Source: an archaeon (lineage in GTDB: Archaea > Nanobdellota > Nanobdellia > SCGC-AAA011-G17 > GW2011-AR20). Taken from it: 64,000 nt of DNA. Positions within the stretch are counted from its first letter, which is position 1. Every line of letters starts with the position of its first letter. Where the stretch lies: positions 111,762 through 175,761 of the forward strand of contig NZCT01000024.1 of assembly GCA_002688355.1 (NCBI GenBank). Direction: 5' to 3'. The notes under the pieces were generated by a model. The model was not told the DNA's origin. It did no database searches and was given only the letters and a program-made list of their open reading frames with translations. Position numbers and translations under genes: made by a program. Positions 1 through 64,000 of the stretch are shown one piece after another.

Positions 1-1656
1 TAAACCATGTAAACTTAATATTCTAACTTTCTCTGCTATCGCATCATCATTTGTTAATAATGCTCCACCTTCTCCAGTTGTTATATTTTTAATTGTATAA
101 AAACTAAAACAAGTTATATCTGCTATTGTTCCAACATTTCTTCCTTTATACTGTGCACCAATTGAATGAGCTGAATCAGAAATAACCTTTAGATTATGTT
201 TCTTGGCTATCTCCATAATCTCATCCATCTGACAAGGTTGTCCTGATAAATCAACAGGAATAATAGCTTTTGTTTTCTCTGTTATTTTTTCTTCTATTTT
301 AGTAACATCAATATTTAAAGTCTCTCTATTTATATCTACAAAAACTGGTTTAGCACCAACATGTATTATCATACTAGCTGTTGAAGGCCAAGTTATTGGC
401 GTAGTAATTACCTCATCTCCTTGTTTAATATCCAATGCTGCTAAAGCTAAATGTAAAGCACCTGTACAAGAATTTAAAGCTACAACATTTTTAATGCCTG
501 TATATCTTCTTATTTTTTCTTCAAATAATTTAGTTTTAGGGCCAGTAGTAATCCACCCAGATCTTAATGTATCTATAACTTCCTTTTCTTCATTCTCAGA
601 TATTGTAGGTAAAGCAAAAGGTAAGAAATCTGATCTTATTGTTTTTCCCGTTACATTTGCAGGAGTATCTAGTAAATTTTTAATTGTTTTAATACTATAA
701 TATTTTGTATCTTCTGTATCTTTAATTGTATTATCTAAAATTTTCTCCTTTATCTCGCGAGAGCCAGCCTCTATTGAATAATCTGCAGTATAGCCTAAAA
801 CATTAGTTATCTTATCAAAATTAACATTATAATCTCTAGAATCTTGATCTGCTGGAACCATTTCCACTACAGAATTTTCCACTACAGAATTAATTGCTTT
901 AGCAATATCTTTAACCTGTAAATTTAAATCATTGTTACCAACATTAAATATTTCTCCTTTGACTTTCTCTTGATTTGCTTCTAATACTGTTATGAAAGCT
1001 TTTGAAATATCTTTTGTATGAACATTAGGCCTCCATTGATCCCCACCTAGCACAAATATCTTACCCTCTTTTATTGCATTCTTAGTCATCACATTAACTA
1101 CCAAATCAAATCTCATCTTAGGAGAATAACCAAATGCAGTCCCATTTCTCAATATCGTAGGATGAAAATTTTCATCGTACATTTCTAATAGTATATCCTC
1201 ACCTTCTAGTTTTGTCTTAGCATAAAGAGAAACAGGTTGTTTAGGTGAATTCTCATCTAATTGTTTTGAAATGCCAGCTCCATAAACACTACAAGATGAA
1301 GAAAATATGAATTCTTTTACATCTTTCTCTTTACAAAACTTAGCAAGTTTTTCTGTACCATCAACATTTATCTTTGTTGTATAATACGGATCTAAATCAC
1401 AAGAAGGATCATTAGACAAACCAGCTAAATGCATAACAGAGTCTATTTCATCTAATAAATTTGGATATCTTTCTATATTTTGTAAATCTCCTTTTACTAA
1501 TTCAAAATTAGGATTGTCTTTTAATTCTTCTAAAGATTCATCTCCAAAATATAAAGAATCAAAAACTCTTACTTTATGTCCTTTATCTAAAAGATCTCTA
1601 ACTAAAACAGAACCAATATACCCTGCTCCACCTGTAACAAGTACTCTTTTTGACAT
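1..1656 (-). CDS. Partial (C-terminus beyond window edge) bifunctional protein: N-terminal extended-SDR sugar epimerase/dehydratase fused in frame to a DegT/DnrJ/EryC1/StrS PLP aminotransferase domain
   Basis: Manual translation of the minus strand from ATG at 1654-1656 gives MSKRVLVTGGAGYIGS (Rossmann motif) and YAKTK (YxxxK), then continues without a stop into LPFALPTISENEEKEVIDTLRSGWITTGPK...FSFYTIKNITTGEGGALLTNDD, which are DegT-family motifs, down to position 1. The ORF track lists no separate complete minus-strand ORF here, consistent with one open frame running off the window. Confidence 0.6.
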   Translation of the reverse strand, partial: MSKRVLVTGGAGYIGSVLVRDLLDKGHKVRVFDSLYFGDESLEELKDNPNFELVKGDLQNIERYPNLLDEIDSVMHLAGLSNDPSCDLDPYYTTKINVDGTEKLAKFCKEKDVKEFIFSSSCSVYGAGISKQLDENSPKQPVSLYAKTKLEGEDILLEMYDENFHPTILRNGTAFGYSPKMRFDLVVNVMTKNAIKEGKIFVLGGDQWRPNVHTKDISKAFITVLEANQEKVKGEIFNVGNNDLNLQVKDIAKAINSVVENSVVEMVPADQDSRDYNVNFDKITNVLGYTADYSIEAGSREIKEKILDNTIKDTEDTKYYSIKTIKNLLDTPANVTGKTIRSDFLPFALPTISENEEKEVIDTLRSGWITTGPKTKLFEEKIRRYTGIKNVVALNSCTGALHLALAALDIKQGDEVITTPITWPSTASMIIHVGAKPVFVDINRETLNIDVTKIEEKITEKTKAIIPVDLSGQPCQMDEIMEIAKKHNLKVISDSAHSIGAQYKGRNVGTIADITCFSFYTIKNITTGEGGALLTNDDAIAEKVRILSLHGL

Positions 1657-1708
1657 AATACACCCAATAGTTTTCTTTTGATTAAATTTATAAGCATTAT
1701 GATGGAAT

Positions 1709-2389
1709 TCATTCAAGAAGAGAAAAAATATCATTTAAATCTCTTATTTTATCACAATCTTTTTCTGCATAAATGTCATCTTTATCAAACAAAATTGGTT
1801 TAATTCCTAAGTTTCCAGAGCTAATTATATCTTGTTCATAATCATTACCAACATATACTGTTTTTTCAGCATCCATATCATTTTTAGAAAGAACTGTCCT
1901 AAAAAATTCAGGATCTGGTTTCTCTAGTCCAACATCTGCAGAAGCTACAATAAAATCAAAATAATGAGTAATATCCAAATTTTTACAAAGTTCATGTAAA
2001 ACACTTTCCCAATTAGATAAAATACCTAATCTAAATCCTTTTTCTTTTAATTTTTCTAAAACAGAAATAACTTCTGGAAATAATACCCAATGAGCTTTTT
2101 TAAATTCACTATTTATTTCGATAGCTAATTGTTCAATATTATTCTTAATGCCTAACATGATTAAAATCTTCTTATTTTTTCCTATTAAAAATTCCTTCTT
2201 CTCTTCTTCGTTTTTTAAAGTCAATACAGATGTTTTCATATCAATGTAAAACAAAAACGCTTTCTTCATTTCTTCTTTTTTTATTTTAATATTGTGTCTT
2301 TTAAGAACATTAAGAAATACATCCTCTTTAGAAGGGTCTAACTGAACTAAAGTATCTCCAAAATCAAATAATATATTTTCATATTTCAT
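1709..2389 (-). CDS. HAD-superfamily hydrolase
   Basis: N-terminal LFDFGDTLV (DxDxT HAD motif I) and overall HAD-like layout with a C-terminal GNDYEQD motif IV-like segment. Confidence 0.6.
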   Translation of the reverse strand: MKYENILFDFGDTLVQLDPSKEDVFLNVLKRHNIKIKKEEMKKAFLFYIDMKTSVLTLKNEEEKKEFLIGKNKKILIMLGIKNNIEQLAIEINSEFKKAHWVLFPEVISVLEKLKEKGFRLGILSNWESVLHELCKNLDITHYFDFIVASADVGLEKPDPEFFRTVLSKNDMDAEKTVYVGNDYEQDIISSGNLGIKPILFDKDDIYAEKDCDKIRDLNDIFSLLE

Positions 2390-2391
2390 TT

Positions 2392-3432
2392 CTAAAAATT
2401 ATTATCAACTTCCGATTCTGCATCTTCAATAAATTTATCTTTCTCTAATGATTCTTGATAATCTTTAAAAACATAAACTTCATTCCAGTATCTTAATATT
2501 GTGCCTTTTTTATATTTCATCTCTCCAACATCTTCATTAAAAATAATTTTTCTAATCATTGCCTCAGGAGCGTTAAAACCAAGTTTAGCCCTCATGGGAG
2601 TTGTTCCAGAAACTCTTGGATTTATCTCAAAAACAGTTGGGCCTTTCTTTGTTAATCTCAGTTGAAAATTACAAGGTCCATTAGATCCAATTGCAAGAGC
2701 AGCTTTTTTAACCACTTCATTAATCTCTTCATAATCATCAACTATTGCACTAACTGTAGTACCTTCTAACAACTCACGTTTCATAGTTATACTTCCTAAC
2801 ATTTTCCCATTCAAAACAAGAGCTTCCGAAGTATATTCCTCATCATCAGGTTCTAAATATTCTTGGACAATAGGACTATCCACTATTTTCAATAAAGAAT
2901 ATAACTCATCTTTATCTTTAACTTTATGTACTCCTACTGATCCTCTTCCAACTCTAGGTTTTATTATTAAAGGAAATCCAAGCTTGTCAATCAATTGCTT
3001 AATACCATCTTCATCAGAAGCTAAAACAGTTTCAGGATAATTTAGATTATTTTCTTTAAGAAATTTATAAGTCTCAAATTTATCATTACCTATTCTAATT
3101 ACTTCTTCAGTATTTATAACAACCTTAGCTTTAGTCTTATTTTCTATAATCTCTTTATTTTTAGAAAAAATTGGTAATTCAATTGGTGGAGAAACAAAAA
3201 TTATATCTATATTTTCAGAATTACATATCTCTATTATTTTATCTAGAAATCTATCATCATTTGCTTTTGGAACAATATAACCTTTGTCTATTGTAAAAAA
3301 ACCAGTTGAGTGAGATTTTATATCAGTACCTACAATCCTACACTTTAAATTAGACATCTTAAGGGATTTAATAACTCCTTGTCCAATATTTCCTCCAACA
3401 CCTGTAATTAAAACATTAACAATTTTATCCAT
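2392..3432 (-). CDS. ATP-grasp domain protein (carboxylate-amine ligase-like)
   Basis: Rossmann-like N-terminus (VLITGVGGNIGQG), central PLIIKPRVGRGSVGV, and QEYLEP...FEINPRVSGT, typical of ATP-grasp enzymes (PurT/CarB-like fold). Confidence 0.55.
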   Translation of the reverse strand: MDKIVNVLITGVGGNIGQGVIKSLKMSNLKCRIVGTDIKSHSTGFFTIDKGYIVPKANDDRFLDKIIEICNSENIDIIFVSPPIELPIFSKNKEIIENKTKAKVVINTEEVIRIGNDKFETYKFLKENNLNYPETVLASDEDGIKQLIDKLGFPLIIKPRVGRGSVGVHKVKDKDELYSLLKIVDSPIVQEYLEPDDEEYTSEALVLNGKMLGSITMKRELLEGTTVSAIVDDYEEINEVVKKAALAIGSNGPCNFQLRLTKKGPTVFEINPRVSGTTPMRAKLGFNAPEAMIRKIIFNEDVGEMKYKKGTILRYWNEVYVFKDYQESLEKDKFIEDAESEVDNNF

Positions 3433-4288
3433 TTTTATAATCCTCTAATCCTTTTTCTAAATTATAATTTACTTTATATCCTAATTCTTCTTTAGCTTTT
3501 TCGATGTTTAATAGCATACTCGGACTTAGATCTTTCTTATCCATATCCAAAGATACTTTTAAATTACTATCTGAAAATTTTTTAATTATTAAATTAGCTA
3601 ACTCTATCATTGACGTAGATTTTCCAGAACCGATATTATAAATTCCTGTTTTTCTAGAATTCAAAGCTAAAATATTTGTATTAACCACATCCTTAACATA
3701 GACAAAATCTTGAAATCTTTTGCCTTCTTGAAATAGTTTTAAACTCTCTCCGGCCCTAACAGTTTTTATAAAAAAAGGGAGAACAGTATTTTCATTCTGA
3801 CCTTTTCCATAAACTGAAGAATATCTTAAAGAAATACATCTTAAACCATATTTATTTTTAAATATTTCACAATATCTCTCTCCAATTAATTTAGAGACTC
3901 CATAATAACCATTAGGTTCAAGTAAATCATTTTCTTGAATAGGAAAATTAACAGAGCTACCATAAACAGAAGCAGAAGAACTATTTACTAATTTTACATC
4001 TCTCTTCCTACAAAACTCTAAAACATTTAATAATCCCTTACCATTTACATTCAAACATTTCTCAGCATTTTCTACAGTGTCATTTAAAGGAATAAAAGAT
4101 CCTAAATGAAATACTGTGCCTATATCTTTAGGTAACTTATCAAAATCATCTTTATTAGTTACATCTAATTTTATTAGCTCTTCATTGCCAATAGTTGAAG
4201 TTCCTAAAACATCTAGCCCTTTATTTTTTAAACTAGCTAAAAGATATTTTCCAATAAATCCACTAGCTCCAATTACTAGAACTACCAT
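3425..4288 (-). CDS. NAD-dependent sugar epimerase/dehydratase (extended SDR)
   Basis: MVVLVIGASGFIGKYL glycine-rich NAD motif and YGVSK (YxxxK) catalytic motif. Confidence 0.7.
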   Translation of the reverse strand: MVVLVIGASGFIGKYLLASLKNKGLDVLGTSTIGNEELIKLDVTNKDDFDKLPKDIGTVFHLGSFIPLNDTVENAEKCLNVNGKGLLNVLEFCRKRDVKLVNSSSASVYGSSVNFPIQENDLLEPNGYYGVSKLIGERYCEIFKNKYGLRCISLRYSSVYGKGQNENTVLPFFIKTVRAGESLKLFQEGKRFQDFVYVKDVVNTNILALNSRKTGIYNIGSGKSTSMIELANLIIKKFSDSNLKVSLDMDKKDLSPSMLLNIEKAKEELGYKVNYNLEKGLEDYKNG

Positions 4289-4339
4289 CCAGATATAATC
4301 AAGGGTAAACTTAAAAAGTTTTACTTTGAACTTCCATAT

Positions 4340-5512
4340 ATGAAACTCTTAGTATTGACAACCACATTTTCAAGATTCAAAGGTGATTGGGTCTTACCTA
4401 GCCTAGATGTTGGTGTTAAAGAATTAGCAAAAACAAATGAGGTGCTTGTTATATCTTCTGGAGGAACAAATACTAAAGATATTGAAATTCGTGATAATAT
4501 GAAGATAATAAGATTTAATTATTTTAAAAAATCCCTACAAACTCTAACTTACACAGGCGGAATGTTAGGTTTAACAAGAAAAAGTCTACTAGCAAAGCTA
4601 CAAATTCCTTTTTTCTTAATTTCATTTATGTTAAAAGCATTTAAACATGGTAGATCTTATGATGTTATTCACGCACATTGGTCTCCATCCGCAATTATAG
4701 CAATACCTCTAAAAATATTTTACAAAAAACCAGTTGTTTTATCTTTCCTAGGCGGAGATATAAGAGCAATACCAAAATGGTTTAATAAATTAGCAATTAA
4801 ATATAGTGATGTTGTTCTAGCTCCAGTACCAACAGTACAAGAATACACAAAAGAATTAGGTGGAGAAGATAAAATATCTACTATCAAATATTGTTACGAT
4901 TATGATAGATTTGATAAAAAAGATGATATTTCTGAATTCAAAAAAGAATTTAACCTAAAAAATGAAAAAATAGTTTCTTTTATTGGAAGAATGGATGAAT
5001 TTAAAGATCCAATTACTTTTGTTAAATCTATACCCTATGTTTTAAAGAAAAACAAAAATATTAAATTCTTTATTGTTGGTTATGGATTTTTATTAGATGA
5101 TGTTAAGAAATTAGTTAAAAAATTAAATCTAGAAAAAAACGTAATAATAACAGGACCAAGAAAAGATATAAACGTAATTTTAGAAGCTTCTGACATTTTT
5201 ATTAACCTATCTCCTGAAGAAAATTTCTTTAGTGTAGCAATACAAGAAGCAATTGCAAAACATGTTCCTTGCTTATTGACAAATGCTGGTAGAACTGAGG
5301 AAATATTCACCCATAAAAAAGATTGTTATCTAGTTAATCCAAAAAAACCAAAGGAAGCAGCAGATGCTGTCATTGAATTATTAAACGATGAAAATTTAAG
5401 AAAAAAACTAAGTGAAAATGGTTACAAATTATTAAAAAAACATGGCTTTACTAGAGATGCTGTTATTGGTGGTTTAAATTCCCTATACACTAAATTAAAA
5501 AATAAGAAGTAA
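4340..5512 (+). CDS. Glycosyltransferase family 4 (GT-B fold)
   Basis: C-terminal GT4/GT1 signature region: FIGRMDEFKDP...EASDIFINLSPEENFFSVAIQEAIAKHVPCLLTNAGRTEEI. Confidence 0.65.
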   Translation: MKLLVLTTTFSRFKGDWVLPSLDVGVKELAKTNEVLVISSGGTNTKDIEIRDNMKIIRFNYFKKSLQTLTYTGGMLGLTRKSLLAKLQIPFFLISFMLKAFKHGRSYDVIHAHWSPSAIIAIPLKIFYKKPVVLSFLGGDIRAIPKWFNKLAIKYSDVVLAPVPTVQEYTKELGGEDKISTIKYCYDYDRFDKKDDISEFKKEFNLKNEKIVSFIGRMDEFKDPITFVKSIPYVLKKNKNIKFFIVGYGFLLDDVKKLVKKLNLEKNVIITGPRKDINVILEASDIFINLSPEENFFSVAIQEAIAKHVPCLLTNAGRTEEIFTHKKDCYLVNPKKPKEAADAVIELLNDENLRKKLSENGYKLLKKHGFTRDAVIGGLNSLYTKLKNKK

Positions 5513-5514
5513 TT

Positions 5515-6087
5515 TTAATTCTTAACGATTCTTAACTCATAATAAATATCATCATAAATATTTATTAAAAATTTAGACAAGAAATCTTTTAATGGAAGAA
5601 ATCTTCTAAATCCACCATAAGTAATTAACTCTTCTTTTAGCAATTTAAATTCTGCCTTAGTTTCTTTTATATCAAAAAACTTACTTGTTTTATAATAATT
5701 AAAAGAACCTTTAACAAAAAAGGATTGATGCTGTATATGACCGAAAGAACCATTAGACCATGCAAAAGGAACAAGTATTTTAATTACACAACCAGGTTTA
5801 CCAATTCTATATAATTCATCAAATACCTCCATCCTATGATCTTCTGAAATATGATTTAGAATATGCCTACAATAAATCTCATCAAATTCATTTTCTTTAA
5901 ATGGAAAAGGAGGTTTCCTAATATCGAACACCTTATCAATTCCAGGACCTTTAAACATATCAGTATTAACATATCCTTTAAGTGTATTATTTCCACTACA
6001 AAGATTTAATTTTTTTAAATCACTAGTTTTAGTAGCACCAAATTGATCATACTCTGTTTTTACATTTCTAAATATTTTTCTTAACAT
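5515..6087 (-). CDS. Putative SAM-dependent methyltransferase (Methyltransf_11/23-like)
   Basis: LNLCSGNNTLKGYVNTD motif I-like segment; the match is weak. Confidence 0.35.
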   Translation of the reverse strand: MLRKIFRNVKTEYDQFGATKTSDLKKLNLCSGNNTLKGYVNTDMFKGPGIDKVFDIRKPPFPFKENEFDEIYCRHILNHISEDHRMEVFDELYRIGKPGCVIKILVPFAWSNGSFGHIQHQSFFVKGSFNYYKTSKFFDIKETKAEFKLLKEELITYGGFRRFLPLKDFLSKFLINIYDDIYYELRIVKN

Positions 6088-6128
6088 TTTTTATTTTAAG
6101 TACCAAAAATTTATAACTATTTCCATGA

Positions 6129-6818
6129 TTAATTTTTCTTCTTTAACACAACAATAAAACCAGGAGATAAATTATTCAATAAAGAACTAGGAATTAATTG
6201 TATAATTTCTTTAGGAATAACTTGAAACTTCTCCTCTAAATAATATTTCTTCGGGTTAATCATTATTTTTTTTGTAAAATTATTCATCCTAAAGTATTTT
6301 CTGATCTTATTCTTTAACTGATTAAAAGATAATAAATAAACATCATAATCTTTATTTTTAAAAACTTGTAAATAAAAATCTGCTATTTTCTTTGGTAACA
6401 TCCCAAGAAAGGGTAAAGAGTAATGTGGTTCAATTGGAAAATATTTATTTGGTGTAGCTAAATAACATATCCCATCTTTCTTTAATGTTCTAAAAATTTC
6501 TCGTAAATGTTTCTCTTGATCTTGAACATGTTCTATAACTTGATTTGAAACTATAACATCAAAGAAATCCTCTTTAAAAGGTATTATTTCATCTTTAACT
6601 TTTTTAAATTTGTAAGTCTTTTTCTTAACCCTATAGTCAAAAGTATCAACTCCATAAACATCTTTAGAATATTTGGATAATACATTAGAAATTACTCCAG
6701 TTCCAGAACCAATATCTAATATTTTAGAATTTTTTAACTCTTTAAACTGTTCAATTACTGAAATTATCTTCCTAGCTTTTCTAGATTTCTTAATTATCTT
6801 CTTTTGTAGTTTATTCAT
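6129..6818 (-). CDS. Class I SAM-dependent methyltransferase
   Basis: KILDIGSGTGVISNVLSKYSKDVYGVD (motif I, GxGxG) followed by an acidic motif II, DVIVSNQVIEH. Confidence 0.7.
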   Translation of the reverse strand: MNKLQKKIIKKSRKARKIISVIEQFKELKNSKILDIGSGTGVISNVLSKYSKDVYGVDTFDYRVKKKTYKFKKVKDEIIPFKEDFFDVIVSNQVIEHVQDQEKHLREIFRTLKKDGICYLATPNKYFPIEPHYSLPFLGMLPKKIADFYLQVFKNKDYDVYLLSFNQLKNKIRKYFRMNNFTKKIMINPKKYYLEEKFQVIPKEIIQLIPSSLLNNLSPGFIVVLKKKN

Positions 6819-6852
6819 AGAAATTTAGTATTAGAAAAGTTATTTAAATTAA

Positions 6853-8292
6853 TTATTCTGGTGCTCTTCCAGATCCACCTGATGCTAATGCTAAAGCACC
6901 TAAAACATATTTCTTAAAAATACCCCAATTATCGATATTCATCATCTTTCTTAAGATAATCTTTGGTCTAAAGTAAAAACTTTTTAACGCCTTTCTTTGC
7001 ATTTCTTTTAATTCCTCAGACTCTCTTCCTTTTGATACCCAAGGTAATTGATCATCAGAAAAACCACCCCATGTTTGATAATTATCCCAAGTAGCAGAAC
7101 TTGAAGTTAGCTCCCCATACTTACTAGCTTCTTGATATAATTGTGTTCCAGGATAAGGAACTGTAACTGTAAATTGAGCCCAATCAGGATCTAATTCTTT
7201 AGCAAATTTAATTGTTGCTTCATCATCTTCTCTCTTTCCTCCAGGCAAACCAATCATGAAATAACCACGAGTTTCTATGCCTGCTTTTCTAGCCCATTTA
7301 AACGCGTTTTTTATTTCATCCAAAGTTGCATCTTTTTGTATTGTATCTATTATTTTTTGTGAACCACCTTCAACACCAAAGTGAATTCCCCAACAACCTG
7401 CATTTTTCATTTTCTGTAATAATTCTAAATTTACCAAACCAGCTCTTGTAATACAATCCCATGTTACTTTCTTATGTAATCCTTCTTTTATTATTGCATC
7501 ACACAAATCTTTAGTTCTTTTTTTGTTTAAAGTAAAAGTATCATCTCTAATTAGAATTTCTTTAGCACCATATTTCTCAACTAATAATTTCATTTCTTCT
7601 ACTACGCGAGGAATAGAATGCATTCTATATCCAGTCTTAGCAGTAGCACAAAAAGTACATCTATATGGACATCCTCTTGTTGTTACCATTGTATACGCAG
7701 GTAATCTTTTATAATAAGAAACAGAAGGTCTATACAATTTCATATTAATTAGCTCTCTATTTGGAATTGGGAAGAAGTCTAAATCTTGTATTTTTTCAGC
7801 AGCTTCTGTCTGTATTAATTTCCCTTCTTCTTTGTAGACAATACCTTTTATGTCCTTTAATGAAGTTTTATTCTCAAAAGCATCTAATAATCCTTTGAAT
7901 GCCGCTTCTGCTTCTCCGATAGTTACAACATCAATTGATTTTTCTTTTGCTGTTTCTAACGGCCTCACAGATGCATGAGAGCCTCCAACAATAACTTTTA
8001 TATTTGGATTTATTTTCTTAGCTGTTTTACATACTTGTAATGATTGAGAAAACATAGATGTCAACATAGCAACACCCACCACATCATAATTTCCTTTTCT
8101 TATTCGTTTCTCTAATTGTTCATTAGAAACTCCTTGAGCTTCACAATCCAGTACTCTAACTTCATGATTATGTTTATTTAAGAAAGTAGCAATATAAAGT
8201 AAACTTAATGGTTCAGATTTGGGACCTACTTTTTTCCCTAATTTTTTCCAATACCCGTTATCTAAAGAGGGCATAACTAGTAAAGCTTTCAT
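6853..8292 (-). CDS. B12-binding domain / radical SAM protein (class B radical SAM)
   Basis: N-terminal cobalamin-binding-like domain (MKALLVMPSL...VVGVAMLTSMF...VIVGGSHAS) and radical SAM cluster motif TTRGCPYRCTFCAT (CxxxCxxC). Confidence 0.75.
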   Translation of the reverse strand: MKALLVMPSLDNGYWKKLGKKVGPKSEPLSLLYIATFLNKHNHEVRVLDCEAQGVSNEQLEKRIRKGNYDVVGVAMLTSMFSQSLQVCKTAKKINPNIKVIVGGSHASVRPLETAKEKSIDVVTIGEAEAAFKGLLDAFENKTSLKDIKGIVYKEEGKLIQTEAAEKIQDLDFFPIPNRELINMKLYRPSVSYYKRLPAYTMVTTRGCPYRCTFCATAKTGYRMHSIPRVVEEMKLLVEKYGAKEILIRDDTFTLNKKRTKDLCDAIIKEGLHKKVTWDCITRAGLVNLELLQKMKNAGCWGIHFGVEGGSQKIIDTIQKDATLDEIKNAFKWARKAGIETRGYFMIGLPGGKREDDEATIKFAKELDPDWAQFTVTVPYPGTQLYQEASKYGELTSSSATWDNYQTWGGFSDDQLPWVSKGRESEELKEMQRKALKSFYFRPKIILRKMMNIDNWGIFKKYVLGALALASGGSGRAPE

Positions 8293-8330
8293 TTTATTAT
8301 AGATTTTCTAAGAGCTTATAAATTTTATGG

Positions 8331-8660
8331 CTAGGTTTTTACAAGGTCTCTTGATTTTGCTAATCTCTCTAAAACTGACCAAGCTTCTTCAAAATCTTGT
8401 CGCAAATCTGCAACATATGGAACTTTTGTAATTTCTTCTTCGTATTTTCTAAGATTAGCAAGTATATCTTTAGGTTTTAAACTACTAGCATTTATCATAT
8501 CATAATTCATTTTTGCCATACTAATTGATCTTGGATTTTCTTCCATATCCTTAAAATGGTCTATAGCATTAAGCAAATGTTTTGCATCATATACTACTTG
8601 CCCAAATGTAAAAGATTCTCCGTATATTTCCCTATATCCATCATAAGCACTATCTTCCAT
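8331..8660 (-). CDS. Hypothetical protein
   Basis: ORF only; no recognisable motif. It lies in operon position behind the radical SAM gene. Confidence 0.3.
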   Translation of the reverse strand: MEDSAYDGYREIYGESFTFGQVVYDAKHLLNAIDHFKDMEENPRSISMAKMNYDMINASSLKPKDILANLRKYEEEITKVPYVADLRQDFEEAWSVLERLAKSRDLVKT

Positions 8661-8711
8661 TTTGATTCCTCCAATATTTAAATAATCTAATCTAACAATT
8701 TATAACTCTTT

Positions 8712-10436
8712 TTATGATTTAATTTTATATAAATAAATTCCATTATTTGTTTCATATAAAATAGAATAATCTAATTCATGTTTACTTACAATATAATCTA
8801 TATTTTCAACATTTTCTACATCATCAATAACAATATTATCATTCATCCAAAAACCTATTATCGTAGAAGTCTGAAGTTCTGCATTACCACTGTAAATTGA
8901 TTCCTGTTGATTTTTATTTATAGGTCCATTATCTCTAACATCAAATAACACATTAGAAGTTTGATCTTTATCATATTCATTAAACCATTGACCTAATTTA
9001 GTTTGTTCACTATTAGTCCAATATATGTTATTATAAGAATAATTATATGCATAATTTGAAACACTTACAACTACAAAAAAGAAAACTAAGAAAACTAAAA
9101 CTTTCTTTAAATCAATATTCTTAATTAAATATTTAGCAAAGTAAATCAATCCTAAAAACACTGCTGTTAAAATTATCAAAGAAGGCCATGAAAAAAATCT
9201 CTCTACAATTAATTTTCCGTAAAAAAAATAATTAATAGCTAAATTTGAAAAACCGACCCAAGATAATGTTAAATTATTAGTCGGCAATAAAGCAATGAAT
9301 ATTATTTGAGAAGAAAATAATATGACTAAACTTGTAATAATTAAAGGATATTTTAAATTCTTCAAATAAAATTTATACAAAAAAATAACAATAAACGCAT
9401 TCAAAAATATCAAAGGTAAAACCATATCCGCATATCTTCCTATAATTTTACCAGAGAACCAAAAAAATAATGTCGGGAATATATTTAATCTTCCTGAATT
9501 ATGGTTAGCCATTATTACTAACGAAGATAAAATAGCAGAGAATGAAATTATTAAAAAGTAATTTATATTTGATTTCTTAAAAATGTTTTTAATTAACTTT
9601 AAGTTTAAAATAAAAGGGAAAAATCCTGTGCTAATAATTAAATAAGCAATATAGAAAATAAATAACGTTGCAAAAGATTCTAAACTATAAACTTTTGTAA
9701 ATGCAGTTGCCTCATAAACTTGAGGAGAAGCTAATACTCCATCTAATTTAAATCCAAAGTTTAAACCATTCCTAAAGATCCAAGGTAAACCAGCTAATGT
9801 TAATGTTAAAAAAACAACTGATCTTTTTTTAATTTCTAATTTTTTATTTAAAATTGCATAAATTAAAGCAGATAGTAAAAATGTTGGAATTAAAATTACT
9901 CCAATTAACCTTGTTAATATTGTTAACCCAATAAACAAACCTGCTAGAACATCAAACTTGTAATCTTTACTAATATAAGATTTATACAAAAAGTATATTG
10001 AAAATAAGAATAAAGTATAAAATAAATTTTCAGACATTATATACTGAGCAAAAGATAAATTTGTAGGAATTACAGAAACTAAAATTGCAAACAATAAAGA
10101 TTTTTTATCATTTAGAAATTCCTTTGCTAATAAAAAAGCTGGGAATATAATTAATGAAGACAATATTGAATTTATTACTTTAATAAAAAAGAAAACAACA
10201 GTCATATCTTTAAACAAATATGCTAATGAAATGAAAATTGGATACAAGGGAGGATTTTGATGTGAAGGTATTCCATGAATATCAAAAGTTCCAGAAGTAA
10301 TAAAACTCCTAGCCATTTCATTATAAACATAATAATCTGAATATGGTCCTGGAACGTCAATAAATGAAGATAAAAGTATTTTAACTATTACAAAAATAAT
10401 ATACAGTAAAATCAAGTATTTAGTTACTTTCTTCAT
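8712..10436 (-). CDS. Polytopic membrane protein, putative GT-C-fold glycosyltransferase (PMT/ArnT-like)
   Basis: At least 10 predicted hydrophobic helices over the first ~450 aa, then a ~120-aa soluble C-terminal domain. The architecture resembles dolichyl/undecaprenyl-phosphate-sugar-dependent GT-C transferases. No diagnostic catalytic motif was verified. Confidence 0.4.
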   Translation of the reverse strand: MKKVTKYLILLYIIFVIVKILLSSFIDVPGPYSDYYVYNEMARSFITSGTFDIHGIPSHQNPPLYPIFISLAYLFKDMTVVFFFIKVINSILSSLIIFPAFLLAKEFLNDKKSLLFAILVSVIPTNLSFAQYIMSENLFYTLFLFSIYFLYKSYISKDYKFDVLAGLFIGLTILTRLIGVILIPTFLLSALIYAILNKKLEIKKRSVVFLTLTLAGLPWIFRNGLNFGFKLDGVLASPQVYEATAFTKVYSLESFATLFIFYIAYLIISTGFFPFILNLKLIKNIFKKSNINYFLIISFSAILSSLVIMANHNSGRLNIFPTLFFWFSGKIIGRYADMVLPLIFLNAFIVIFLYKFYLKNLKYPLIITSLVILFSSQIIFIALLPTNNLTLSWVGFSNLAINYFFYGKLIVERFFSWPSLIILTAVFLGLIYFAKYLIKNIDLKKVLVFLVFFFVVVSVSNYAYNYSYNNIYWTNSEQTKLGQWFNEYDKDQTSNVLFDVRDNGPINKNQQESIYSGNAELQTSTIIGFWMNDNIVIDDVENVENIDYIVSKHELDYSILYETNNGIYLYKIKS

Positions 10437-10523
10437 ATGATTTATATTTAAAAAAAGCTTATAAGATTATCCTGAAAAGATTTTATAAATTAGTTTTATA
10501 AATTTTTCTCTTTAGTTAAAATT

Positions 10524-11468
10524 ATGAAAAATCCAAAAGTCTTTGTAATGATTCCCTCATACAATGAGGAAAAATCTATTGGTAAAGTAATAAAAGAAAT
10601 AAAATTAGCTTCTAAAGATTATAAAATATTAGTAATAAATGATGGTAGTAGAGACAATACTGTTAAAGAAGCTAAAAAAGCAGGAGCACATTATATAATA
10701 GAAAATAAAAAAAATCTAGGTTTAGCTCCAAGTTTCAAAAAAGGCTTAGATGAATGTTTAAAATTAGGTGCAGATATTATTGTTAATACAGATGCTGATT
10801 TTCAATATAATCAAAAAGAAATTCCCAAAATAGTGAAACCAATAATAGATGAAAGAGCAGATGTTGTTCTAACTGATAGAAGAGTTTTACGGTTACGCCA
10901 TATGCCCTTCGGCAAAAAATATGGGAATACACTCTCTACGTTCGTAACAAGAATAGTTTCAGGCTATCCTGTAAGAGATGCACAAAGTGGTTTTAGGGGT
11001 TTTTCAAGGGAAGCTGCTCTAAGACTAAATGTTCTTTCGGATTATACCTATGTTCAAGAAACAATCATGCAAGCTGTTGATAAAAGATTAAAAATAATCC
11101 AAATACCTTGTGAATTTAGAAAAAGAGCTGGTAAAAGTAGACTGATAAGCAATGTATTTAATTACGCAAAAAGAGCTGGTTTAACTATTGTAAAAAATTA
11201 CGTGCATTACAAACCATTAAGAGCGTTATTAACTCTATCATCATTACCGTTAACTCTAGGGTTTCTATTAGGTCTAAGATTTTTATATTTCTTTTCTCAA
11301 GGAGATAATGGTCATGTGCAATCATTAATACTATCTGCTATATTATTAATCATAGGATTCCAAATTGTTGTTCTAGCATTTATTGCAAATTCAGTAGGAG
11401 CTAATAGAAAAATAATTGAAGAAATTCTATATTTAAAAAAGAAGAAAGAATTCTCAAAAAATGAATAA
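10524..11468 (+). CDS. Glycosyltransferase family 2, dolichol-phosphate-sugar synthase-like (DPM1/GtrB-like) with C-terminal membrane anchor
   Basis: VFVMIPSYNEEKSIGKVI...INDGSRDNT...VNTDADFQY (GT-A DXD region) and two C-terminal hydrophobic helices, as in GtrB/DPM1. Confidence 0.7.
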   Translation: MKNPKVFVMIPSYNEEKSIGKVIKEIKLASKDYKILVINDGSRDNTVKEAKKAGAHYIIENKKNLGLAPSFKKGLDECLKLGADIIVNTDADFQYNQKEIPKIVKPIIDERADVVLTDRRVLRLRHMPFGKKYGNTLSTFVTRIVSGYPVRDAQSGFRGFSREAALRLNVLSDYTYVQETIMQAVDKRLKIIQIPCEFRKRAGKSRLISNVFNYAKRAGLTIVKNYVHYKPLRALLTLSSLPLTLGFLLGLRFLYFFSQGDNGHVQSLILSAILLIIGFQIVVLAFIANSVGANRKIIEEILYLKKKKEFSKNE

Positions 11469-12129
11469 AGATTACAAAGAGATGAGGAAAAAAAGTGGAC
11501 ACGAACATCTAATCTCATTATTCTACAGACCATTAACAGAAAGAATAACAAAAGTGTTACTAAAGACTCCAGTTACACCAAATCAACTTACAACCTTAGA
11601 GATACTTATGGCACTTTTAACTGGCTTCTTTTTTGCTTTAGGCGAATGGAAGTTTCTAATCATAGGTGCAATATTAGCACAATTCTCTTTGATATTTGAT
11701 CTTCTTGATGGTCAAGTAGCTAGATACAAAAAACTAAGAACCATGTTTGGTAGTTTTTATGATAAAATAGCTAACAAGATAATGAAATACTTAATGTTCT
11801 TGGGAGCAACAATAGGAGTTTATAGAATGACAGGCAGTACTATATTTTTAGTTATTGGTGCAATTGCCATTTTTAACATTACAATGATTTCATTTATTAC
11901 TCATGTAAGGCATCTTCAAGGTTATTCAAGAAATATTTCTGAACTACCAAGATCAAAAAAATACTTTATTCCTTTTGGAATGTTAACTGTAGTCGCAATA
12001 TCAGTATTCGCATTATTTAATATTTTAGACGTTTACTTATTTTTATTTGCTACTCTAGGAACATTAGCTTGGATAAAACAACTTTTCACACAATATAAAA
12101 TAGGAAAAGATATACCTAAGACTGATTAA
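11461..12129 (+). CDS. CDP-alcohol phosphatidyltransferase-family membrane protein
   Basis: DLLDGQVARYKKLRTMFGSFYDKIAN approximates the D-G-x2-A-R...G-x3-D-x3-D signature (the last Asp is replaced by Asn). The protein has multiple TM helices. The ORF overlaps the upstream GT2 gene by 8 bp. Confidence 0.5.
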   Translation: MNKDYKEMRKKSGHEHLISLFYRPLTERITKVLLKTPVTPNQLTTLEILMALLTGFFFALGEWKFLIIGAILAQFSLIFDLLDGQVARYKKLRTMFGSFYDKIANKIMKYLMFLGATIGVYRMTGSTIFLVIGAIAIFNITMISFITHVRHLQGYSRNISELPRSKKYFIPFGMLTVVAISVFALFNILDVYLFLFATLGTLAWIKQLFTQYKIGKDIPKTD

Positions 12130-13093
12130 ACTTTGATTTAAGTTTTTCCCAGATTTTTAATTTCTTCAATATATTTAATTCAGAGTGATACTTTGAAAAT
12201 ATTAATAAATTTATAATATAAATCAAAACTAATCTCAAAATAAAAGAATTAAAGATTATTGCAGCATCTATACCTATTGTACCAAATATTACAATACCAA
12301 TTAATTCACGTGCACCTAAACCAGAGATACCTATTGGAAATACAACTAAAATTATTACAGATAGTAAAGAAAATACAAAGAAGATTTCTATTATATTTGT
12401 TTGTTGTCCAAAAGCTAAGAATAAAAAAAAGAATAATGTTGACTCAACAAAATTTTTTACTAATGTAATAAGTACATTATATCTTATATATTTCTTATAA
12501 TTTTTCGTGTAGAGTTTAAAACTATTGTAAACATCTTTTACTAATGAAGCATATTTCTTAAAAATAAACTTAATTAAAAATTCTTTAAATTTCTTTGAGT
12601 TAATGATTACTGAAGATAAGACTATTACGGAGAAAATTATCAAAGGCAAACCTATAAAGAGAAAATTAAATTGTTTTAGTATAAATATTGCACCAAATAT
12701 GCTAAATATTATTTTCATAATTAAACTAATTGTTTTATCTAAAACAACAATAGTTGTAGATTTAGATAACTCTATCTTCTCTTCTTTTAAAAAATAAATC
12801 ATCAGTAAATCAGCAATTTTTCCAGGGAGAAATACTGTAAAAAATAAAACAAAGAAGTTATATTTTATTACACGAGATAATTTAATTTTCTTAATTGGTC
12901 TTGATAAAGTCCAAATGTTTATAGAAGCTAAAATATACACCAACAAAAGAGTCAGCACTATTGGTATTAAATATAAAAAATTAAAGTTCTCTAAAGTTTC
13001 AAGTAATTTAACTGGATTAATCTTATAAATTAGGAAAATTAATATCCCGATTCCTAAAATTGTTGATAAAATCTTAGAGATTTTCATTTTCAT
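12116..13093 (-). CDS. Polytopic membrane protein (UPF0104 / lysyl-PG-synthase-TM-like, flippase-like)
   Basis: Eight or more hydrophobic segments. Topology and size resemble the flippase-like membrane domains often found in glycan clusters. No motif was confirmed. Confidence 0.3.
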   Translation of the reverse strand: MKMKISKILSTILGIGILIFLIYKINPVKLLETLENFNFLYLIPIVLTLLLVYILASINIWTLSRPIKKIKLSRVIKYNFFVLFFTVFLPGKIADLLMIYFLKEEKIELSKSTTIVVLDKTISLIMKIIFSIFGAIFILKQFNFLFIGLPLIIFSVIVLSSVIINSKKFKEFLIKFIFKKYASLVKDVYNSFKLYTKNYKKYIRYNVLITLVKNFVESTLFFFLFLAFGQQTNIIEIFFVFSLLSVIILVVFPIGISGLGARELIGIVIFGTIGIDAAIIFNSFILRLVLIYIINLLIFSKYHSELNILKKLKIWEKLKSKFNQS

Positions 13094-13138
13094 GACTAAG
13101 GGATTAGTTTTAAAAGTTTTTTCTATATTCTAATTTGT

Positions 13139-13663
13139 ATGAGAGGATTTACTATATGGATAACTGGACTATCTGGATCAGGAAAAACTACAATTGCAAA
13201 TAAATTATCAGAGTATTTTGCAAAAGAAAAAATCAAACACGAAGTTCTTGATGGTGATTACTTAAGAGATAATGTTGCTCAAGATCTAGGTCACAGTGAA
13301 AAAGAAAGAGAAATGCTTAGGAAAAGAATAGTTTTTGTAAGTAAATTACTGTTAAAACACGATATACCTTGCATACTCCCTGGAGTCTATTCAACAAAAG
13401 CTATTAGATCCTACGCAAGATCAGAATTAAAGAATTTTGTCGAAGTCTATTTAAAATGCCCATACGAAGTATGTGAACAAAGAGATCCTAAAGGACATTA
13501 TAAAAAAGTAAGAGAAGGAACTCTGAAGGATTTTGTAGGATTTGATATGCCATATGAAGAACCAGAAAATCCAGAAGTAGTTCTAGAAACAGATAAGCTA
13601 AATCCAGAAGAATGTGTTAATAAAATAATAGAAAAAGTAAAATCTTTAGAGCATCTAGATTAA
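13139..13663 (+). CDS. cysC: Adenylyl-sulfate (APS) kinase
   Basis: TIWITGLSGSGKTTIANKLSEYF...EVLDGDYLRDNV matches the APS kinase P-loop and LDGDxxR motifs. The size (174 aa) is typical. Confidence 0.7.
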   Translation: MRGFTIWITGLSGSGKTTIANKLSEYFAKEKIKHEVLDGDYLRDNVAQDLGHSEKEREMLRKRIVFVSKLLLKHDIPCILPGVYSTKAIRSYARSELKNFVEVYLKCPYEVCEQRDPKGHYKKVREGTLKDFVGFDMPYEEPENPEVVLETDKLNPEECVNKIIEKVKSLEHLD

Positions 13664-13714
13664 GTTAAAATTACCCATAAAAAAGATTATAAGTATTCTT
13701 AAAATCTCAAAACA

Positions 13715-15541
13715 ATGTCAAAGAAATTATTAATTATAAATATAGATGAAAACACAAATGAAGCAAGTTCTATAATAGATAGAACAAACCAAAAAGATCT
13801 AGAAATATTATATTTAAATAATAATATCATAAACAAATCTATAAAACATAAAATATTAGATGATTTATTCAAGCCAGAATATGCTACAAAGATAGATATT
13901 GAAGCAAGAAATATAGTAAAAAAATGGTATAAACCATTTGAAAGTAAACTAAAGTACTTTGGATTAATTCTACCCCAATTAATAGAGAATAACTTTCTAA
14001 TGATGTGGTGGATTCTCTTAAAAATAGAAATAATGAAAAAATTAATTGATAGTGAAAAACCAGCTGAAATAGAAATAATAACAGAATATAAAGAAGATAT
14101 ACACATAATAGAAGAGCTAATAAAAAACAAAGAAACAAAATTCAATCATCATTTATTAAGTAAAGGGACAAAAATCCTACCAAAAGAGATATTTAAAAAA
14201 TTTTCAATTAAAGCAATTTCACACCTACAAAATATCCTATTTAAACTTAAATCTAATAAAAATAATAAAAATAATATATTAGTTCTAAGCAATTTAAGAC
14301 AATCACTTCCTTTATTAAAAGAATTAAAAAAGAATAAGAATAATGTAATCATAAGGGCTGGAGAAAATATTGGAAGATCATTATTTAACAAATATTGCGA
14401 TTATTACATAACTTTTAATGAATATTCAACTCCAAGGATAGCCAGAAAATTAAAATCTATAGAAAAAATATTACATCAGAAATATGATAACATAAAAAAA
14501 GATAAAAAATACCAAAAAGATCTTTTTTACCACATACCCTTATTTAAAGTTCTAGAAAAATATTTAACAAAAATATTCTTAGAGGATTTTAAAAATCTAA
14601 TCAAATACATAGAAATTACAAAAAATATTAAATCAAAAATAGATATAGTTGTAACTCATAATGATATAATTGCTTTTGAAAAAACAGTTGTTCAAACTGC
14701 AAACAAATTAAATATACCAACTGTAACAATGGTTGAAGGTTTCTTATCTAAAAGTAAAATAAGTAAAAATAATACTTTCGTTCCTTTCTCTTCTCAAAAA
14801 ATGGCATTGCATTCTGAAGATTTAAAAAATTTCATAATTAAAAATTACAAAATACCTAAAGAAAGATTAGTAGTTACAGGACATCCTATGTTTGATCATT
14901 ACAAAAATGAAAAACCAGCTTCAAAAGAATCTGTACATGAATTATATAATATTCCTAAAGATAAAAAAATAATTCTATATTCTGCTGAAAAATATAATAA
15001 TGATAACAAATATCAAAGTTCAATTTGGTCTGCTTACACAAAAAAACAATATTTAAGCATATATGAAGAATTATTCAAAGCAATTAAAAATAATTCAGAT
15101 GCATTTCTAATAATTAAAAAGCACCCCTCAGAAATAATGGATGGTTCTATAATTGATAATATTGCTAAAAAAGAAAAAGTAGATAATTTTATTACAATAA
15201 AACAAGCAAACTTACATGATCTAATAAATGCATCAAGTATTGTAATTGTTAGATTATCCACAATTGGATTAGAATCAATGATACTCGACAAACCAGTAGT
15301 AATAATGGACACATATTTTGACACAAATGATAATGTTGGTTACACAGAGTTTAATGCATCATTACATGCAAAAAAACCAGGAGAATTAGGAAAAATCTTA
15401 AAAAACTTATTACATGATAAAGAATTACAAAATAAATTATCAAAAAATATAAAGAAATTCATCAATTGTAATTATCCAATAAATGATGGATCTGCATCTA
15501 AGAAAATGTCAAACTTAATTAAAAATATGATCAAAAAATAA
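13715..15541 (+). CDS. Large protein with C-terminal TagF/TagB-like CDP-alcohol (glycerophospho)transferase domain
   Basis: C-terminal VVTGHPMFDHY...KDKKIILYSAEKYNND...IIKKHPSE resembles the VTGYPRND / ILYAPTWR / HP motifs of CDP-glycerol glycerophosphotransferases. The N-terminal ~300 aa is lysine-rich and of unknown function. Confidence 0.45.
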   Translation: MSKKLLIINIDENTNEASSIIDRTNQKDLEILYLNNNIINKSIKHKILDDLFKPEYATKIDIEARNIVKKWYKPFESKLKYFGLILPQLIENNFLMMWWILLKIEIMKKLIDSEKPAEIEIITEYKEDIHIIEELIKNKETKFNHHLLSKGTKILPKEIFKKFSIKAISHLQNILFKLKSNKNNKNNILVLSNLRQSLPLLKELKKNKNNVIIRAGENIGRSLFNKYCDYYITFNEYSTPRIARKLKSIEKILHQKYDNIKKDKKYQKDLFYHIPLFKVLEKYLTKIFLEDFKNLIKYIEITKNIKSKIDIVVTHNDIIAFEKTVVQTANKLNIPTVTMVEGFLSKSKISKNNTFVPFSSQKMALHSEDLKNFIIKNYKIPKERLVVTGHPMFDHYKNEKPASKESVHELYNIPKDKKIILYSAEKYNNDNKYQSSIWSAYTKKQYLSIYEELFKAIKNNSDAFLIIKKHPSEIMDGSIIDNIAKKEKVDNFITIKQANLHDLINASSIVIVRLSTIGLESMILDKPVVIMDTYFDTNDNVGYTEFNASLHAKKPGELGKILKNLLHDKELQNKLSKNIKKFINCNYPINDGSASKKMSNLIKNMIKK

Positions 15542-15542
15542 A

Positions 15543-16730
15543 ATGTCATTTAAACTAAAAGAATTTGAAGGAAAAGAATTATTAAAAGAACATAACATTA
15601 AAATTCCAAATTCTACACTAGTAGAAGATTTAGAAGATTTAAAAAATACTTCAAAAGGTGTTGTAAAAATACAAACACTCTCAGGGAAAAGGGCAAAAAA
15701 TAAAGGAATTAAAATTTGCAATTCAAAAGAAGAAATAAAAAATTATTCTCAAAGTGTTTTAGGGAAGAAAATATTAAATGAAAAAATAAAGGAATTATTA
15801 ATTGAAGAAAAAATAGATTACGAAAAAGAATACTATTTTGCATTAATATTTAACACAATAGATAAATGTCCTCAATTATTAATAAGTAAAGAAGGGGGTT
15901 CAAATATAGAGGAAAATTCTCATACAACATTTAAAAAAAATATAAATCCTCTTCTCGGGATTCAAGATAATTTATTTAACGATTTAGAAAAATTAAACTT
16001 TGAAGATATTATAAAATTAAAAGAAACTATCTTAAACTTACACAAATGTTTTGAAAAAAATGACTTAAAATTATTAGAAATAAATCCTTTAGTTTATTCT
16101 AATGAAGAATATATTGCCTTAGATTGTGTAGCAATAATAGATTCTGAAGCATTGAAAAGACATAAATTCAATTTTCCAGAAAGAATAGGGTTCAGAAAAC
16201 CAACAGATTTAGAATTAAAAGCAAAGGAAATTGACAAAGATGATTATAGAGGTGTGGCTGGAAAAACGTTTCTAGAATTAGATGGAGATATTGCAATTCT
16301 AGCCTCAGGTGGTGGAGCTTCTGTTGTTTGTATGGACGCTTTACTAAAATATAATGGAAAACCAGCAAACTACACAGAATATTCTGGAAATCCATCTCAA
16401 GAAAAAGTAAAGAAACTAGCAACTTTAACACTTTCAAAAAAAGGATTAAACGGATTATGGATAGTTGGTGGAACAGCAAATTTTACAGATATTAAAGCAA
16501 CATTTCAAGGATTGATAGATGCATTCAAAGAAATAAATCCGCAATATCCAATTGTAATAAGAAGAGCAGGTCCAAATGACAAAGAAGCATTTCAATTAAT
16601 GGAAGAAGAATCTAAAAAAAATAATTGGAATGTACATTTGTTTAACGAAGAAACACCAATGACATTAACAGCAGAAACTATTGTTTCTCTTTCACAAGAA
16701 TACAAAAACAAAAATGGCAATACTAATTGA
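15543..16730 (+). CDS. Succinyl-CoA synthetase beta-subunit-like ATP-grasp protein (acyl-CoA or citryl-CoA synthetase large subunit-like)
   Basis: N-terminal KLKEFEGKELLKEHNIKIP (as SucC NLHEYQAK..GIPVP) and C-terminal ASGGGASVVCMDALLKYNGKPANYTEYSG (as SucC GGEPANFLDVGG). Confidence 0.65.
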   Translation: MSFKLKEFEGKELLKEHNIKIPNSTLVEDLEDLKNTSKGVVKIQTLSGKRAKNKGIKICNSKEEIKNYSQSVLGKKILNEKIKELLIEEKIDYEKEYYFALIFNTIDKCPQLLISKEGGSNIEENSHTTFKKNINPLLGIQDNLFNDLEKLNFEDIIKLKETILNLHKCFEKNDLKLLEINPLVYSNEEYIALDCVAIIDSEALKRHKFNFPERIGFRKPTDLELKAKEIDKDDYRGVAGKTFLELDGDIAILASGGGASVVCMDALLKYNGKPANYTEYSGNPSQEKVKKLATLTLSKKGLNGLWIVGGTANFTDIKATFQGLIDAFKEINPQYPIVIRRAGPNDKEAFQLMEEESKKNNWNVHLFNEETPMTLTAETIVSLSQEYKNKNGNTN

Positions 16731-17598
16731 TGAAAACACAAAAGTTCTAGTACAAGGAATAACTGGAAAAGAAGGTTCAAAATCAACCAAAGATATGTTA
16801 GACTATGGAACAAAAGTTTTATGTGGAGTCACTCCAGGGAAAGGTGGGCAAGAAGTTCATGGTATCCCAGTTTACAACACAATAAAAGAAGCACTAAAAG
16901 AACATGATGTAAATACTTCAATAATTTCCGTTCCCCCTTTAAGAGCTAAAGAAGCTGCATTTGAAGCTATTGAAAATAATATTCCATTAATAAATTTAAT
17001 ATCAGAACAAATACCAATTCATGACACTTCAAAGATTTTACAATATGCAAAAGAAAAAAATATTAGAATTGTAGGACCTTCATCTATTGGCATTATTTCT
17101 CCTGGAAAAGCTAAAATTGGTTATATTGGTGGATCTGAAAATAAATCATTCTTGCAAGGGAATGTAGGGATCATATCTAAATCTGGAGGGATGTGTTCTG
17201 AAACAGCACTAATATTAAAACAAAAAAACATTGGTCAAAGTACAGTTCTTGGAACTGGAGGAGATGAATTACTTGGAACTGATTTTGTAGATGCTTTAAA
17301 ATTGTTTAGAGATGATAAAGAAACTAAAGCAATCGTTTTATTTGGAGAAATTGGTGGCTCTTACGAAGAAGAAGCAGCAAAATATATAATAGAAACAAAA
17401 TATGAAAAACCAGTTATAGCGTTTATCTCAGGAAAATTTACTTCACAATTTCCTAACATAACATTTGGTCACGCTGGTGCAATAATAGAAGGTAACAAAG
17501 GAACAAGAGAAAACAAAATAAAAGAGCTTAAAAAAGCGGGGGTTCTAATAGCAGAAGTACATCATGAGATTGCTGATTTAGTTAAAGGAGTAATGTAA
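16714..17598 (+). CDS. Succinyl-CoA synthetase alpha-subunit-like CoA-binding protein
   Basis: MAILIDENTKVLVQGITGKEGS...KVLCGVTPGKGGQEVHGIPVYNT and phospho-His loop FGHAGAIIEGNKGT. The start is taken at ATG 16714 (MAILID) rather than the track start at 16681, giving a 17-nt overlap with the upstream gene. Confidence 0.7.
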   Translation: MAILIDENTKVLVQGITGKEGSKSTKDMLDYGTKVLCGVTPGKGGQEVHGIPVYNTIKEALKEHDVNTSIISVPPLRAKEAAFEAIENNIPLINLISEQIPIHDTSKILQYAKEKNIRIVGPSSIGIISPGKAKIGYIGGSENKSFLQGNVGIISKSGGMCSETALILKQKNIGQSTVLGTGGDELLGTDFVDALKLFRDDKETKAIVLFGEIGGSYEEEAAKYIIETKYEKPVIAFISGKFTSQFPNITFGHAGAIIEGNKGTRENKIKELKKAGVLIAEVHHEIADLVKGVM

Positions 17599-17599
17599 A

Positions 17600-18331
17600 A
17601 TGGAATGGAAAACAAAAATATCAAACTTTAATGGTAAAGATGAAACAGTGAAAGGTTTTGATTTAAATGATTTAATCGGAAAAGTTTCTTTTTCTGAAAT
17701 GATATTTATTTTACTAAAAGGAGAAAAACCTAAAGAAAATGAAATAAAATTAATGGATGCAATTTTAGTTGCTACAGCAGAACATGGAATAAATACTCCT
17801 TCAACATTAAGTGCAAGAGTATCAGCATCAGCAACACATAATCTAATCTCTTCCTTAACTGCAGGAATTTCTTCAATAGGCCAATATCATGGAGGTGCAA
17901 TAGAATCATTAGCACAAATACTACAAGAAAATAATTCAAAATCAGCAAAAGATATTGTACAAGAGTTCACAAGTAAAAATCAAAGACTTCCTGGCTTTGG
18001 TCATAAAATATACGAAACAGATCCAAGAGCAGTAAGATTATTTGCAGTAGCAAACGATCTAGGAATTAATAGCACTTACACAAAATTAACAAAAGAACTT
18101 GAACAAGAACTTGAACAAGTAAAAGGTAAAAAATTATGTATAAACATTGACGGTTGTTTAGCAGCATTAATATCTGAATTAAACTTCAATTGGAAAATTG
18201 CAAATATATTTTTTGTTTTACCAAGAATCTTAGGTCTAACAGCACATATTCAAGAAGAAATAGAAGAAGAGAAACCATATAGAAGACTAAACCAAGAGGA
18301 TATTAAGTATGAGAGTAATAGCAACAGTTGA
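17600..18331 (+). CDS. Short citrate-synthase-family protein (citryl-CoA lyase-like)
   Basis: ILVATAEHGINTPSTLSARVSASATHNLISSLTAGISSIGQYHGGAIE and GFGHKIYETDPRAVRL match the citrate synthase catalytic-domain motifs (GPLHGG and GFGHRVYK..DPR). The 243-aa size matches citryl-CoA lyase or the ACL C-terminal domain rather than a full citrate synthase. Confidence 0.6.
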   Translation: MEWKTKISNFNGKDETVKGFDLNDLIGKVSFSEMIFILLKGEKPKENEIKLMDAILVATAEHGINTPSTLSARVSASATHNLISSLTAGISSIGQYHGGAIESLAQILQENNSKSAKDIVQEFTSKNQRLPGFGHKIYETDPRAVRLFAVANDLGINSTYTKLTKELEQELEQVKGKKLCINIDGCLAALISELNFNWKIANIFFVLPRILGLTAHIQEEIEEEKPYRRLNQEDIKYESNSNS

Positions 18332-19043
18332 AGCAAGAATGGCAGCAACAAGACTTCCAGGAAAAGTCTTGGCAGATATAAAAGGTAAACCTGAATTACA
18401 AATATTTCTAGAAAGAGTAACTAAAGCAAAAAAAATTGATGATATAATCGTTGCAACAACAACAAATCCAAAAGATATAGAAATTGTTAATCTATGTAAA
18501 AAATTAAACGTTAAATATTTTAGAGGTTCTGAAGAAGATGTTCTCTCTCGAGTACTAGCAGCAGCTAAATCTTTAAATGCAGATATAATAGTTGAACTAT
18601 GTGCAGATGATCCTTTCATGGATCCAACAGTAATAGATGCAGCAATTGAACATTTCCTAAATAATGACTTTGACTATATGTCTAATTTTCATCCACTAAC
18701 TTTTCCACCAGGAATAGGTGTACAAATTTTTCCATTAAAAGTTTTAGATGAAATAGATAAGTTAACAAATAATCCGTATGATAGAGAAAATGTAACATGG
18801 TACATATATCACAATAAAGACAAATACAAATGCGGTAATTATCCAGCTCCAAAACATTTAGCAGATCCAAAAACAAAACTAGATTTAGATTATCCAGAAG
18901 ATCTTGAATTTATAAGAAAGGTATTTGATAATTTTGATGATATTCATTTCTCATTAAGAGATGTTTTAGATTTACTAGAAAAAAATCCAGAGTTAAAAGA
19001 GATTAATGCTAACAGATATGTTGGTGATGAAAGATACGAATAA
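18309..19043 (+). CDS. CMP-sugar synthetase / acylneuraminate cytidylyltransferase family (NeuA/PseF/LegF/SpsF-like)
   Basis: MRVIATVEARMAATRLPGKVLADIKGKP matches the N-terminal motif of CTP_transf_3 cytidylyltransferases. The start overlaps the upstream gene. Confidence 0.65.
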   Translation: MRVIATVEARMAATRLPGKVLADIKGKPELQIFLERVTKAKKIDDIIVATTTNPKDIEIVNLCKKLNVKYFRGSEEDVLSRVLAAAKSLNADIIVELCADDPFMDPTVIDAAIEHFLNNDFDYMSNFHPLTFPPGIGVQIFPLKVLDEIDKLTNNPYDRENVTWYIYHNKDKYKCGNYPAPKHLADPKTKLDLDYPEDLEFIRKVFDNFDDIHFSLRDVLDLLEKNPELKEINANRYVGDERYE

Positions 19044-19577
19044 TTATTTCTTTATTTTTCCATAATGAACTAAATCATAATATTTTCCATTCTTTAACAT
19101 TCCATCCTTAGATATTCCTTCCTTTTCCATACCACAATTTTCTGCTAATTTTTGCATACCAATATTTTCTATATTAGTTCCACAATATAATCGATGTAAG
19201 TTCATTTTACTAAACCCATAATCCATAATTAATTTCCAAGCTTCTTTTCCAACACCAGTTCCCCAATAATCTTTCTCCCCAATTATTATTGCAATCTCAG
19301 CATTGCTATCTTTTTTATTAATTTTCTGTAAAGAAATGTTTCCAATATGTCTATCATTATTCTTATCAATTATAGCAAATACCAAAGTATGTTCAGAATT
19401 TCTAACAGATTTAACATATTCTAATGTTTTCTCTTTTGTATTTACAACTTCACCATGTCCATTATATTTACAAACTTCCTTATCATTAAACCATTCTGGA
19501 TAATTTCCTTCAACATCAGATTCCTCAATCTGTCTAAGATAAATATTTTCTCCAATTAATTTAATATCTTCAGTCAT
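19044..19577 (-). CDS. GNAT-family N-acetyltransferase (RimL/Acetyltransf_3-like)
   Basis: HIGNISLQKIN...AEIAIIIGEKDYWGTGVGKEAWK, a GNAT acetyl-CoA-binding motif A-like region. Confidence 0.6.
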   Translation of the reverse strand: MTEDIKLIGENIYLRQIEESDVEGNYPEWFNDKEVCKYNGHGEVVNTKEKTLEYVKSVRNSEHTLVFAIIDKNNDRHIGNISLQKINKKDSNAEIAIIIGEKDYWGTGVGKEAWKLIMDYGFSKMNLHRLYCGTNIENIGMQKLAENCGMEKEGISKDGMLKNGKYYDLVHYGKIKK

Positions 19578-19628
19578 AAGATAATCACAATAGTGAAATT
19601 TATAACCTTTTCTAAGTAAATTTTAAAA

Positions 19629-20654
19629 ATGGAAAAAGAGTATAAAATTGGGATTATAGGACTTGGTAGAGTAGCTAATGAATTTGATAATGATCCAAAA
19701 AGAAAAGTAATCTGGAGTCATACAGGAGCTTATTCTAATAATCAAAAATGTAAACTAACTGCAATATGTGATTTAGATCAAGAAAAACTAAATAATTGCG
19801 CAGAAAAATATAATGTTCCTAAAACTTACACAGATTATAATGAAATGTTACAAAAAGAAGATTTAGATATTCTAAGCATTTGCACTTGGAACTCAACACA
19901 TTATCCAATTTTAAAAGCAGCAGTGGAAAATGGAGTAAAAGCAATATACTGTGAAAAACCAATAGCAAATAATCTAAAAGAAGCTGATGAAATGATAAAA
20001 CTATGCAAAGAAAATAATGTAAAACTAATGATTAACCATTGGAGACGTTTTGATGGTCTACATCCAAAAGTAAAAAAATACATTGATTCAGGTAATCTAG
20101 GAAATGTACAACAAGTTAACTTTTATTATACAGCAGGCATTGCTAACTCAGGATCGCATATGTTTGATCTACTAAGATATTTATTTGGAGATGTTTCCTG
20201 GATTGAAGCTCATTATAAAACTCAAGATGAAGATCCAAATATTGATGGACTCATAAAATTCAAGAATAATCTTCTCTGCACAATCCAATCCCTGGACGTA
20301 GATAGTTACACAAGATTTAACTTAATAATTTTTGGTACAAAAGGAAAAATAGAAATCACAAGAAATGGTTTTGACCTTGATATGTATGAAGCAAAACAAA
20401 GTGATAAATTTTCAGAATACAAAGAACTATACAAAATACCTTCAACAATAAATTTCAAAGAAGAAAGTCATATGGAACATGGAATTGCTCATTTAATAGA
20501 TTGTCTAGAAAATAATAAAACACCAATATCTAGTGGAAAAGATGGTCGTGAATCTTTATCATTAATCTGTGCTTTTCATGAATCTGCAAAAGAAGATGGT
20601 AAAAGAATACAAATACCTTTAAAAGAAAGCAACATAGAAATAAAATCGAAATAA
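19629..20654 (+). CDS. Gfo/Idh/MocA-family NAD(P)-dependent sugar oxidoreductase (WbpB-like)
   Basis: MEKEYKIGIIGLGRVANEF N-terminal Rossmann motif, ...CEKPIANNLKEADEM, and typical length. Confidence 0.7.
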   Translation: MEKEYKIGIIGLGRVANEFDNDPKRKVIWSHTGAYSNNQKCKLTAICDLDQEKLNNCAEKYNVPKTYTDYNEMLQKEDLDILSICTWNSTHYPILKAAVENGVKAIYCEKPIANNLKEADEMIKLCKENNVKLMINHWRRFDGLHPKVKKYIDSGNLGNVQQVNFYYTAGIANSGSHMFDLLRYLFGDVSWIEAHYKTQDEDPNIDGLIKFKNNLLCTIQSLDVDSYTRFNLIIFGTKGKIEITRNGFDLDMYEAKQSDKFSEYKELYKIPSTINFKEESHMEHGIAHLIDCLENNKTPISSGKDGRESLSLICAFHESAKEDGKRIQIPLKESNIEIKSK

Positions 20655-20655
20655 A

Positions 20656-21909
20656 ATGGCAAACCTAGCAATAAATGGAGGAGAAAAATTTAGAAAAGAA
20701 CCTTTTCCAAAACATCCAATAATTGGAGATGAAGAAAAAAAAGCAGCCCTAGACGTTCTAGAAAGAGGGGAATTATCAACATTTTTAGCTTCTCCAGGAC
20801 AATACTTTCTTGGTGGTAAAAAAATAAAAGAATTTGAAGATTATTGTAAAAATTATTTTAATGTAAAACACGCAATATTAATGAATTCTGCAACAGCTTG
20901 TTTACATGCTTCTCTTCCCGCTATCGGGGTAAAAGAAGGAGAAGAAGTCTTAGTTACTCCTTATTCTATGTCATGTAGTGCAACTTGTGCTTTAATGAAC
21001 AACACAGTTCCAATATTTGTTGACGTTAATGAAGAAAATTTCTCTATAGACCCAAAAAAAATAGAAGAGAAAATTACAGAAAAAACAAAAGCAATTATTG
21101 TTGTGCATTTATTTGGAGGTCCAGCAAACATGGATGAAATTATGGAAATTGCAAAAAAACACAACTTAAAAGTTATTGAAGACTGTGCTCAATCTCCTGG
21201 TGGAACATACAAAGATAAATTATTAGGAACAATTGGTGATTGCGGATTATTCTCATTTACAGAAACAAAAAACATTACAGCAGGTGAAGGTGGATTATTA
21301 ATAACAAATGATGATTCTATAGCAGATGTAGCTCAATTAATAAGAAATCATGGTGAAGCTGTTATAGTAGATCAGCCAAGAACTTATAGTTCCACAATTT
21401 TAGGCTACAATTATAGAATGACTGAGATAGATGCAGCAATTGGTTTAGAACAATTTAAAAAATTAGATTCTCTTAATAATCAAAGAATAAAATTAGCTGA
21501 GTATCTATCTGAAAAAATAAAACAAGAAGTTCCAGGAATTACTCCTTATTTAAATAATGAAAATGGTAAAAACGTTTATTTTATTTTACCTTTCAAATAT
21601 TCTGAATCTAAAGTAGGAATACCAAGAGATAAATTCATAGAAGCTTTAAACGCAGAAGGAATTCCATTTGGTTCAGGTTACGTAAAACCTCTTTACCTAA
21701 GTCCAATATTTCATGAAAACAAACATTTTGCATTAAAACATTTTGCTTCTCATATAAGTTACGACAAAGGTATTTGTCCAACTGTAGAAAAATTACATGA
21801 AAAAGAAATTATCTTAACATTAATAGCAAGACCTCCAGCAACTCTAAAAGATATGGATGATATTGTTGAAGCAATGAAAAAAATCATTGAAAATAAAGAA
21901 GAATTATAA
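20656..21909 (+). CDS. DegT/DnrJ/EryC1/StrS-family PLP-dependent sugar aminotransferase (WbpE-like)
   Basis: AINGGEKFRKEPFPKHPIIGDEEKKAALDVLERGELS...CAQSPGG...FSFTETKNITAGEGG (PLP-lysine region). Confidence 0.75.
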   Translation: MANLAINGGEKFRKEPFPKHPIIGDEEKKAALDVLERGELSTFLASPGQYFLGGKKIKEFEDYCKNYFNVKHAILMNSATACLHASLPAIGVKEGEEVLVTPYSMSCSATCALMNNTVPIFVDVNEENFSIDPKKIEEKITEKTKAIIVVHLFGGPANMDEIMEIAKKHNLKVIEDCAQSPGGTYKDKLLGTIGDCGLFSFTETKNITAGEGGLLITNDDSIADVAQLIRNHGEAVIVDQPRTYSSTILGYNYRMTEIDAAIGLEQFKKLDSLNNQRIKLAEYLSEKIKQEVPGITPYLNNENGKNVYFILPFKYSESKVGIPRDKFIEALNAEGIPFGSGYVKPLYLSPIFHENKHFALKHFASHISYDKGICPTVEKLHEKEIILTLIARPPATLKDMDDIVEAMKKIIENKEEL

Positions 21910-22230
21910 CTAACCGATACATATTGATTCCAATTCACCTGTAAAAACAGATTCTTTTTTCAATTTTTGAAACCTTTTATATTTTTCTGTAAAAGGAATC
22001 TTAGGTTTATTCAATGATAATAAAGCAAAATCCATTCCCCTAAGATGTAAAGTTTCAGTCCACATACGTTCTATCTCATGATGAGTTTTCTCTCCATCAA
22101 AATCTTTTCCAGTTTCTTTAAGGTAATTAACTAAATTTCTAAAAGAAGAAACTCCTTCAGGACTAAAAGGATAGCTAGAAGAGAATTCTGTTAATAATTT
22201 AGAATATCTATCTTGATTATATTTTTCCAT
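21910..22230 (-). CDS. Hypothetical protein
   Basis: ORF only; no motif recognised. Confidence 0.3.
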   Translation of the reverse strand: MEKYNQDRYSKLLTEFSSSYPFSPEGVSSFRNLVNYLKETGKDFDGEKTHHEIERMWTETLHLRGMDFALLSLNKPKIPFTEKYKRFQKLKKESVFTGELESICIG

Positions 22231-22279
22231 ACTAAAATAATGATGGGAAATCTTATAAGTTTAACGTAACTGATTAATT

Positions 22280-22684
22280 CTACTTAGAAAAAAGATAATC
22301 GGCATGTTTACAATCATTACAATTCTTATTTATACAATTACCAGAAGTTAATCCATATTTTATTCCCCATGATTTAGCTTTATTGAAAACATCTGTTAAA
22401 TCTTTACCTTTCTTAGTTAAAGCATAAACAACAGAAAGTGGATTTTTTTGAATAATTTTCCTTTCAACAAGAGAATGTTTTCCAAGTTCTTTCAATCTTC
22501 GAGAAAGAATCCTATTTGTTGGGTTCTTCAATCTAATTTTAAGATTGTTAAAACTAGTCATGTCATTATGATACAATTCTTGTAAAATAAGAATAGTCCA
22601 TTTCTTTCCAACCAATTTATGGATATCTAACACAGCACATTCCATAGGTATACAAAGAGATACTTCCCTTTTAAATATTATCAT
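22280..22684 (-). CDS. HxlR-type winged-helix transcriptional regulator with C-terminal Cys-rich tail
   Basis: KKWTILILQELYHNDMTSFNNLKIRLKNPTNRILSRRLKELGKHSLVERK matches the HxlR/DUF24 wHTH pattern. The C-terminus has CINKNCNDCKH. Confidence 0.5.
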   Translation of the reverse strand: MIIFKREVSLCIPMECAVLDIHKLVGKKWTILILQELYHNDMTSFNNLKIRLKNPTNRILSRRLKELGKHSLVERKIIQKNPLSVVYALTKKGKDLTDVFNKAKSWGIKYGLTSGNCINKNCNDCKHADYLFSK

Positions 22685-22699
22685 GAAGTAAATTTTCCC

Positions 22700-24217
22700 A
22701 TGGCTCTCGAAACTTTAACCACAACAAATGAACAAGATAGAATAGTTAAATCTAAAGTACCAATAACACCAACTCTAGAAAAATTACTTAACCCAAATCT
22801 TCACAAAAAAGAGCCTATTTTTACAAGTCCTTTAAAAAAACCAAAAGAAGGGGAAAAAGTTTACGATCTTTCACCAGAACAAATTAAAGCAATTCAAGAA
22901 CTAAGAGGAGCAGTAGTTGATCTACATCCAGGAATGGGTGGCGTTGTTCCCAGTAAACTAATACAAATGATTGAAGATGGAATTCCAGTTACTTCATTAG
23001 ATTTTATGATGACAAAAGGATGTAACTTTGAATGTACATGGTGTTATGCTGGTTCAAGTCCATTTGCTACAGAATTTCTTCCTTTTAATAAACTAGAATC
23101 TATAACTCAAGAAGCTGCAGATATTGGAGTCAGTTTATTTATTCTTACTGGTGGTGAGCCTCTTACATATAAAGATCCTGCTTTAGGAAAAGTAAACCAT
23201 AGAGGAGAACATTTTTTCAAAGTTGTTGAGATGATCAAAAATACATACGAACGACAAGGAAAAGAAGCTAAAATTTTAACATTTGATGATGTAGCTTTAA
23301 TCAATGAAAGGATTGCAGAACAATTTGCACATTACAAAATAGGATTATGTACAAAAGGCGACACGTTACATCCTGAATTACAAGATTATAAAGTAAACCA
23401 AGTCGGAGCCTTTAAAAAAATGGAAAAAGGTAATGAAAATTTAATAAAAGTGGGTTATGGGAAAAACCCTGATCTAAGAAATGTAGTTAATTCTGTTTTT
23501 GACCATACAACTTTTGATGGAATGCCAGATCTACATATGTTAGTCAAAGAAAGAGGATTTGATCATTCAATAGTTCCCATTCATTTTTGTGGAAATGCTG
23601 GGGATGAAGATCAAGAAGCAGGGATTCACTCACCCCACGTCAAAGTTCTATATGATCTTCTTTCTAAAGTTGATGAAAAATATTTTGATGAACACTGGGA
23701 ACCTTGGTCAGCATTTACATATAATAAAACCTGTAATAGAAATTTATCAGGCCTTCATATAAGAGCAAATGGTGATGTAACTTCATGTTCAGAATCTCCT
23801 GGAAGAGATGAAACAGACAGGTATACATTTGGCAATATATTTACAGATGAAAATTTCTCCTTAGAAGAATTAGCTTTTAGTAATCGTCTTGCAAACTATA
23901 GAACAGAATTCGCAGAAGGATCTGGAACATATGTATGTGCACCAGATATTTGTGATTTAAATGCTAACGATCTATGCCGAGGTGGATGTGCAGTAAGATC
24001 AGCATATTCAGGTATTAATTATGAAACAGGTTTAATTGAAGAAGGAACAGATGTTCACAATTACAGCACACATAGAGAAGATCCTTTATGCCCAGCATGG
24101 ACAAAACTTGCATTAACACAAGGCATTCTAAAAGAAGGTTTACTTTCAGCTATTCATGAAAGATTGCTTGAAAAAAGTGAAAAATTAGATATTAAAGATT
24201 TTCCTAATCCTTACTGA
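22700..24217 (+). CDS. Radical SAM protein with C-terminal SPASM/twitch-like Cys-rich domain
   Basis: MMTKGCNFECTWCYAG (CxxxCxxC), then GGEPL. The C-terminal region has seven Cys (TSCSESPG...VCAPDICDLNANDLCRGGCAVRS). Confidence 0.7.
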   Translation: MALETLTTTNEQDRIVKSKVPITPTLEKLLNPNLHKKEPIFTSPLKKPKEGEKVYDLSPEQIKAIQELRGAVVDLHPGMGGVVPSKLIQMIEDGIPVTSLDFMMTKGCNFECTWCYAGSSPFATEFLPFNKLESITQEAADIGVSLFILTGGEPLTYKDPALGKVNHRGEHFFKVVEMIKNTYERQGKEAKILTFDDVALINERIAEQFAHYKIGLCTKGDTLHPELQDYKVNQVGAFKKMEKGNENLIKVGYGKNPDLRNVVNSVFDHTTFDGMPDLHMLVKERGFDHSIVPIHFCGNAGDEDQEAGIHSPHVKVLYDLLSKVDEKYFDEHWEPWSAFTYNKTCNRNLSGLHIRANGDVTSCSESPGRDETDRYTFGNIFTDENFSLEELAFSNRLANYRTEFAEGSGTYVCAPDICDLNANDLCRGGCAVRSAYSGINYETGLIEEGTDVHNYSTHREDPLCPAWTKLALTQGILKEGLLSAIHERLLEKSEKLDIKDFPNPY

Positions 24218-26340
24218 GCAAAAGTAGATGTATGAAAAACATGATCTTCCATTTTAGTTTCATATTTCTCTTCAGAAGATTCAACTTGATAAAATAAATC
24301 GCTTATTCTCATATATTCACTCATTTTCCTTAAAGTAAAATTCAAATTAACATTCTTAAATTGATTAATATTACTGTTCAAAGCTTCAACTTGATCATTA
24401 GGTAAATAAAATTTATAATTAATCTTTCCAGCATATTCGTGTAAATTTTTATGATAAGAATCTCGTTTCCATTTTAGCACATCAAAATCAAATTCATTAT
24501 GCTTTTCTATTTCAATTTTAAATTCCTTTTCAATATCTAAACCACTAAAATTAACTCTTAACATGCTTTCAAATTTAATAATATTATCCACAGCAGTTTC
24601 ATAATCTAAAGAAGGACTTTTCTTAGAAATTAATTCTTTAGCTATCTTTCCTAAGTAAATATCAAATTCATTTGGACAATCAGTTATAGTCTTAAAAGTA
24701 TATTGGAAATTTAACTTGCCAAATCCGCCATTCTTTAACTTTTCAAATTCTTCCTCTTTACTATAATGTTCTATTAATTCTTCTTTTGTATCAAACCATT
24801 CTCCCCTAGAGTCGTTATCAAACTCTTTTAATAATTTTTGAACTTCCTTAGGAGCGTTTTCAATATTTTCCATTACAGCAATTAAAAAATCCATAGGATT
24901 AATATCATAAGATTGAATATATTTTAACAAACCCCTATAGTATTTATAATTCCAAGTAAATTGAACTAACCATTGTAATTTCCTAAAGAAAAACAATTCT
25001 TCTTCTGACATATGTTTAGTCGACTTAACCATTTCTTCATATTCAAAAGATTTATACCCACCGTAAGTACCAAAACAAGTATCTATTAATCTAAACTTAG
25101 TCTTAATACCATTTCTTTCCCTATACTCAGGAAGAGACATCTCAGCTCCATTTAACAACCTACAATGATAAACAATTATCTGTCCAGCATCCATATCCAT
25201 TAACTCTCTTAACGCGTTTAAATGACTCTCCTTAGTCTCAAAAGGCATTCCTAGCACCATTTCAGCATCTGAATCAATACCATTATCATGAAAAAAAGTT
25301 AGTAATTCCTTATATGCATCTTGACTAATATTATCTCTTCTAATTTCCTTTAAGGTTTCTAAATTCATAGATTGTAATGACGCATCAACACTTGCTAGCT
25401 CCCCCAACATAGTTGCAATTTTCTTTATCCCATCACTTTTATTCTTAGCCCAAAATGTTGTAACTTTCCTCGGGTAACTGTGTTTATCACTTAATTCCCT
25501 CATTATCTTAGAAAATTCATAATCCCTCTCACTAAAGATTCCAAAATTAGAATCAGAAATACACAATATGTTAGTATTCTTTGTTTCTTCTACTTTTTTA
25601 GCAATATAATAAAACTCTTCTTTTATTCTATCAAATGGAAACATAGCCATCTTCTGATAATCTAAATCTCCCCATACGCAAAAAGTACAAGGATATGGAC
25701 ATCCTCTATTTGTTTCTAAATTAGGAATTAAATTATCCTCAAAAAATTCATCCATTACTCCAGTTAAATACGGAGAAGGTATAACACTAAGATCTTTAAT
25801 TACAGGAGTTTCTTCTCCTCTAATAACTTCATCTTTTTCTTTATCATAATATGCAGTATCTTTTATTACACTTTTTTTCATAAGATTAATGTCTTTATTA
25901 CACTCAAAATATTTCTCTAAAAGATTAACAAATCCAGGTTCTCCTTTATGAATTACATAAAAATCTAAATTATTTTGTTTTTGTAAATAATCTTTTATTA
26001 AATCTGGTCTTATGTGTATATTCGGTCCACCCATTACAGTCATTATTTCAGGATGTTTACTTTTTACATATTTTAACAAATTAATATTTAAATTCTCATT
26101 CCAAGCATAATTACTCAATCCAAGAATATCAGGAGGATTTTTCTCAATCTCTTCTAATAATTTATCTGGGTATTTAAATAATTTAACTGTTAGTTTATCG
26201 CCATAAATTTTATTCAGATATGCTTTAATATATCCAATATTAATTGGAAACATAAAAGGACCTTTACCAACATAATTATGTACAAGATCAGCAAAATAAA
26301 TTACAGTATTTTCTTTTTTAGATTGATTATTCATATTCAA
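24211..26340 (-). CDS. B12-binding domain / radical SAM protein (class B), 709 aa with a long C-terminal extension
   Basis: N-terminal B12-binding-like region (ILGLSNYAWN...TVMGGPNIHI), radical SAM motif TNRGCPYPCTFCVWG, and ~250 aa of additional C-terminal sequence. Confidence 0.7.
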   Translation of the reverse strand: MNMNNQSKKENTVIYFADLVHNYVGKGPFMFPINIGYIKAYLNKIYGDKLTVKLFKYPDKLLEEIEKNPPDILGLSNYAWNENLNINLLKYVKSKHPEIMTVMGGPNIHIRPDLIKDYLQKQNNLDFYVIHKGEPGFVNLLEKYFECNKDINLMKKSVIKDTAYYDKEKDEVIRGEETPVIKDLSVIPSPYLTGVMDEFFEDNLIPNLETNRGCPYPCTFCVWGDLDYQKMAMFPFDRIKEEFYYIAKKVEETKNTNILCISDSNFGIFSERDYEFSKIMRELSDKHSYPRKVTTFWAKNKSDGIKKIATMLGELASVDASLQSMNLETLKEIRRDNISQDAYKELLTFFHDNGIDSDAEMVLGMPFETKESHLNALRELMDMDAGQIIVYHCRLLNGAEMSLPEYRERNGIKTKFRLIDTCFGTYGGYKSFEYEEMVKSTKHMSEEELFFFRKLQWLVQFTWNYKYYRGLLKYIQSYDINPMDFLIAVMENIENAPKEVQKLLKEFDNDSRGEWFDTKEELIEHYSKEEEFEKLKNGGFGKLNFQYTFKTITDCPNEFDIYLGKIAKELISKKSPSLDYETAVDNIIKFESMLRVNFSGLDIEKEFKIEIEKHNEFDFDVLKWKRDSYHKNLHEYAGKINYKFYLPNDQVEALNSNINQFKNVNLNFTLRKMSEYMRISDLFYQVESSEEKYETKMEDHVFHTSTFAQ

Positions 26341-26358
26341 AAGAAATTAAAACAGTAT

Positions 26359-27405
26359 TTAAACCTTATCCCAAGTTATTCCTTCATCTTCTTTTATATC
26401 TCTCTTAGCTTCTCTTCCTACTATAACATCTAAATATCTAGGATGTAATCCTTCTAAAGATCTTTTCCTCCCAACCATATAATCTTCTATTTTAGTTCCC
26501 ATGGGAATATCAATATTTGCTACAATTCTCCTTCTTCCAGATTGCATAGCATAAATCTCTTCTCCAGTTATTTTCCTAACCTCTGATCCAAGAGATAATC
26601 TAACTTCCTTAATACCATCTGTCATTTCCTTTAACTCAATAGGATCTACAGAAATAGGATGATCAGGTGCACCTTTAATATTCTTATCAATTGTAAAATG
26701 TTTTTCAATTAACTTAGCACCCAAAACAGAAGCTGCAATCGGAATATGAATTCCTAAAGTATGATCAGAAAGTCCAACAGGTTGTTCAGGAAAAACTTTT
26801 TGTAAAGTTTGCATAAATTTAACATTAGCCTGATCTGCTGGAGTAGGATATATAACCATACAATGCAATATAATAACATCGTTATTTCCTTCATTCTTAA
26901 TAGCATTAACAGCTTCTTCAACTTCTCCAATATTACCCATTCCAACAGAAAGTATAATTGGTTTATTTTTCTTAGCAATATATCTCAAAAAAGGAATATT
27001 TGTTAAATCAGTGGAAGCAATTTTATACGCAGGAACCTCTAACTCTTCTAAAAAATCTACACTTTCTTCATCAAAAGGAGTAGATAAAAAAACAATATTT
27101 TTTTCTTTACAATAACTTACTAATTCTTTCCACTCATCTTTGCTTAAATCGTCCTGAGTTTCATATAAACTACTTTGCGTAGTTCCTTCAGCATTCTTTT
27201 CCCAAAATCTAGGAACTGTTTTAGTAACTAATTTACTTGAAGTAAATGTTTGAAATTTAATTGCGTCAGCACCACCTTCAGCAGCTTTTTCTATTAATTG
27301 CTTACCTCTCTCAAGAATACAATCATGATTGCATCCTGCTTCGGCAATTACATAAGTAGGATTATCTCCTCCAATAGATTTTTCCCCTATTTTTATTTCC
27401 CTCAT
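26359..27405 (-). CDS. N-acetylneuraminate/pseudaminate/legionaminate synthase family (NeuB-like) with C-terminal SAF domain
   Basis: MREIKIGEKSIGGDNPTYVIAEAGCNHD (NeuB N-terminal signature), TIM-barrel core, and C-terminal antifreeze-like SAF segment ANIDIPMGTKIEDYM. Confidence 0.8.
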   Translation of the reverse strand: MREIKIGEKSIGGDNPTYVIAEAGCNHDCILERGKQLIEKAAEGGADAIKFQTFTSSKLVTKTVPRFWEKNAEGTTQSSLYETQDDLSKDEWKELVSYCKEKNIVFLSTPFDEESVDFLEELEVPAYKIASTDLTNIPFLRYIAKKNKPIILSVGMGNIGEVEEAVNAIKNEGNNDVIILHCMVIYPTPADQANVKFMQTLQKVFPEQPVGLSDHTLGIHIPIAASVLGAKLIEKHFTIDKNIKGAPDHPISVDPIELKEMTDGIKEVRLSLGSEVRKITGEEIYAMQSGRRRIVANIDIPMGTKIEDYMVGRKRSLEGLHPRYLDVIVGREAKRDIKEDEGITWDKV

Positions 27406-27437
27406 AGAAAAAATATCAAAGAAATAAATATTTAAAG

Positions 27438-28421
27438 CTATTCATTAAAATTACGCTTAACTATATCTACAACTCTATCTAGTCCTTTACCATCAACTAA
27501 TTCTTGTCCCTTTTTATTCATTTTTTCTCGTAAATTATAATCACTATTTAATTTATTTACTTCATTTCTCAACTCTTCTTCTAAGATTTTAGTTCCCAAT
27601 CCTAAATAAACACTTGTTCCAAATTCAACAAATAATTTGTTTCTATTATCCTCTAATTCATTCTGCGCTAAAACTAATATAGGTAATCCAGTTGCAGCAC
27701 ATTCAAAACTTGTATATCCCCCCGAAACAATACCCACGTCTGCGTTTAACATTAATTTAGATAAATCACTTAACCCTTCATGTAGATTAACATTCTCATA
27801 ATCAGAGTTTATCTTTTCTAGTTCATTTTTATATTTAAAATTAGGAACCATAACAATATCTAATTCTAAATTAGAATCCTTCAAAGCATTAACAGTCTTT
27901 AATGTTAAGCTATTCAAATCTGAACCTCCAAAACAAACAAAAATTCTTTTATTCTCTTTATTCAAAATTCTTTTAGGTAGATTTTTATAAGAATCACTCA
28001 ATAAAGCATATTTAGGCCCATAGTAATATTCTTTTCTAGAGCCAGGATATAAAGAATTAATAACAACATTAGCAATGTTTCTAGTGTCAGTTTCTTGAGA
28101 ATGCTCCATATTTATAATAAAAATATTATTCTCTTTTAACAATTCCATATACGCCTTATTAGCATATAATAAATCATTAAAAACAACATTAGGGTTATAT
28201 TCCTTAATCAATTCAATTTGGCTTTTAATATCATCAAAATCAACTTCTTTAACATTATATCCTCTATCTTTAACAACATTCATACCTAACTTTGATTCTG
28301 AAGACATAACAAATAAAACTTCAATTTCGTCTTTGATTTTGTCAGCAATTCTCAAAGGGGTAAAAGTATGGCCCATTCCAACTTTATTATTCCCTTCTAC
28401 TCTAAAAACTATTCTTTTCAT
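27438..28421 (-). CDS. PseG-like UDP-sugar hydrolase (GT-B-like, pseudaminic acid pathway)
   Basis: MKRIVFRVEGNNKVGMGHTFTPLRIADKI matches the PseG N-terminal GxGHxxR motif. The size is 327 aa. Confidence 0.55.
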   Translation of the reverse strand: MKRIVFRVEGNNKVGMGHTFTPLRIADKIKDEIEVLFVMSSESKLGMNVVKDRGYNVKEVDFDDIKSQIELIKEYNPNVVFNDLLYANKAYMELLKENNIFIINMEHSQETDTRNIANVVINSLYPGSRKEYYYGPKYALLSDSYKNLPKRILNKENKRIFVCFGGSDLNSLTLKTVNALKDSNLELDIVMVPNFKYKNELEKINSDYENVNLHEGLSDLSKLMLNADVGIVSGGYTSFECAATGLPILVLAQNELEDNRNKLFVEFGTSVYLGLGTKILEEELRNEVNKLNSDYNLREKMNKKGQELVDGKGLDRVVDIVKRNFNE

Positions 28422-28455
28422 AATAACACTAGAATAAATATTTTTATAAAACTAA

Positions 28456-29403
28456 TCAAACTGTTATTTCTTTAGTTTTTTTAACCCATTCAACAGTTTC
28501 TTTTAATCCAAAATTTAAGTCATATAATTGTGTATATCCTAATTCATCATTAGCTTTACTTATATCTAAATAATTATGTTTTAAATCTCCAGTAAAAGGC
28601 CCAGAATATTCTGGTTTAACATCTTTATCTAAGAAGTTATTTATAATAAAAACTAATTCATTTAAACTTGTAGGAATACCACTTCCAATATTAATTATTT
28701 CTCCGTCAAAAGCGTCATTATTCAAAGCTTGAACATTAGCATCAACCACATTTTTTACATAAACAAAATCTCTTGTCTTAATTCCCTCACCCCAAATAAC
28801 AGGATTTTCATTATTCAAAATTTTATCAATAAATTTAGGAACAGCTGCAGCATAATGCGTCTTTAAATCTTGTCTAGGTCCAAAAACATTACTTAATCTT
28901 AATATCACAGTTCTCAAACCGTAAGTTTCATGAAATAATTTACAATAATATTCTCCAAGTAATTTTGTAACAGCATAAGTGGATTTTGGCATAGGAACAA
29001 AATTCTCTTTTAAAGGTAAAACCGGATTTTCTCCATAAACAACAGAAGAACCTGCAAATAAAAATCCCTTAATATTATTTCTTCTAGCTGCTTCTAAAGC
29101 ATTATACGTTCCGTTAATATTAACATTATGATATTCAATAGGATTCTTTATAGATTCTAAAATGTACTTCAACGCCGCGTAGTGTAAAACATAATCAAAA
29201 TCCTTAAATTCCTTTTCTAAAAATTCTAAATCTGTAATATCACCTTCAACAAATTCAAATTTATCTTTAACATTCTCTAAATTATTTAAATCTCCATTAC
29301 TCAAATTATCTATAACTTTAACTTCATGACCATTAGTTATCAATTCTTCAACTACATGACTTCCAATAAATCCTGCTCCCCCTGTAACTATTACTTTTGC
29401 CAT
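28456..29403 (-). CDS. NAD-dependent sugar epimerase/dehydratase (UDP-glucose 4-epimerase-like)
   Basis: MAKVIVTGGAGFIGSHVVEEL and YAVTK (YxxxK). Confidence 0.75.
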   Translation of the reverse strand: MAKVIVTGGAGFIGSHVVEELITNGHEVKVIDNLSNGDLNNLENVKDKFEFVEGDITDLEFLEKEFKDFDYVLHYAALKYILESIKNPIEYHNVNINGTYNALEAARRNNIKGFLFAGSSVVYGENPVLPLKENFVPMPKSTYAVTKLLGEYYCKLFHETYGLRTVILRLSNVFGPRQDLKTHYAAAVPKFIDKILNNENPVIWGEGIKTRDFVYVKNVVDANVQALNNDAFDGEIINIGSGIPTSLNELVFIINNFLDKDVKPEYSGPFTGDLKHNYLDISKANDELGYTQLYDLNFGLKETVEWVKKTKEITV

Positions 29404-30663
29404 TTATTTGTAAGTTAACCCTCCAACTTTTACTTCATCTTTAAATTTTTTCAATAATTCTCTTAACTGATCTTCATTAAGGTTACTATGATCAATATTA
29501 ACATAATACTCCCCGCCTTTACCAACTTGAAAATATTTACTCCAATCAGAGTTTTCTGGTTTCATAATTTGTATACCATATTTTTCAGGATCTTCCCACA
29601 AAGGAGTACTTGGATAAGGTGTTAAAATATAAGCATCAGCATATTCCAAATTTAAACTTCTAGCAAAATTAATTGTATCTATAGCCGTCTCCCAAGTTTC
29701 TCCAGGCAAACCAATAATAAAAAATCCTTTAACTTTAATACCTGCTTTATGACACATTTCAACACCTTTTCTTTGTATATCCACTGTCATATACTTCTCC
29801 ATTTTTTTTAATACTTCATCATTTCCACTTTCCAATCCTAAACTTACAATATCGCAACCAGCATTTCTTATACTATAACATAGTTCTTGTGTCAATAAAT
29901 TAGCTCTCGTAGTACATCTCCAAGTGATATCTTTTTTAGGGAAATTTTCTGTAATCAGATTACATAGTTTTAAAACCCTATCAAATTTAAATGTGAAAAT
30001 ATCATCTCCAAAATAAAATCCCCTTATATCAAATTTATCATATAACAATCTCATCTCTTTAATAATATTCTCTGGGCTTCTTGCTCTCCATTTTTTAATT
30101 TTAGCAGATCCACAATAAACACAACTAAAGACACATCCTCTTGAGGTAACCATAACAACAGCCTTCTTACCATTTAAATCCATATCATATTTTCCCATGT
30201 TAAGATTATCATAATCTGGGAAGGGCAGTGCATCTAAATCTTCAATAGGTTTAGAAATAATAAGTTTAGTTTCATCACCTCCCAAAATTTTTTTAATAGC
30301 TTCTTCTCCATCGCCAACAACTAAATGATCAAAAGTTTCGTTACTAGTTTTTTCAGTAGGCATATCTGTAATATGATTACCTCCTGCAATTAATTTTATA
30401 TTTGGATACAATTCTCTTATTTTTTTAGCTAGTTTTATACAATCAAAATAATTTGGTGTTGAAACACTAAAACAAACATAATCATAATTATTCTTTAAAT
30501 TTTCAAATAAATATTCTTCATTATCATGATTTAAATCAATTAACTTAGAATTATAACCTAATTTTTTACAATAAGAATCCAATAAAGCTAATCCTAATGG
30601 CAATCTATCTCCTTTTTTATCTAAAAACTTATCTTCAGGATTAACAAATAAAATTGATTTCAT
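29404..30663 (-). CDS. B12-binding domain / radical SAM protein (class B), immediately downstream of pepM
   Basis: N-terminal B12-like domain ([11 protein letters not shown]) and [14 protein letters not shown] (CxxxCxxC). Its stop abuts the next ORF and its start overlaps the pepM fusion gene by 4 bp. Confidence 0.75.
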
Positions 30664-31979
30664 TTTTCTTTTATCATCCCATTCCCATCAGGGATTAAAT
30701 TAATTACTTGTTTTATTGGCATACACAAATCTTCAACTTCATGTGCCCTTTCATTTCTTAAAATAGATTCTGAAACTTTAACCATTGCTGGATACGCTGA
30801 CCTAAGTAAATGATTTGCATAGATTACCATATTAATTCCGTTATCAGCGAGTTCTTTTTCTGTTATATGTGAATATGTTGAAGGCACAACAACCAATGGA
30901 ACTTTATTTTCAAATTCTTTATACTTTTGACAAAATTCTTTAATTTCATCAAAGCTCTTTTCCTTACTATGTATCATTATAGCATCAGCTCCAGCTTCAA
31001 TATATGCCTTAGCTCTCCTTAACGCATCATCCATACCTTTCTTTAGAATCAGACTTTCAATTCTTGCTATAATCATAAAATCTTCTGTTACTTGTGCTTG
31101 TTTACCAAATTTTATTTTATTTGAAAAATCTTCTATTGTATCTTGAGTCTGCTCTACATCAGTTCCATATAAAGAATTTTTCTTTGAGCCAATTTTATCT
31201 TCTATTATAACAGCAGAAATTCCTAATCTCTCCAAAGATTTAACTGTAAAAATAAAATGTTCTGCTAATCCTCCACTATCACCATCTACAACTATTGGTT
31301 TTGTAGTAACTTCCAAAATCTGTTCAATAGTATTTATCCTTGATGTAACGTCAACAGTTGCAGTGTCTGGTTTTCCTTTTGATGTTGAATCAGTTAAACT
31401 GCTTTCCCATATTCCATCAAATTCTCTTAGCTCTCCATTATCTAAAGTAATATTAGTTTTTTCAGCTATTAAACCAGTTAAACCATTATGAGCTTCTAAA
31501 ATTCTTACAATTGGTTTTGCAGCCAATAATCTTCTTAATTTGTTTTTTCTAAGTTCAGGAGTAGTTCCCATTTCCATCATATTTTGTATTAAATCTGTTG
31601 TAGAAACATCTCTTGTGTATTCAGGTTCGATTAATTTTCCACCCCATTCTTTCATTGCTTCAACAATATCATCTCTTTTACCTTTTTGAATTCCAGTCCT
31701 CCAATCCGTACCGTGAACCATGAAATCTGCTTTTAATTTTCTAACATTAGGAACATAATCCCATGTTTCTTGAGGAATAACTTCCTTAACACCTTTTAAA
31801 TTTTCTACAACAACTTTTCTTTGTTCAAAAGTTAAAAAAGGAAGCCTCTTATAATTCGCAATAGCTTTATCTGTAAGTAAACCGACAGTTACATCTCCTA
31901 ATTTTCTCGCTTCTTTAATTATATTAAGATGACCATGATGAACTGAATCACCACTCATTGGAACATATACAATTGTCAT
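30660..31979 (-). CDS. Cytidylyltransferase-phosphoenolpyruvate phosphomutase fusion (Fom1-like CyTase-PepM)
   Basis: N-terminal [21 protein letters not shown] (HxGH nucleotidyltransferase motif, GCT/TagD-like). From ~residue 135: [27 protein letters not shown] and [16 protein letters not shown], which are PEP mutase/isocitrate-lyase superfamily signatures including the EDK motif. Confidence 0.75.
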
Positions 31980-31993
31980 TTTATTCCTCCTTG

Positions 31994-33352
31994 TTAATCA
32001 AACCACTTTTTTGTTTCATTTGCAACTCTCTCTCCACTAGGAAGATATGATAATTCTTTTTGTGTAGAAAGATTTATTGCTCCAGATATACCTAAAGTTG
32101 CAATTCTTCCATTTTCTTCTCCATTATTTGAAAAAGCATGTCTAATAAATGGTTGAATATACATTGAATCTCCTTTACGTAAAATATCATTAAAAGTTTC
32201 TCCATTATGAATCCAACTAAAATCTAAATCAGAATCTCCATAATTATAAACATAAGTATGTAATGAATTATAAAATCCATTTTCAAGATTTTTTTCTTTA
32301 GAAAGAACTTCTATCTCAAAACCTTTCATAAAAGGCATTTTAGAACTTCTAGCTAAAGGATGTAATCTATAATTTTTATTCTCTGCATTAGGATAAAAAT
32401 ATCCTTCTTCTTCATCTTTACGTTTTACTACAACAACTTCTTCATTTGGTTTATAGTCAGGAATCATTAAATCACTAATTTCAATATTTAACACATTAGC
32501 AATTTTCTGTAAATCCTCAAAAGACTTATCTTGATTTTCATCTAAAATTCTATCATCTATTGTTCCATCTAAATCTCTTAAACTTTCTAAAGAAATTCTT
32601 TCATTATCCATATGTTGTTTGATTAATTGACTAACTGCTTTGTTATGATTTCTATAATCTAATGTAAATCCTTCAATAGCTCTTTCACCTAACGCATAAA
32701 ATTCTTTTTGTGCTCTACTTATATCCCCTCCAAATGTAACAGCAATAATAAGAGCTTCGTCTTCTTTACTTCTATTAGTAAAACTATGTGGCCAAAAAGG
32801 TGTTATATAATTAGAATCACCAGTATTCATCTCTTCACAATATCTTTTCCCATTCACTTCATAATAAAAATTAACAGGGCCAATAAAAAAAGTCATTTGA
32901 TGCATAAAATGTCCATTATTATAAGCTACATCAAGATTATTTGGATCACTATTCTCAACATATCTTAATTCTTTAATCCATTCTGGTTTAAAACCACTTA
33001 GCTTTGACATTGCTGTATCTCTATAATCATAATAATCTGTTCTTTCTCCAGTTTTATCTTTTCTATCAAATATTCTACTTGTTTCTTTAGATTCTTCTTC
33101 TCTCATTATTCTTACACCATTTTTACAATCATCTTCTATAAGGTGCAAATCAGAAACATCAATAGGATAACTTAAGCCAATCTTATTTATCAATTCATAT
33201 GTTTCCTCCTTTTTACAATCCCCAGATAATATTGAATTTAGTTTTCCAGCATCCATTCCAACCTCTGTAGCACAAGCTTCTGGAGTTCTCTTTAAATCAT
33301 TTAATTCACTTAATATTCTTGAACCAACTAATTTTAAAAAATCGTCTGTCAT
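31994..33352 (-). CDS. HEPD/MPnS/HppE-family non-heme-iron bicupin oxygenase; candidate methylphosphonate synthase-like enzyme
   Basis: 452 aa with an N-terminal HTH-like segment and cupin core [22 protein letters not shown]...ITPFWPHSF. By direct count the motif residues are H148, Q152, F162, I183 and H189, a 2-His-1-Gln pattern. The gene lies inside the pepM-ppd-adh operon. Confidence 0.6.
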
Positions 33353-34128
33353 TTTCCCCTCCCGTTTGCCTTATCAAAATCTTGAACAGTATCAAACTCT
33401 TTCCAATTTCCCTGAATTATTGTACAGTGTATTTCTTCATTCTCATCTATTAATTCTTGGAAAATATCAGTTATGTAAGCTTTTTGCCATTCCTTTGTAT
33501 TTTGGAATGAATCTAGTTTCTGTAACTTTAAATTTAGTCTATCAAAATGTTTTAAAAAGATTTCTATGCCTTTATAGGTAAATTTCCAAAGTCCAATAAA
33601 CTCTCCTTGTCTATTTTTAGGTGTTTCATGAGTAAAAATATGTTTTCCAATCTTCATAATTTTTTGATTATCATCAAAAATAACATTTTCAGCTTCATCA
33701 ACTGGATGATCTGTTCTTCCTTCATAATAATCTTGCCAATCAATATCAACAACAGCGCTAATATGTTCTTTAGATATTTTTAATTTATTAACAACACTTG
33801 AACCATACCAAATATCAGAATAGCTTATTATAACATCTTCTTTTTCATTTTTAGCTTCTTCTAATTTTTCCCTTGCACAAATTAAAGAATGTAAAATGTT
33901 AGTGTTCCCAAAATCTATATTTTCAAAATATGTTAATTCTGGAAAAATAATCTTTTCTTTTTTATATCCTCTTATTACAGATATATCATTTACCCCATTT
34001 TCTCGTAAAACATCTAAAATATTCTGAAGAATTGGTTTACCTCTAATTTTTAACATGCATTTAGGCGTATCCTCCGTTAAAGGTCTTAACCTTGTAGAAG
34101 GTCCTGCTGCAATAATTATTGCCTTCAT
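33349..34128 (-). CDS. LicC-like nucleotidyltransferase (CTP:phospho-alcohol/phosphonate cytidylyltransferase family)
   Basis: MKAIIIAAGPSTRLRPLTEDTPKCMLKIRGKPIL closely follows the LicC/sugar-NTase N-terminal motif (GxGTRL). Confidence 0.65.
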   Translation of the reverse strand: MKAIIIAAGPSTRLRPLTEDTPKCMLKIRGKPILQNILDVLRENGVNDISVIRGYKKEKIIFPELTYFENIDFGNTNILHSLICAREKLEEAKNEKEDVIISYSDIWYGSSVVNKLKISKEHISAVVDIDWQDYYEGRTDHPVDEAENVIFDDNQKIMKIGKHIFTHETPKNRQGEFIGLWKFTYKGIEIFLKHFDRLNLKLQKLDSFQNTKEWQKAYITDIFQELIDENEEIHCTIIQGNWKEFDTVQDFDKANGRGK

Positions 34129-34171
34129 TCAAAAACAAAAATAAGCAAAATTTATAAGTCTGACTAAAGAA

Positions 34172-35317
34172 TTACATTTCTATCGTACTTAGAATTACAT
34201 TAACATCTTCTTCTGTTGGAACTTCAATACTATTAAACATTCTTTCTGGCGTGAAACCTTCTTTTGTTATTATAGATTTATCGTCAATTTTTGCATCTTT
34301 TAAAGTTAAAGGAGCACCTATTTGGGATTTTAAAGATTGGATACTATCATATAAAATTTCGAAATGATTTTTATTAATCGAAGGGAATATATATTCAACA
34401 AGACCATTTAATTTTTTTCTCACTAAATCAGATCTATCATAGTTAAATTTCAAAATTTCTGGTAAAGTCAAAGCGCAAGCAAACCCATGTTCTAAATCAA
34501 AATGAGCTGTCATTGGATAAGAAAGTGAATGTGCAGGACCTGTAGTTGTCCTACTTATAGCTATACCAGACCATAAACTCGCATACATCATTCTTTCTCT
34601 AAATTTAACTTCGTTAGGGTATTTATAGGTTTTTTCTAAATAACCAAATACTTCAGCTATATTAGTTGGAATAAAATTATCAGTTAAAGAGTTAGAATTT
34701 TTATTAAAATAAGCTTCAAATAATTGAGTCAACGCATCTAATCCAGTTGCTGCAGTGATTTTCCCAGGTAAAGATAAAGTTAATTCAGAATCTAAAATAG
34801 CATAATCAGGACTAACTATATATTTTTCAGGGCCTCCAAAAGATTGTTTCCTTTTATCTTTATAAAAAACAGAAAAAGGTGTAACTTCTGAGCCAGTACC
34901 AGCAGTAGTAGGGATAGCTACAAAAGGGACTTGTTTCTCTTTTATTTTACCTTGAGTAAAGTCTCCATTAAAACCCAAAATTGAAGTATCATTTCTATAA
35001 ACACAAGAAATAATTTTTCCAATATCCATCACAGCACCACCACCTGCACCTATGACCATATCAGAATCATATTCTATCAATTTTTCTAAAGCGTCTTGAA
35101 CTCCTTCAAGTGTTGGAGAACCTTCAACATTATTATAAACAAAAACATCTCTACCATCTAACAAATTTTTCGTTACATCTAAAAATCCTGATTTTTCAAA
35201 AGAATTCTTTCCAGTAACAAGAAATATTCTTTTTGCATCATGTTCTTGAATTATTTCTTTTAATTGATAAAGTCCATTTTCATTGCATATTTTTGTTGGA
35301 ATATTAAAATATTTCAC
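34172..35317 (-). CDS. Iron-containing (group III) alcohol dehydrogenase; candidate phosphonoacetaldehyde reductase
   Basis: GAGGGAVMDIGK glycine-rich Fe-ADH motif, with His-containing metal-site region HSLSYPMTAHFDLEHG. Its position between ppd and pepM matches the FomC/PhpC arrangement. Confidence 0.7.
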   Translation of the reverse strand: MKYFNIPTKICNENGLYQLKEIIQEHDAKRIFLVTGKNSFEKSGFLDVTKNLLDGRDVFVYNNVEGSPTLEGVQDALEKLIEYDSDMVIGAGGGAVMDIGKIISCVYRNDTSILGFNGDFTQGKIKEKQVPFVAIPTTAGTGSEVTPFSVFYKDKRKQSFGGPEKYIVSPDYAILDSELTLSLPGKITAATGLDALTQLFEAYFNKNSNSLTDNFIPTNIAEVFGYLEKTYKYPNEVKFRERMMYASLWSGIAISRTTTGPAHSLSYPMTAHFDLEHGFACALTLPEILKFNYDRSDLVRKKLNGLVEYIFPSINKNHFEILYDSIQSLKSQIGAPLTLKDAKIDDKSIITKEGFTPERMFNSIEVPTEEDVNVILSTIEM

Positions 35318-36378
35318 TTTATTGCTTCCATAAATCTCTTAGTTATTTCTTCAGGTAATAATTCAATTCTCTCAATATCTTCTAGATTGCCTTTCTTAAC
35401 ATTAACTAATAAAAAATTAGGGCCATCCAATTCCAATAATTCTTTAATAACCTTTTCTAAATTCTCCTTATCATTAACTTTTCTAGAGTTTGTATATCCA
35501 CAAGCTAAAGCAATATCTTTAATCTCAGTTGTATTTGATGTAGTTCTTTGTCCTCCTGTAGAAGACCAAGATTCATTATCTAAACAAATATGTAAAAAAT
35601 TCTTAGGTTTAATATTTCCAATTGTAGATAAAACTCCAAGATGCATTAAAGCAGCACCATCACCATCTAAAACAATTATTTTCTCTTTAACTTCTTTAGC
35701 AATACCCAATCCAATAGATGAAGCATGACCCATTGAACCAATAACATAAAAATTTTTAGGAGCATCATCCGCTTTATTTAACTCTCTTGAGATCATTCCA
35801 GTAGTAGAAATTCTAATCATATCTTTTGTATTATTTGCTATTAATTCTACAGCGTCATATCTAGACATTTCGTAATTTGTTTTATGTTGAGATTCATATT
35901 TTTCTATAAATTCAGGATTAACAATTAAAGCTACTGTACTTGTATTTTCCAATTCATCATTAGCCCATTTAATATCATCAAAAGATTCTAAAACTTTAGA
36001 TTTAATATTAGCTAATTCTAAAAACTCTTTAGTATTCTCCCCCATATACCAATGTTCAGGAGCATCTTTTTTATTAGCAGGATTACCTCTCCATCCAACT
36101 AATAATAAACTTTTAGTGTTGTACAAATTATTCAAAGAAGTTTGAGGGTTAATTAAATTCCCAATACCAGCATTTTGCATCATTACAACAGGTTTTTTCC
36201 CAGTTAAATAAGAACCAGCACCTCTTGAAAAAGCTAAACCTTCATTAACATCAGGAATATATTCATTTTTCAAAGTATCTAAATAATTAAAAAATCCACC
36301 AAATGAAGAATCAGCAACACCCATAAAAGGACCAAAATTATATTTTTTCAATTCTTGATACAATTCTTCAGGTTTCAT
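35314..36378 (-). CDS. Phosphonopyruvate decarboxylase-like thiamine-diphosphate enzyme
   Basis: TPP-binding motif GSMGHASSIGLGIAKEVKEKIIVLDGDGAALMHLG (GDG...N). The 354-aa size and gene context with pepM support the call. Confidence 0.7.
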   Translation of the reverse strand: MKPEELYQELKKYNFGPFMGVADSSFGGFFNYLDTLKNEYIPDVNEGLAFSRGAGSYLTGKKPVVMMQNAGIGNLINPQTSLNNLYNTKSLLLVGWRGNPANKKDAPEHWYMGENTKEFLELANIKSKVLESFDDIKWANDELENTSTVALIVNPEFIEKYESQHKTNYEMSRYDAVELIANNTKDMIRISTTGMISRELNKADDAPKNFYVIGSMGHASSIGLGIAKEVKEKIIVLDGDGAALMHLGVLSTIGNIKPKNFLHICLDNESWSSTGGQRTTSNTTEIKDIALACGYTNSRKVNDKENLEKVIKELLELDGPNFLLVNVKKGNLEDIERIELLPEEITKRFMEAIK

Positions 36379-36390
36379 ATAGTTTTTTAG

Positions 36391-37149
36391 ATGGAAATGT
36401 TTAAAAGTTTATTCCATAAATGTCTACAAATGGTAGAGTCAATTAAAAAACTAAGAGAAATTTGCCAAAAACCTGTAACTTTTAATTCATTTTATCAAAG
36501 AATAATGGCAAGAAGATTTTCCATTTACTTAGTATGGTTATTAATTCCTTTCAAAGTTTCTGGCAATCTAGCATCTTTCTTAATGTTATTAACTGGAATA
36601 ACTGCATCAATATTTTTTACAGTCGGAAGTTACTGGTTTTACGTTATCGGAACTTTACTTTTACAGTTATGGTTTGTCCTAGATCACGCAGATGGTGAAT
36701 TAGCACGTTACTGGAAAAAAGCATCTACAAAAGGTATTTTCATCGATAAACTAACTCACCATATTGTCCATCCATTAATTTTCTTAGGATTAAGTATTGG
36801 ATTATACAAACAATTTAACAATCCTATAATGTTAATCTTAGGTGCCTTTACAGCATATTTTCTATTACTTCAAGATCTAATAAACATAGATAAAGTTGAA
36901 GCCATTAGAATAGCTTCTAAAATTAAAACTAAAAATAACAAAGAAGAAAAATTAACTCTAAAAAATTCTTTATTTACAAAAGTTACTTCTGTAGTTTACA
37001 AAATACCAGGTTTAATGAACATAGTAACAATTTCAGCTATTTTAAACATATTACACTTTACATTTTTCTTTTATGCAGTAACATTTCCAATAATGATATT
37101 ACTAAAATTAATTTACAATTTAAAAATTCCAGAGGAACAATTTAAATGA
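36391..37149 (+). CDS. CDP-alcohol phosphatidyltransferase-family membrane protein
   Basis: FVLDHADGELARYWKKASTKGIFIDKLTHH approximates D-G-x2-A-R...G-x3-D. It has several TM helices and is divergently oriented from ppd with a 12-bp gap. Confidence 0.5.
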   Translation: MEMFKSLFHKCLQMVESIKKLREICQKPVTFNSFYQRIMARRFSIYLVWLLIPFKVSGNLASFLMLLTGITASIFFTVGSYWFYVIGTLLLQLWFVLDHADGELARYWKKASTKGIFIDKLTHHIVHPLIFLGLSIGLYKQFNNPIMLILGAFTAYFLLLQDLINIDKVEAIRIASKIKTKNNKEEKLTLKNSLFTKVTSVVYKIPGLMNIVTISAILNILHFTFFFYAVTFPIMILLKLIYNLKIPEEQFK

Positions 37150-37658
37150 AAACCTTAGATTTAGGTTGTGGACATCATAAAGTAAAAGGAGCATTTGGTG
37201 TAGATTTTATTAAATTACCAGGAGTTGATTTTGTCTGGGATTTGAACAAAACATTACCAAAAGAATTTCATAATGAATACGATGTAGTTTACTCAAATGG
37301 TGTAATTGATCATCTTGGAAATCCTCTAAATTTTTTAGAAGGATGTAAAAAATACCTAAAGAAAGATGGGAAACTAATAACTATTGTCGATAACGGAGAT
37401 TATTGGAGATATCACTTACATCTAGGAAATTATCACGCGGACTTGTGGGAAAAAGATTTTCCAGATCATCCTGAAACACATCATAAAATGTTATTTCAAA
37501 TGAAACACATAGAAAAAATATTAAAATTATTAGATTTTAAAGTAACAAATAAAAAATACATAAGACTAACAGGAACTTGGAAAGATTATCATATAGATTA
37601 TTTATTGCCAAAATTTATTGGCTGTAATTTCATGAAAATAGAAGCTATAAAAAATTAA
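37146..37658 (+). CDS. Putative SAM-dependent methyltransferase
   Basis: MKTLDLGCGHHKVKGAFGVD (motif I, LDLGCG). Confidence 0.45.
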   Translation: MKTLDLGCGHHKVKGAFGVDFIKLPGVDFVWDLNKTLPKEFHNEYDVVYSNGVIDHLGNPLNFLEGCKKYLKKDGKLITIVDNGDYWRYHLHLGNYHADLWEKDFPDHPETHHKMLFQMKHIEKILKLLDFKVTNKKYIRLTGTWKDYHIDYLLPKFIGCNFMKIEAIKN

Positions 37659-38626
37659 AATTTTTGCTTGCCTGAAAAAAATCCTTTCCAAAAACCAAAT
37701 ATTGTTATTATATCCTTAAAAAATTTAAAAAAAGGAACTAAAATTATTCTAACATCCTTAACATGTTTGTAAACACTAAAAGTATATTTTCCAATTAAAA
37801 TTAAAATAAGAATTATAGCTATAATATCAAAAACAGGAACAAACAGTGCTAAATATAAAAAAGTTGAAGTTATAGGATTCCAATATTTACTAGAAAAACT
37901 TTTCTCCCCATATCTTGCAAAATTAACACCAGAAGCCTCCGCTAATGGTAATGCTTTATCAAATAACTGTTTCTTCAAGGATAAATTATAAAACCCGTGT
38001 AAATGTAATAAACTAACTTTTGCAGTTTTTATTTTGTATTTTCTTTCCTTAATCTTCCACATTAAATCAGTATCCTCTCCAGCAATTCTAAAAGTTTTAT
38101 AATCATATAATCCTACTTTAAGCAATAATTTTTTATTAAATAAAGTTGGTCTTCCTTCTTTCTGTTCATCTTTTAGACTAACTTCATAATCTTTTACCAA
38201 AACAACTTTACTCCAAAAATCAAACTTATTCCAGTAATTTTTAGGTATAACTAATTTTGAAGCTACAACCCCAATTTTCTTCGAAGAATTATATGTTTTA
38301 ACTATTTCATTAAGCCAATTATTATCAGCAAGAACACAATCACACCATATTATACATAATAACTTATATTTAGAAATTTTAATAGCTTTATTCAAAGATC
38401 TAGCTAAACCAATATTTTTCTTATTTTTAATTAATTTAATATTTTTATATTTAGAGATTGTTCTAACACTATTATCCTTAGATTTATCATCTACAACAAT
38501 TATCTCAACTTCTCCATTATATTTTTGATTTTGAATAGATTCTATGGCTTTGCCTATAGTATTCTTTGCATTATAATTTGGAATTATAAAAGATACATTT
38601 TCCATAGAATTCCACTTAAAGAACAA
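37655..38626 (-). CDS. Glycosyltransferase family 2 with C-terminal TM helices
   Basis: VSFIIPNYNAKNTIGKAIESIQNQKY...EIIVVDDKSKDNS (GT-A), with a hydrophobic C-terminal region. Confidence 0.7.
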   Translation of the reverse strand: MFFKWNSMENVSFIIPNYNAKNTIGKAIESIQNQKYNGEVEIIVVDDKSKDNSVRTISKYKNIKLIKNKKNIGLARSLNKAIKISKYKLLCIIWCDCVLADNNWLNEIVKTYNSSKKIGVVASKLVIPKNYWNKFDFWSKVVLVKDYEVSLKDEQKEGRPTLFNKKLLLKVGLYDYKTFRIAGEDTDLMWKIKERKYKIKTAKVSLLHLHGFYNLSLKKQLFDKALPLAEASGVNFARYGEKSFSSKYWNPITSTFLYLALFVPVFDIIAIILILILIGKYTFSVYKHVKDVRIILVPFFKFFKDIITIFGFWKGFFSGKQKF

Positions 38627-38655
38627 TTCTTAAGTTTTTCTAAATAGAATTTTAT

Positions 38656-40218
38656 ATGGTAAAAATAGGGTTAATAAAGAACGAATATGGATGGAAAAGA
38701 ATATTAGAACAGGAAAAAACACCTTGGGAAATCGCTAATTTAGCTAAAATTAATGAATACCCATTCTTAATATTAAATTCCACAAAAACATCAAATACAG
38801 AAAAAAAACAAATTAAAAACTATATAAAAGATGGAGGAATTATTTTAACAGATTTATCCTCTTTAAATACAATATACAAAAGTAAAAAAATATCAAAAGT
38901 TTACATAAAATCAATTAAAGAAAACAATAATTTATTTAAGAATATTCAAAAAATAAACATAGAAAATTATGGCTATAAATTAAAGAATAAAGAAGTAAAA
39001 ATACATAAATTCAAAATTGGCAAAGGGTTAATCATAGCTCTTCCATTCAATTTAAATTCCTTAATGAAAGATAGTAGATCAAAAAGACAATATCTTCCAT
39101 CTCCACATTCTGCATTAAAAGAAAACATTTCAATAGTTTCAAAAGGAGATTTAAGAAGATTAATCATAAATTGTTTCCACTACATATATTCAATTAAAAA
39201 AACTCCATATGTTCATTTATGGTATTATCCAAATAATTATAATTCAGTATTTACGTACAGAATAGATTTAGATATATTTAACAAAAATGAAATTAATAAT
39301 ATAATAAATGTAATAAAAAACAACAATAAAATAAAGTTAAATTGGTTTATTTCTGTTATAAATTCTAAAAATCATGAAAAAGGAATATTAAAACTACATA
39401 ATTTAAATCAAGATATACAATCTCATTCTTATAAACATTTAGTCTTTAATTCTCTAAAAGAAAATTACAAAAATATCCTAGAATCAAACAGATTCATTTC
39501 AAAATTTAAAGAAAAACCAATTGGATTTGCAGCACCCTTTGGACATTGGAATGAACCTCTAAATGAAGCATTAAAAAAATTAAATTACAAATATAGTTCA
39601 GAATTTTCTTTAAGTTATGATGACTTACCTTTTTATCCCTCTTCAAAAAATAACAAATCAAAAATATTACAACTCCCAATATATCCAACTTGCGTTGGTT
39701 TACTAGAAATGCAACTATACACAAAAAATAAGATGAAATCCTATTTTGATTATTTAATAGATATGCAGTATAGAAAACAAATGCCTTTATTTTTATATGA
39801 TCATCCAAACAATGGAATAGGTAAACATCCTAAAATTTTAGAACATATCTTAAAAAAAATAAAATCTTTAAATAACGTATTAATTACTGATTATCTCCAA
39901 TTTTACAATTGGTGGGAAAAAAGAGAAAAGATAAAGTATAGCATTTCATTATCAAAAAACAATTTAAAAATAATTACGAATAATAAAGATAAAGATATTT
40001 ACATAAGAATAATTCTCCCTAATAACAAAGAAGCTAGAATAATTCTAGAAAATAAAACTATAAAACTAAAAGAAATTAAAATAAAAGAAATTCCAATATT
40101 CAAAGATAATAAAATAACGAATATTAATATTCTAAAATCAAAATTATTATTTTCAGTCTATTACTTAAAAATACTAATAAAAGCACTAAAGAGAAAATTT
40201 TTATCTAAAATTTTATAA
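38656..40218 (+). CDS. Hypothetical lysine-rich protein, possible polysaccharide-deacetylase-like (CE4) domain
   Basis: Weak NodB-like features (TYRIDLD..., SHSYKHL HSxxH-like motif, FAAPFGHWN). Assignment is uncertain. Confidence 0.25.
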   Translation: MVKIGLIKNEYGWKRILEQEKTPWEIANLAKINEYPFLILNSTKTSNTEKKQIKNYIKDGGIILTDLSSLNTIYKSKKISKVYIKSIKENNNLFKNIQKINIENYGYKLKNKEVKIHKFKIGKGLIIALPFNLNSLMKDSRSKRQYLPSPHSALKENISIVSKGDLRRLIINCFHYIYSIKKTPYVHLWYYPNNYNSVFTYRIDLDIFNKNEINNIINVIKNNNKIKLNWFISVINSKNHEKGILKLHNLNQDIQSHSYKHLVFNSLKENYKNILESNRFISKFKEKPIGFAAPFGHWNEPLNEALKKLNYKYSSEFSLSYDDLPFYPSSKNNKSKILQLPIYPTCVGLLEMQLYTKNKMKSYFDYLIDMQYRKQMPLFLYDHPNNGIGKHPKILEHILKKIKSLNNVLITDYLQFYNWWEKREKIKYSISLSKNNLKIITNNKDKDIYIRIILPNNKEARIILENKTIKLKEIKIKEIPIFKDNKITNINILKSKLLFSVYYLKILIKALKRKFLSKIL

Positions 40219-40240
40219 ACCCTTCCAATTTGTAAATCAT

Positions 40241-41254
40241 ATGATCCTAGAGCAAAATTTTAAAGATTTTTACAAAGGTAAAGATGTAATAGTAACAGGT
40301 GGTTGTGGTTCAATAGGTAGAGAACTAGTAAAGCATCTTCTTAAATGTGACATTAAAAAAGTAAGAATTTTTGATCAAAACGAATTTAGCATACACAAAC
40401 TAAAAACTGAACTAGGGGAAAGCGAAAAAATAGATTATATAATAGGCAATATCAGAGATTATGACAGTATAAGATCATCTATGAAAGGTGCAAATATAGC
40501 ATTTCACACAGCAGCATTAAAACATGTTCCATTTTGTGAAACAGACCCTATAGAAGCTGTGAAAACAAACATAATTGGAACACATAATTTGATTGAAGTT
40601 GCAAAAGAAGAAAATCTAGAAAAAGTAATATTCATAAGTACAGACAAAACAGTATACCCCATCTCAGTAATGCCTGCAACTAAACTTTTATGTGAAAAAT
40701 TAGTGTTAAACACAAGAACATTTGATCTACCAACAAAATTTACTTGCGTCAGATTTGGGAATGTCCTAAAATCAGATGGTTCTGTTATTCCTTTATTTGT
40801 TGATCAAATAAAAAAAGGTTATATAAATATAACAGATGATAGGATGAGTAGATTTTTTATGTCATTAGATGATTCTGCAGATCTTGTTTTAAAATCAGCT
40901 GTAGAAGCACAAGGTGGAGAAATATTTGTATTAAAAATGAAATCACTAATGATAAAAGATTTAGCAGAATCACTAATAGAAGAATTTACACCCAAAATAA
41001 ATAAAAGTCCTGAAGATATAAAAATAAATTATATTGGTGCTCGATCTTCTGAAAAATTATATGAACAACTTATGAGCGATGAGGAAGTTCCTTATGCTGA
41101 AGATTTAGGAGATAGATTTGTAATTAGGAAAAATGGCCAATATAATAAAGATAGTAAAATAGACAAAAGTCTTTTCATATCTGAATATAGTGAAAAACTT
41201 TCTAAAGATGAAATAAAAAAGATGTTTTCAGAAATTAATTTATTAGAAAATTAA
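40241..41254 (+). CDS. Polysaccharide biosynthesis CapD/PglF/PseB-like UDP-sugar 4,6-dehydratase (Polysacc_synt_2)
   Basis: KDVIVTGGCGSIGRELVKHLL and MPATKLLCEKL. The Met-for-Tyr replacement in the SDR YxxxK position matches what is described for PglF-type dehydratases. Confidence 0.6.
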   Translation: MILEQNFKDFYKGKDVIVTGGCGSIGRELVKHLLKCDIKKVRIFDQNEFSIHKLKTELGESEKIDYIIGNIRDYDSIRSSMKGANIAFHTAALKHVPFCETDPIEAVKTNIIGTHNLIEVAKEENLEKVIFISTDKTVYPISVMPATKLLCEKLVLNTRTFDLPTKFTCVRFGNVLKSDGSVIPLFVDQIKKGYINITDDRMSRFFMSLDDSADLVLKSAVEAQGGEIFVLKMKSLMIKDLAESLIEEFTPKINKSPEDIKINYIGARSSEKLYEQLMSDEEVPYAEDLGDRFVIRKNGQYNKDSKIDKSLFISEYSEKLSKDEIKKMFSEINLLEN

Positions 41255-42303
41255 TTTAAAAGATCTTTATAACATTTAATCATTCTATCTGTAGCAACTT
41301 CCCATGTAAAATTATTCAAGATGTGTTCTCTCAATTTATTATCTTTATCTTTCTCATATGCTAGTACAAGTTTCTTTTCAATATCTTTATCATCAAAAGG
41401 ATCAACATAATGAGCATAATTTTCAAAGTATTCTTTTGGGCTACCTCTTGAAGTAATTAATATATTAGCTCCAGCCAAACCACCTTCTAAAACAGATAAT
41501 CCTGGATTCTCTAACCAAGAAGGTAAAGCAACCATTTTAGCTGCCGCGTACGCAGAACCAAGCATAGTGCTATCATGATCAAACCTATCCAAGAAAATTA
41601 TATCTTTATTATCTCCTGCTTCTTTAACACATAATTTATAATATTCATCTCCCTCTTGATAATTTTTACCTCCAACAATAACTAATGGGTACTTTAACTT
41701 ATTAACAATTTTAATTAATTTATGAACATTTTTTCTTGGTTCTATCCTTCCAGTATACAAAATAAAATCTTTTAATCCATATTTCTCTACAAATTCTTTT
41801 GAATCAGAATCATAAAATCTTCTATCTATAGCATAAGGAATTACCCTATATTTATCTTTATTTAATTTATAAGAATTATCTATAACATCTCTTTCAGCCT
41901 TTGAATCTGTAATTATTCTATCAGCCATATTTAACATTTTAGAAGCATATGTAAATCTATTAAAAAAAGGAGTATTATGCGTTAAAGCGTAACCACCCAA
42001 TTTTACTTTGTCTTTAAAGTTAGTTCCACTCTTAAAAGCAAATTTCAAAGATGGCCAAGAATATATTGGTGTAATTGCTATAGGAACTTTTTTATTATGT
42101 GCAACATTTATCACATCATAACAATTATTTGATAATCCAAAATTATGTAATATATCAAAATCTTCTAATTTATCATTCCACTGATCAAATAATTTTACAT
42201 CAATTCCTTTCTTTAACAAAAATTCCTTAGTTTTACTTAACAAAATCTCCCCCCCACCAGGAGCTTGAAATCCACTATTATTAGAATTAAGTAAAATTTT
42301 CAT
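41251..42303 (-). CDS. Glycosyltransferase family 4
   Basis: C-terminal GT-B motifs TGRIEPRKNVHKLIKIVNKL and ALPSWLENPGLSVLEG. Confidence 0.65.
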   Translation of the reverse strand: MKILLNSNNSGFQAPGGGEILLSKTKEFLLKKGIDVKLFDQWNDKLEDFDILHNFGLSNNCYDVINVAHNKKVPIAITPIYSWPSLKFAFKSGTNFKDKVKLGGYALTHNTPFFNRFTYASKMLNMADRIITDSKAERDVIDNSYKLNKDKYRVIPYAIDRRFYDSDSKEFVEKYGLKDFILYTGRIEPRKNVHKLIKIVNKLKYPLVIVGGKNYQEGDEYYKLCVKEAGDNKDIIFLDRFDHDSTMLGSAYAAAKMVALPSWLENPGLSVLEGGLAGANILITSRGSPKEYFENYAHYVDPFDDKDIEKKLVLAYEKDKDNKLREHILNNFTWEVATDRMIKCYKDLLN

Positions 42304-42304
42304 C

Positions 42305-43384
42305 TTAATATATATTTTTCAATGTGTCTAAAATCTTTACAGCCGATTTACCATCTCCAAAAGGATTTTCCCAATTAGTATCTCTACCCATCATAGTTTC
42401 AACAGATTCTAAAATTTTATCAGGATTTAAACCAGCTACAATATTGCTTCCCACATTTACTGTTTCAGGTCTTTCAGTAGTTAATCTCATAGTAACACAA
42501 GGAATTTTTAATATACAAGCCTCTTCTTGTATTCCACCAGAATCTGTAATCATAAGTCTAGCATTAGTTTCTAATTGTAAGAATTCTAAAAATCCGACAG
42601 GCTCTATAATTTTAATACATTCAGGGATTTTCAAATTAAAAGTATTAATCATTTTCTTAGTTCTAGGATGTAACGGCCATACAATCGGAAGCTTATATTT
42701 TTGATAAACCATATCCATTGCTTTCAAAATATTACTTAAAGTTTCTTTATCATCTACATTTTCTCCCCTATGTGCTGTTACTAAAAAATATTTTTTCGCT
42801 TCTAAATTTAATTTTTCTAAAAGACTTTTATCTTTATTAGCAATTTCCATGTTTTGATAAACAGAATCAACAATTGTATTTCCAACAACATGAATTCTTT
42901 CTTCATTAGTTCCTTCATCAAGTAAGTTTTGCTTAGCCCCCACAGTAGGAGCAAAATGATAATCGGCTAGCTGTCCTATCGCAATTCTATTTGTTTCTTC
43001 TAACATTCTTAAATCATCACTTCTTAAACCTGCTTCAATATGACTTATATCTATACTAGCTTTTGCAGCAGCCAATGCACCAGCAAATGCACTAGTTGGG
43101 TCTGCAAAAACTATCATGTTATCTGGTTTTTCTTTTTGTAAAACATCAAAAGCTCTTTTACTCATAAAACTAATCTGTTTCTTAAAAGAATCATACCCAC
43201 ATTCAAGATTATACTTAGGAGGATTCAAATTTAGCTCCTCAAAAAACAATTTATCCATATCATATGAATAATGCTGATTAGTATGTATAACAAAATGATC
43301 AATATTTCTATTTACCAACTCTCTAAATACAGGCGCAAGCTTAATAATTTCAGGCCTTACTCCAAGAATGACACCAATCTTCAT
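42305..43384 (-). CDS. wecB: UDP-N-acetylglucosamine 2-epimerase (non-hydrolysing, WecB/WbpI-like)
   Basis: MKIGVILGVRPEIIKLAPVFREL, HIEAGLRS, HVVGNTIVDSV and ITDSGGIQEEA are classic WecB-family motifs. Confidence 0.8.
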   Translation of the reverse strand: MKIGVILGVRPEIIKLAPVFRELVNRNIDHFVIHTNQHYSYDMDKLFFEELNLNPPKYNLECGYDSFKKQISFMSKRAFDVLQKEKPDNMIVFADPTSAFAGALAAAKASIDISHIEAGLRSDDLRMLEETNRIAIGQLADYHFAPTVGAKQNLLDEGTNEERIHVVGNTIVDSVYQNMEIANKDKSLLEKLNLEAKKYFLVTAHRGENVDDKETLSNILKAMDMVYQKYKLPIVWPLHPRTKKMINTFNLKIPECIKIIEPVGFLEFLQLETNARLMITDSGGIQEEACILKIPCVTMRLTTERPETVNVGSNIVAGLNPDKILESVETMMGRDTNWENPFGDGKSAVKILDTLKNIY

Positions 43385-43414
43385 AAGATTTAGGTTTCAA
43401 AAAATTATATAAAT

Positions 43415-44389
43415 CTATTGCTGGCTTTTATAGTATTCAACAGTTCTTCTTAACCCTTCTTCTAAAGAAATTTTTGGTTCCCATCCTAACAAATTTTTAG
43501 ATTTAGAAATATCTAATCTTTGTTTAACAATACTATCTCCTGGCCTTAATTCTGAAAAAATCAAATTAGATTGACTATTTGTAAGATTTTTAATAGTCTC
43601 CGCTAATTCCTTGATACTTGAGCTAGTACCGGAACCAAAATTAAAGCTTTCTCCAAAAACATTTTCAGATTTACCAAGTGCCAACAATCCTCCAATAATA
43701 TCATCAATATAAATAAAATCTTTCCCTTGTAATCCTCCACCATCTAATTTTAAATCTTCATTTTTTAAAGCACGTTCAGTAAAAATATGAACAACATTGT
43801 TCCCTTGTCTTGGCCCATATACATTAAAGAGTCTAACTACCACCACAGGTACTTCATAATTAAGAGAATATGATCTACAAAAGATTTCAGAGGATACTTT
43901 ACTATCAGCGTAAGGATTTCTTGGGTCAGGAAAGTCACTTTCTTTCGCTACTTCTTTTTTACCATAAACTTCCGAGGTAGAAGGAAATACTAATATCTCA
44001 AAATCAGAGTCTTCCTTATCTTTAATCAGTCTAATAGACTCTAAAACATTGATAGTTCCCATAAAATTAATATTAAGAACTTCTAAAGGGTTTTTAATAG
44101 AATATCCAACATTATTATTAGCAGCTAAATGATATATTATTTGGGGTTTATTTTTAACAATCAAATCTATTGTCTCTTTATCAGAAACATCACCAACAAT
44201 AACTTCTTTTAATTTATTTTCAATATGGCCAATATTTTCTAATTTTTCTTTATGAACATAAACAGAAACAGAAGCCCCTAAATCTACTAATTTTTCAGTT
44301 AGATGACTTCCTATAAAACCGTCTGCCCCAGTTATTAATACTCTCTTTCCGCTGTAAAATCCATCATCCATATATGCATAGTAAATCAA
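43415..44389 (-). CDS. NAD-dependent sugar epimerase/dehydratase (extended SDR)
   Basis: KRVLITGADGFIGSHLTEKL and YADSK. Confidence 0.75.
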   Translation of the reverse strand: MIYYAYMDDGFYSGKRVLITGADGFIGSHLTEKLVDLGASVSVYVHKEKLENIGHIENKLKEVIVGDVSDKETIDLIVKNKPQIIYHLAANNNVGYSIKNPLEVLNINFMGTINVLESIRLIKDKEDSDFEILVFPSTSEVYGKKEVAKESDFPDPRNPYADSKVSSEIFCRSYSLNYEVPVVVVRLFNVYGPRQGNNVVHIFTERALKNEDLKLDGGGLQGKDFIYIDDIIGGLLALGKSENVFGESFNFGSGTSSSIKELAETIKNLTNSQSNLIFSELRPGDSIVKQRLDISKSKNLLGWEPKISLEEGLRRTVEYYKSQQ

Positions 44390-44422
44390 ATATTTTAAAA
44401 ATGCTATGATTAGCTATTAATT

Positions 44423-45295
44423 ATGAACTTTGCCTATTCCATCTTAAAAATACCTTACCAAGGTTTTAAGAGGATTTACAGAAAATTAAGACTACTAAAG
44501 AATAAAAATTTGTCCAAAGTAAATAAAAATCTTTTAGTAAAAAAATTTAAAGAAATAGGTTTAAAATCAAATATGAATTTATATGTTCATTCTTCATTAA
44601 GTTCTTTTGGTTATATAGAAAATGGTCCAAATACAGTTATTGAAGCTTTAAAAGAAGTTGTAAATAATGGAACAATCATGATGCCAACATTTACACATCC
44701 AAAAGAAATCTTTACGTTAGCTGATTTTTGTTGGACTGGATCCATACCAGAAACATTTAGAAAACAAGAAAATACATCAAGAAGTATTCATCCATTACAT
44801 TCAATTTCCGTACAAGGAAATAATACAAAGTATTTAACGAAAGATCATGAGAACAGCAAAGCATCTTTCGATGAAAATTCTCCTTTCAAAAAATTCATAG
44901 AGTTAGAAAATTCATATATTCTAATGTTGGGAACAGAAAATAATAGCATGATCCATTATATTCAAAATAAGCTCAATTTTCCAAATTTATTCTTATCAGA
45001 AACAAAAAAAACTAATTTTAATAATAGAACAATAGAATCAAAACAACATCATCCAGAATTATCTATAACATACATTTACAAAAACAAAAAATGTTCTGAT
45101 GTAGATTTTCTAGTTAATATGTACAGAGATTTAAAATTTGAAGAAAGAGAAATAATGAAAACAGTAAAAATAGGGAATGCTACTTGTCGTTTAATTGACA
45201 CAAAAGATTTTATAAAATTTGGTACACCCTATTTAGAAAAAAATATGGAAGAATACAAACAAAAATATTCAGAATTAAAAAATGGAACCAACTAA
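44423..45295 (+). CDS. AAC(3)-family (Antibiotic_NAT fold) N-acetyltransferase-like protein
   Basis: LYVHSSLSSFGYIENGPNTVIEALKEVVNNGTIMMPTF resembles the N-terminal signature of aminoglycoside 3-N-acetyltransferase-fold enzymes. In this context it is probably an amino-sugar N-acyltransferase. Confidence 0.45.
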   Translation: MNFAYSILKIPYQGFKRIYRKLRLLKNKNLSKVNKNLLVKKFKEIGLKSNMNLYVHSSLSSFGYIENGPNTVIEALKEVVNNGTIMMPTFTHPKEIFTLADFCWTGSIPETFRKQENTSRSIHPLHSISVQGNNTKYLTKDHENSKASFDENSPFKKFIELENSYILMLGTENNSMIHYIQNKLNFPNLFLSETKKTNFNNRTIESKQHHPELSITYIYKNKKCSDVDFLVNMYRDLKFEEREIMKTVKIGNATCRLIDTKDFIKFGTPYLEKNMEEYKQKYSELKNGTN

Positions 45296-46172
45296 ATCCT
45301 ACCACATTATAGCAGATGGTTACAAAACAATAAGAATTAAATCTTATAATCCAAATACACCGAAGATTTCATCTACAGAAAAAGAATTTCTAAAAAAATT
45401 TATCAAAGAGCAAAGTGAAAAATCAAAGTCTGTAGGAGGTTCTTTCTATGATGGTTCTTTGGTAGGTGCTCTAATTGATTCAATTAAATTGAAGGATAAA
45501 GAAATTAGTTTTGATACACAACAAATAAAATACTCTCAGCATACAGGGTTATACAGAAATTCTCATAGCTCAAAAATTCAAGCAGTATATGTAAACAGTC
45601 TAGTTATAACAGATGATAATATGCTTGTTTTTGGTAAAACTCAAGCTACAGAACATGATTGGATGAATCGTTTAGGAATTCCTGCTGGAGGATTACAAGA
45701 AAGCCCAGATGGTTCACCATCCTTAGGCTCAACAATATACGCAGAACTAGCTGAAGAAATAGGGATTGCACCAGAGCATCACATAAAAAAAGGAGGAATC
45801 ATTCCAGGGTGGATCAGTGGAGCAAGTAAAAGAGAAAAAAATTATCATTTAACAGTATCCTTTATAACATCTTTAAAATTAAGCCAAAAAGAGATGACAT
45901 CTTGGTTTAAACAATGGAAAAACTCAGTAGAAAATAACATAAAATCAATTAAGGTAGAATTTAAAGATTTGGAGTTTATCCCTAATGATTATAATCATTT
46001 AAAAAAATTTATTGTTGAACAAAATAAAATGGGAAACAAATCAGTTATACTCCCAAAAACTTTAGATGTTTTAGAAGAATGGGTAACAACATATAAATGT
46101 GATATAAAAAATTTAGGGAAAAATAAGGGATTATATTTACCACAACCAAAGTTAAAAAATGGAACCAGTTAA
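45282..46172 (+). CDS. Hypothetical protein with Nudix-like box
   Basis: GGLQESPDGSPSLGSTIYAELAEEIGI approximates the Nudix box Gx5Ex7REUxEExGU. Assignment is weak. Confidence 0.3.
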   Translation: MEPTKSYHIIADGYKTIRIKSYNPNTPKISSTEKEFLKKFIKEQSEKSKSVGGSFYDGSLVGALIDSIKLKDKEISFDTQQIKYSQHTGLYRNSHSSKIQAVYVNSLVITDDNMLVFGKTQATEHDWMNRLGIPAGGLQESPDGSPSLGSTIYAELAEEIGIAPEHHIKKGGIIPGWISGASKREKNYHLTVSFITSLKLSQKEMTSWFKQWKNSVENNIKSIKVEFKDLEFIPNDYNHLKKFIVEQNKMGNKSVILPKTLDVLEEWVTTYKCDIKNLGKNKGLYLPQPKLKNGTS

Positions 46173-46575
46173 ATTCTCAGAATTAAAAGAAGGAATGAAA
46201 GGAACTTATTCTAAAAAAATAACTCAAGAAGATGTAGACGCTTTCATAAAAATATGTGATGATGTAAATCCAATACACGTAAGTGAAGAATTCGCAGCTA
46301 AAACACCATTAAAAACAAAAATAGTTCATGGTATTCTAACTTCAAGTTTAATATCAAATGTTGTAGGAACAAAAATTCCAGGCCCGGGTTCAATATGGTT
46401 AGATCAAAATTTAAAATTCTTAAAACCAGTATACATTAACGACGAGATAACAGCAACATCAGAAATACTAGCAAAACTAGATAGACAACAAGTCATGGTA
46501 AGAACAACATGTACAAATCAAGATGGAGAAATAGTCATAGAAGGAACTGGTTTACATAAAATGTTAAATCCTTAA
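46159..46575 (+). CDS. MaoC-like hot-dog fold dehydratase
   Basis: DDVNPIHVSEEFAAKTPLKTKIVHGILTSSLISNVVGTKIPGPGSIWLDQNLKFLKPV shows the MaoC/(R)-hydratase signature. Confidence 0.65.
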   Translation: MEPVKFSELKEGMKGTYSKKITQEDVDAFIKICDDVNPIHVSEEFAAKTPLKTKIVHGILTSSLISNVVGTKIPGPGSIWLDQNLKFLKPVYINDEITATSEILAKLDRQQVMVRTTCTNQDGEIVIEGTGLHKMLNP

Positions 46576-47294
46576 ATAGACAATCCACCATTAACATTTA
46601 TTACTTGTCCTGTAACATAATCATTTGTCAATAAAAATATTACAGAATGTGCAATTTCTTCAGCTTTTCCCACTCTCTTCAAAGGTATATTCTCTAAAAA
46701 TTTACTTAAAACATCTTCAGGAATAGCACTTCCTAATCCTGTATCTATAACACCAGGAGCTACCGCATTAACAGTAATTCCTTTACCAGAAACTTCTCTA
46801 GCTAATGCCTTCGTAAAGCCAATAACACCTGCTTTAGCTGCAGAATAATTTGTTTGTCCAAAGAAACCTATTTGTCCAGAAACACTCGATATATTAATAA
46901 TTTTACCATAATTATTCTTAAGCATTTCCTCTACAACAGGTTTAGTAACATTAAACATACTATTCAAATTAGTATCAATAACTTTATCCCATTCTTCCTT
47001 TCCCATGTTCTTAAAAGTCTTATCTTGTGAAATTCCAGCATTATTAATTAAAAAATCAATTTTCCCATATTTAGAAATTATACTACCAATCATTTCTTTA
47101 CATTCTTCAACATTACAAACATCTGCCTTAAAAGTCATTCCATTAGTTAATTTAGAAACTTCTTCTGCATTGTCCTTATCCTTAGAATAATTTACTATAA
47201 CTTTACAACCTTTTTTAGCTAATTCCATAGCTATTACTTTTCCAATACCTCTAGAAGATCCTGTTATTAATGCAATTTTATCTTTTAATTTCAT
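46572..47294 (-). CDS. Short-chain dehydrogenase/reductase (FabG-like 3-oxoacyl reductase)
   Basis: KIALITGSSRGIGKVIAMELAKKG, NNAG, and S...YSAAK catalytic triad region. Confidence 0.75.
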   Translation of the reverse strand: MKLKDKIALITGSSRGIGKVIAMELAKKGCKVIVNYSKDKDNAEEVSKLTNGMTFKADVCNVEECKEMIGSIISKYGKIDFLINNAGISQDKTFKNMGKEEWDKVIDTNLNSMFNVTKPVVEEMLKNNYGKIINISSVSGQIGFFGQTNYSAAKAGVIGFTKALAREVSGKGITVNAVAPGVIDTGLGSAIPEDVLSKFLENIPLKRVGKAEEIAHSVIFLLTNDYVTGQVINVNGGLSI

Positions 47295-47307
47295 TTTATT
47301 TCCATTG

Positions 47308-47565
47308 TTAGTCAGATCTACAACTTAATTTTCTTAAAGATTCTATTGATGGTTTAGTTTCACAACTAAGTTTATTTATAGAATCAATTAATAGATTAAG
47401 CTGATCATTTAAAATTTCATACATTACATCTTGTTTAGATTCTGGTAGTAAAGAAATTTCATCCATAGGCAATAATAACAAGTCATGTATTTCGCATATT
47501 TCTCTTTCATTATACTTTCCATCATATTTATTTGTTAAATAAGATAATATATTTTGATCTGCCAT
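47308..47565 (-). CDS. Small acidic hypothetical protein, possible acyl-carrier-protein-like
   Basis: 85 aa; LLPMDEISLLPESKQDVMYEILNDQ loosely resembles the ACP DSL...VELVM region. It lies between the FabG-like and FkbH-like genes. Very tentative. Confidence 0.25.
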   Translation of the reverse strand: MADQNILSYLTNKYDGKYNEREICEIHDLLLLPMDEISLLPESKQDVMYEILNDQLNLLIDSINKLSCETKPSIESLRKLSCRSD

Positions 47566-47603
47566 AACTATAATTTATATGAGAAATATTTATAAGTTTA
47601 TTC

Positions 47604-48638
47604 TTATTTTCTTTCAATATCCAACCAATTATGATATTCAGGTAATTCATCTTGAAGTGAATAACCATAAGTTATCTCATTTTCCTTCTTATTAATAACT
47701 TTAAATCCTCTTTTTAAATACAAAGGTTTCATCCTCCAATTACTCTCAATCTCTTTTAAGATACCTTTAATATTTTTAGCACCTTTTTCTTTAGCATAAT
47801 TCATTATAGCAATTAGCAAAGCACTTCCAATACCTCTTCCCATTGTTCTGCATGAAACAGTTAAATCTTTTATCTCCCATTCACTTGTTCTCGTATCAAC
47901 CATAACTTCAGCAATCAAACCATAATCGCCAAATTTATCATTTAATTCAGCAACGAAAATTTCTATTTCTTTATCATCATAAGATTTCTTCAATTTATCA
48001 AATTCATATCTATTTCCCGTAACGTTTAATTCATTAGTTCTATTAAATAATTGAACAACTCTTTCCCAATCTTTCTCCTCAACAGTTCTTATAGTCATTT
48101 TTATTCCACAATTCTTCAAAAAATCCTTATAATTACCATCTCTATTCTCTTCAGCTTGCTCTCTATCTCTCTGTTCTTTCAATAAACTAACTCTATTCTT
48201 GTCAGCATCAGTCTCACTATCCAATTTCATAAAATCTAAATCTAAGATATCTAAAGGATCTTTTACTTCAATAATATTTAACCCAGGAATTTGAGATGAA
48301 ACTTCAGCTCTTTGAAATGCATCATCATCCACAAAACAAATCTCCTTAGCGGTTAAATTATATTTCTGCATTAATTTTTTAATATTATCAGATTTCAATC
48401 CCCAATTTATTTCAGCACTATCAAAATATTTCTTAATTCCAAATCTCTCAAGCATCTTATCAGCATCTTCATAATAGTTCTTACTACAAATACTATTTTT
48501 TATATCTCTTTTAGTAATTTCTTTTAAAGTTGCCTCAGTCCCAGGTTTTAATTTAACATTATCTCTATCTTTATAGAAAACAGTTCCATCCCATAATGTA
48601 TTGTCCAAATCCCATACAACTAGTTTTACTTTTAACAT
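47604..48638 (-). CDS. FkbH-like HAD-IIIC phosphatase domain fused to GNAT-like domain
   Basis: MLKVKLVVWDLDNTLWDG (HAD motif I, typical of FkbH/IIIC). The C-terminal GNAT-like segment reads TMGRGIGSALLIAIMNYAKEKGAKNIKG. Confidence 0.55.
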   Translation of the reverse strand: MLKVKLVVWDLDNTLWDGTVFYKDRDNVKLKPGTEATLKEITKRDIKNSICSKNYYEDADKMLERFGIKKYFDSAEINWGLKSDNIKKLMQKYNLTAKEICFVDDDAFQRAEVSSQIPGLNIIEVKDPLDILDLDFMKLDSETDADKNRVSLLKEQRDREQAEENRDGNYKDFLKNCGIKMTIRTVEEKDWERVVQLFNRTNELNVTGNRYEFDKLKKSYDDKEIEIFVAELNDKFGDYGLIAEVMVDTRTSEWEIKDLTVSCRTMGRGIGSALLIAIMNYAKEKGAKNIKGILKEIESNWRMKPLYLKRGFKVINKKENEITYGYSLQDELPEYHNWLDIERK

Positions 48639-49756
48639 TTTAATGCTTCTATTGGTGCTAATTTATTACCAGATAAAAATTCAATAGCTGCTCCACCTCC
48701 TGTGGATACATAAGTAAATTTACTCTTCAATTTATTTAAAACTGTTTCGGTGTCTCCTCCACAGATTATTATAGTCTTATCACTATTAGCTAAATATTTT
48801 CCTAACTCTAAAGTTCCTTTAGCAAATTCCTCTTCTTGATAATAACCTAAAGGACCACTAAAAATAACTGTATTTGCCTTATCTAAATATTCCTTAAACA
48901 ATTCAATACTTTTAACTCCAAGGTCCAAACCTTCACAATTAATATCAATATTCTCAATATCTAAATTAATATTTTTATCTTCATTCTTACAATTAATATC
49001 AATTGGTAATATTATTTTCTTACTTTTCATTAACTCTCTTGCATCATCTAAGAAATTATCATCACTAAAACTTTTCCCAATTTCATATCCTTTTGCTTTC
49101 AAAAAAACATAAGCTAACGCACCACCAACCAATAAATAATCAACTTTCCTTAACAACTTAAAAATTAAAGGAAATTTGGTTGATATTTTAGATCCTCCAA
49201 TAATTCCTACAATAGGTTTCTCCTTATTTTCTAAAGATAAATTAGAAATTTCTTTTTCAACTAACAATCCCATACAGTTAGGAATATATTTTTGTACAGA
49301 AACAGTTGAAGCATGTTCCCTATAACTACCAAATGCATCATAAACATAAATCTCTCCATGTCTTGAAAGTTTCTTAGCAAATTCTTGATCATTCAATTCT
49401 TCCTCTTTATGAAATCTTAAATTTTCAAGTAAAACAATTTTCTTATCACTAGGAATCTCAATATCAATACAATCATCCATTTTTACAAGATCTATTTCAA
49501 GAATCTCTTTTAGTCTTTCAGAAATCTTATTCATTTTCAATTTCTCATCAAAACCATTAGGTCTTCCCAAATGACTCATTAAAACAATTTGTTTACAATT
49601 ATTATCAAGAATATATTTGATTGTAGAGATAGATTCTCTAATCTTATTATCAGAAATTATTTCTGCTCCTTCATCTAATGGAACATTAAAATCAACTCTA
49701 ATCAAAACTCTTTTTCCTTCAAAATTAAAATCTTTAACAGTCTTTATATCATTCAT
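48632..49756 (-). CDS. pgk: Phosphoglycerate kinase
   Basis: KRVLIRVDFNVPLDEGAEIISDNKIRESISTIKYILDNNCKQIVLMSHLGRP matches the PGK N-terminal signature. C-terminal GGGAAIEFL matches the PGK GGGA motif. Its stop overlaps the FkbH-like start by 7 bp. Confidence 0.75.
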   Translation of the reverse strand: MNDIKTVKDFNFEGKRVLIRVDFNVPLDEGAEIISDNKIRESISTIKYILDNNCKQIVLMSHLGRPNGFDEKLKMNKISERLKEILEIDLVKMDDCIDIEIPSDKKIVLLENLRFHKEEELNDQEFAKKLSRHGEIYVYDAFGSYREHASTVSVQKYIPNCMGLLVEKEISNLSLENKEKPIVGIIGGSKISTKFPLIFKLLRKVDYLLVGGALAYVFLKAKGYEIGKSFSDDNFLDDARELMKSKKIILPIDINCKNEDKNINLDIENIDINCEGLDLGVKSIELFKEYLDKANTVIFSGPLGYYQEEEFAKGTLELGKYLANSDKTIIICGGDTETVLNKLKSKFTYVSTGGGAAIEFLSGNKLAPIEALKC

Positions 49757-49807
49757 TAAAATACAGTCAATACCAAGACTTAAAAATATTTTTAATTCAT
49801 TTATCCT

Positions 49808-50935
49808 ATGAAAATAGGTTTTTTAATAGAAAATTTCTACCCAACAACAGGTGGAGCTGAAAATAATTGTTTTTACTTAGCTAAAGAACTGTCAAAAAAT
49901 CATGAAATTCATATTTATACATCTAAACCAGAAAACACAAAAAGTTACGAAATTATTAACAATCTACATATTCACAGATATAAAACATTATTCAAATACA
50001 AATATTATCTAAGCTTTACACCAGGATTAATAAAAGTAATAAATACTGATTTAGATATACTACACATCCATAGTCTAGGTTTTCCTTATCATGATTTAAT
50101 AATTCTACTACTTAAATTATTCAATAAAAATGTGAAATTAGTAAACACACCACATGGCCCGTTCATGGCTCTTACCATTTATCCTTTACATTTAAAATTA
50201 ATAAAAAATATAACAGAACGCCTAGAAAAACCAATAAATAATCTTTACGATAAAGTAATTCAAGTTAATCCTTACCAATATCAATGGATGACAACTCTCG
50301 GAATTAAAAAAAATAAAATAGAATTTATTCCAAATGGCATTGAAGAAGATTCCTTTAATAAAATAAATGAAAAATTAGATTTAGAAAAACAATTAAAAAA
50401 TAAAACTGTAATATCTTACATAGGCAGAATTGACAAATACAAAGGCTTAGATCAAATAATAAAACTACTACCAAAATTTAAAGATTTAATATTTATTGCA
50501 ATAGGCCAAGACGTTGGAGATAAAAAAAGACTAGAAAATCTATCAACAAATCTAAAAGTCCAAAACCAAATTATCTTTACAGGAAAAGTTTCAGAAGAGG
50601 AAAAACTAAGAATACTACAAATATCAAATTTATTTATCTTACCAAGTGATTGGGAAGCATTTGGAATTGTAATGTTAGAAGCAATGGCTCAAGAGAATAT
50701 AATAATCTCAACAACCACAGAAGGTGGAAAATTCTTAATAAAAGAAAATGAAAACGGTTTTTTATATGATTTTAACAATTTAACCCAATTAGAATCCATC
50801 TTAAACAAAATACTAAAAAACAAAAAACAACAAGAAATCATAATTAAAAACAATCTAAAAAAATCAAAAGAATTCTTATGGAAAAATATATCCAAAGATC
50901 TAGAAAAATTATATCAATCATTAGCCCATAAATAG
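49808..50935 (+). CDS. Glycosyltransferase family 4
   Basis: MKIGFLIENFYPTTGGAENNCFYLAKELSK, with C-terminal GT-B motifs (EAFGIVMLEAMA). Confidence 0.65.
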   Translation: MKIGFLIENFYPTTGGAENNCFYLAKELSKNHEIHIYTSKPENTKSYEIINNLHIHRYKTLFKYKYYLSFTPGLIKVINTDLDILHIHSLGFPYHDLIILLLKLFNKNVKLVNTPHGPFMALTIYPLHLKLIKNITERLEKPINNLYDKVIQVNPYQYQWMTTLGIKKNKIEFIPNGIEEDSFNKINEKLDLEKQLKNKTVISYIGRIDKYKGLDQIIKLLPKFKDLIFIAIGQDVGDKKRLENLSTNLKVQNQIIFTGKVSEEEKLRILQISNLFILPSDWEAFGIVMLEAMAQENIIISTTTEGGKFLIKENENGFLYDFNNLTQLESILNKILKNKKQQEIIIKNNLKKSKEFLWKNISKDLEKLYQSLAHK

Positions 50936-50965
50936 CTATATAAAATTATTTCTTGACCAAATACT

Positions 50966-52093
50966 ATGAAAATTGCCCATATATGTCCATTCTACAAACC
51001 ATCTATAGGTGGAGTAGAACAAGTTGTAGAAGAATTAGGTAAAAGACAAATCTCAAAAGGAAACGAAGTTCATGTCTTTACTTCAGATTGGGATAAAAAC
51101 ACTAGGATTAAAAAAAAATACGAGCTTATAGATGGAATACACGTACATAGATCTTATCATTTTTTTAAAGTTGCTAATTTCGCAAGTTTTTGGCCATCTG
51201 TTTTTCTAAAACTATACAAACAAAAATTTGACATCATTCATACACATGTATTTGGTCATCTTCATGTTTTCCTTGCGTCGTTAGTTGGAAAATTAACAAA
51301 TACAAAATTAGTACACACAACACATTGTCCATGGACTAATATAAATAGATCTTTCTTAGGAGAATTATTAATTAAATTAACATACAGCACTTTCAGTAGT
51401 TTAGCTTTAAACTGGAATAATAAAATTATAGCAATAACGCCTTGGGAATTAAAATTCATTAAAAAATATACTAAAACACCAATAGAAGTAATCCCAAATG
51501 GTGTGGATCAATTATTATACAAACAAATTAAAGATAATAATTTCAAAAAAGAACATAACGTAAAAGATAAACTAGTTTTATTCTTTGGAAGATTTAACAT
51601 TACAAAAGGTCCTGATAAACTAGTTATAGTAGCAAAAGAAATTCTAAAAGAAAGAAAAGATATTGATTTTATTTTTGTAGGTCCAGATGAAGGGATTAAA
51701 GATAAAGTTATCTCTCTAGCCAAAGGTGTAAAAAAAATACAAATCTTAGCTCCAATAAGAGATAGAAAAAAAGTAGCAGAAATGTATCAAGCAGCAGATG
51801 TTTTCGCTATGCCATCATTTAGAGAAGGTCTTCCACTAACTTTATTTGAAGCCATGGCATCTCAAGTACCAGTAATAGCTTCTCCAGTAAATGGAATACC
51901 TTATGAAATGAAAGATGATTACAATGGTTTCTTAGTAAAATATAATGATCTAAAAACTTTAAAAGAAAAAATCATAGCAGTTCTAGATAATAAAACTCTA
52001 TCAAATAAATTTAGAAAAAATAATAAAATCACAGCAGAAAAATATAATTGGGATATTATCGAGGATAAAACAAATAAAATTTATCAAAACTAA
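50966..52093 (+). CDS. Glycosyltransferase family 4
   Basis: MKIAHICPFYKPSIGGVEQVV... and C-terminal PSFREGLPLTLFEAMASQVPVIAS. Confidence 0.7.
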   Translation: MKIAHICPFYKPSIGGVEQVVEELGKRQISKGNEVHVFTSDWDKNTRIKKKYELIDGIHVHRSYHFFKVANFASFWPSVFLKLYKQKFDIIHTHVFGHLHVFLASLVGKLTNTKLVHTTHCPWTNINRSFLGELLIKLTYSTFSSLALNWNNKIIAITPWELKFIKKYTKTPIEVIPNGVDQLLYKQIKDNNFKKEHNVKDKLVLFFGRFNITKGPDKLVIVAKEILKERKDIDFIFVGPDEGIKDKVISLAKGVKKIQILAPIRDRKKVAEMYQAADVFAMPSFREGLPLTLFEAMASQVPVIASPVNGIPYEMKDDYNGFLVKYNDLKTLKEKIIAVLDNKTLSNKFRKNNKITAEKYNWDIIEDKTNKIYQN

Positions 52094-52815
52094 ACTAATC
52101 CTTTCTTTTTAATTTCCCAATAATCAAAAGGTCTTTTCAAATATAAATGTTTACATTTAACATTAGTATCTAAATAAAATTTAACCCCTTCTTTAGCTAA
52201 ATCAAAACCTAACCATCTATCATCCCATGAATCTATCTTCTCATCATATCTAAATTTTATTTTCTCCATTACTTTCTTACTTAAAAAAACACAACCCATA
52301 CCAGAAAATGCTATCTCAATTAATTTATCATTCCAAGTTTCCTCATCATTCAAATACCTAACATCTCCCCAATGTCCTTGATTTTTATTCATAAAGGCCC
52401 ATGCAAAAGGCATTACTTTATTTTCTCCATTAGGCAATTGATGATGTCCAAAGTACAAACCAGAAATTGCATCTTTCCCTCTAAAAAGTAATTTTTCTAA
52501 AACATCTTTAGGAACTATAATATCTTGATCTAAAACTAACAAATAATCAAAATTATTACTTAGCATATATTCTCTTAATTTATTATGAGCTTCAATAACT
52601 CTTGCTCTCATCTTCTCTAAATATGGTATTCTTCTAACATTTACATCTAAAGACTTTATTTTATTAAAGAAATTTTCTTCTTTTGAATTATCTACAAGTA
52701 AAATTTCATAGTTCTTGTAACTTAAATTTCTTATCCTCTCTAAGAACTCGTCAAAACAATATTCATATAAATTACATACTGGAACTCCAATTAAAACTTT
52801 AGGTGTACTTTCCAT
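52090..52815 (-). CDS. Glycosyltransferase family 2-like (GT-A) protein
   Basis: LIGVPVCNLYEYCFDEFLERIRNLSYKNYEILLVDNS...LVLDQD. A GT-A N-terminal pattern with DxD. Confidence 0.45.
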   Translation of the reverse strand: MESTPKVLIGVPVCNLYEYCFDEFLERIRNLSYKNYEILLVDNSKEENFFNKIKSLDVNVRRIPYLEKMRARVIEAHNKLREYMLSNNFDYLLVLDQDIIVPKDVLEKLLFRGKDAISGLYFGHHQLPNGENKVMPFAWAFMNKNQGHWGDVRYLNDEETWNDKLIEIAFSGMGCVFLSKKVMEKIKFRYDEKIDSWDDRWLGFDLAKEGVKFYLDTNVKCKHLYLKRPFDYWEIKKKGLV

Positions 52816-52857
52816 AAAATAAATTAAACAATAAAATTAATAAAACTTTATAATAAA

Positions 52858-52941
52858 CGCCGACGCTCGGATTTGAACCAAGATATCCTTTCGGAAACCA
52901 GCTCTCAAGGCTGGCGCAATACCGGATTATGCGACGTCGGC
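52858..52941 (-). tRNA. tRNA-Ser: tRNA-Ser (anticodon UGA) with long variable arm, no intron, CCA not encoded
   Basis: The reverse complement reads GCCGACG-UCGCAUAAUCCGGUAUUGCG-CCAGC-CUUGAGA-GCUGG-UUUCCGAAAGGAUAUC-UUGG-UUCAAAU-CCGAG-CGUCGGC-G. The 7-bp acceptor stem pairs, the anticodon loop has UGA centred, there is a 16-17 nt variable arm, and the T-loop is UUCAAAU. Confidence 0.8.
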
Positions 52942-52984
52942 ATAGTATAAAATAGAAAATAGAACCTTATAAATTTTTAGGTAA

Positions 52985-53641
52985 CTAGTTACTTGGTAAA
53001 ACATTTAAAAGAGTGTAAGCAAGTTTATCAGCTGCTTTAATTAATTCATCAGAGTCCTTACCCTCAACTATAATACATTCATCTTCAGATGTAACTGAAG
53101 TTGTTTCTCCAATTCTAAACAATATAACACCTATCCTTGAACTAGTACTCTTACAAGTCTTAACAGGTCTAGAAGTACCAGTCTCAACAGTCGTAGCAAC
53201 TTCTGTAGGAATTTTAAATATACCCCACTCAGCATTACCCACTACTCTTCCAACTTCAACTGTAGCTAAAACAGCCTTAGCGTCTAGTTCTGGATTTATA
53301 GTTATAAACAACTTTTCCTTACTAATTATTTTTTTTCTTACATCATCCTCTATAAATAAATCCTCTAATTCTTTAGGTCCATTCCTAAAAGAAGTATCAT
53401 AAATATGCCCAATTCCTTGAAAAACAGTATATGTAGTCAATTTATGCATAGTTAGCTCATCATTAATTTCTCTTGTTGTAAAAGGGAATTTCTCTCCTGT
53501 TTCTTTATTTTTATAAGAATACTCATTATCAAAGAAAACACCACCAATAAGATAAATGCTCCCTAATAAAACTATAAAAAACACTATAACATACATGAAA
53601 TTATTTATTCTTCTATTCTTCAAACTAGTTTCTTCATTCAT
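52985..53641 (-). CDS. Hypothetical membrane-anchored protein (single N-terminal TM helix)
   Basis: N-terminal hydrophobic segment FMYVIVFFIVLLGSIYLIGGVFF followed by a ~180-aa soluble domain. The gene is downstream of and co-oriented with the S-layer-like gene. Confidence 0.3.
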   Translation of the reverse strand: MNEETSLKNRRINNFMYVIVFFIVLLGSIYLIGGVFFDNEYSYKNKETGEKFPFTTREINDELTMHKLTTYTVFQGIGHIYDTSFRNGPKELEDLFIEDDVRKKIISKEKLFITINPELDAKAVLATVEVGRVVGNAEWGIFKIPTEVATTVETGTSRPVKTCKSTSSRIGVILFRIGETTSVTSEDECIIVEGKDSDELIKAADKLAYTLLNVLPSN

Positions 53642-54189
53642 TCTATCCCTAGGAATCTATAGTTTAATTTATCAATGTATCTATCAAGTTCAATATCATC
53701 ACCTTGTAAAACTAGGCACTTATTATCAATATAACTCTCACTTTGATTATCTTTTTTTAAGTATATAGCATCACTATTACAATCTCTAACAGGAATATCT
53801 AAATCACAATTCTCTTCCCCACTACACGCAAATACAGGCCGTATGCTTAAAGATGTTAGCCCAACTGCAGTTTTCTGCATCAAGAAATTAAAGCTCTCAT
53901 CATTATCTTCTGGGTCAAATATAATATACATTTTATCTGTAAAAAAACTAAATTCAGGAACTATAATATCCACTAATGTATCAGGAAGATAACTAAAAAC
54001 AACTTGCACTCCATTTCTATCAACAAACCAAAGACCATTATTAGCTTGTTGTATCTCTACTCCATTTACATTAACAGAATTACCATTATTACCACTAGAA
54101 TCATTTCCATAAGGTAAAATAAAACCTAACACACTACTTACCATTAAAAATATAATAATTGAACCAAAAATAATTTTTTTCTTGTCCAT
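53638..54189 (-). CDS. Hypothetical secreted/anchored protein (N-terminal signal/TM)
   Basis: MDKKKIIFGSIIIFLMVSSVLGFIL signal/anchor segment, then an Asn/Gly-rich linker, with Cys pairs in the C-terminal half. Confidence 0.3.
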   Translation of the reverse strand: MDKKKIIFGSIIIFLMVSSVLGFILPYGNDSSGNNGNSVNVNGVEIQQANNGLWFVDRNGVQVVFSYLPDTLVDIIVPEFSFFTDKMYIIFDPEDNDESFNFLMQKTAVGLTSLSIRPVFACSGEENCDLDIPVRDCNSDAIYLKKDNQSESYIDNKCLVLQGDDIELDRYIDKLNYRFLGIE

Positions 54190-54240
54190 AGTAAATTAGA
54201 AAATCTAAACATTAAAAAAACTTTCTCTTAAAATTTAAAA

Positions 54241-54268
54241 AATATAATAAAAAAAGAAAAAAGGGTGG
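54241..54268 (-). terminator. Oligo-T tract terminator candidate downstream of the S-layer-like gene
   Basis: Immediately after the TAA stop (54272-54274) the minus strand reads AGCCACCCTTTTTTCTTTTTTTATTATATT. Consecutive T tracts are typical of archaeal intrinsic termination. Confidence 0.4.
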
Positions 54269-54271
54269 CTA

Positions 54272-56521
54272 TTAAGCCGATGTTACAATTGTTGGACTTG
54301 ATGCTGTTCCAGCAACTTTAACTGAAGTTCCACTCAATTGTGAACTAAATGCGTTGTAGCTTTGTAAGACTTTTGCTGCTCTTCTTGTATCGTCTCCAGT
54401 CCATCCAGAAACAACCAATGCAACATTATCTCCATTGTCCTTTATTTCAAGGACAGCTTCACCTTCTTGTAGTCCAGAGTCTGCTCCGTATGCCGGATAA
54501 GTCTTTCCTAAGAACTGTGCACTTAGTCTATTTACAGCAGGTCCACCAATCAAAATTAAGTTATGGTTTGCTGGCGTAGTAACTTCTGTGTCTAACATTG
54601 CGTCAGGCGCTGTAGCATATGTAGAAATCGCTGCTCCACCACTACTTCCACCACTAACAACAGTTGCTCCAGTTCCTGGTTTAACAACTACATTTACTTG
54701 TACTTGATCTCCAGGTATGCTTAATTCAACTCTATCACTTGCACCATTACTCTTTGGGTCTTTGATGATAGTACCATATCTCGTTCTATGGTTCTCATCT
54801 TTAGTACCAACATTAGTACCTTCCCAATTAACTTCTCCAGCTTCTTCACTAGATTTAGTTGCTCCTAATTGAGTTACTCCACCTGACGAATTAGTCCAAG
54901 ACGTATAGAGTGTATCTCTTTGTGCAGTTAAGTCATCAGTTGAATCTCCAACAGCATCCAGTTGCAATACCCAACCTGTAATATTTGCAGTTCCAGGTGG
55001 TTGACCAGTAGGCGTATTTGTTCTATTCAACACTAAGTTTGTAGATTTTGTATCGTCAAACTGAATCTGAGCAAATCCAACACCACTAGTTGCATTACCT
55101 GCAAATGTCTTCTTCTTCAAGTCTTTATCGTGATAATATACACCATTATCAGTCAACCATAATTCTTTTGTTTCTTTATCAGCTGAGATATTACCCAAAC
55201 CAGATCCAGATTGAATTAATTTTATCTGATCATCTTTTTGTGCCTTAACATGTAACACATTTGCATTTGAAAGACCAGGTACTTTAGTATCTGAAGTCAA
55301 GTCTATACCTTCCACTAATTCCAGTGTAAGATCAAAGTAGTTATCATCTGCAACAGTTAAACTGTCAAGACAAATACTTACATAGCTGTTTGGTAAGTCA
55401 ATACAAGAACCTTGTTCAATAGCATCAGAATCTGAGCCATCTCTATAGTTCCAATCATTTTCTATACCAATAAATGATCCCGAATTAGATGCATTTATTT
55501 GAGCTGTGTATGAATTACTAACAGTTGTTGTTCCTTTAGTATTCAAATTTCCAAGGTCCCAAATCCATTTTGGATCATCCTCATCTTCACCGATGTATTC
55601 ATCTCCATCAGAATAACTTTCAGTAGCGTCTTTACCAACTACTAAAAATGCTGATCTCTCAGCTTTATCATCTGTGTAGAATGTATCATCGTTTTTAATC
55701 TCTAGTCCATTAACGGTTTTAGTTGTATCTGCAGAAACTGATTCTTGTGTTCCGTCAACATCAACAAGAACATTACCACCAGAACCTACTTCTTTCAAAG
55801 TGATAGTTTTACCCTCAACGTCAATAGTATCATCTATTTTTACAAAGTATTCAGATCCTACATTTGCTGTAAATTTAGTTGCTGAATCAATAGATGTTAT
55901 CTTTAGAGATTTTCCTAAAAATTTAATATCTAAAGCATCACTTGATGATGTTGTATTAATTTGGATTGTTTCATCAAACGCATAATAATATTTTATAGCA
56001 TCTGATACAACTTCCATAACTACATTGTCTTCATAGTCATCATCTGTAGCTGTTAAACTTGTTTCAGCACTCACATTATTTAAATTGTTTACACCTAATT
56101 CAAGTCTTTCACTTACATCATAGTCACTTCCTTGGAAACTAATTGTAGTATCCAAAAGTGTAGAAATATCACTATCTGTCAAACTTCTTTCAACTTGATT
56201 TCTTGCAGCAACATTACTTCCAAGAGGAATATCTTCTGTTACTCCACCTGCAACTGTTACTGTTCCACCACCACTTGTTCCTGGAACAGGTACTGCACTT
56301 AAACTTGTTGCAATGTCTGTTAAAGCTAAATTATCAATACTTTTAGCATCGTCACCAACAACACCTAGATAATCAAATTTTTTGTCTGCTGTATTAACAA
56401 ACGGTGCGGGATAGTTACCCAAATCAGCTTGAGCTAAAGCCCCTGTAAGAGACATTCCTAGCATTGCTGCACCAGTAGAAATAGCACTAATTTTTTTAAT
56501 CATACTCTTTATATTTTGCAT
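54272..56521 (-). CDS. Secreted surface (S-layer-like) protein, about 750 aa
   Basis: Probable start is MQNIKSMIKKISAISTGAAMLGMSLTGALAQA, a signal peptide with AQA cleavage-site-like motif (the track ORF extends to 56548). The protein is Thr/Ser/Asp/Gly-rich with almost no Cys. The C-terminal segment NHNLILIGGPAVNRLSAQFLGK...VALVVSGWTGDDTRRAAKVLQ resembles surface-layer C-terminal domains. It has a strong upstream repeat element and a downstream T-tract terminator. Confidence 0.5.
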   Translation of the reverse strand: MQNIKSMIKKISAISTGAAMLGMSLTGALAQADLGNYPAPFVNTADKKFDYLGVVGDDAKSIDNLALTDIATSLSAVPVPGTSGGGTVTVAGGVTEDIPLGSNVAARNQVERSLTDSDISTLLDTTISFQGSDYDVSERLELGVNNLNNVSAETSLTATDDDYEDNVVMEVVSDAIKYYYAFDETIQINTTSSSDALDIKFLGKSLKITSIDSATKFTANVGSEYFVKIDDTIDVEGKTITLKEVGSGGNVLVDVDGTQESVSADTTKTVNGLEIKNDDTFYTDDKAERSAFLVVGKDATESYSDGDEYIGEDEDDPKWIWDLGNLNTKGTTTVSNSYTAQINASNSGSFIGIENDWNYRDGSDSDAIEQGSCIDLPNSYVSICLDSLTVADDNYFDLTLELVEGIDLTSDTKVPGLSNANVLHVKAQKDDQIKLIQSGSGLGNISADKETKELWLTDNGVYYHDKDLKKKTFAGNATSGVGFAQIQFDDTKSTNLVLNRTNTPTGQPPGTANITGWVLQLDAVGDSTDDLTAQRDTLYTSWTNSSGGVTQLGATKSSEEAGEVNWEGTNVGTKDENHRTRYGTIIKDPKSNGASDRVELSIPGDQVQVNVVVKPGTGATVVSGGSSGGAAISTYATAPDAMLDTEVTTPANHNLILIGGPAVNRLSAQFLGKTYPAYGADSGLQEGEAVLEIKDNGDNVALVVSGWTGDDTRRAAKVLQSYNAFSSQLSGTSVKVAGTASSPTIVTSA

Positions 56522-56668
56522 TGAACACACCTCCATGTGTTTTCCCACGTAGGGATTCGATTTTTATTATTTATTAACATTAGCCAGATAGTATTAACCT
56601 AACTCCTATGTTATCAAGTTAAAATAAAATCTGATTTATAAACATTTCTCTACTAAAACATATATGAA

Positions 56669-56720
56669 TGCCTTAATTCCCTTAAATTTTAACGAATTAA
56701 GCCTTAATACCCTTAAATTT
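56669..56720. repeat. Two copies of a 21-bp direct repeat (GCCTTAATTCCCTTAAATTTT / GCCTTAATACCCTTAAATTTA), 31 bp apart, in the promoter region of the S-layer-like gene
   Basis: Read directly at 56669-56689 and 56700-56720. The region is AT-rich with TTTAAAT-like cores, suggesting TATA/BRE-like elements or a regulator binding site. Confidence 0.45.
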
Positions 56721-56774
56721 ACATCAGGAAAGAGCATAATCACCACTTGAAAATATTGAATATTTTTTATCATT

Positions 56775-57209
56775 TTATCGTCTTTGATAACACAAATTTA
56801 AGTCTACTTCTATGTTAGTAGATAAAGGTTGTGTTGAGGCAGCAATTCTCTCTCTACACGTTCCTCTTTTCAAACTATATGGTTCGAATTCATAGTTTAT
56901 ATTATCTTCAAGGCTATTATCAAGTATTTTAGTTATTTTTTCCTTTAATTCCTCACAAGAACCACAATTTCCATTACCAATCTCATCACAATTAAGAATT
57001 TCATCTTTTATACTAACTCTATTACACAACGTTGTTTTTAAAACAGAATTTCTCAAATTATTTGCCTTTACTTCTAAAATTCTATCAGCGTCGCTGTTAT
57101 CACTAGAATTTATTTTCAAATATAAAAATAATACAAATATTAACACTAATAAAACAACTATAATAACTAACCCAAAAGATTCTATCTGTCCTTTTTTTAG
57201 TTGAACCAT
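56775..57209 (-). CDS. Archaeal type IV pilin-like protein (class III signal peptide)
   Basis: MVQLKKGQIESFGLVIIVVLLVLIFVLFLYL: a KG|Q prepilin-peptidase-type site followed by a hydrophobic helix. The C-terminal region has Cys pairs. Confidence 0.6.
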   Translation of the reverse strand: MVQLKKGQIESFGLVIIVVLLVLIFVLFLYLKINSSDNSDADRILEVKANNLRNSVLKTTLCNRVSIKDEILNCDEIGNGNCGSCEELKEKITKILDNSLEDNINYEFEPYSLKRGTCRERIAASTQPLSTNIEVDLNLCYQRR

Positions 57210-57673
57210 TTAATCTCCAATACACCAGATTTATATTCTTTTAACCCTGGGTAATACAATGAAATAGGTGTTGTTAAAATATTAACATTTTCTTTATTAC
57301 CATTATCATCATACAAAACAAATTCATTACAATCGGGATAGTTACTTGCATCACACACACCCTCGCTGTTAAGTGGATAAATTTCCCTAATTCTTATCTC
57401 CATAAAACCTAATTTTTCTAATTTTAGATTAACTAATTTACTAGTATCAATACTATTTTCTTCTTGTCCTAAGTTACTATAAACTACATTAGGATCATTT
57501 GGTAAAGTGCTTAACAAATTTAAAACTCTATTTCTCTCGAATTCATTTCCCAAATCCTCGACGCTAGCTATGTTATATCTATAAAAAATAGTTATACTTA
57601 ATATCAAAATAATACTAAATACAATTAAGACAATAATAGTTTCATTAATCTGCATTATTCCTTTTTTATTCAT
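57197..57673 (-). CDS. Archaeal type IV pilin-like protein (class III signal peptide)
   Basis: MNKKGIMQINETIIVLIVFSIILILSITIFY. Confidence 0.5.
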   Translation of the reverse strand: MNKKGIMQINETIIVLIVFSIILILSITIFYRYNIASVEDLGNEFERNRVLNLLSTLPNDPNVVYSNLGQEENSIDTSKLVNLKLEKLGFMEIRIREIYPLNSEGVCDASNYPDCNEFVLYDDNGNKENVNILTTPISLYYPGLKEYKSGVLEIKWFN

Positions 57674-57679
57674 TTTTTC

Positions 57680-58543
57680 TTAAAAAACGCCAACACAACC
57701 TTGTCCAATTAATCTTGTATTTTCCTCGTCTAAATCTTTAGCTATTTCATAATCTAAATTACTTTGTAAATTATTAATATAATCAATTACCAAATTATAA
57801 TTGCAACTAACTCTATTAATAACATTAATTTTACTTTTATAGACGTTACCAACATTATTTGTTTCTTCTTTTATTTTATCTAACAAACAAGAATAATCAT
57901 CTCCAAAGATAGCACCATATAATAATTCTCTACCAACATAAATTTTCTCTTCACCATTAACGATTACAGTTCCTTGATTAATATCTCCATTAACCTTCAC
58001 ACCTTTATTATCAAAACCACTTGCATCTAAAAATATTAATTTTCCATCATTTTTTAAATTACTAGATCTTATAACTGAAAACTTCTTCCTTATATCTTCG
58101 GGCATATTTTCTAATAGTTCTGAACTTAATGTACCAAAATCTTCAACAAAATAATACTTAGCATCATCTGGGATTATATAATAAAAACTTGAAATCTTAA
58201 AAGGTAATTTATATGGTTCATACCAAATTAATATTTTTTTATCTAGTTGCCTAGGTGAAAATATAATATTCTTCGTCTTAACTTCCCTTTCTTCTGCATT
58301 TAATTTTCCACATCTACTTGTAATTTTTACAGGCAAATTTAACGTATCAAAAGTCTTAAACGAACTTGCTTGTAAAGCTGTTAATGTATTATCTAAATTA
58401 TTAATTATTTCAGTATTAGTTTTACTCTCTTGAAAATCTTTATATTTAATTGCAAAACTAACAAAGAAAAATAAAAATAATGCTCCAACCACGACGATAA
58501 AAATCCAATTAAACTGAAATTGCCCTTTTTTCATTTTATTCAA
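57680..58543 (-). CDS. Archaeal type IV pilin-like protein (class III signal peptide)
   Basis: MNKMKKGQFQFNWIFIVVVGALFLFFFVSFAI. Confidence 0.6.
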   Translation of the reverse strand: MNKMKKGQFQFNWIFIVVVGALFLFFFVSFAIKYKDFQESKTNTEIINNLDNTLTALQASSFKTFDTLNLPVKITSRCGKLNAEEREVKTKNIIFSPRQLDKKILIWYEPYKLPFKISSFYYIIPDDAKYYFVEDFGTLSSELLENMPEDIRKKFSVIRSSNLKNDGKLIFLDASGFDNKGVKVNGDINQGTVIVNGEEKIYVGRELLYGAIFGDDYSCLLDKIKEETNNVGNVYKSKINVINRVSCNYNLVIDYINNLQSNLDYEIAKDLDEENTRLIGQGCVGVF

Positions 58544-59048
58544 CTTTACTTATCTCAACAAAATTCTCTCCATCAAGAAACTTACTTTCTAAAACAAAAC
58601 TAAATGCACCATTTATTATCCTAAAACATAATGGATTTTCACTAACTTTTAAACCATTAACATCAAAAGAATATTTATCTTTAAACGGAAGCAAGACAAC
58701 ATTATCATTTATATTTTCCAATACAATTTTTTCATCATCATTTAAATTAGTTAAATCTAAACTTTCATCTTTATTTATCACACAAATTTTACTAACGTCT
58801 TCTGGTAAAGCCAAGGGTTTCCTACTTGATCCTTTAGAATATTCTATCAAACTTCCAGGACTTTTATAAAAAATATCATTGACTTCTTTATCTAATTTAT
58901 TCTTAAAGTCAATTAACTTAGCTTCTTCACCCACATCTAAAAATTTTGAAATCATGTTAAATCCAAATATAAAAACAAACCCAACTACAACAATAATAAG
59001 AATATAAACAAAAACTTGTTGGATCATTCCTCTTTTACTTTTAAACAT
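58536..59048 (-). CDS. Archaeal type IV pilin-like protein (class III signal peptide)
   Basis: MFKSKRGMIQQVFVYILIIVVVGFVFIFGF. Confidence 0.5.
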   Translation of the reverse strand: MFKSKRGMIQQVFVYILIIVVVGFVFIFGFNMISKFLDVGEEAKLIDFKNKLDKEVNDIFYKSPGSLIEYSKGSSRKPLALPEDVSKICVINKDESLDLTNLNDDEKIVLENINDNVVLLPFKDKYSFDVNGLKVSENPLCFRIINGAFSFVLESKFLDGENFVEISKVE

Positions 59049-59123
59049 AATTTAAGAATATTAATTTTATTTATATAATTATTGAATTTCCTACATTATA
59101 CTATAACACACAATTACATTACA

Positions 59124-59735
59124 CTATAACGTATCAGAAGATACATCAAAAACATTGTATTTTATTTTTAATTTCTTTAAATCTTTAATTAAATCATTAC
59201 TTCTCTCAATTGGGATTATAAAAACACCTCTAGATATCTTTTTACCATTACTCTTTTCTATAATACCTTTACTTATGTAAGTTTTATTTTTCCTTTTTTG
59301 TTTACTACCATATAATTTCCTCCAAAGTCTAACTTTATCTTTAAATTCTCCTTTAAATTCAACTGTAAATAAAGAATAATTATTTCCTCTAATTTTTTCT
59401 TTAAATGAAGAATATAAAACTAAACCATTGCCAACTATAGATCTTTTTAAATCAGGAAAATCATCTAATTTCCCACTAATAACTCTTATTTGGTTCTTTA
59501 CATTTAAAGGTTTCCAATATTTTAAATATTTAGCTGACTGATAAAATTCATCAGTTATTTTATTAATTTTATCTTCAATATTTACCCCACTTTCGATAAA
59601 AATATCAACATCACTTTCTTTTGTTGCTTCTCCCCTAACAACACTACCAAATAAAAATATTCTATCAATTTCCTTATTATCTAAATTATACAACAAATAA
59701 GATACAAAATCATAAGCAAAACTAACTAATTTCAA
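59124..59735 (-). CDS. Minimal nucleotidyltransferase (Pol-beta superfamily, MNT-like)
   Basis: RIFLFGSVVRGEATKESDVDIFIE matches the GS-x9-11-DxD NTase signature. Confidence 0.6.
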   Translation of the reverse strand: MKLVSFAYDFVSYLLYNLDNKEIDRIFLFGSVVRGEATKESDVDIFIESGVNIEDKINKITDEFYQSAKYLKYWKPLNVKNQIRVISGKLDDFPDLKRSIVGNGLVLYSSFKEKIRGNNYSLFTVEFKGEFKDKVRLWRKLYGSKQKRKNKTYISKGIIEKSNGKKISRGVFIIPIERSNDLIKDLKKLKIKYNVFDVSSDTL

Positions 59736-60126
59736 TTTTAACTCCTAAACTTTCAATCAAATCTTTAAATTCATAAAGATAGTTTAATGTATTATCAATT
59801 AACTCCAATGGTTGTTTCTTTCCATAGCATAATATATTTCTTTTTTCTTCTATTCTAAACAACAAATCAAGAATTTTCTCTTTTCCTTCAAAATCAAAAT
59901 CTAATTTTTCTTTAACTTTGTTCTTAGATTTAAACCATTCATGTTTTAATAAATAGTCCACCTTTAAAATTCCTTTTTCATGTAAATACAACTCAAGAAT
60001 ATTTACTGCAACTAATGAAACATTAAATCCTACTGTTGTCTGCTTTTCTTCAATACCTTTATCAATAGCCCATTGAATAGCAGAAAAGCCTTCCTTAATT
60101 ATTCTTATGTGATTTTCACTTAACAT
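59722..60126 (-). CDS. Small helical protein, putative HEPN-like partner of the adjacent NTase
   Basis: 134 aa, immediately upstream of the MNT-like gene with a 14-bp overlap, which is the canonical HEPN/MNT gene order. A Rx4-6H motif was not confidently identified. Confidence 0.35.
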   Translation of the reverse strand: MLSENHIRIIKEGFSAIQWAIDKGIEEKQTTVGFNVSLVAVNILELYLHEKGILKVDYLLKHEWFKSKNKVKEKLDFDFEGKEKILDLLFRIEEKRNILCYGKKQPLELIDNTLNYLYEFKDLIESLGVKIEIS

Positions 60127-60202
60127 TTTACGTTATAATATAACATATATTTACATTATAGTATAATGTAACAATTTATAAAGATTTGGTTTTTAAAAAA
60201 AT

Positions 60203-63200
60203 TTAAAGCTTAGGATAAACACTTAAAACATTAGAAGTTTGTCCAGTAAATTCATGTTTACATAACACATGGAACACTTCATTATCATCTATTACTTGAC
60301 CATGTGTTATCATATCATTAGAAGTTAACTCTACACCATCATCAAAACTAAATTCTTTATTATCGTTACTAAATCTACAAGTTGCTTTCTCATCTGTTCT
60401 AATATTTAATATACCTCCAGATGAAGTATAAATAGCATTTACTGTAGGTATTAAACCAGTATTAACTTCTACTTCTAATAATTTTTCATCAAAATTACCA
60501 GCTAAATCTCTACACCACGTATATATATCATAACTTCCAGATTGCAACGGTAAAGATTGTGTATGTTTAACATCATCTGTAACTTCAAATTTAAACCTAT
60601 TTGGGTCTAAAAATTTAGTAAAACTATATTCACAGCTTGCCTTTCCATTCTCAGCACCTTCACTAGTCTCTAACTCTAAAATAACATCTTCAGCATAAAC
60701 TAATCCATTAGGTTTCGCAGAGTCTATCTTTAGTCCCTTAGTTCCTCTTAAATTTAAACTAGTACTCTCACTATTAATATTTCCCGCTAAATCCTTACAT
60801 CTAAAGAAGAATGTATTATCTTTATTATCTTCTAAATCTTCCAACTTTGCAGAACATGCAAATTGATTATTTCCTGTTCTTCCCTGTAAGCACGTTGTAT
60901 TAAAACCCATTAAATCATAATTCTTATCACTTGCAGAGAATCTACAACCACCTTGAGCTAATACTGGTTCATTTGTAAATACCAAAATATCTGTTTTATT
61001 CAATCCTTTAGGGATAAATGAATTATCATTAATACTAAAACCTTCTATTACTGGAGGTTGTGGATCAGGACCAGTGTCAACTTCGAATTTAATAAAAAAT
61101 GGCGCTTCTTTTTTATTTCCATTGTCATCTTTACATTTAACATAATAAATATTTTCTCTTCCGGCATATGCCAATATTTGATTATCATCAATTTGAATTT
61201 CTGTCCCTTCACTTCCTGGTGGAGATGCAGGTATATTTGCAGCATTAATAGTCATGATATGTTCTTTCTTAAGTCTAGTATCCTCAAATACTTTCATCTG
61301 ATCATATTCTAAACTTGGTGAATTATCGATTACGCATGTTGCAAATTCATTTGTTTCAACCCCAATTTTAATATTTGCAAATGGATCTAACTTTTCTTTA
61401 AACTCATAACCTTCAAAAGCACCTAATCTTGAAGGGAAAATAAAATCATTCTCCGTTTTTGGATCTACTGGTAAAAGCTTGATTGTCGGAAAAATTATAT
61501 CATTTTCATCTACCCATATACATGTTTCATTACCAACAAAAAATTCATTCTTTAATTCACATGCACGTCCTAAACTCTCACATTTATATTTTGTACATTC
61601 ATTAAAATCATTGCATCTTTCACAATTTTTTCCACCATCAGGCGGAACCCAAGCATTACATGTATATTCATAAGTTATTGTAGCATCATCAGTTCCAAAG
61701 TAATTCAAAATTAATATTAATGCCGCAACACCTATAACAGCAACTGTCGCTATAGCTGCTATTGAAGCAGGAGTACTTAATGTTGCTACTGAAGTACCTT
61801 TAACTGCCGCTGCAGTACCACCAGTAGCAAATATATCAACAGTTCCAAAACTCAAAACAGCGCCTAGAGTTCCAAATGACAAGGATCCTCCAAGGAAAAT
61901 AGCTGAAAAAGCTATTGCTCCTCCTGCAGTACCAAGTAAAATATTTGCCGCTGTTCTACCACTATCTGGTTTATCAGAATCTACAAAACTAGCAAAAGCT
62001 AAATCTAAATTATATAATTGAAAATACAAACTACCATTTAAAGGTTCTTCAACTTTATTATTAAATGGATATATTGGTAAATTAACTCCTCTAATAGATA
62101 TAATATTTCCATTTGTTTCTATAACACTAGGTTCACCATCCAATCGATCATCAGGTCCAAAAGCAGTAAATCCATTTCCCTTATCACCTAAAACATTGTA
62201 GTTAAATCCACAATCACCTAAACTTCTACAAAAATTTTGCAATCCTTCAATATACTCAGGATTTGTACAATCAGAATTTGATTGTTTTTCATAGCTAATA
62301 CTAAAAGGACCATTATACCAATATTCCTTACATGTCCAAACTCCATTCTCTCCAAAGTTCCTCTCACAACTATTTCCACTTAAATCTCCTTCAGGAACAG
62401 CTGGGCTACAAACTTTTATTGCATCATTCCAAAAACATTTTCCGAAAGCAGCTTCACCACAAGCATTTTTTCTACATAACTGTTTTTTACCACATTCAAA
62501 TCTTTCATCGTCTTTCAAATCTGAACATTCTCCAATTGCAGTTCTTGCTTCTTCTAATTCCTCGCCACTCAAACTGCAAGTTCCATCATCTTGAACATTA
62601 AGGCTCAAACACTCATCTGCATTATTAGGTTGACACTTAGCAGAACTATAATCAAAACTCAATCCACTTACACTTTTAGGGATAACTCCCTGTGCACATA
62701 TTTCATTTCTATTTTCTTGACAAGTTTCAACCTTAACTTTACCATTGAAACAACTTCTTTTATAATGCTCAGAACCAACTAAATCATTTCCTTTTCCAGT
62801 TACACCTTCATATTCACACCATTCTTCCCCATTAGCTCTAAAATCTCTTCCACTTAAATCATCTTCCCAAAATAAATTAGTATCACTAGTTTCAAGATCT
62901 TTACAACTTAAATCTCCACACCAAAATTTTAATTTATCATCTGAAACAGGAACACCATCTGGAATTCCTGTACAAATACTTCCTTTGCTAAAGTCACAAT
63001 TTCCACAAGTCAAACTTTCAACATTATTTGAATTAGCATTACAACTATCACTTGGAGAAACTCTCTTACCATCTGTCCTATAATTTGTACCATAAATATT
63101 TTCAGGATTGTTATCTGAATCGAACCAATAAACTTTTTCTTTAAAACAACCAGTATGGTGTTTTTCAGTTACTTGACACCCATATTCAGAAAAACTACAT

Positions 63201-63871
63201 AAACCATTAGGTTTAAACTCACCATTTTTACTAGAGCATTCTGCTGCTGTAGCAAAAGAACATTCATTTGGTAAAACACAACATCCTGTATTTAAACTTC
63301 TTGATTCAGATAAACAAGCATTTTCAGTAGGTACAGAAGCATCAAAAACAGTACTTAGCCTTAAGCTTCCATAATCTTTTATAGCACTTGCACATTTTGC
63401 TTGTGTTATAAAAGCGCTTCCTGTTGGTAAAGCACAACACCCTTTTTGGCAAACTTGAATAGTTTCTTTTGTACCTACATTAAACTGTCCACCTTGATCT
63501 AAACATACGCCTTTTAATGTATTTGAATTACATACTCCATCAACAATACAAACACCAGGTTTACAATCTTCAGTTTGTTCACAAGTTGTTCCACTTGGTT
63601 GTCCAGCTGTTAAATCACAATTATTAGAACTAGTATAAACACAACTTTCTCCTTTATATTCACTTTCTTGTTTAGTTCTTTGACAACAAACATTTAAACC
63701 AGTATTTTCACTAGTCCCTTGATATCCTACAAAATCTTCACTATATTCATATTCTTGAAGTTCATTAGAAGCACTTACAGGGCTTAACAAATGAATACTA
63801 AACACACTAGAAATAACTACACTAATTAAAAAAATTGCAATTACCTTTAAAATATTTTCACTTCTTTTCAT
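60203..63871 (-). CDS. Giant (1222 aa) cysteine-rich secreted/membrane protein with mid-protein TM cluster and C-terminal tandem repeat domains
   Basis: N-terminal signal/anchor MKRSENILKVIAIFLISVVISSVFSIHLLSPVSA. It is followed by ~600 aa containing ~70 Cys. A Gly/Ala-rich hydrophobic block of ~85 aa follows (ILLGTAGGAIAFSAIFLGGSLSFGTLGAV...VAVIGVAALILILNYF). The ~500-aa C-terminal region carries repeated motifs: CKDDNGN, CRFS...FRCKDLAGN, WCRDLAGN and CRFS...CKHEF. Confidence 0.5.
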   Translation of the reverse strand: MKRSENILKVIAIFLISVVISSVFSIHLLSPVSASNELQEYEYSEDFVGYQGTSENTGLNVCCQRTKQESEYKGESCVYTSSNNCDLTAGQPSGTTCEQTEDCKPGVCIVDGVCNSNTLKGVCLDQGGQFNVGTKETIQVCQKGCCALPTGSAFITQAKCASAIKDYGSLRLSTVFDASVPTENACLSESRSLNTGCCVLPNECSFATAAECSSKNGEFKPNGLCSFSEYGCQVTEKHHTGCFKEKVYWFDSDNNPENIYGTNYRTDGKRVSPSDSCNANSNNVESLTCGNCDFSKGSICTGIPDGVPVSDDKLKFWCGDLSCKDLETSDTNLFWEDDLSGRDFRANGEEWCEYEGVTGKGNDLVGSEHYKRSCFNGKVKVETCQENRNEICAQGVIPKSVSGLSFDYSSAKCQPNNADECLSLNVQDDGTCSLSGEELEEARTAIGECSDLKDDERFECGKKQLCRKNACGEAAFGKCFWNDAIKVCSPAVPEGDLSGNSCERNFGENGVWTCKEYWYNGPFSISYEKQSNSDCTNPEYIEGLQNFCRSLGDCGFNYNVLGDKGNGFTAFGPDDRLDGEPSVIETNGNIISIRGVNLPIYPFNNKVEEPLNGSLYFQLYNLDLAFASFVDSDKPDSGRTAANILLGTAGGAIAFSAIFLGGSLSFGTLGAVLSFGTVDIFATGGTAAAVKGTSVATLSTPASIAAIATVAVIGVAALILILNYFGTDDATITYEYTCNAWVPPDGGKNCERCNDFNECTKYKCESLGRACELKNEFFVGNETCIWVDENDIIFPTIKLLPVDPKTENDFIFPSRLGAFEGYEFKEKLDPFANIKIGVETNEFATCVIDNSPSLEYDQMKVFEDTRLKKEHIMTINAANIPASPPGSEGTEIQIDDNQILAYAGRENIYYVKCKDDNGNKKEAPFFIKFEVDTGPDPQPPVIEGFSINDNSFIPKGLNKTDILVFTNEPVLAQGGCRFSASDKNYDLMGFNTTCLQGRTGNNQFACSAKLEDLEDNKDNTFFFRCKDLAGNINSESTSLNLRGTKGLKIDSAKPNGLVYAEDVILELETSEGAENGKASCEYSFTKFLDPNRFKFEVTDDVKHTQSLPLQSGSYDIYTWCRDLAGNFDEKLLEVEVNTGLIPTVNAIYTSSGGILNIRTDEKATCRFSNDNKEFSFDDGVELTSNDMITHGQVIDDNEVFHVLCKHEFTGQTSNVLSVYPKL

Positions 63872-64000
63872 TCTTCAACAAAACTCCTTGTAGCATATTG
63901 GAATGAATAAGGATTATCTCTTAAATTTAAGATATACACTTTACTACCCCTCACAGCTTGTCTTTCTATCTCTACCTCACCTCTATTTCTTAACATGTAA

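Follow-up and report, generated by a model that had tools for sequence, protein, structure and literature searches.

A module of pilin-like genes locked to the gene of a giant surface protein was characterized in a marine archaeon of ultra-small size (Woesearchaeota, DPANN). Its core is composed of four adjacent minus-strand genes, A to D, whose order is invariant and which are coupled to the giant gene across related loci, and a fifth pilin-like gene, P5, lies on the other side of the giant gene. Our preferred reading, which we hold at about an even chance, is a minor-pilin-like set that is co-expressed with the giant protein and whose members would be cleaved and assembled in trans. The features of the window, i.e., the whole 64-kb stretch of DNA that was analysed, are given below, the slash in the N-terminal sequences marking the end of the leader.

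63868 to 64000, minus strand: 3' part of P5, fifth of the pilin-like genes, which overlaps the giant gene start and runs on past the window end (full length 256 aa; N-terminus MFDSKKRG/QVTIFIILG)
60203 to 63871, minus strand: giant protein, 1222 aa with 62 Cys, the conserved partner of the pilin-like set
59124 to 60126, minus strand: inserted two-gene NTase/HEPN-like cassette, outside the conserved module
58536 to 59048, minus strand: A, 170 aa, pilin-like with a class III signal, first in the A-B-C-D order; KRG/MIQQVF..., full start MFKSKRG/MIQQVFVYILIIVVV; conserved Cys89/Cys141
57680 to 58534, minus strand: B, 284 aa, pilin-like; KKG/QFQFNWIF..., full start M(NKM)KKG/QFQFNWIFIVVV; four conserved Cys
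57197 to 57673, minus strand: C, 158 aa, pilin-like; KKG/IMQINET..., full start MNKKG/IMQINETIIVLIVF; invariant Glu at +6; conserved Cys107/Cys115
56775 to 57209, minus strand: D, 144 aa, pilin-like; KKG/QIESFGLV..., full start MVQLKKG/QIESFGLVIIVV; conserved Cys74, Cys118, and Cys140
54272 to 56548, minus strand: S-layer protein of the Methanococcales type (PF05124/TIGR01564), downstream of D
52985 to 54189, minus strand: E and F, of 183 aa and 218 aa, each a single-pass membrane protein, a conserved coupled pair adjoining the S-layer gene

Gene order and the giant surface protein

The A-B-C-D set is complete and ordered in 46 of 79 non-redundant loci of Woesearchaeota/Nanoarchaeota, and its order is broken in none. 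The complete genome of GW2011_AR20 (CP010426) also carries the module. The giant gene is upstream of A in 48 of the 49 loci with enough upstream sequence. In 38 of the 43 loci that extend far enough downstream, D is followed by the S-layer gene. The block P5-giant-A-B-C-D-S-layer-E-F persists as its flanks vary. Five loci (L015, L020, L022, L023, and L084) have the core of giant-A-B-C-D without an adjoining S-layer gene. The preliminary description had the giant gene adjoin the set; the linkage is conserved as counted above, but in this genome the cassette intervenes. It encodes a nucleotidyltransferase of 203 aa (Polbeta/MntA-like) with a partner of 134 aa, and it is an insertion between the giant gene and A that is absent in more distant relatives.

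P5 and the start of the giant gene, C and D, and A and B where uninterrupted, overlap or abut across loci, and this tight spacing is consistent with the stoichiometric co-expression that had been proposed. The genes of the set had been described as overlapping or abutting, which holds for C and D with a 13-nt overlap; A and B do not overlap, being separated by 1 nt when B is read from the ATG at 58534, its most likely start and that of the public gene call (a TTG at 58543 is the alternative). The gap between D and the S-layer gene is 226 nt here and always 185–396 nt across loci, which suggests separate promoters. Exactly five distinct pilin-like families are found in the close clade. Distant lineages have a run of at least 14 consecutive such genes, including pilin-sized members of 95–123 aa, which sits behind a giant protein of 2,100 aa with Ig repeats.

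The giant protein has a Sec signal peptide, an internal Gly/Ala-rich hydrophobic region at residues 641–728, and a weak Ig-like match close to its C-terminus. Transmembrane-like segments are present in most of the full-length giant proteins, by which the protein appears to be membrane-anchored; such segments fit poorly with an adhesin at the tip of a long fibre, so that its earlier interpretation as tip adhesin or cargo is doubtful. The S-layer protein has an ordinary Sec signal and possesses neither a transmembrane segment nor a membrane anchor. P5, the conserved S-layer linkage, and the apparent membrane anchoring of the giant protein had been overlooked in the preliminary description.

Prepilin-type N-termini and predicted heads

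The leaders of A–D are basic, 3–7 residues long, and end in K/R-G, followed by a hydrophobic helix of ~20 residues, which is the one hydrophobic segment of each protein and is N-terminal; the earlier account of four minus-strand ORFs of this kind was thus borne out. A strict class-III-like filter on the 176 ORFs of at least 40 aa in the window matched only the cluster and one ordinary Sec signal peptide. Among 246 unique orthologues, 229 have K/R at -2 together with G/A/S at -1, the leader being ~4–5 aa long and the motif kept down to ~25% identity. In an unbiased test of the residue after the last K/R, the fraction of G/A/S was 0.90–1.00 in the pilin-like families vs. 0.21–0.22 in the neighbouring signal-anchor families E and F, which were taken as controls and which lack both the K/R-G/A/S signature and polar or acidic residues directly after it. 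The K/R-G starts of A–D are therefore not due to chance, and the signature is of the class III (prepilin) type and not that of generic anchors, as had been proposed.

Within each family, conservation is highest over mature residues 1–25 (column entropy of 1.24–1.57 bits vs. 1.75–2.33 bits later), and the mature N-termini are conserved in a family-specific manner. Likeness between families was limited to the leader and alpha1 in hhalign comparisons, as expected for pilins of one system. A buried Glu is found at +3 in 97% of D and at +6 in 100% of C, and the mature N-terminus of D is near-invariant at Q+1, E+3, G+6, and L+7. Glutamine at +1 had been taken to indicate EppA-type pilins, for which the case is weak: it is near-invariant only in P5 (100%) and D (97%), falling to 52% in B, 31% in C, and 29% in A; the DUF361 (PF04021) HMM has no match in the set; and the register of D, Q-x-E-x-x-G-L, is unlike the EppA-type QxSxExxxL. 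Cys pairs had been ascribed to the larger proteins only, which does not hold, since A, B, C, and D have 2, 4, 2, and 6 Cys, respectively, even numbers throughout, with conserved Cys positions in every family.

AlphaFold models cover B and D. The B model (pLDDT 94.2) is composed of a helix at residues 3–54, a beta-sheet, and a helical C-terminal part, and that of D (pLDDT 88.6) of a kinked helix at 9–34/38–58, two short helices, and a four-stranded sheet, with the conserved pair Cys118/Cys140 near the C-terminus. In both, an N-terminal alpha1 of ~50 residues is predicted to pack by its C-terminal half onto a mixed alpha/beta globular head, which agrees with the pilin-like architecture proposed earlier; the all-beta Ig-like sandwich head of PilA pilins and archaellins is absent from the two models. 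The closest fold to the D head is that of membrane-anchored, ligand-binding PDC/Cache domains, in which alpha1 prolongs the transmembrane helix. There is no pilin, archaellin, or Gsp pseudopilin among the fold matches of B and D, and B has neither a fold nor a sequence match in the PDB.

Sequence profiles of the PDB gave no significant match for families A–D, and the lone pilin in the list was S. sanguinis PilE1 against the A helix, at a non-significant E = 0.45. Pfam and NCBIfam searches with A–D, P5, 60 members of the B family, and the extra genes of L020 returned nothing above threshold and no pilin family, and the HMMs of Pilin_N (PF07790), Arch_flagellin (PF01917), and TIGR02537 had no match. 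There are 1,294 cluster representatives in the B family by itself. Judged by these sequence searches, the five are previously unrecognised families, specific to Woesearchaeota/Nanoarchaeota (DPANN).

Pilus machinery and known pilin systems

A search of 82 kb of the 224-kb source scaffold, i.e., the window and ~18 kb past its ends, turned up no assembly ATPase, platform protein, or A24 prepilin peptidase. A motif search for the three in 89 related loci (879 kb, ~10 kb around the module) was also negative, and none of the machinery genes occur on three long contigs of the distant lineages. There is no small major-pilin candidate within the window, and archaellum genes are absent. A predicted archaeal secretion system (arCOG01314/MoxR/vWA; PMC5898192) was considered and rejected, no component of it being present. 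The absence of machinery nearby is a point against the preferred reading, since minor-pilin sets are usually encoded with theirs. FlaI/FlaJ-like genes have been reported in Woesearchaeota (PMC6642349), pilin genes can sit apart from the other components of their system (preprint 10.64898/2026.04.22.720090), and ATPase/TadC pairs can work with pilin sets from other loci (PMC4858521). In the census of 2016 on type IV pili (T4P) in archaea, no cognate pilins were identified for nanoarchaeal ATPases (PMC4858521).

The Epd pilus of Methanococcus maripaludis (its minor pilins are EpdA-C and its peptidase is EppA, and the major pilin EpdE is encoded at a separate locus) resembles the module in having several pilin-like genes with class III signals in one operon and Q at +1 in some members. 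The Epd locus has its own peptidase, ATPase, and platform genes, which the Woesearchaeota module never has, and the two differ further in the DUF361 match, absent here, and in the heads, which are alpha/beta here and not all-beta.

The minor pilins FimU-PilVWX of bacterial type IVa pili with PilY1, and the T2SS pseudopilins GspH/I/J/K, are similar to the module in their four to five pilin-like genes of fixed order with one very large non-pilin surface protein, in the likeness of members only in the leader and alpha1, and in the buried Glu that some members have and others lack. The layout of D, with alpha1, linker, four-stranded sheet, and the conserved Cys near the C-terminus, is another shared feature. 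However, no sequence or fold homology to these sets is detectable, the giant protein here is apparently membrane-anchored and not soluble, no machinery is linked, and the organism is an S-layer archaeon.

It is common for the T4P loci of Thermoproteales and other archaea to pair a minor-pilin set with large Cys-rich proteins, adhesin-like or S-layer-like, that have a C-terminal transmembrane anchor (Makarova, Koonin & Albers, 2016; PMC4858521). The Woesearchaeota block shares with them a variety of small secreted proteins that have conserved Cys and lie beside a large membrane-anchored surface protein, as well as fast evolution and annotation as hypothetical. Those loci are defined by their ATPase/TadC genes, whereas the block is without them in every locus, and its families are unrelated in sequence and confined to DPANN. 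The S-layer-binding, archaellin-like ArlF/ArlG (FlaF/FlaG) share the N-terminal hydrophobic pilin-like helix and a functional connection to the S-layer, suggested here only through the neighbouring genes; they differ in that the module has no Arch_flagellin match, no beta-sandwich heads, and no archaellum genes.

Assembly models and biological meaning

The set always occurs with P5 and the giant protein, usually with the S-layer gene, and never with a motor, and it therefore probably forms a short stalk of pilus-like kind, or a tip complex, within the cell envelope. Each protein would be inserted in the membrane with its head facing outside, and a signal peptidase of class III, encoded elsewhere, would cut after the conserved K/R-G/A/S. 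The freed hydrophobic alpha1 helices may then come together as a bundle, either a short heteromeric stalk similar to a pilus or a tip/initiation complex, with the disulfide-stabilised heads on its outside. The set would be produced in fixed proportion to the giant Cys-rich protein and would position or present it in the S-layer or through it, with attachment to a host or a surface as the probable function, and the ATPase, the platform protein, and the major subunit, if any, would be supplied in trans. The cleavage, the bundling, the physical association of A–D and P5 with the giant protein, and their adhesion role are all inferred.

Another possible reading, to which we assign perhaps one chance in a few, is an envelope scaffold in which the five proteins, cleaved or not, remain membrane-bound through the N-terminal helix and build, along with the giant protein and E/F, a fixed pseudo-periplasmic complex to anchor or organise an S-layer that has no anchor of its own; such a complex would be comparable to ArlF/ArlG and would need no assembly ATPase. 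The frequent position of the S-layer gene behind D in a block kept amid varying flanks, the S-layer protein without a transmembrane segment, the transmembrane-like segments of the giant protein, and the motor and peptidase genes never seen near the module all agree with it, as does the similarity of the D head to membrane-anchored PDC/Cache domains. A plain anchor leaves unexplained, however, the near-universal K/R-G/A/S with the polar or acidic residues that follow it, both lacking in E/F. The five loci without an adjoining S-layer gene, the spacing that suggests separate promoters, and the Arch_flagellin/ArlF/ArlG HMMs that find no match also argue against the scaffold. A more far-reaching reading, which we regard as unlikely, takes the nine-gene block (P5, giant, A–D, S-layer, E, and F) as a self-contained Woesearchaeota envelope organelle, i.e., a motor-independent helical stalk of five pilin-like subunits, integrated in the S-layer, with the giant protein as host-attachment device.

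A pseudopilus similar to that of the T2SS, in which five pseudopilin-like proteins (cf. GspG/H/I/J/K) would act as a piston or conduit for the export or insertion across the envelope of the giant protein and/or S-layer subunits, is improbable. Exactly five families in the close clade lie beside two very large or abundant exported proteins, and the large member B has no buried acidic residue, which is also lacking in GspK, the cap pseudopilin of the T2SS. Against this stand the ordinary Sec signal peptides of the giant and S-layer proteins, the absence of an outer membrane to cross in Archaea, ATPase/platform genes in none of the loci, the many more than five such genes in distant lineages, and the absence of any structural likeness to the Gsp pseudopilins. 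Surface receptors or binding proteins with class III signals, as in a bindosome with the sugar-binding proteins of Sulfolobus, and not structural pilins, are very improbable: the D head is nearest to ligand-binding domains, but no ABC transporter or substrate-binding-protein domain is in or near the module, and a fixed stoichiometric set of five families with the N-terminus best conserved points to a structural assembly. Equally hard to credit are ordinary uncleaved signal anchors with a coincidental K/R-G start, which would suit the generic positive residues ahead of a transmembrane helix and a pilin domain recognised by no HMM, but not the G/A/S fractions relative to the controls, a feature common to five adjacent families in 79 loci, or the pilin-type extended alpha1 in the models of B and D.

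A host-attached life is assumed for DPANN archaea, about whose attachment structures little is known. The minor-pilin-like set and its partners give concrete candidates for a Woesearchaeota pilus or attachment apparatus, comprising five large families beyond Pfam/NCBIfam whose signatures are clearly of the prepilin type and which are tied to a giant surface protein, with an S-layer linkage that holds in one clade. B and D furthermore contribute confident models of two head domains that have no close counterpart among solved structures. The module also raises the question of how far a pilin-like set that is never encoded alongside a motor depends on one, and if the organelle reading is true, proteins carrying class III signal peptides would be used outside ATPase-driven type IV filaments.

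The four genes and their N-termini

The window belongs to a TARA Oceans scaffold of 224 kb, deposited as an unclassified 'archaeon' MAG; a mesopelagic fraction of 0.1-0.22 um has yielded an assembly of it as well. The G+C content is approximately 28%. Every product of CL617_03750-03780 is annotated as 'hypothetical protein'. The four consecutive open reading frames that had been read from the sequence alone as an operon of prepilin-like proteins were all found on the minus strand exactly where they had been placed (slashes mark predicted cleavage sites):

58536-59048, minus strand: A, 170 aa, N-terminus MFKSKRG/MIQQVF
57680-58534 or 58543, minus strand: B, 284 or 287 aa, N-terminus KKG/QFQFNWIF
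57197-57673, minus strand: C, 158 aa, N-terminus KKG/IMQINET
56775-57209, minus strand: D, 144 aa, N-terminus KKG/QIESFGLV

Each has a single N-terminal hydrophobic segment, and none has a Pfam or NCBIfam match. The Cys pairs ascribed to the larger proteins become an even number of Cys in all four (2, 4, 2, and 6 in A, B, C, and D). As for the proposed overlap or abutment, C and D do overlap by 13 nt, while A and B abut without overlap because in the public gene call B begins at an ATG (284 aa). Among the 176 window ORFs of at least 40 aa, a strict class III-like filter retains only A, B, D, and, with its ordinary Sec signal, the giant Cys-rich surface protein encoded upstream; a conserved Glu at +6 is all that excludes C.

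Relatives of these genes are confined to Woesearchaeota/Nanoarchaeota (DPANN) and are present, for example, in the complete genome of GW2011_AR20. The B family, which is without a Pfam model, has 1,294 cluster representatives at E <= 1e-3, and for D the count of relatives is at least 220. A fifth such gene, P5 (256 aa, KRG/QVTIFIILG), overlaps the start of the giant gene, and only its last 44 codons lie in the window (63868-64000). In the five families, K/R at -2 with G/A/S at -1 occurs in 229 of 246 unique sequences (G 137, A 72, S 20), the others being mostly cut off at contig ends, and the median leader length is 4-5 residues. That scan presupposed the motif; an unbiased version, which scored whatever residue followed the final K/R ahead of the first hydrophobic window, gave G/A/S fractions of 1.00 (P5), 0.98 (A), 0.98 (B), 0.90 (C), and 0.95 (D), against 0.22 and 0.21 for E and F, two neighboring single-pass membrane protein families from the same loci.

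In every family, conservation is highest over mature residues 1-25. This stretch carries family signatures, namely Q-V/I-T-V/I-F in P5, x-x-x-F-N-W-I-F in B, Glu at +6 in 100% of C sequences, and Q+1 and E+3 in 97% of D sequences followed by G-L; profile-profile comparison confined the likeness between families to the leader and helix. Such a pattern fits the pilins of one system, and the pilin-like nature of the set is considered probable. AlphaFold2 models built with family alignments were confident. In the B model (pLDDT 94.2, pTM 0.86), a helix at 3-54 is followed by a beta-sheet domain and then four C-terminal helices. The D model (pLDDT 88.6) combines a kinked helix (9-34, 38-58) with two short helices and a 4-stranded sheet; the conserved Cys118 and Cys140 lie close to the C-terminus.

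The conserved block and its surroundings

Thirteen GTDB-species loci, 64 metagenomic loci, and several long contigs were gathered, and the families were mapped with HMMs. The complete A-B-C-D set occurs in that order in 46 of 79 non-redundant loci, and the order is broken in none. Where the sequence reaches far enough, a giant protein gene is found upstream of A in 48 of 49 loci. In 44 of these the product belongs to the window's Cys-rich family; in the other four it is an Ig-repeat protein of 1,800-2,100 aa that has a C-terminal TM and whose basic tail is conserved. Downstream of D, the S-layer gene follows in 38 of 43 testable loci; its Methanococcales-type product (PF05124, TIGR01564) has a Sec signal and is without a membrane anchor. 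A-D are the middle part of a larger conserved block, P5-giant-A-B-C-D-S-layer-E-F. Since the flanking gene content varies by lineage, the block itself is the maintained unit.

The P5-giant, C-D, and E-F junctions are interrupted in no locus (median spacings -1, -4, and -1 nt), and the distance from D to the S-layer gene is 185-396 nt in all cases, a gap that suggests a separate promoter. In the window, the giant gene and A are separated by an NTase/HEPN-like pair (59124-60126), one of many two-gene cassettes inserted at three 'soft' junctions across genomes. Inserts there (giant-A 18/44, A-B 14/69, B-C 14/56; loci L008-L068) consist of two small toxin-antitoxin-like genes (HEPN/MNT-like or PIN-like pairs) or one gene of approximately 300 aa. 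E (183 aa) and F (218 aa; together 52985-54189), a tightly coupled pair with conserved Cys, adjoin the S-layer gene even where inverted (L016, L018, L019, L079, L087) and are candidates for the anchor of the S-layer protein.

In the giant protein, a Gly/Ala-rich hydrophobic stretch (aa 641-728; 61688-61951) separates two Cys-rich ectodomains and may, among other possibilities, form a TM hairpin. Its position is kept in L010-L012, L016, and L019, and in L009 the gene is split near it. In a more distant lineage, L020 (7811-17015) has at least 14 consecutive genes with a K/R-G/A and hydrophobic N-terminus; L022 and L023 are similar. Ahead of these runs comes an Ig-repeat giant protein of 2,100 aa whose Lys-rich cytoplasmic tail is conserved; the runs include pilin-sized 95-123-aa proteins and have no Pfam match, and no ATPase or S-layer gene nearby.

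A large island for surface-glycan biosynthesis takes up the rest of the window and encodes glycosyltransferases, NeuB, PEP mutase, radical SAM enzymes, and epimerases. Its phosphonate-type and nonulosonic-acid-type sugar genes (24211-36378: PEP mutase-cytidylyltransferase fusion, TPP decarboxylase-like enzyme, Fe-ADH, NeuB, several B12-binding radical SAM enzymes) point to a surface glycan of an unusual kind, perhaps decorated with phosphonate. Also within the island of this small DPANN-type genome are three genes resembling ATP-citrate lyase or citryl-CoA synthetase/lyase (15543-18331; ATP-grasp_2 with Citrate_bind, CoA_binding with Ligase_CoA, and the Citrate_synt C-terminal domain). Approximately 5 kb past the window end (L024, 4165-5555), a 285-aa DsbA/Thioredoxin_4 protein adjoins a 168-aa protein with five TM-like segments, plausibly an extracytoplasmic disulfide-forming pair near many Cys-rich exported proteins.

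Assembly machinery and interpretation

The window and approximately 18 kb beyond its ends (82 kb of the 224-kb scaffold) contain neither an ATPase of the FlaI/PilB type nor a FlaJ/TadC-type platform nor an A24 peptidase; nor is there any in three long contigs of the distant lineages (precomputed Pfam annotation) or, by motif, in related loci totaling 879 kb. Throughout the sequence covered, then, the module stands apart from any motor gene. FlaI, FlaJ, and pilin-like genes have been reported in Woesearchaeota (PMC6642349). Archaeal ATPase/TadC pairs are reported to be able to use pilin sets encoded elsewhere, and no cognate pilins had been identified for the ATPases of nanoarchaea (PMC4858521). 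In archaeal type IV pilus loci, the pairing of pilin sets with large Cys-rich surface proteins is already familiar, and DPANN 'dark-matter' pilins have been noted (PMC4858521; PMC6393860). The literature searched offered no description of the five families, of the invariant gene order, of a full separation from machinery genes, or of the conserved block joining the families to the S-layer gene.

A pilus-type system is supported by a buried Glu present in some families and absent in others, B, the largest member, being without it, and by the distant lineages' long runs that include pilin-sized proteins. A fixed envelope scaffold organizing the anchor-less S-layer, to which ArlF/ArlG are loosely comparable, is considered unlikely; it is favored by the transmembrane-like segments in most full-length giant protein homologues, by the motor genes never being linked to the module, and by the tight linkage of the S-layer gene. 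The same three observations disfavor a long adhesive fiber with the giant protein at its tip.

The best-supported reading is a prepilin-type one, in which P5 and A-D would be five proteins produced at a fixed ratio to the giant surface protein. After cleavage in trans they would assemble, likewise in trans, into a short heteromeric stalk or a tip/initiation complex, in parallel with the minor-pilin/PilY1 and GspH-K sets of bacteria and the Epd minor pilins of archaea. The full mechanism, with cleavage in trans, helix bundling, and presentation of the giant protein, is given an even chance.
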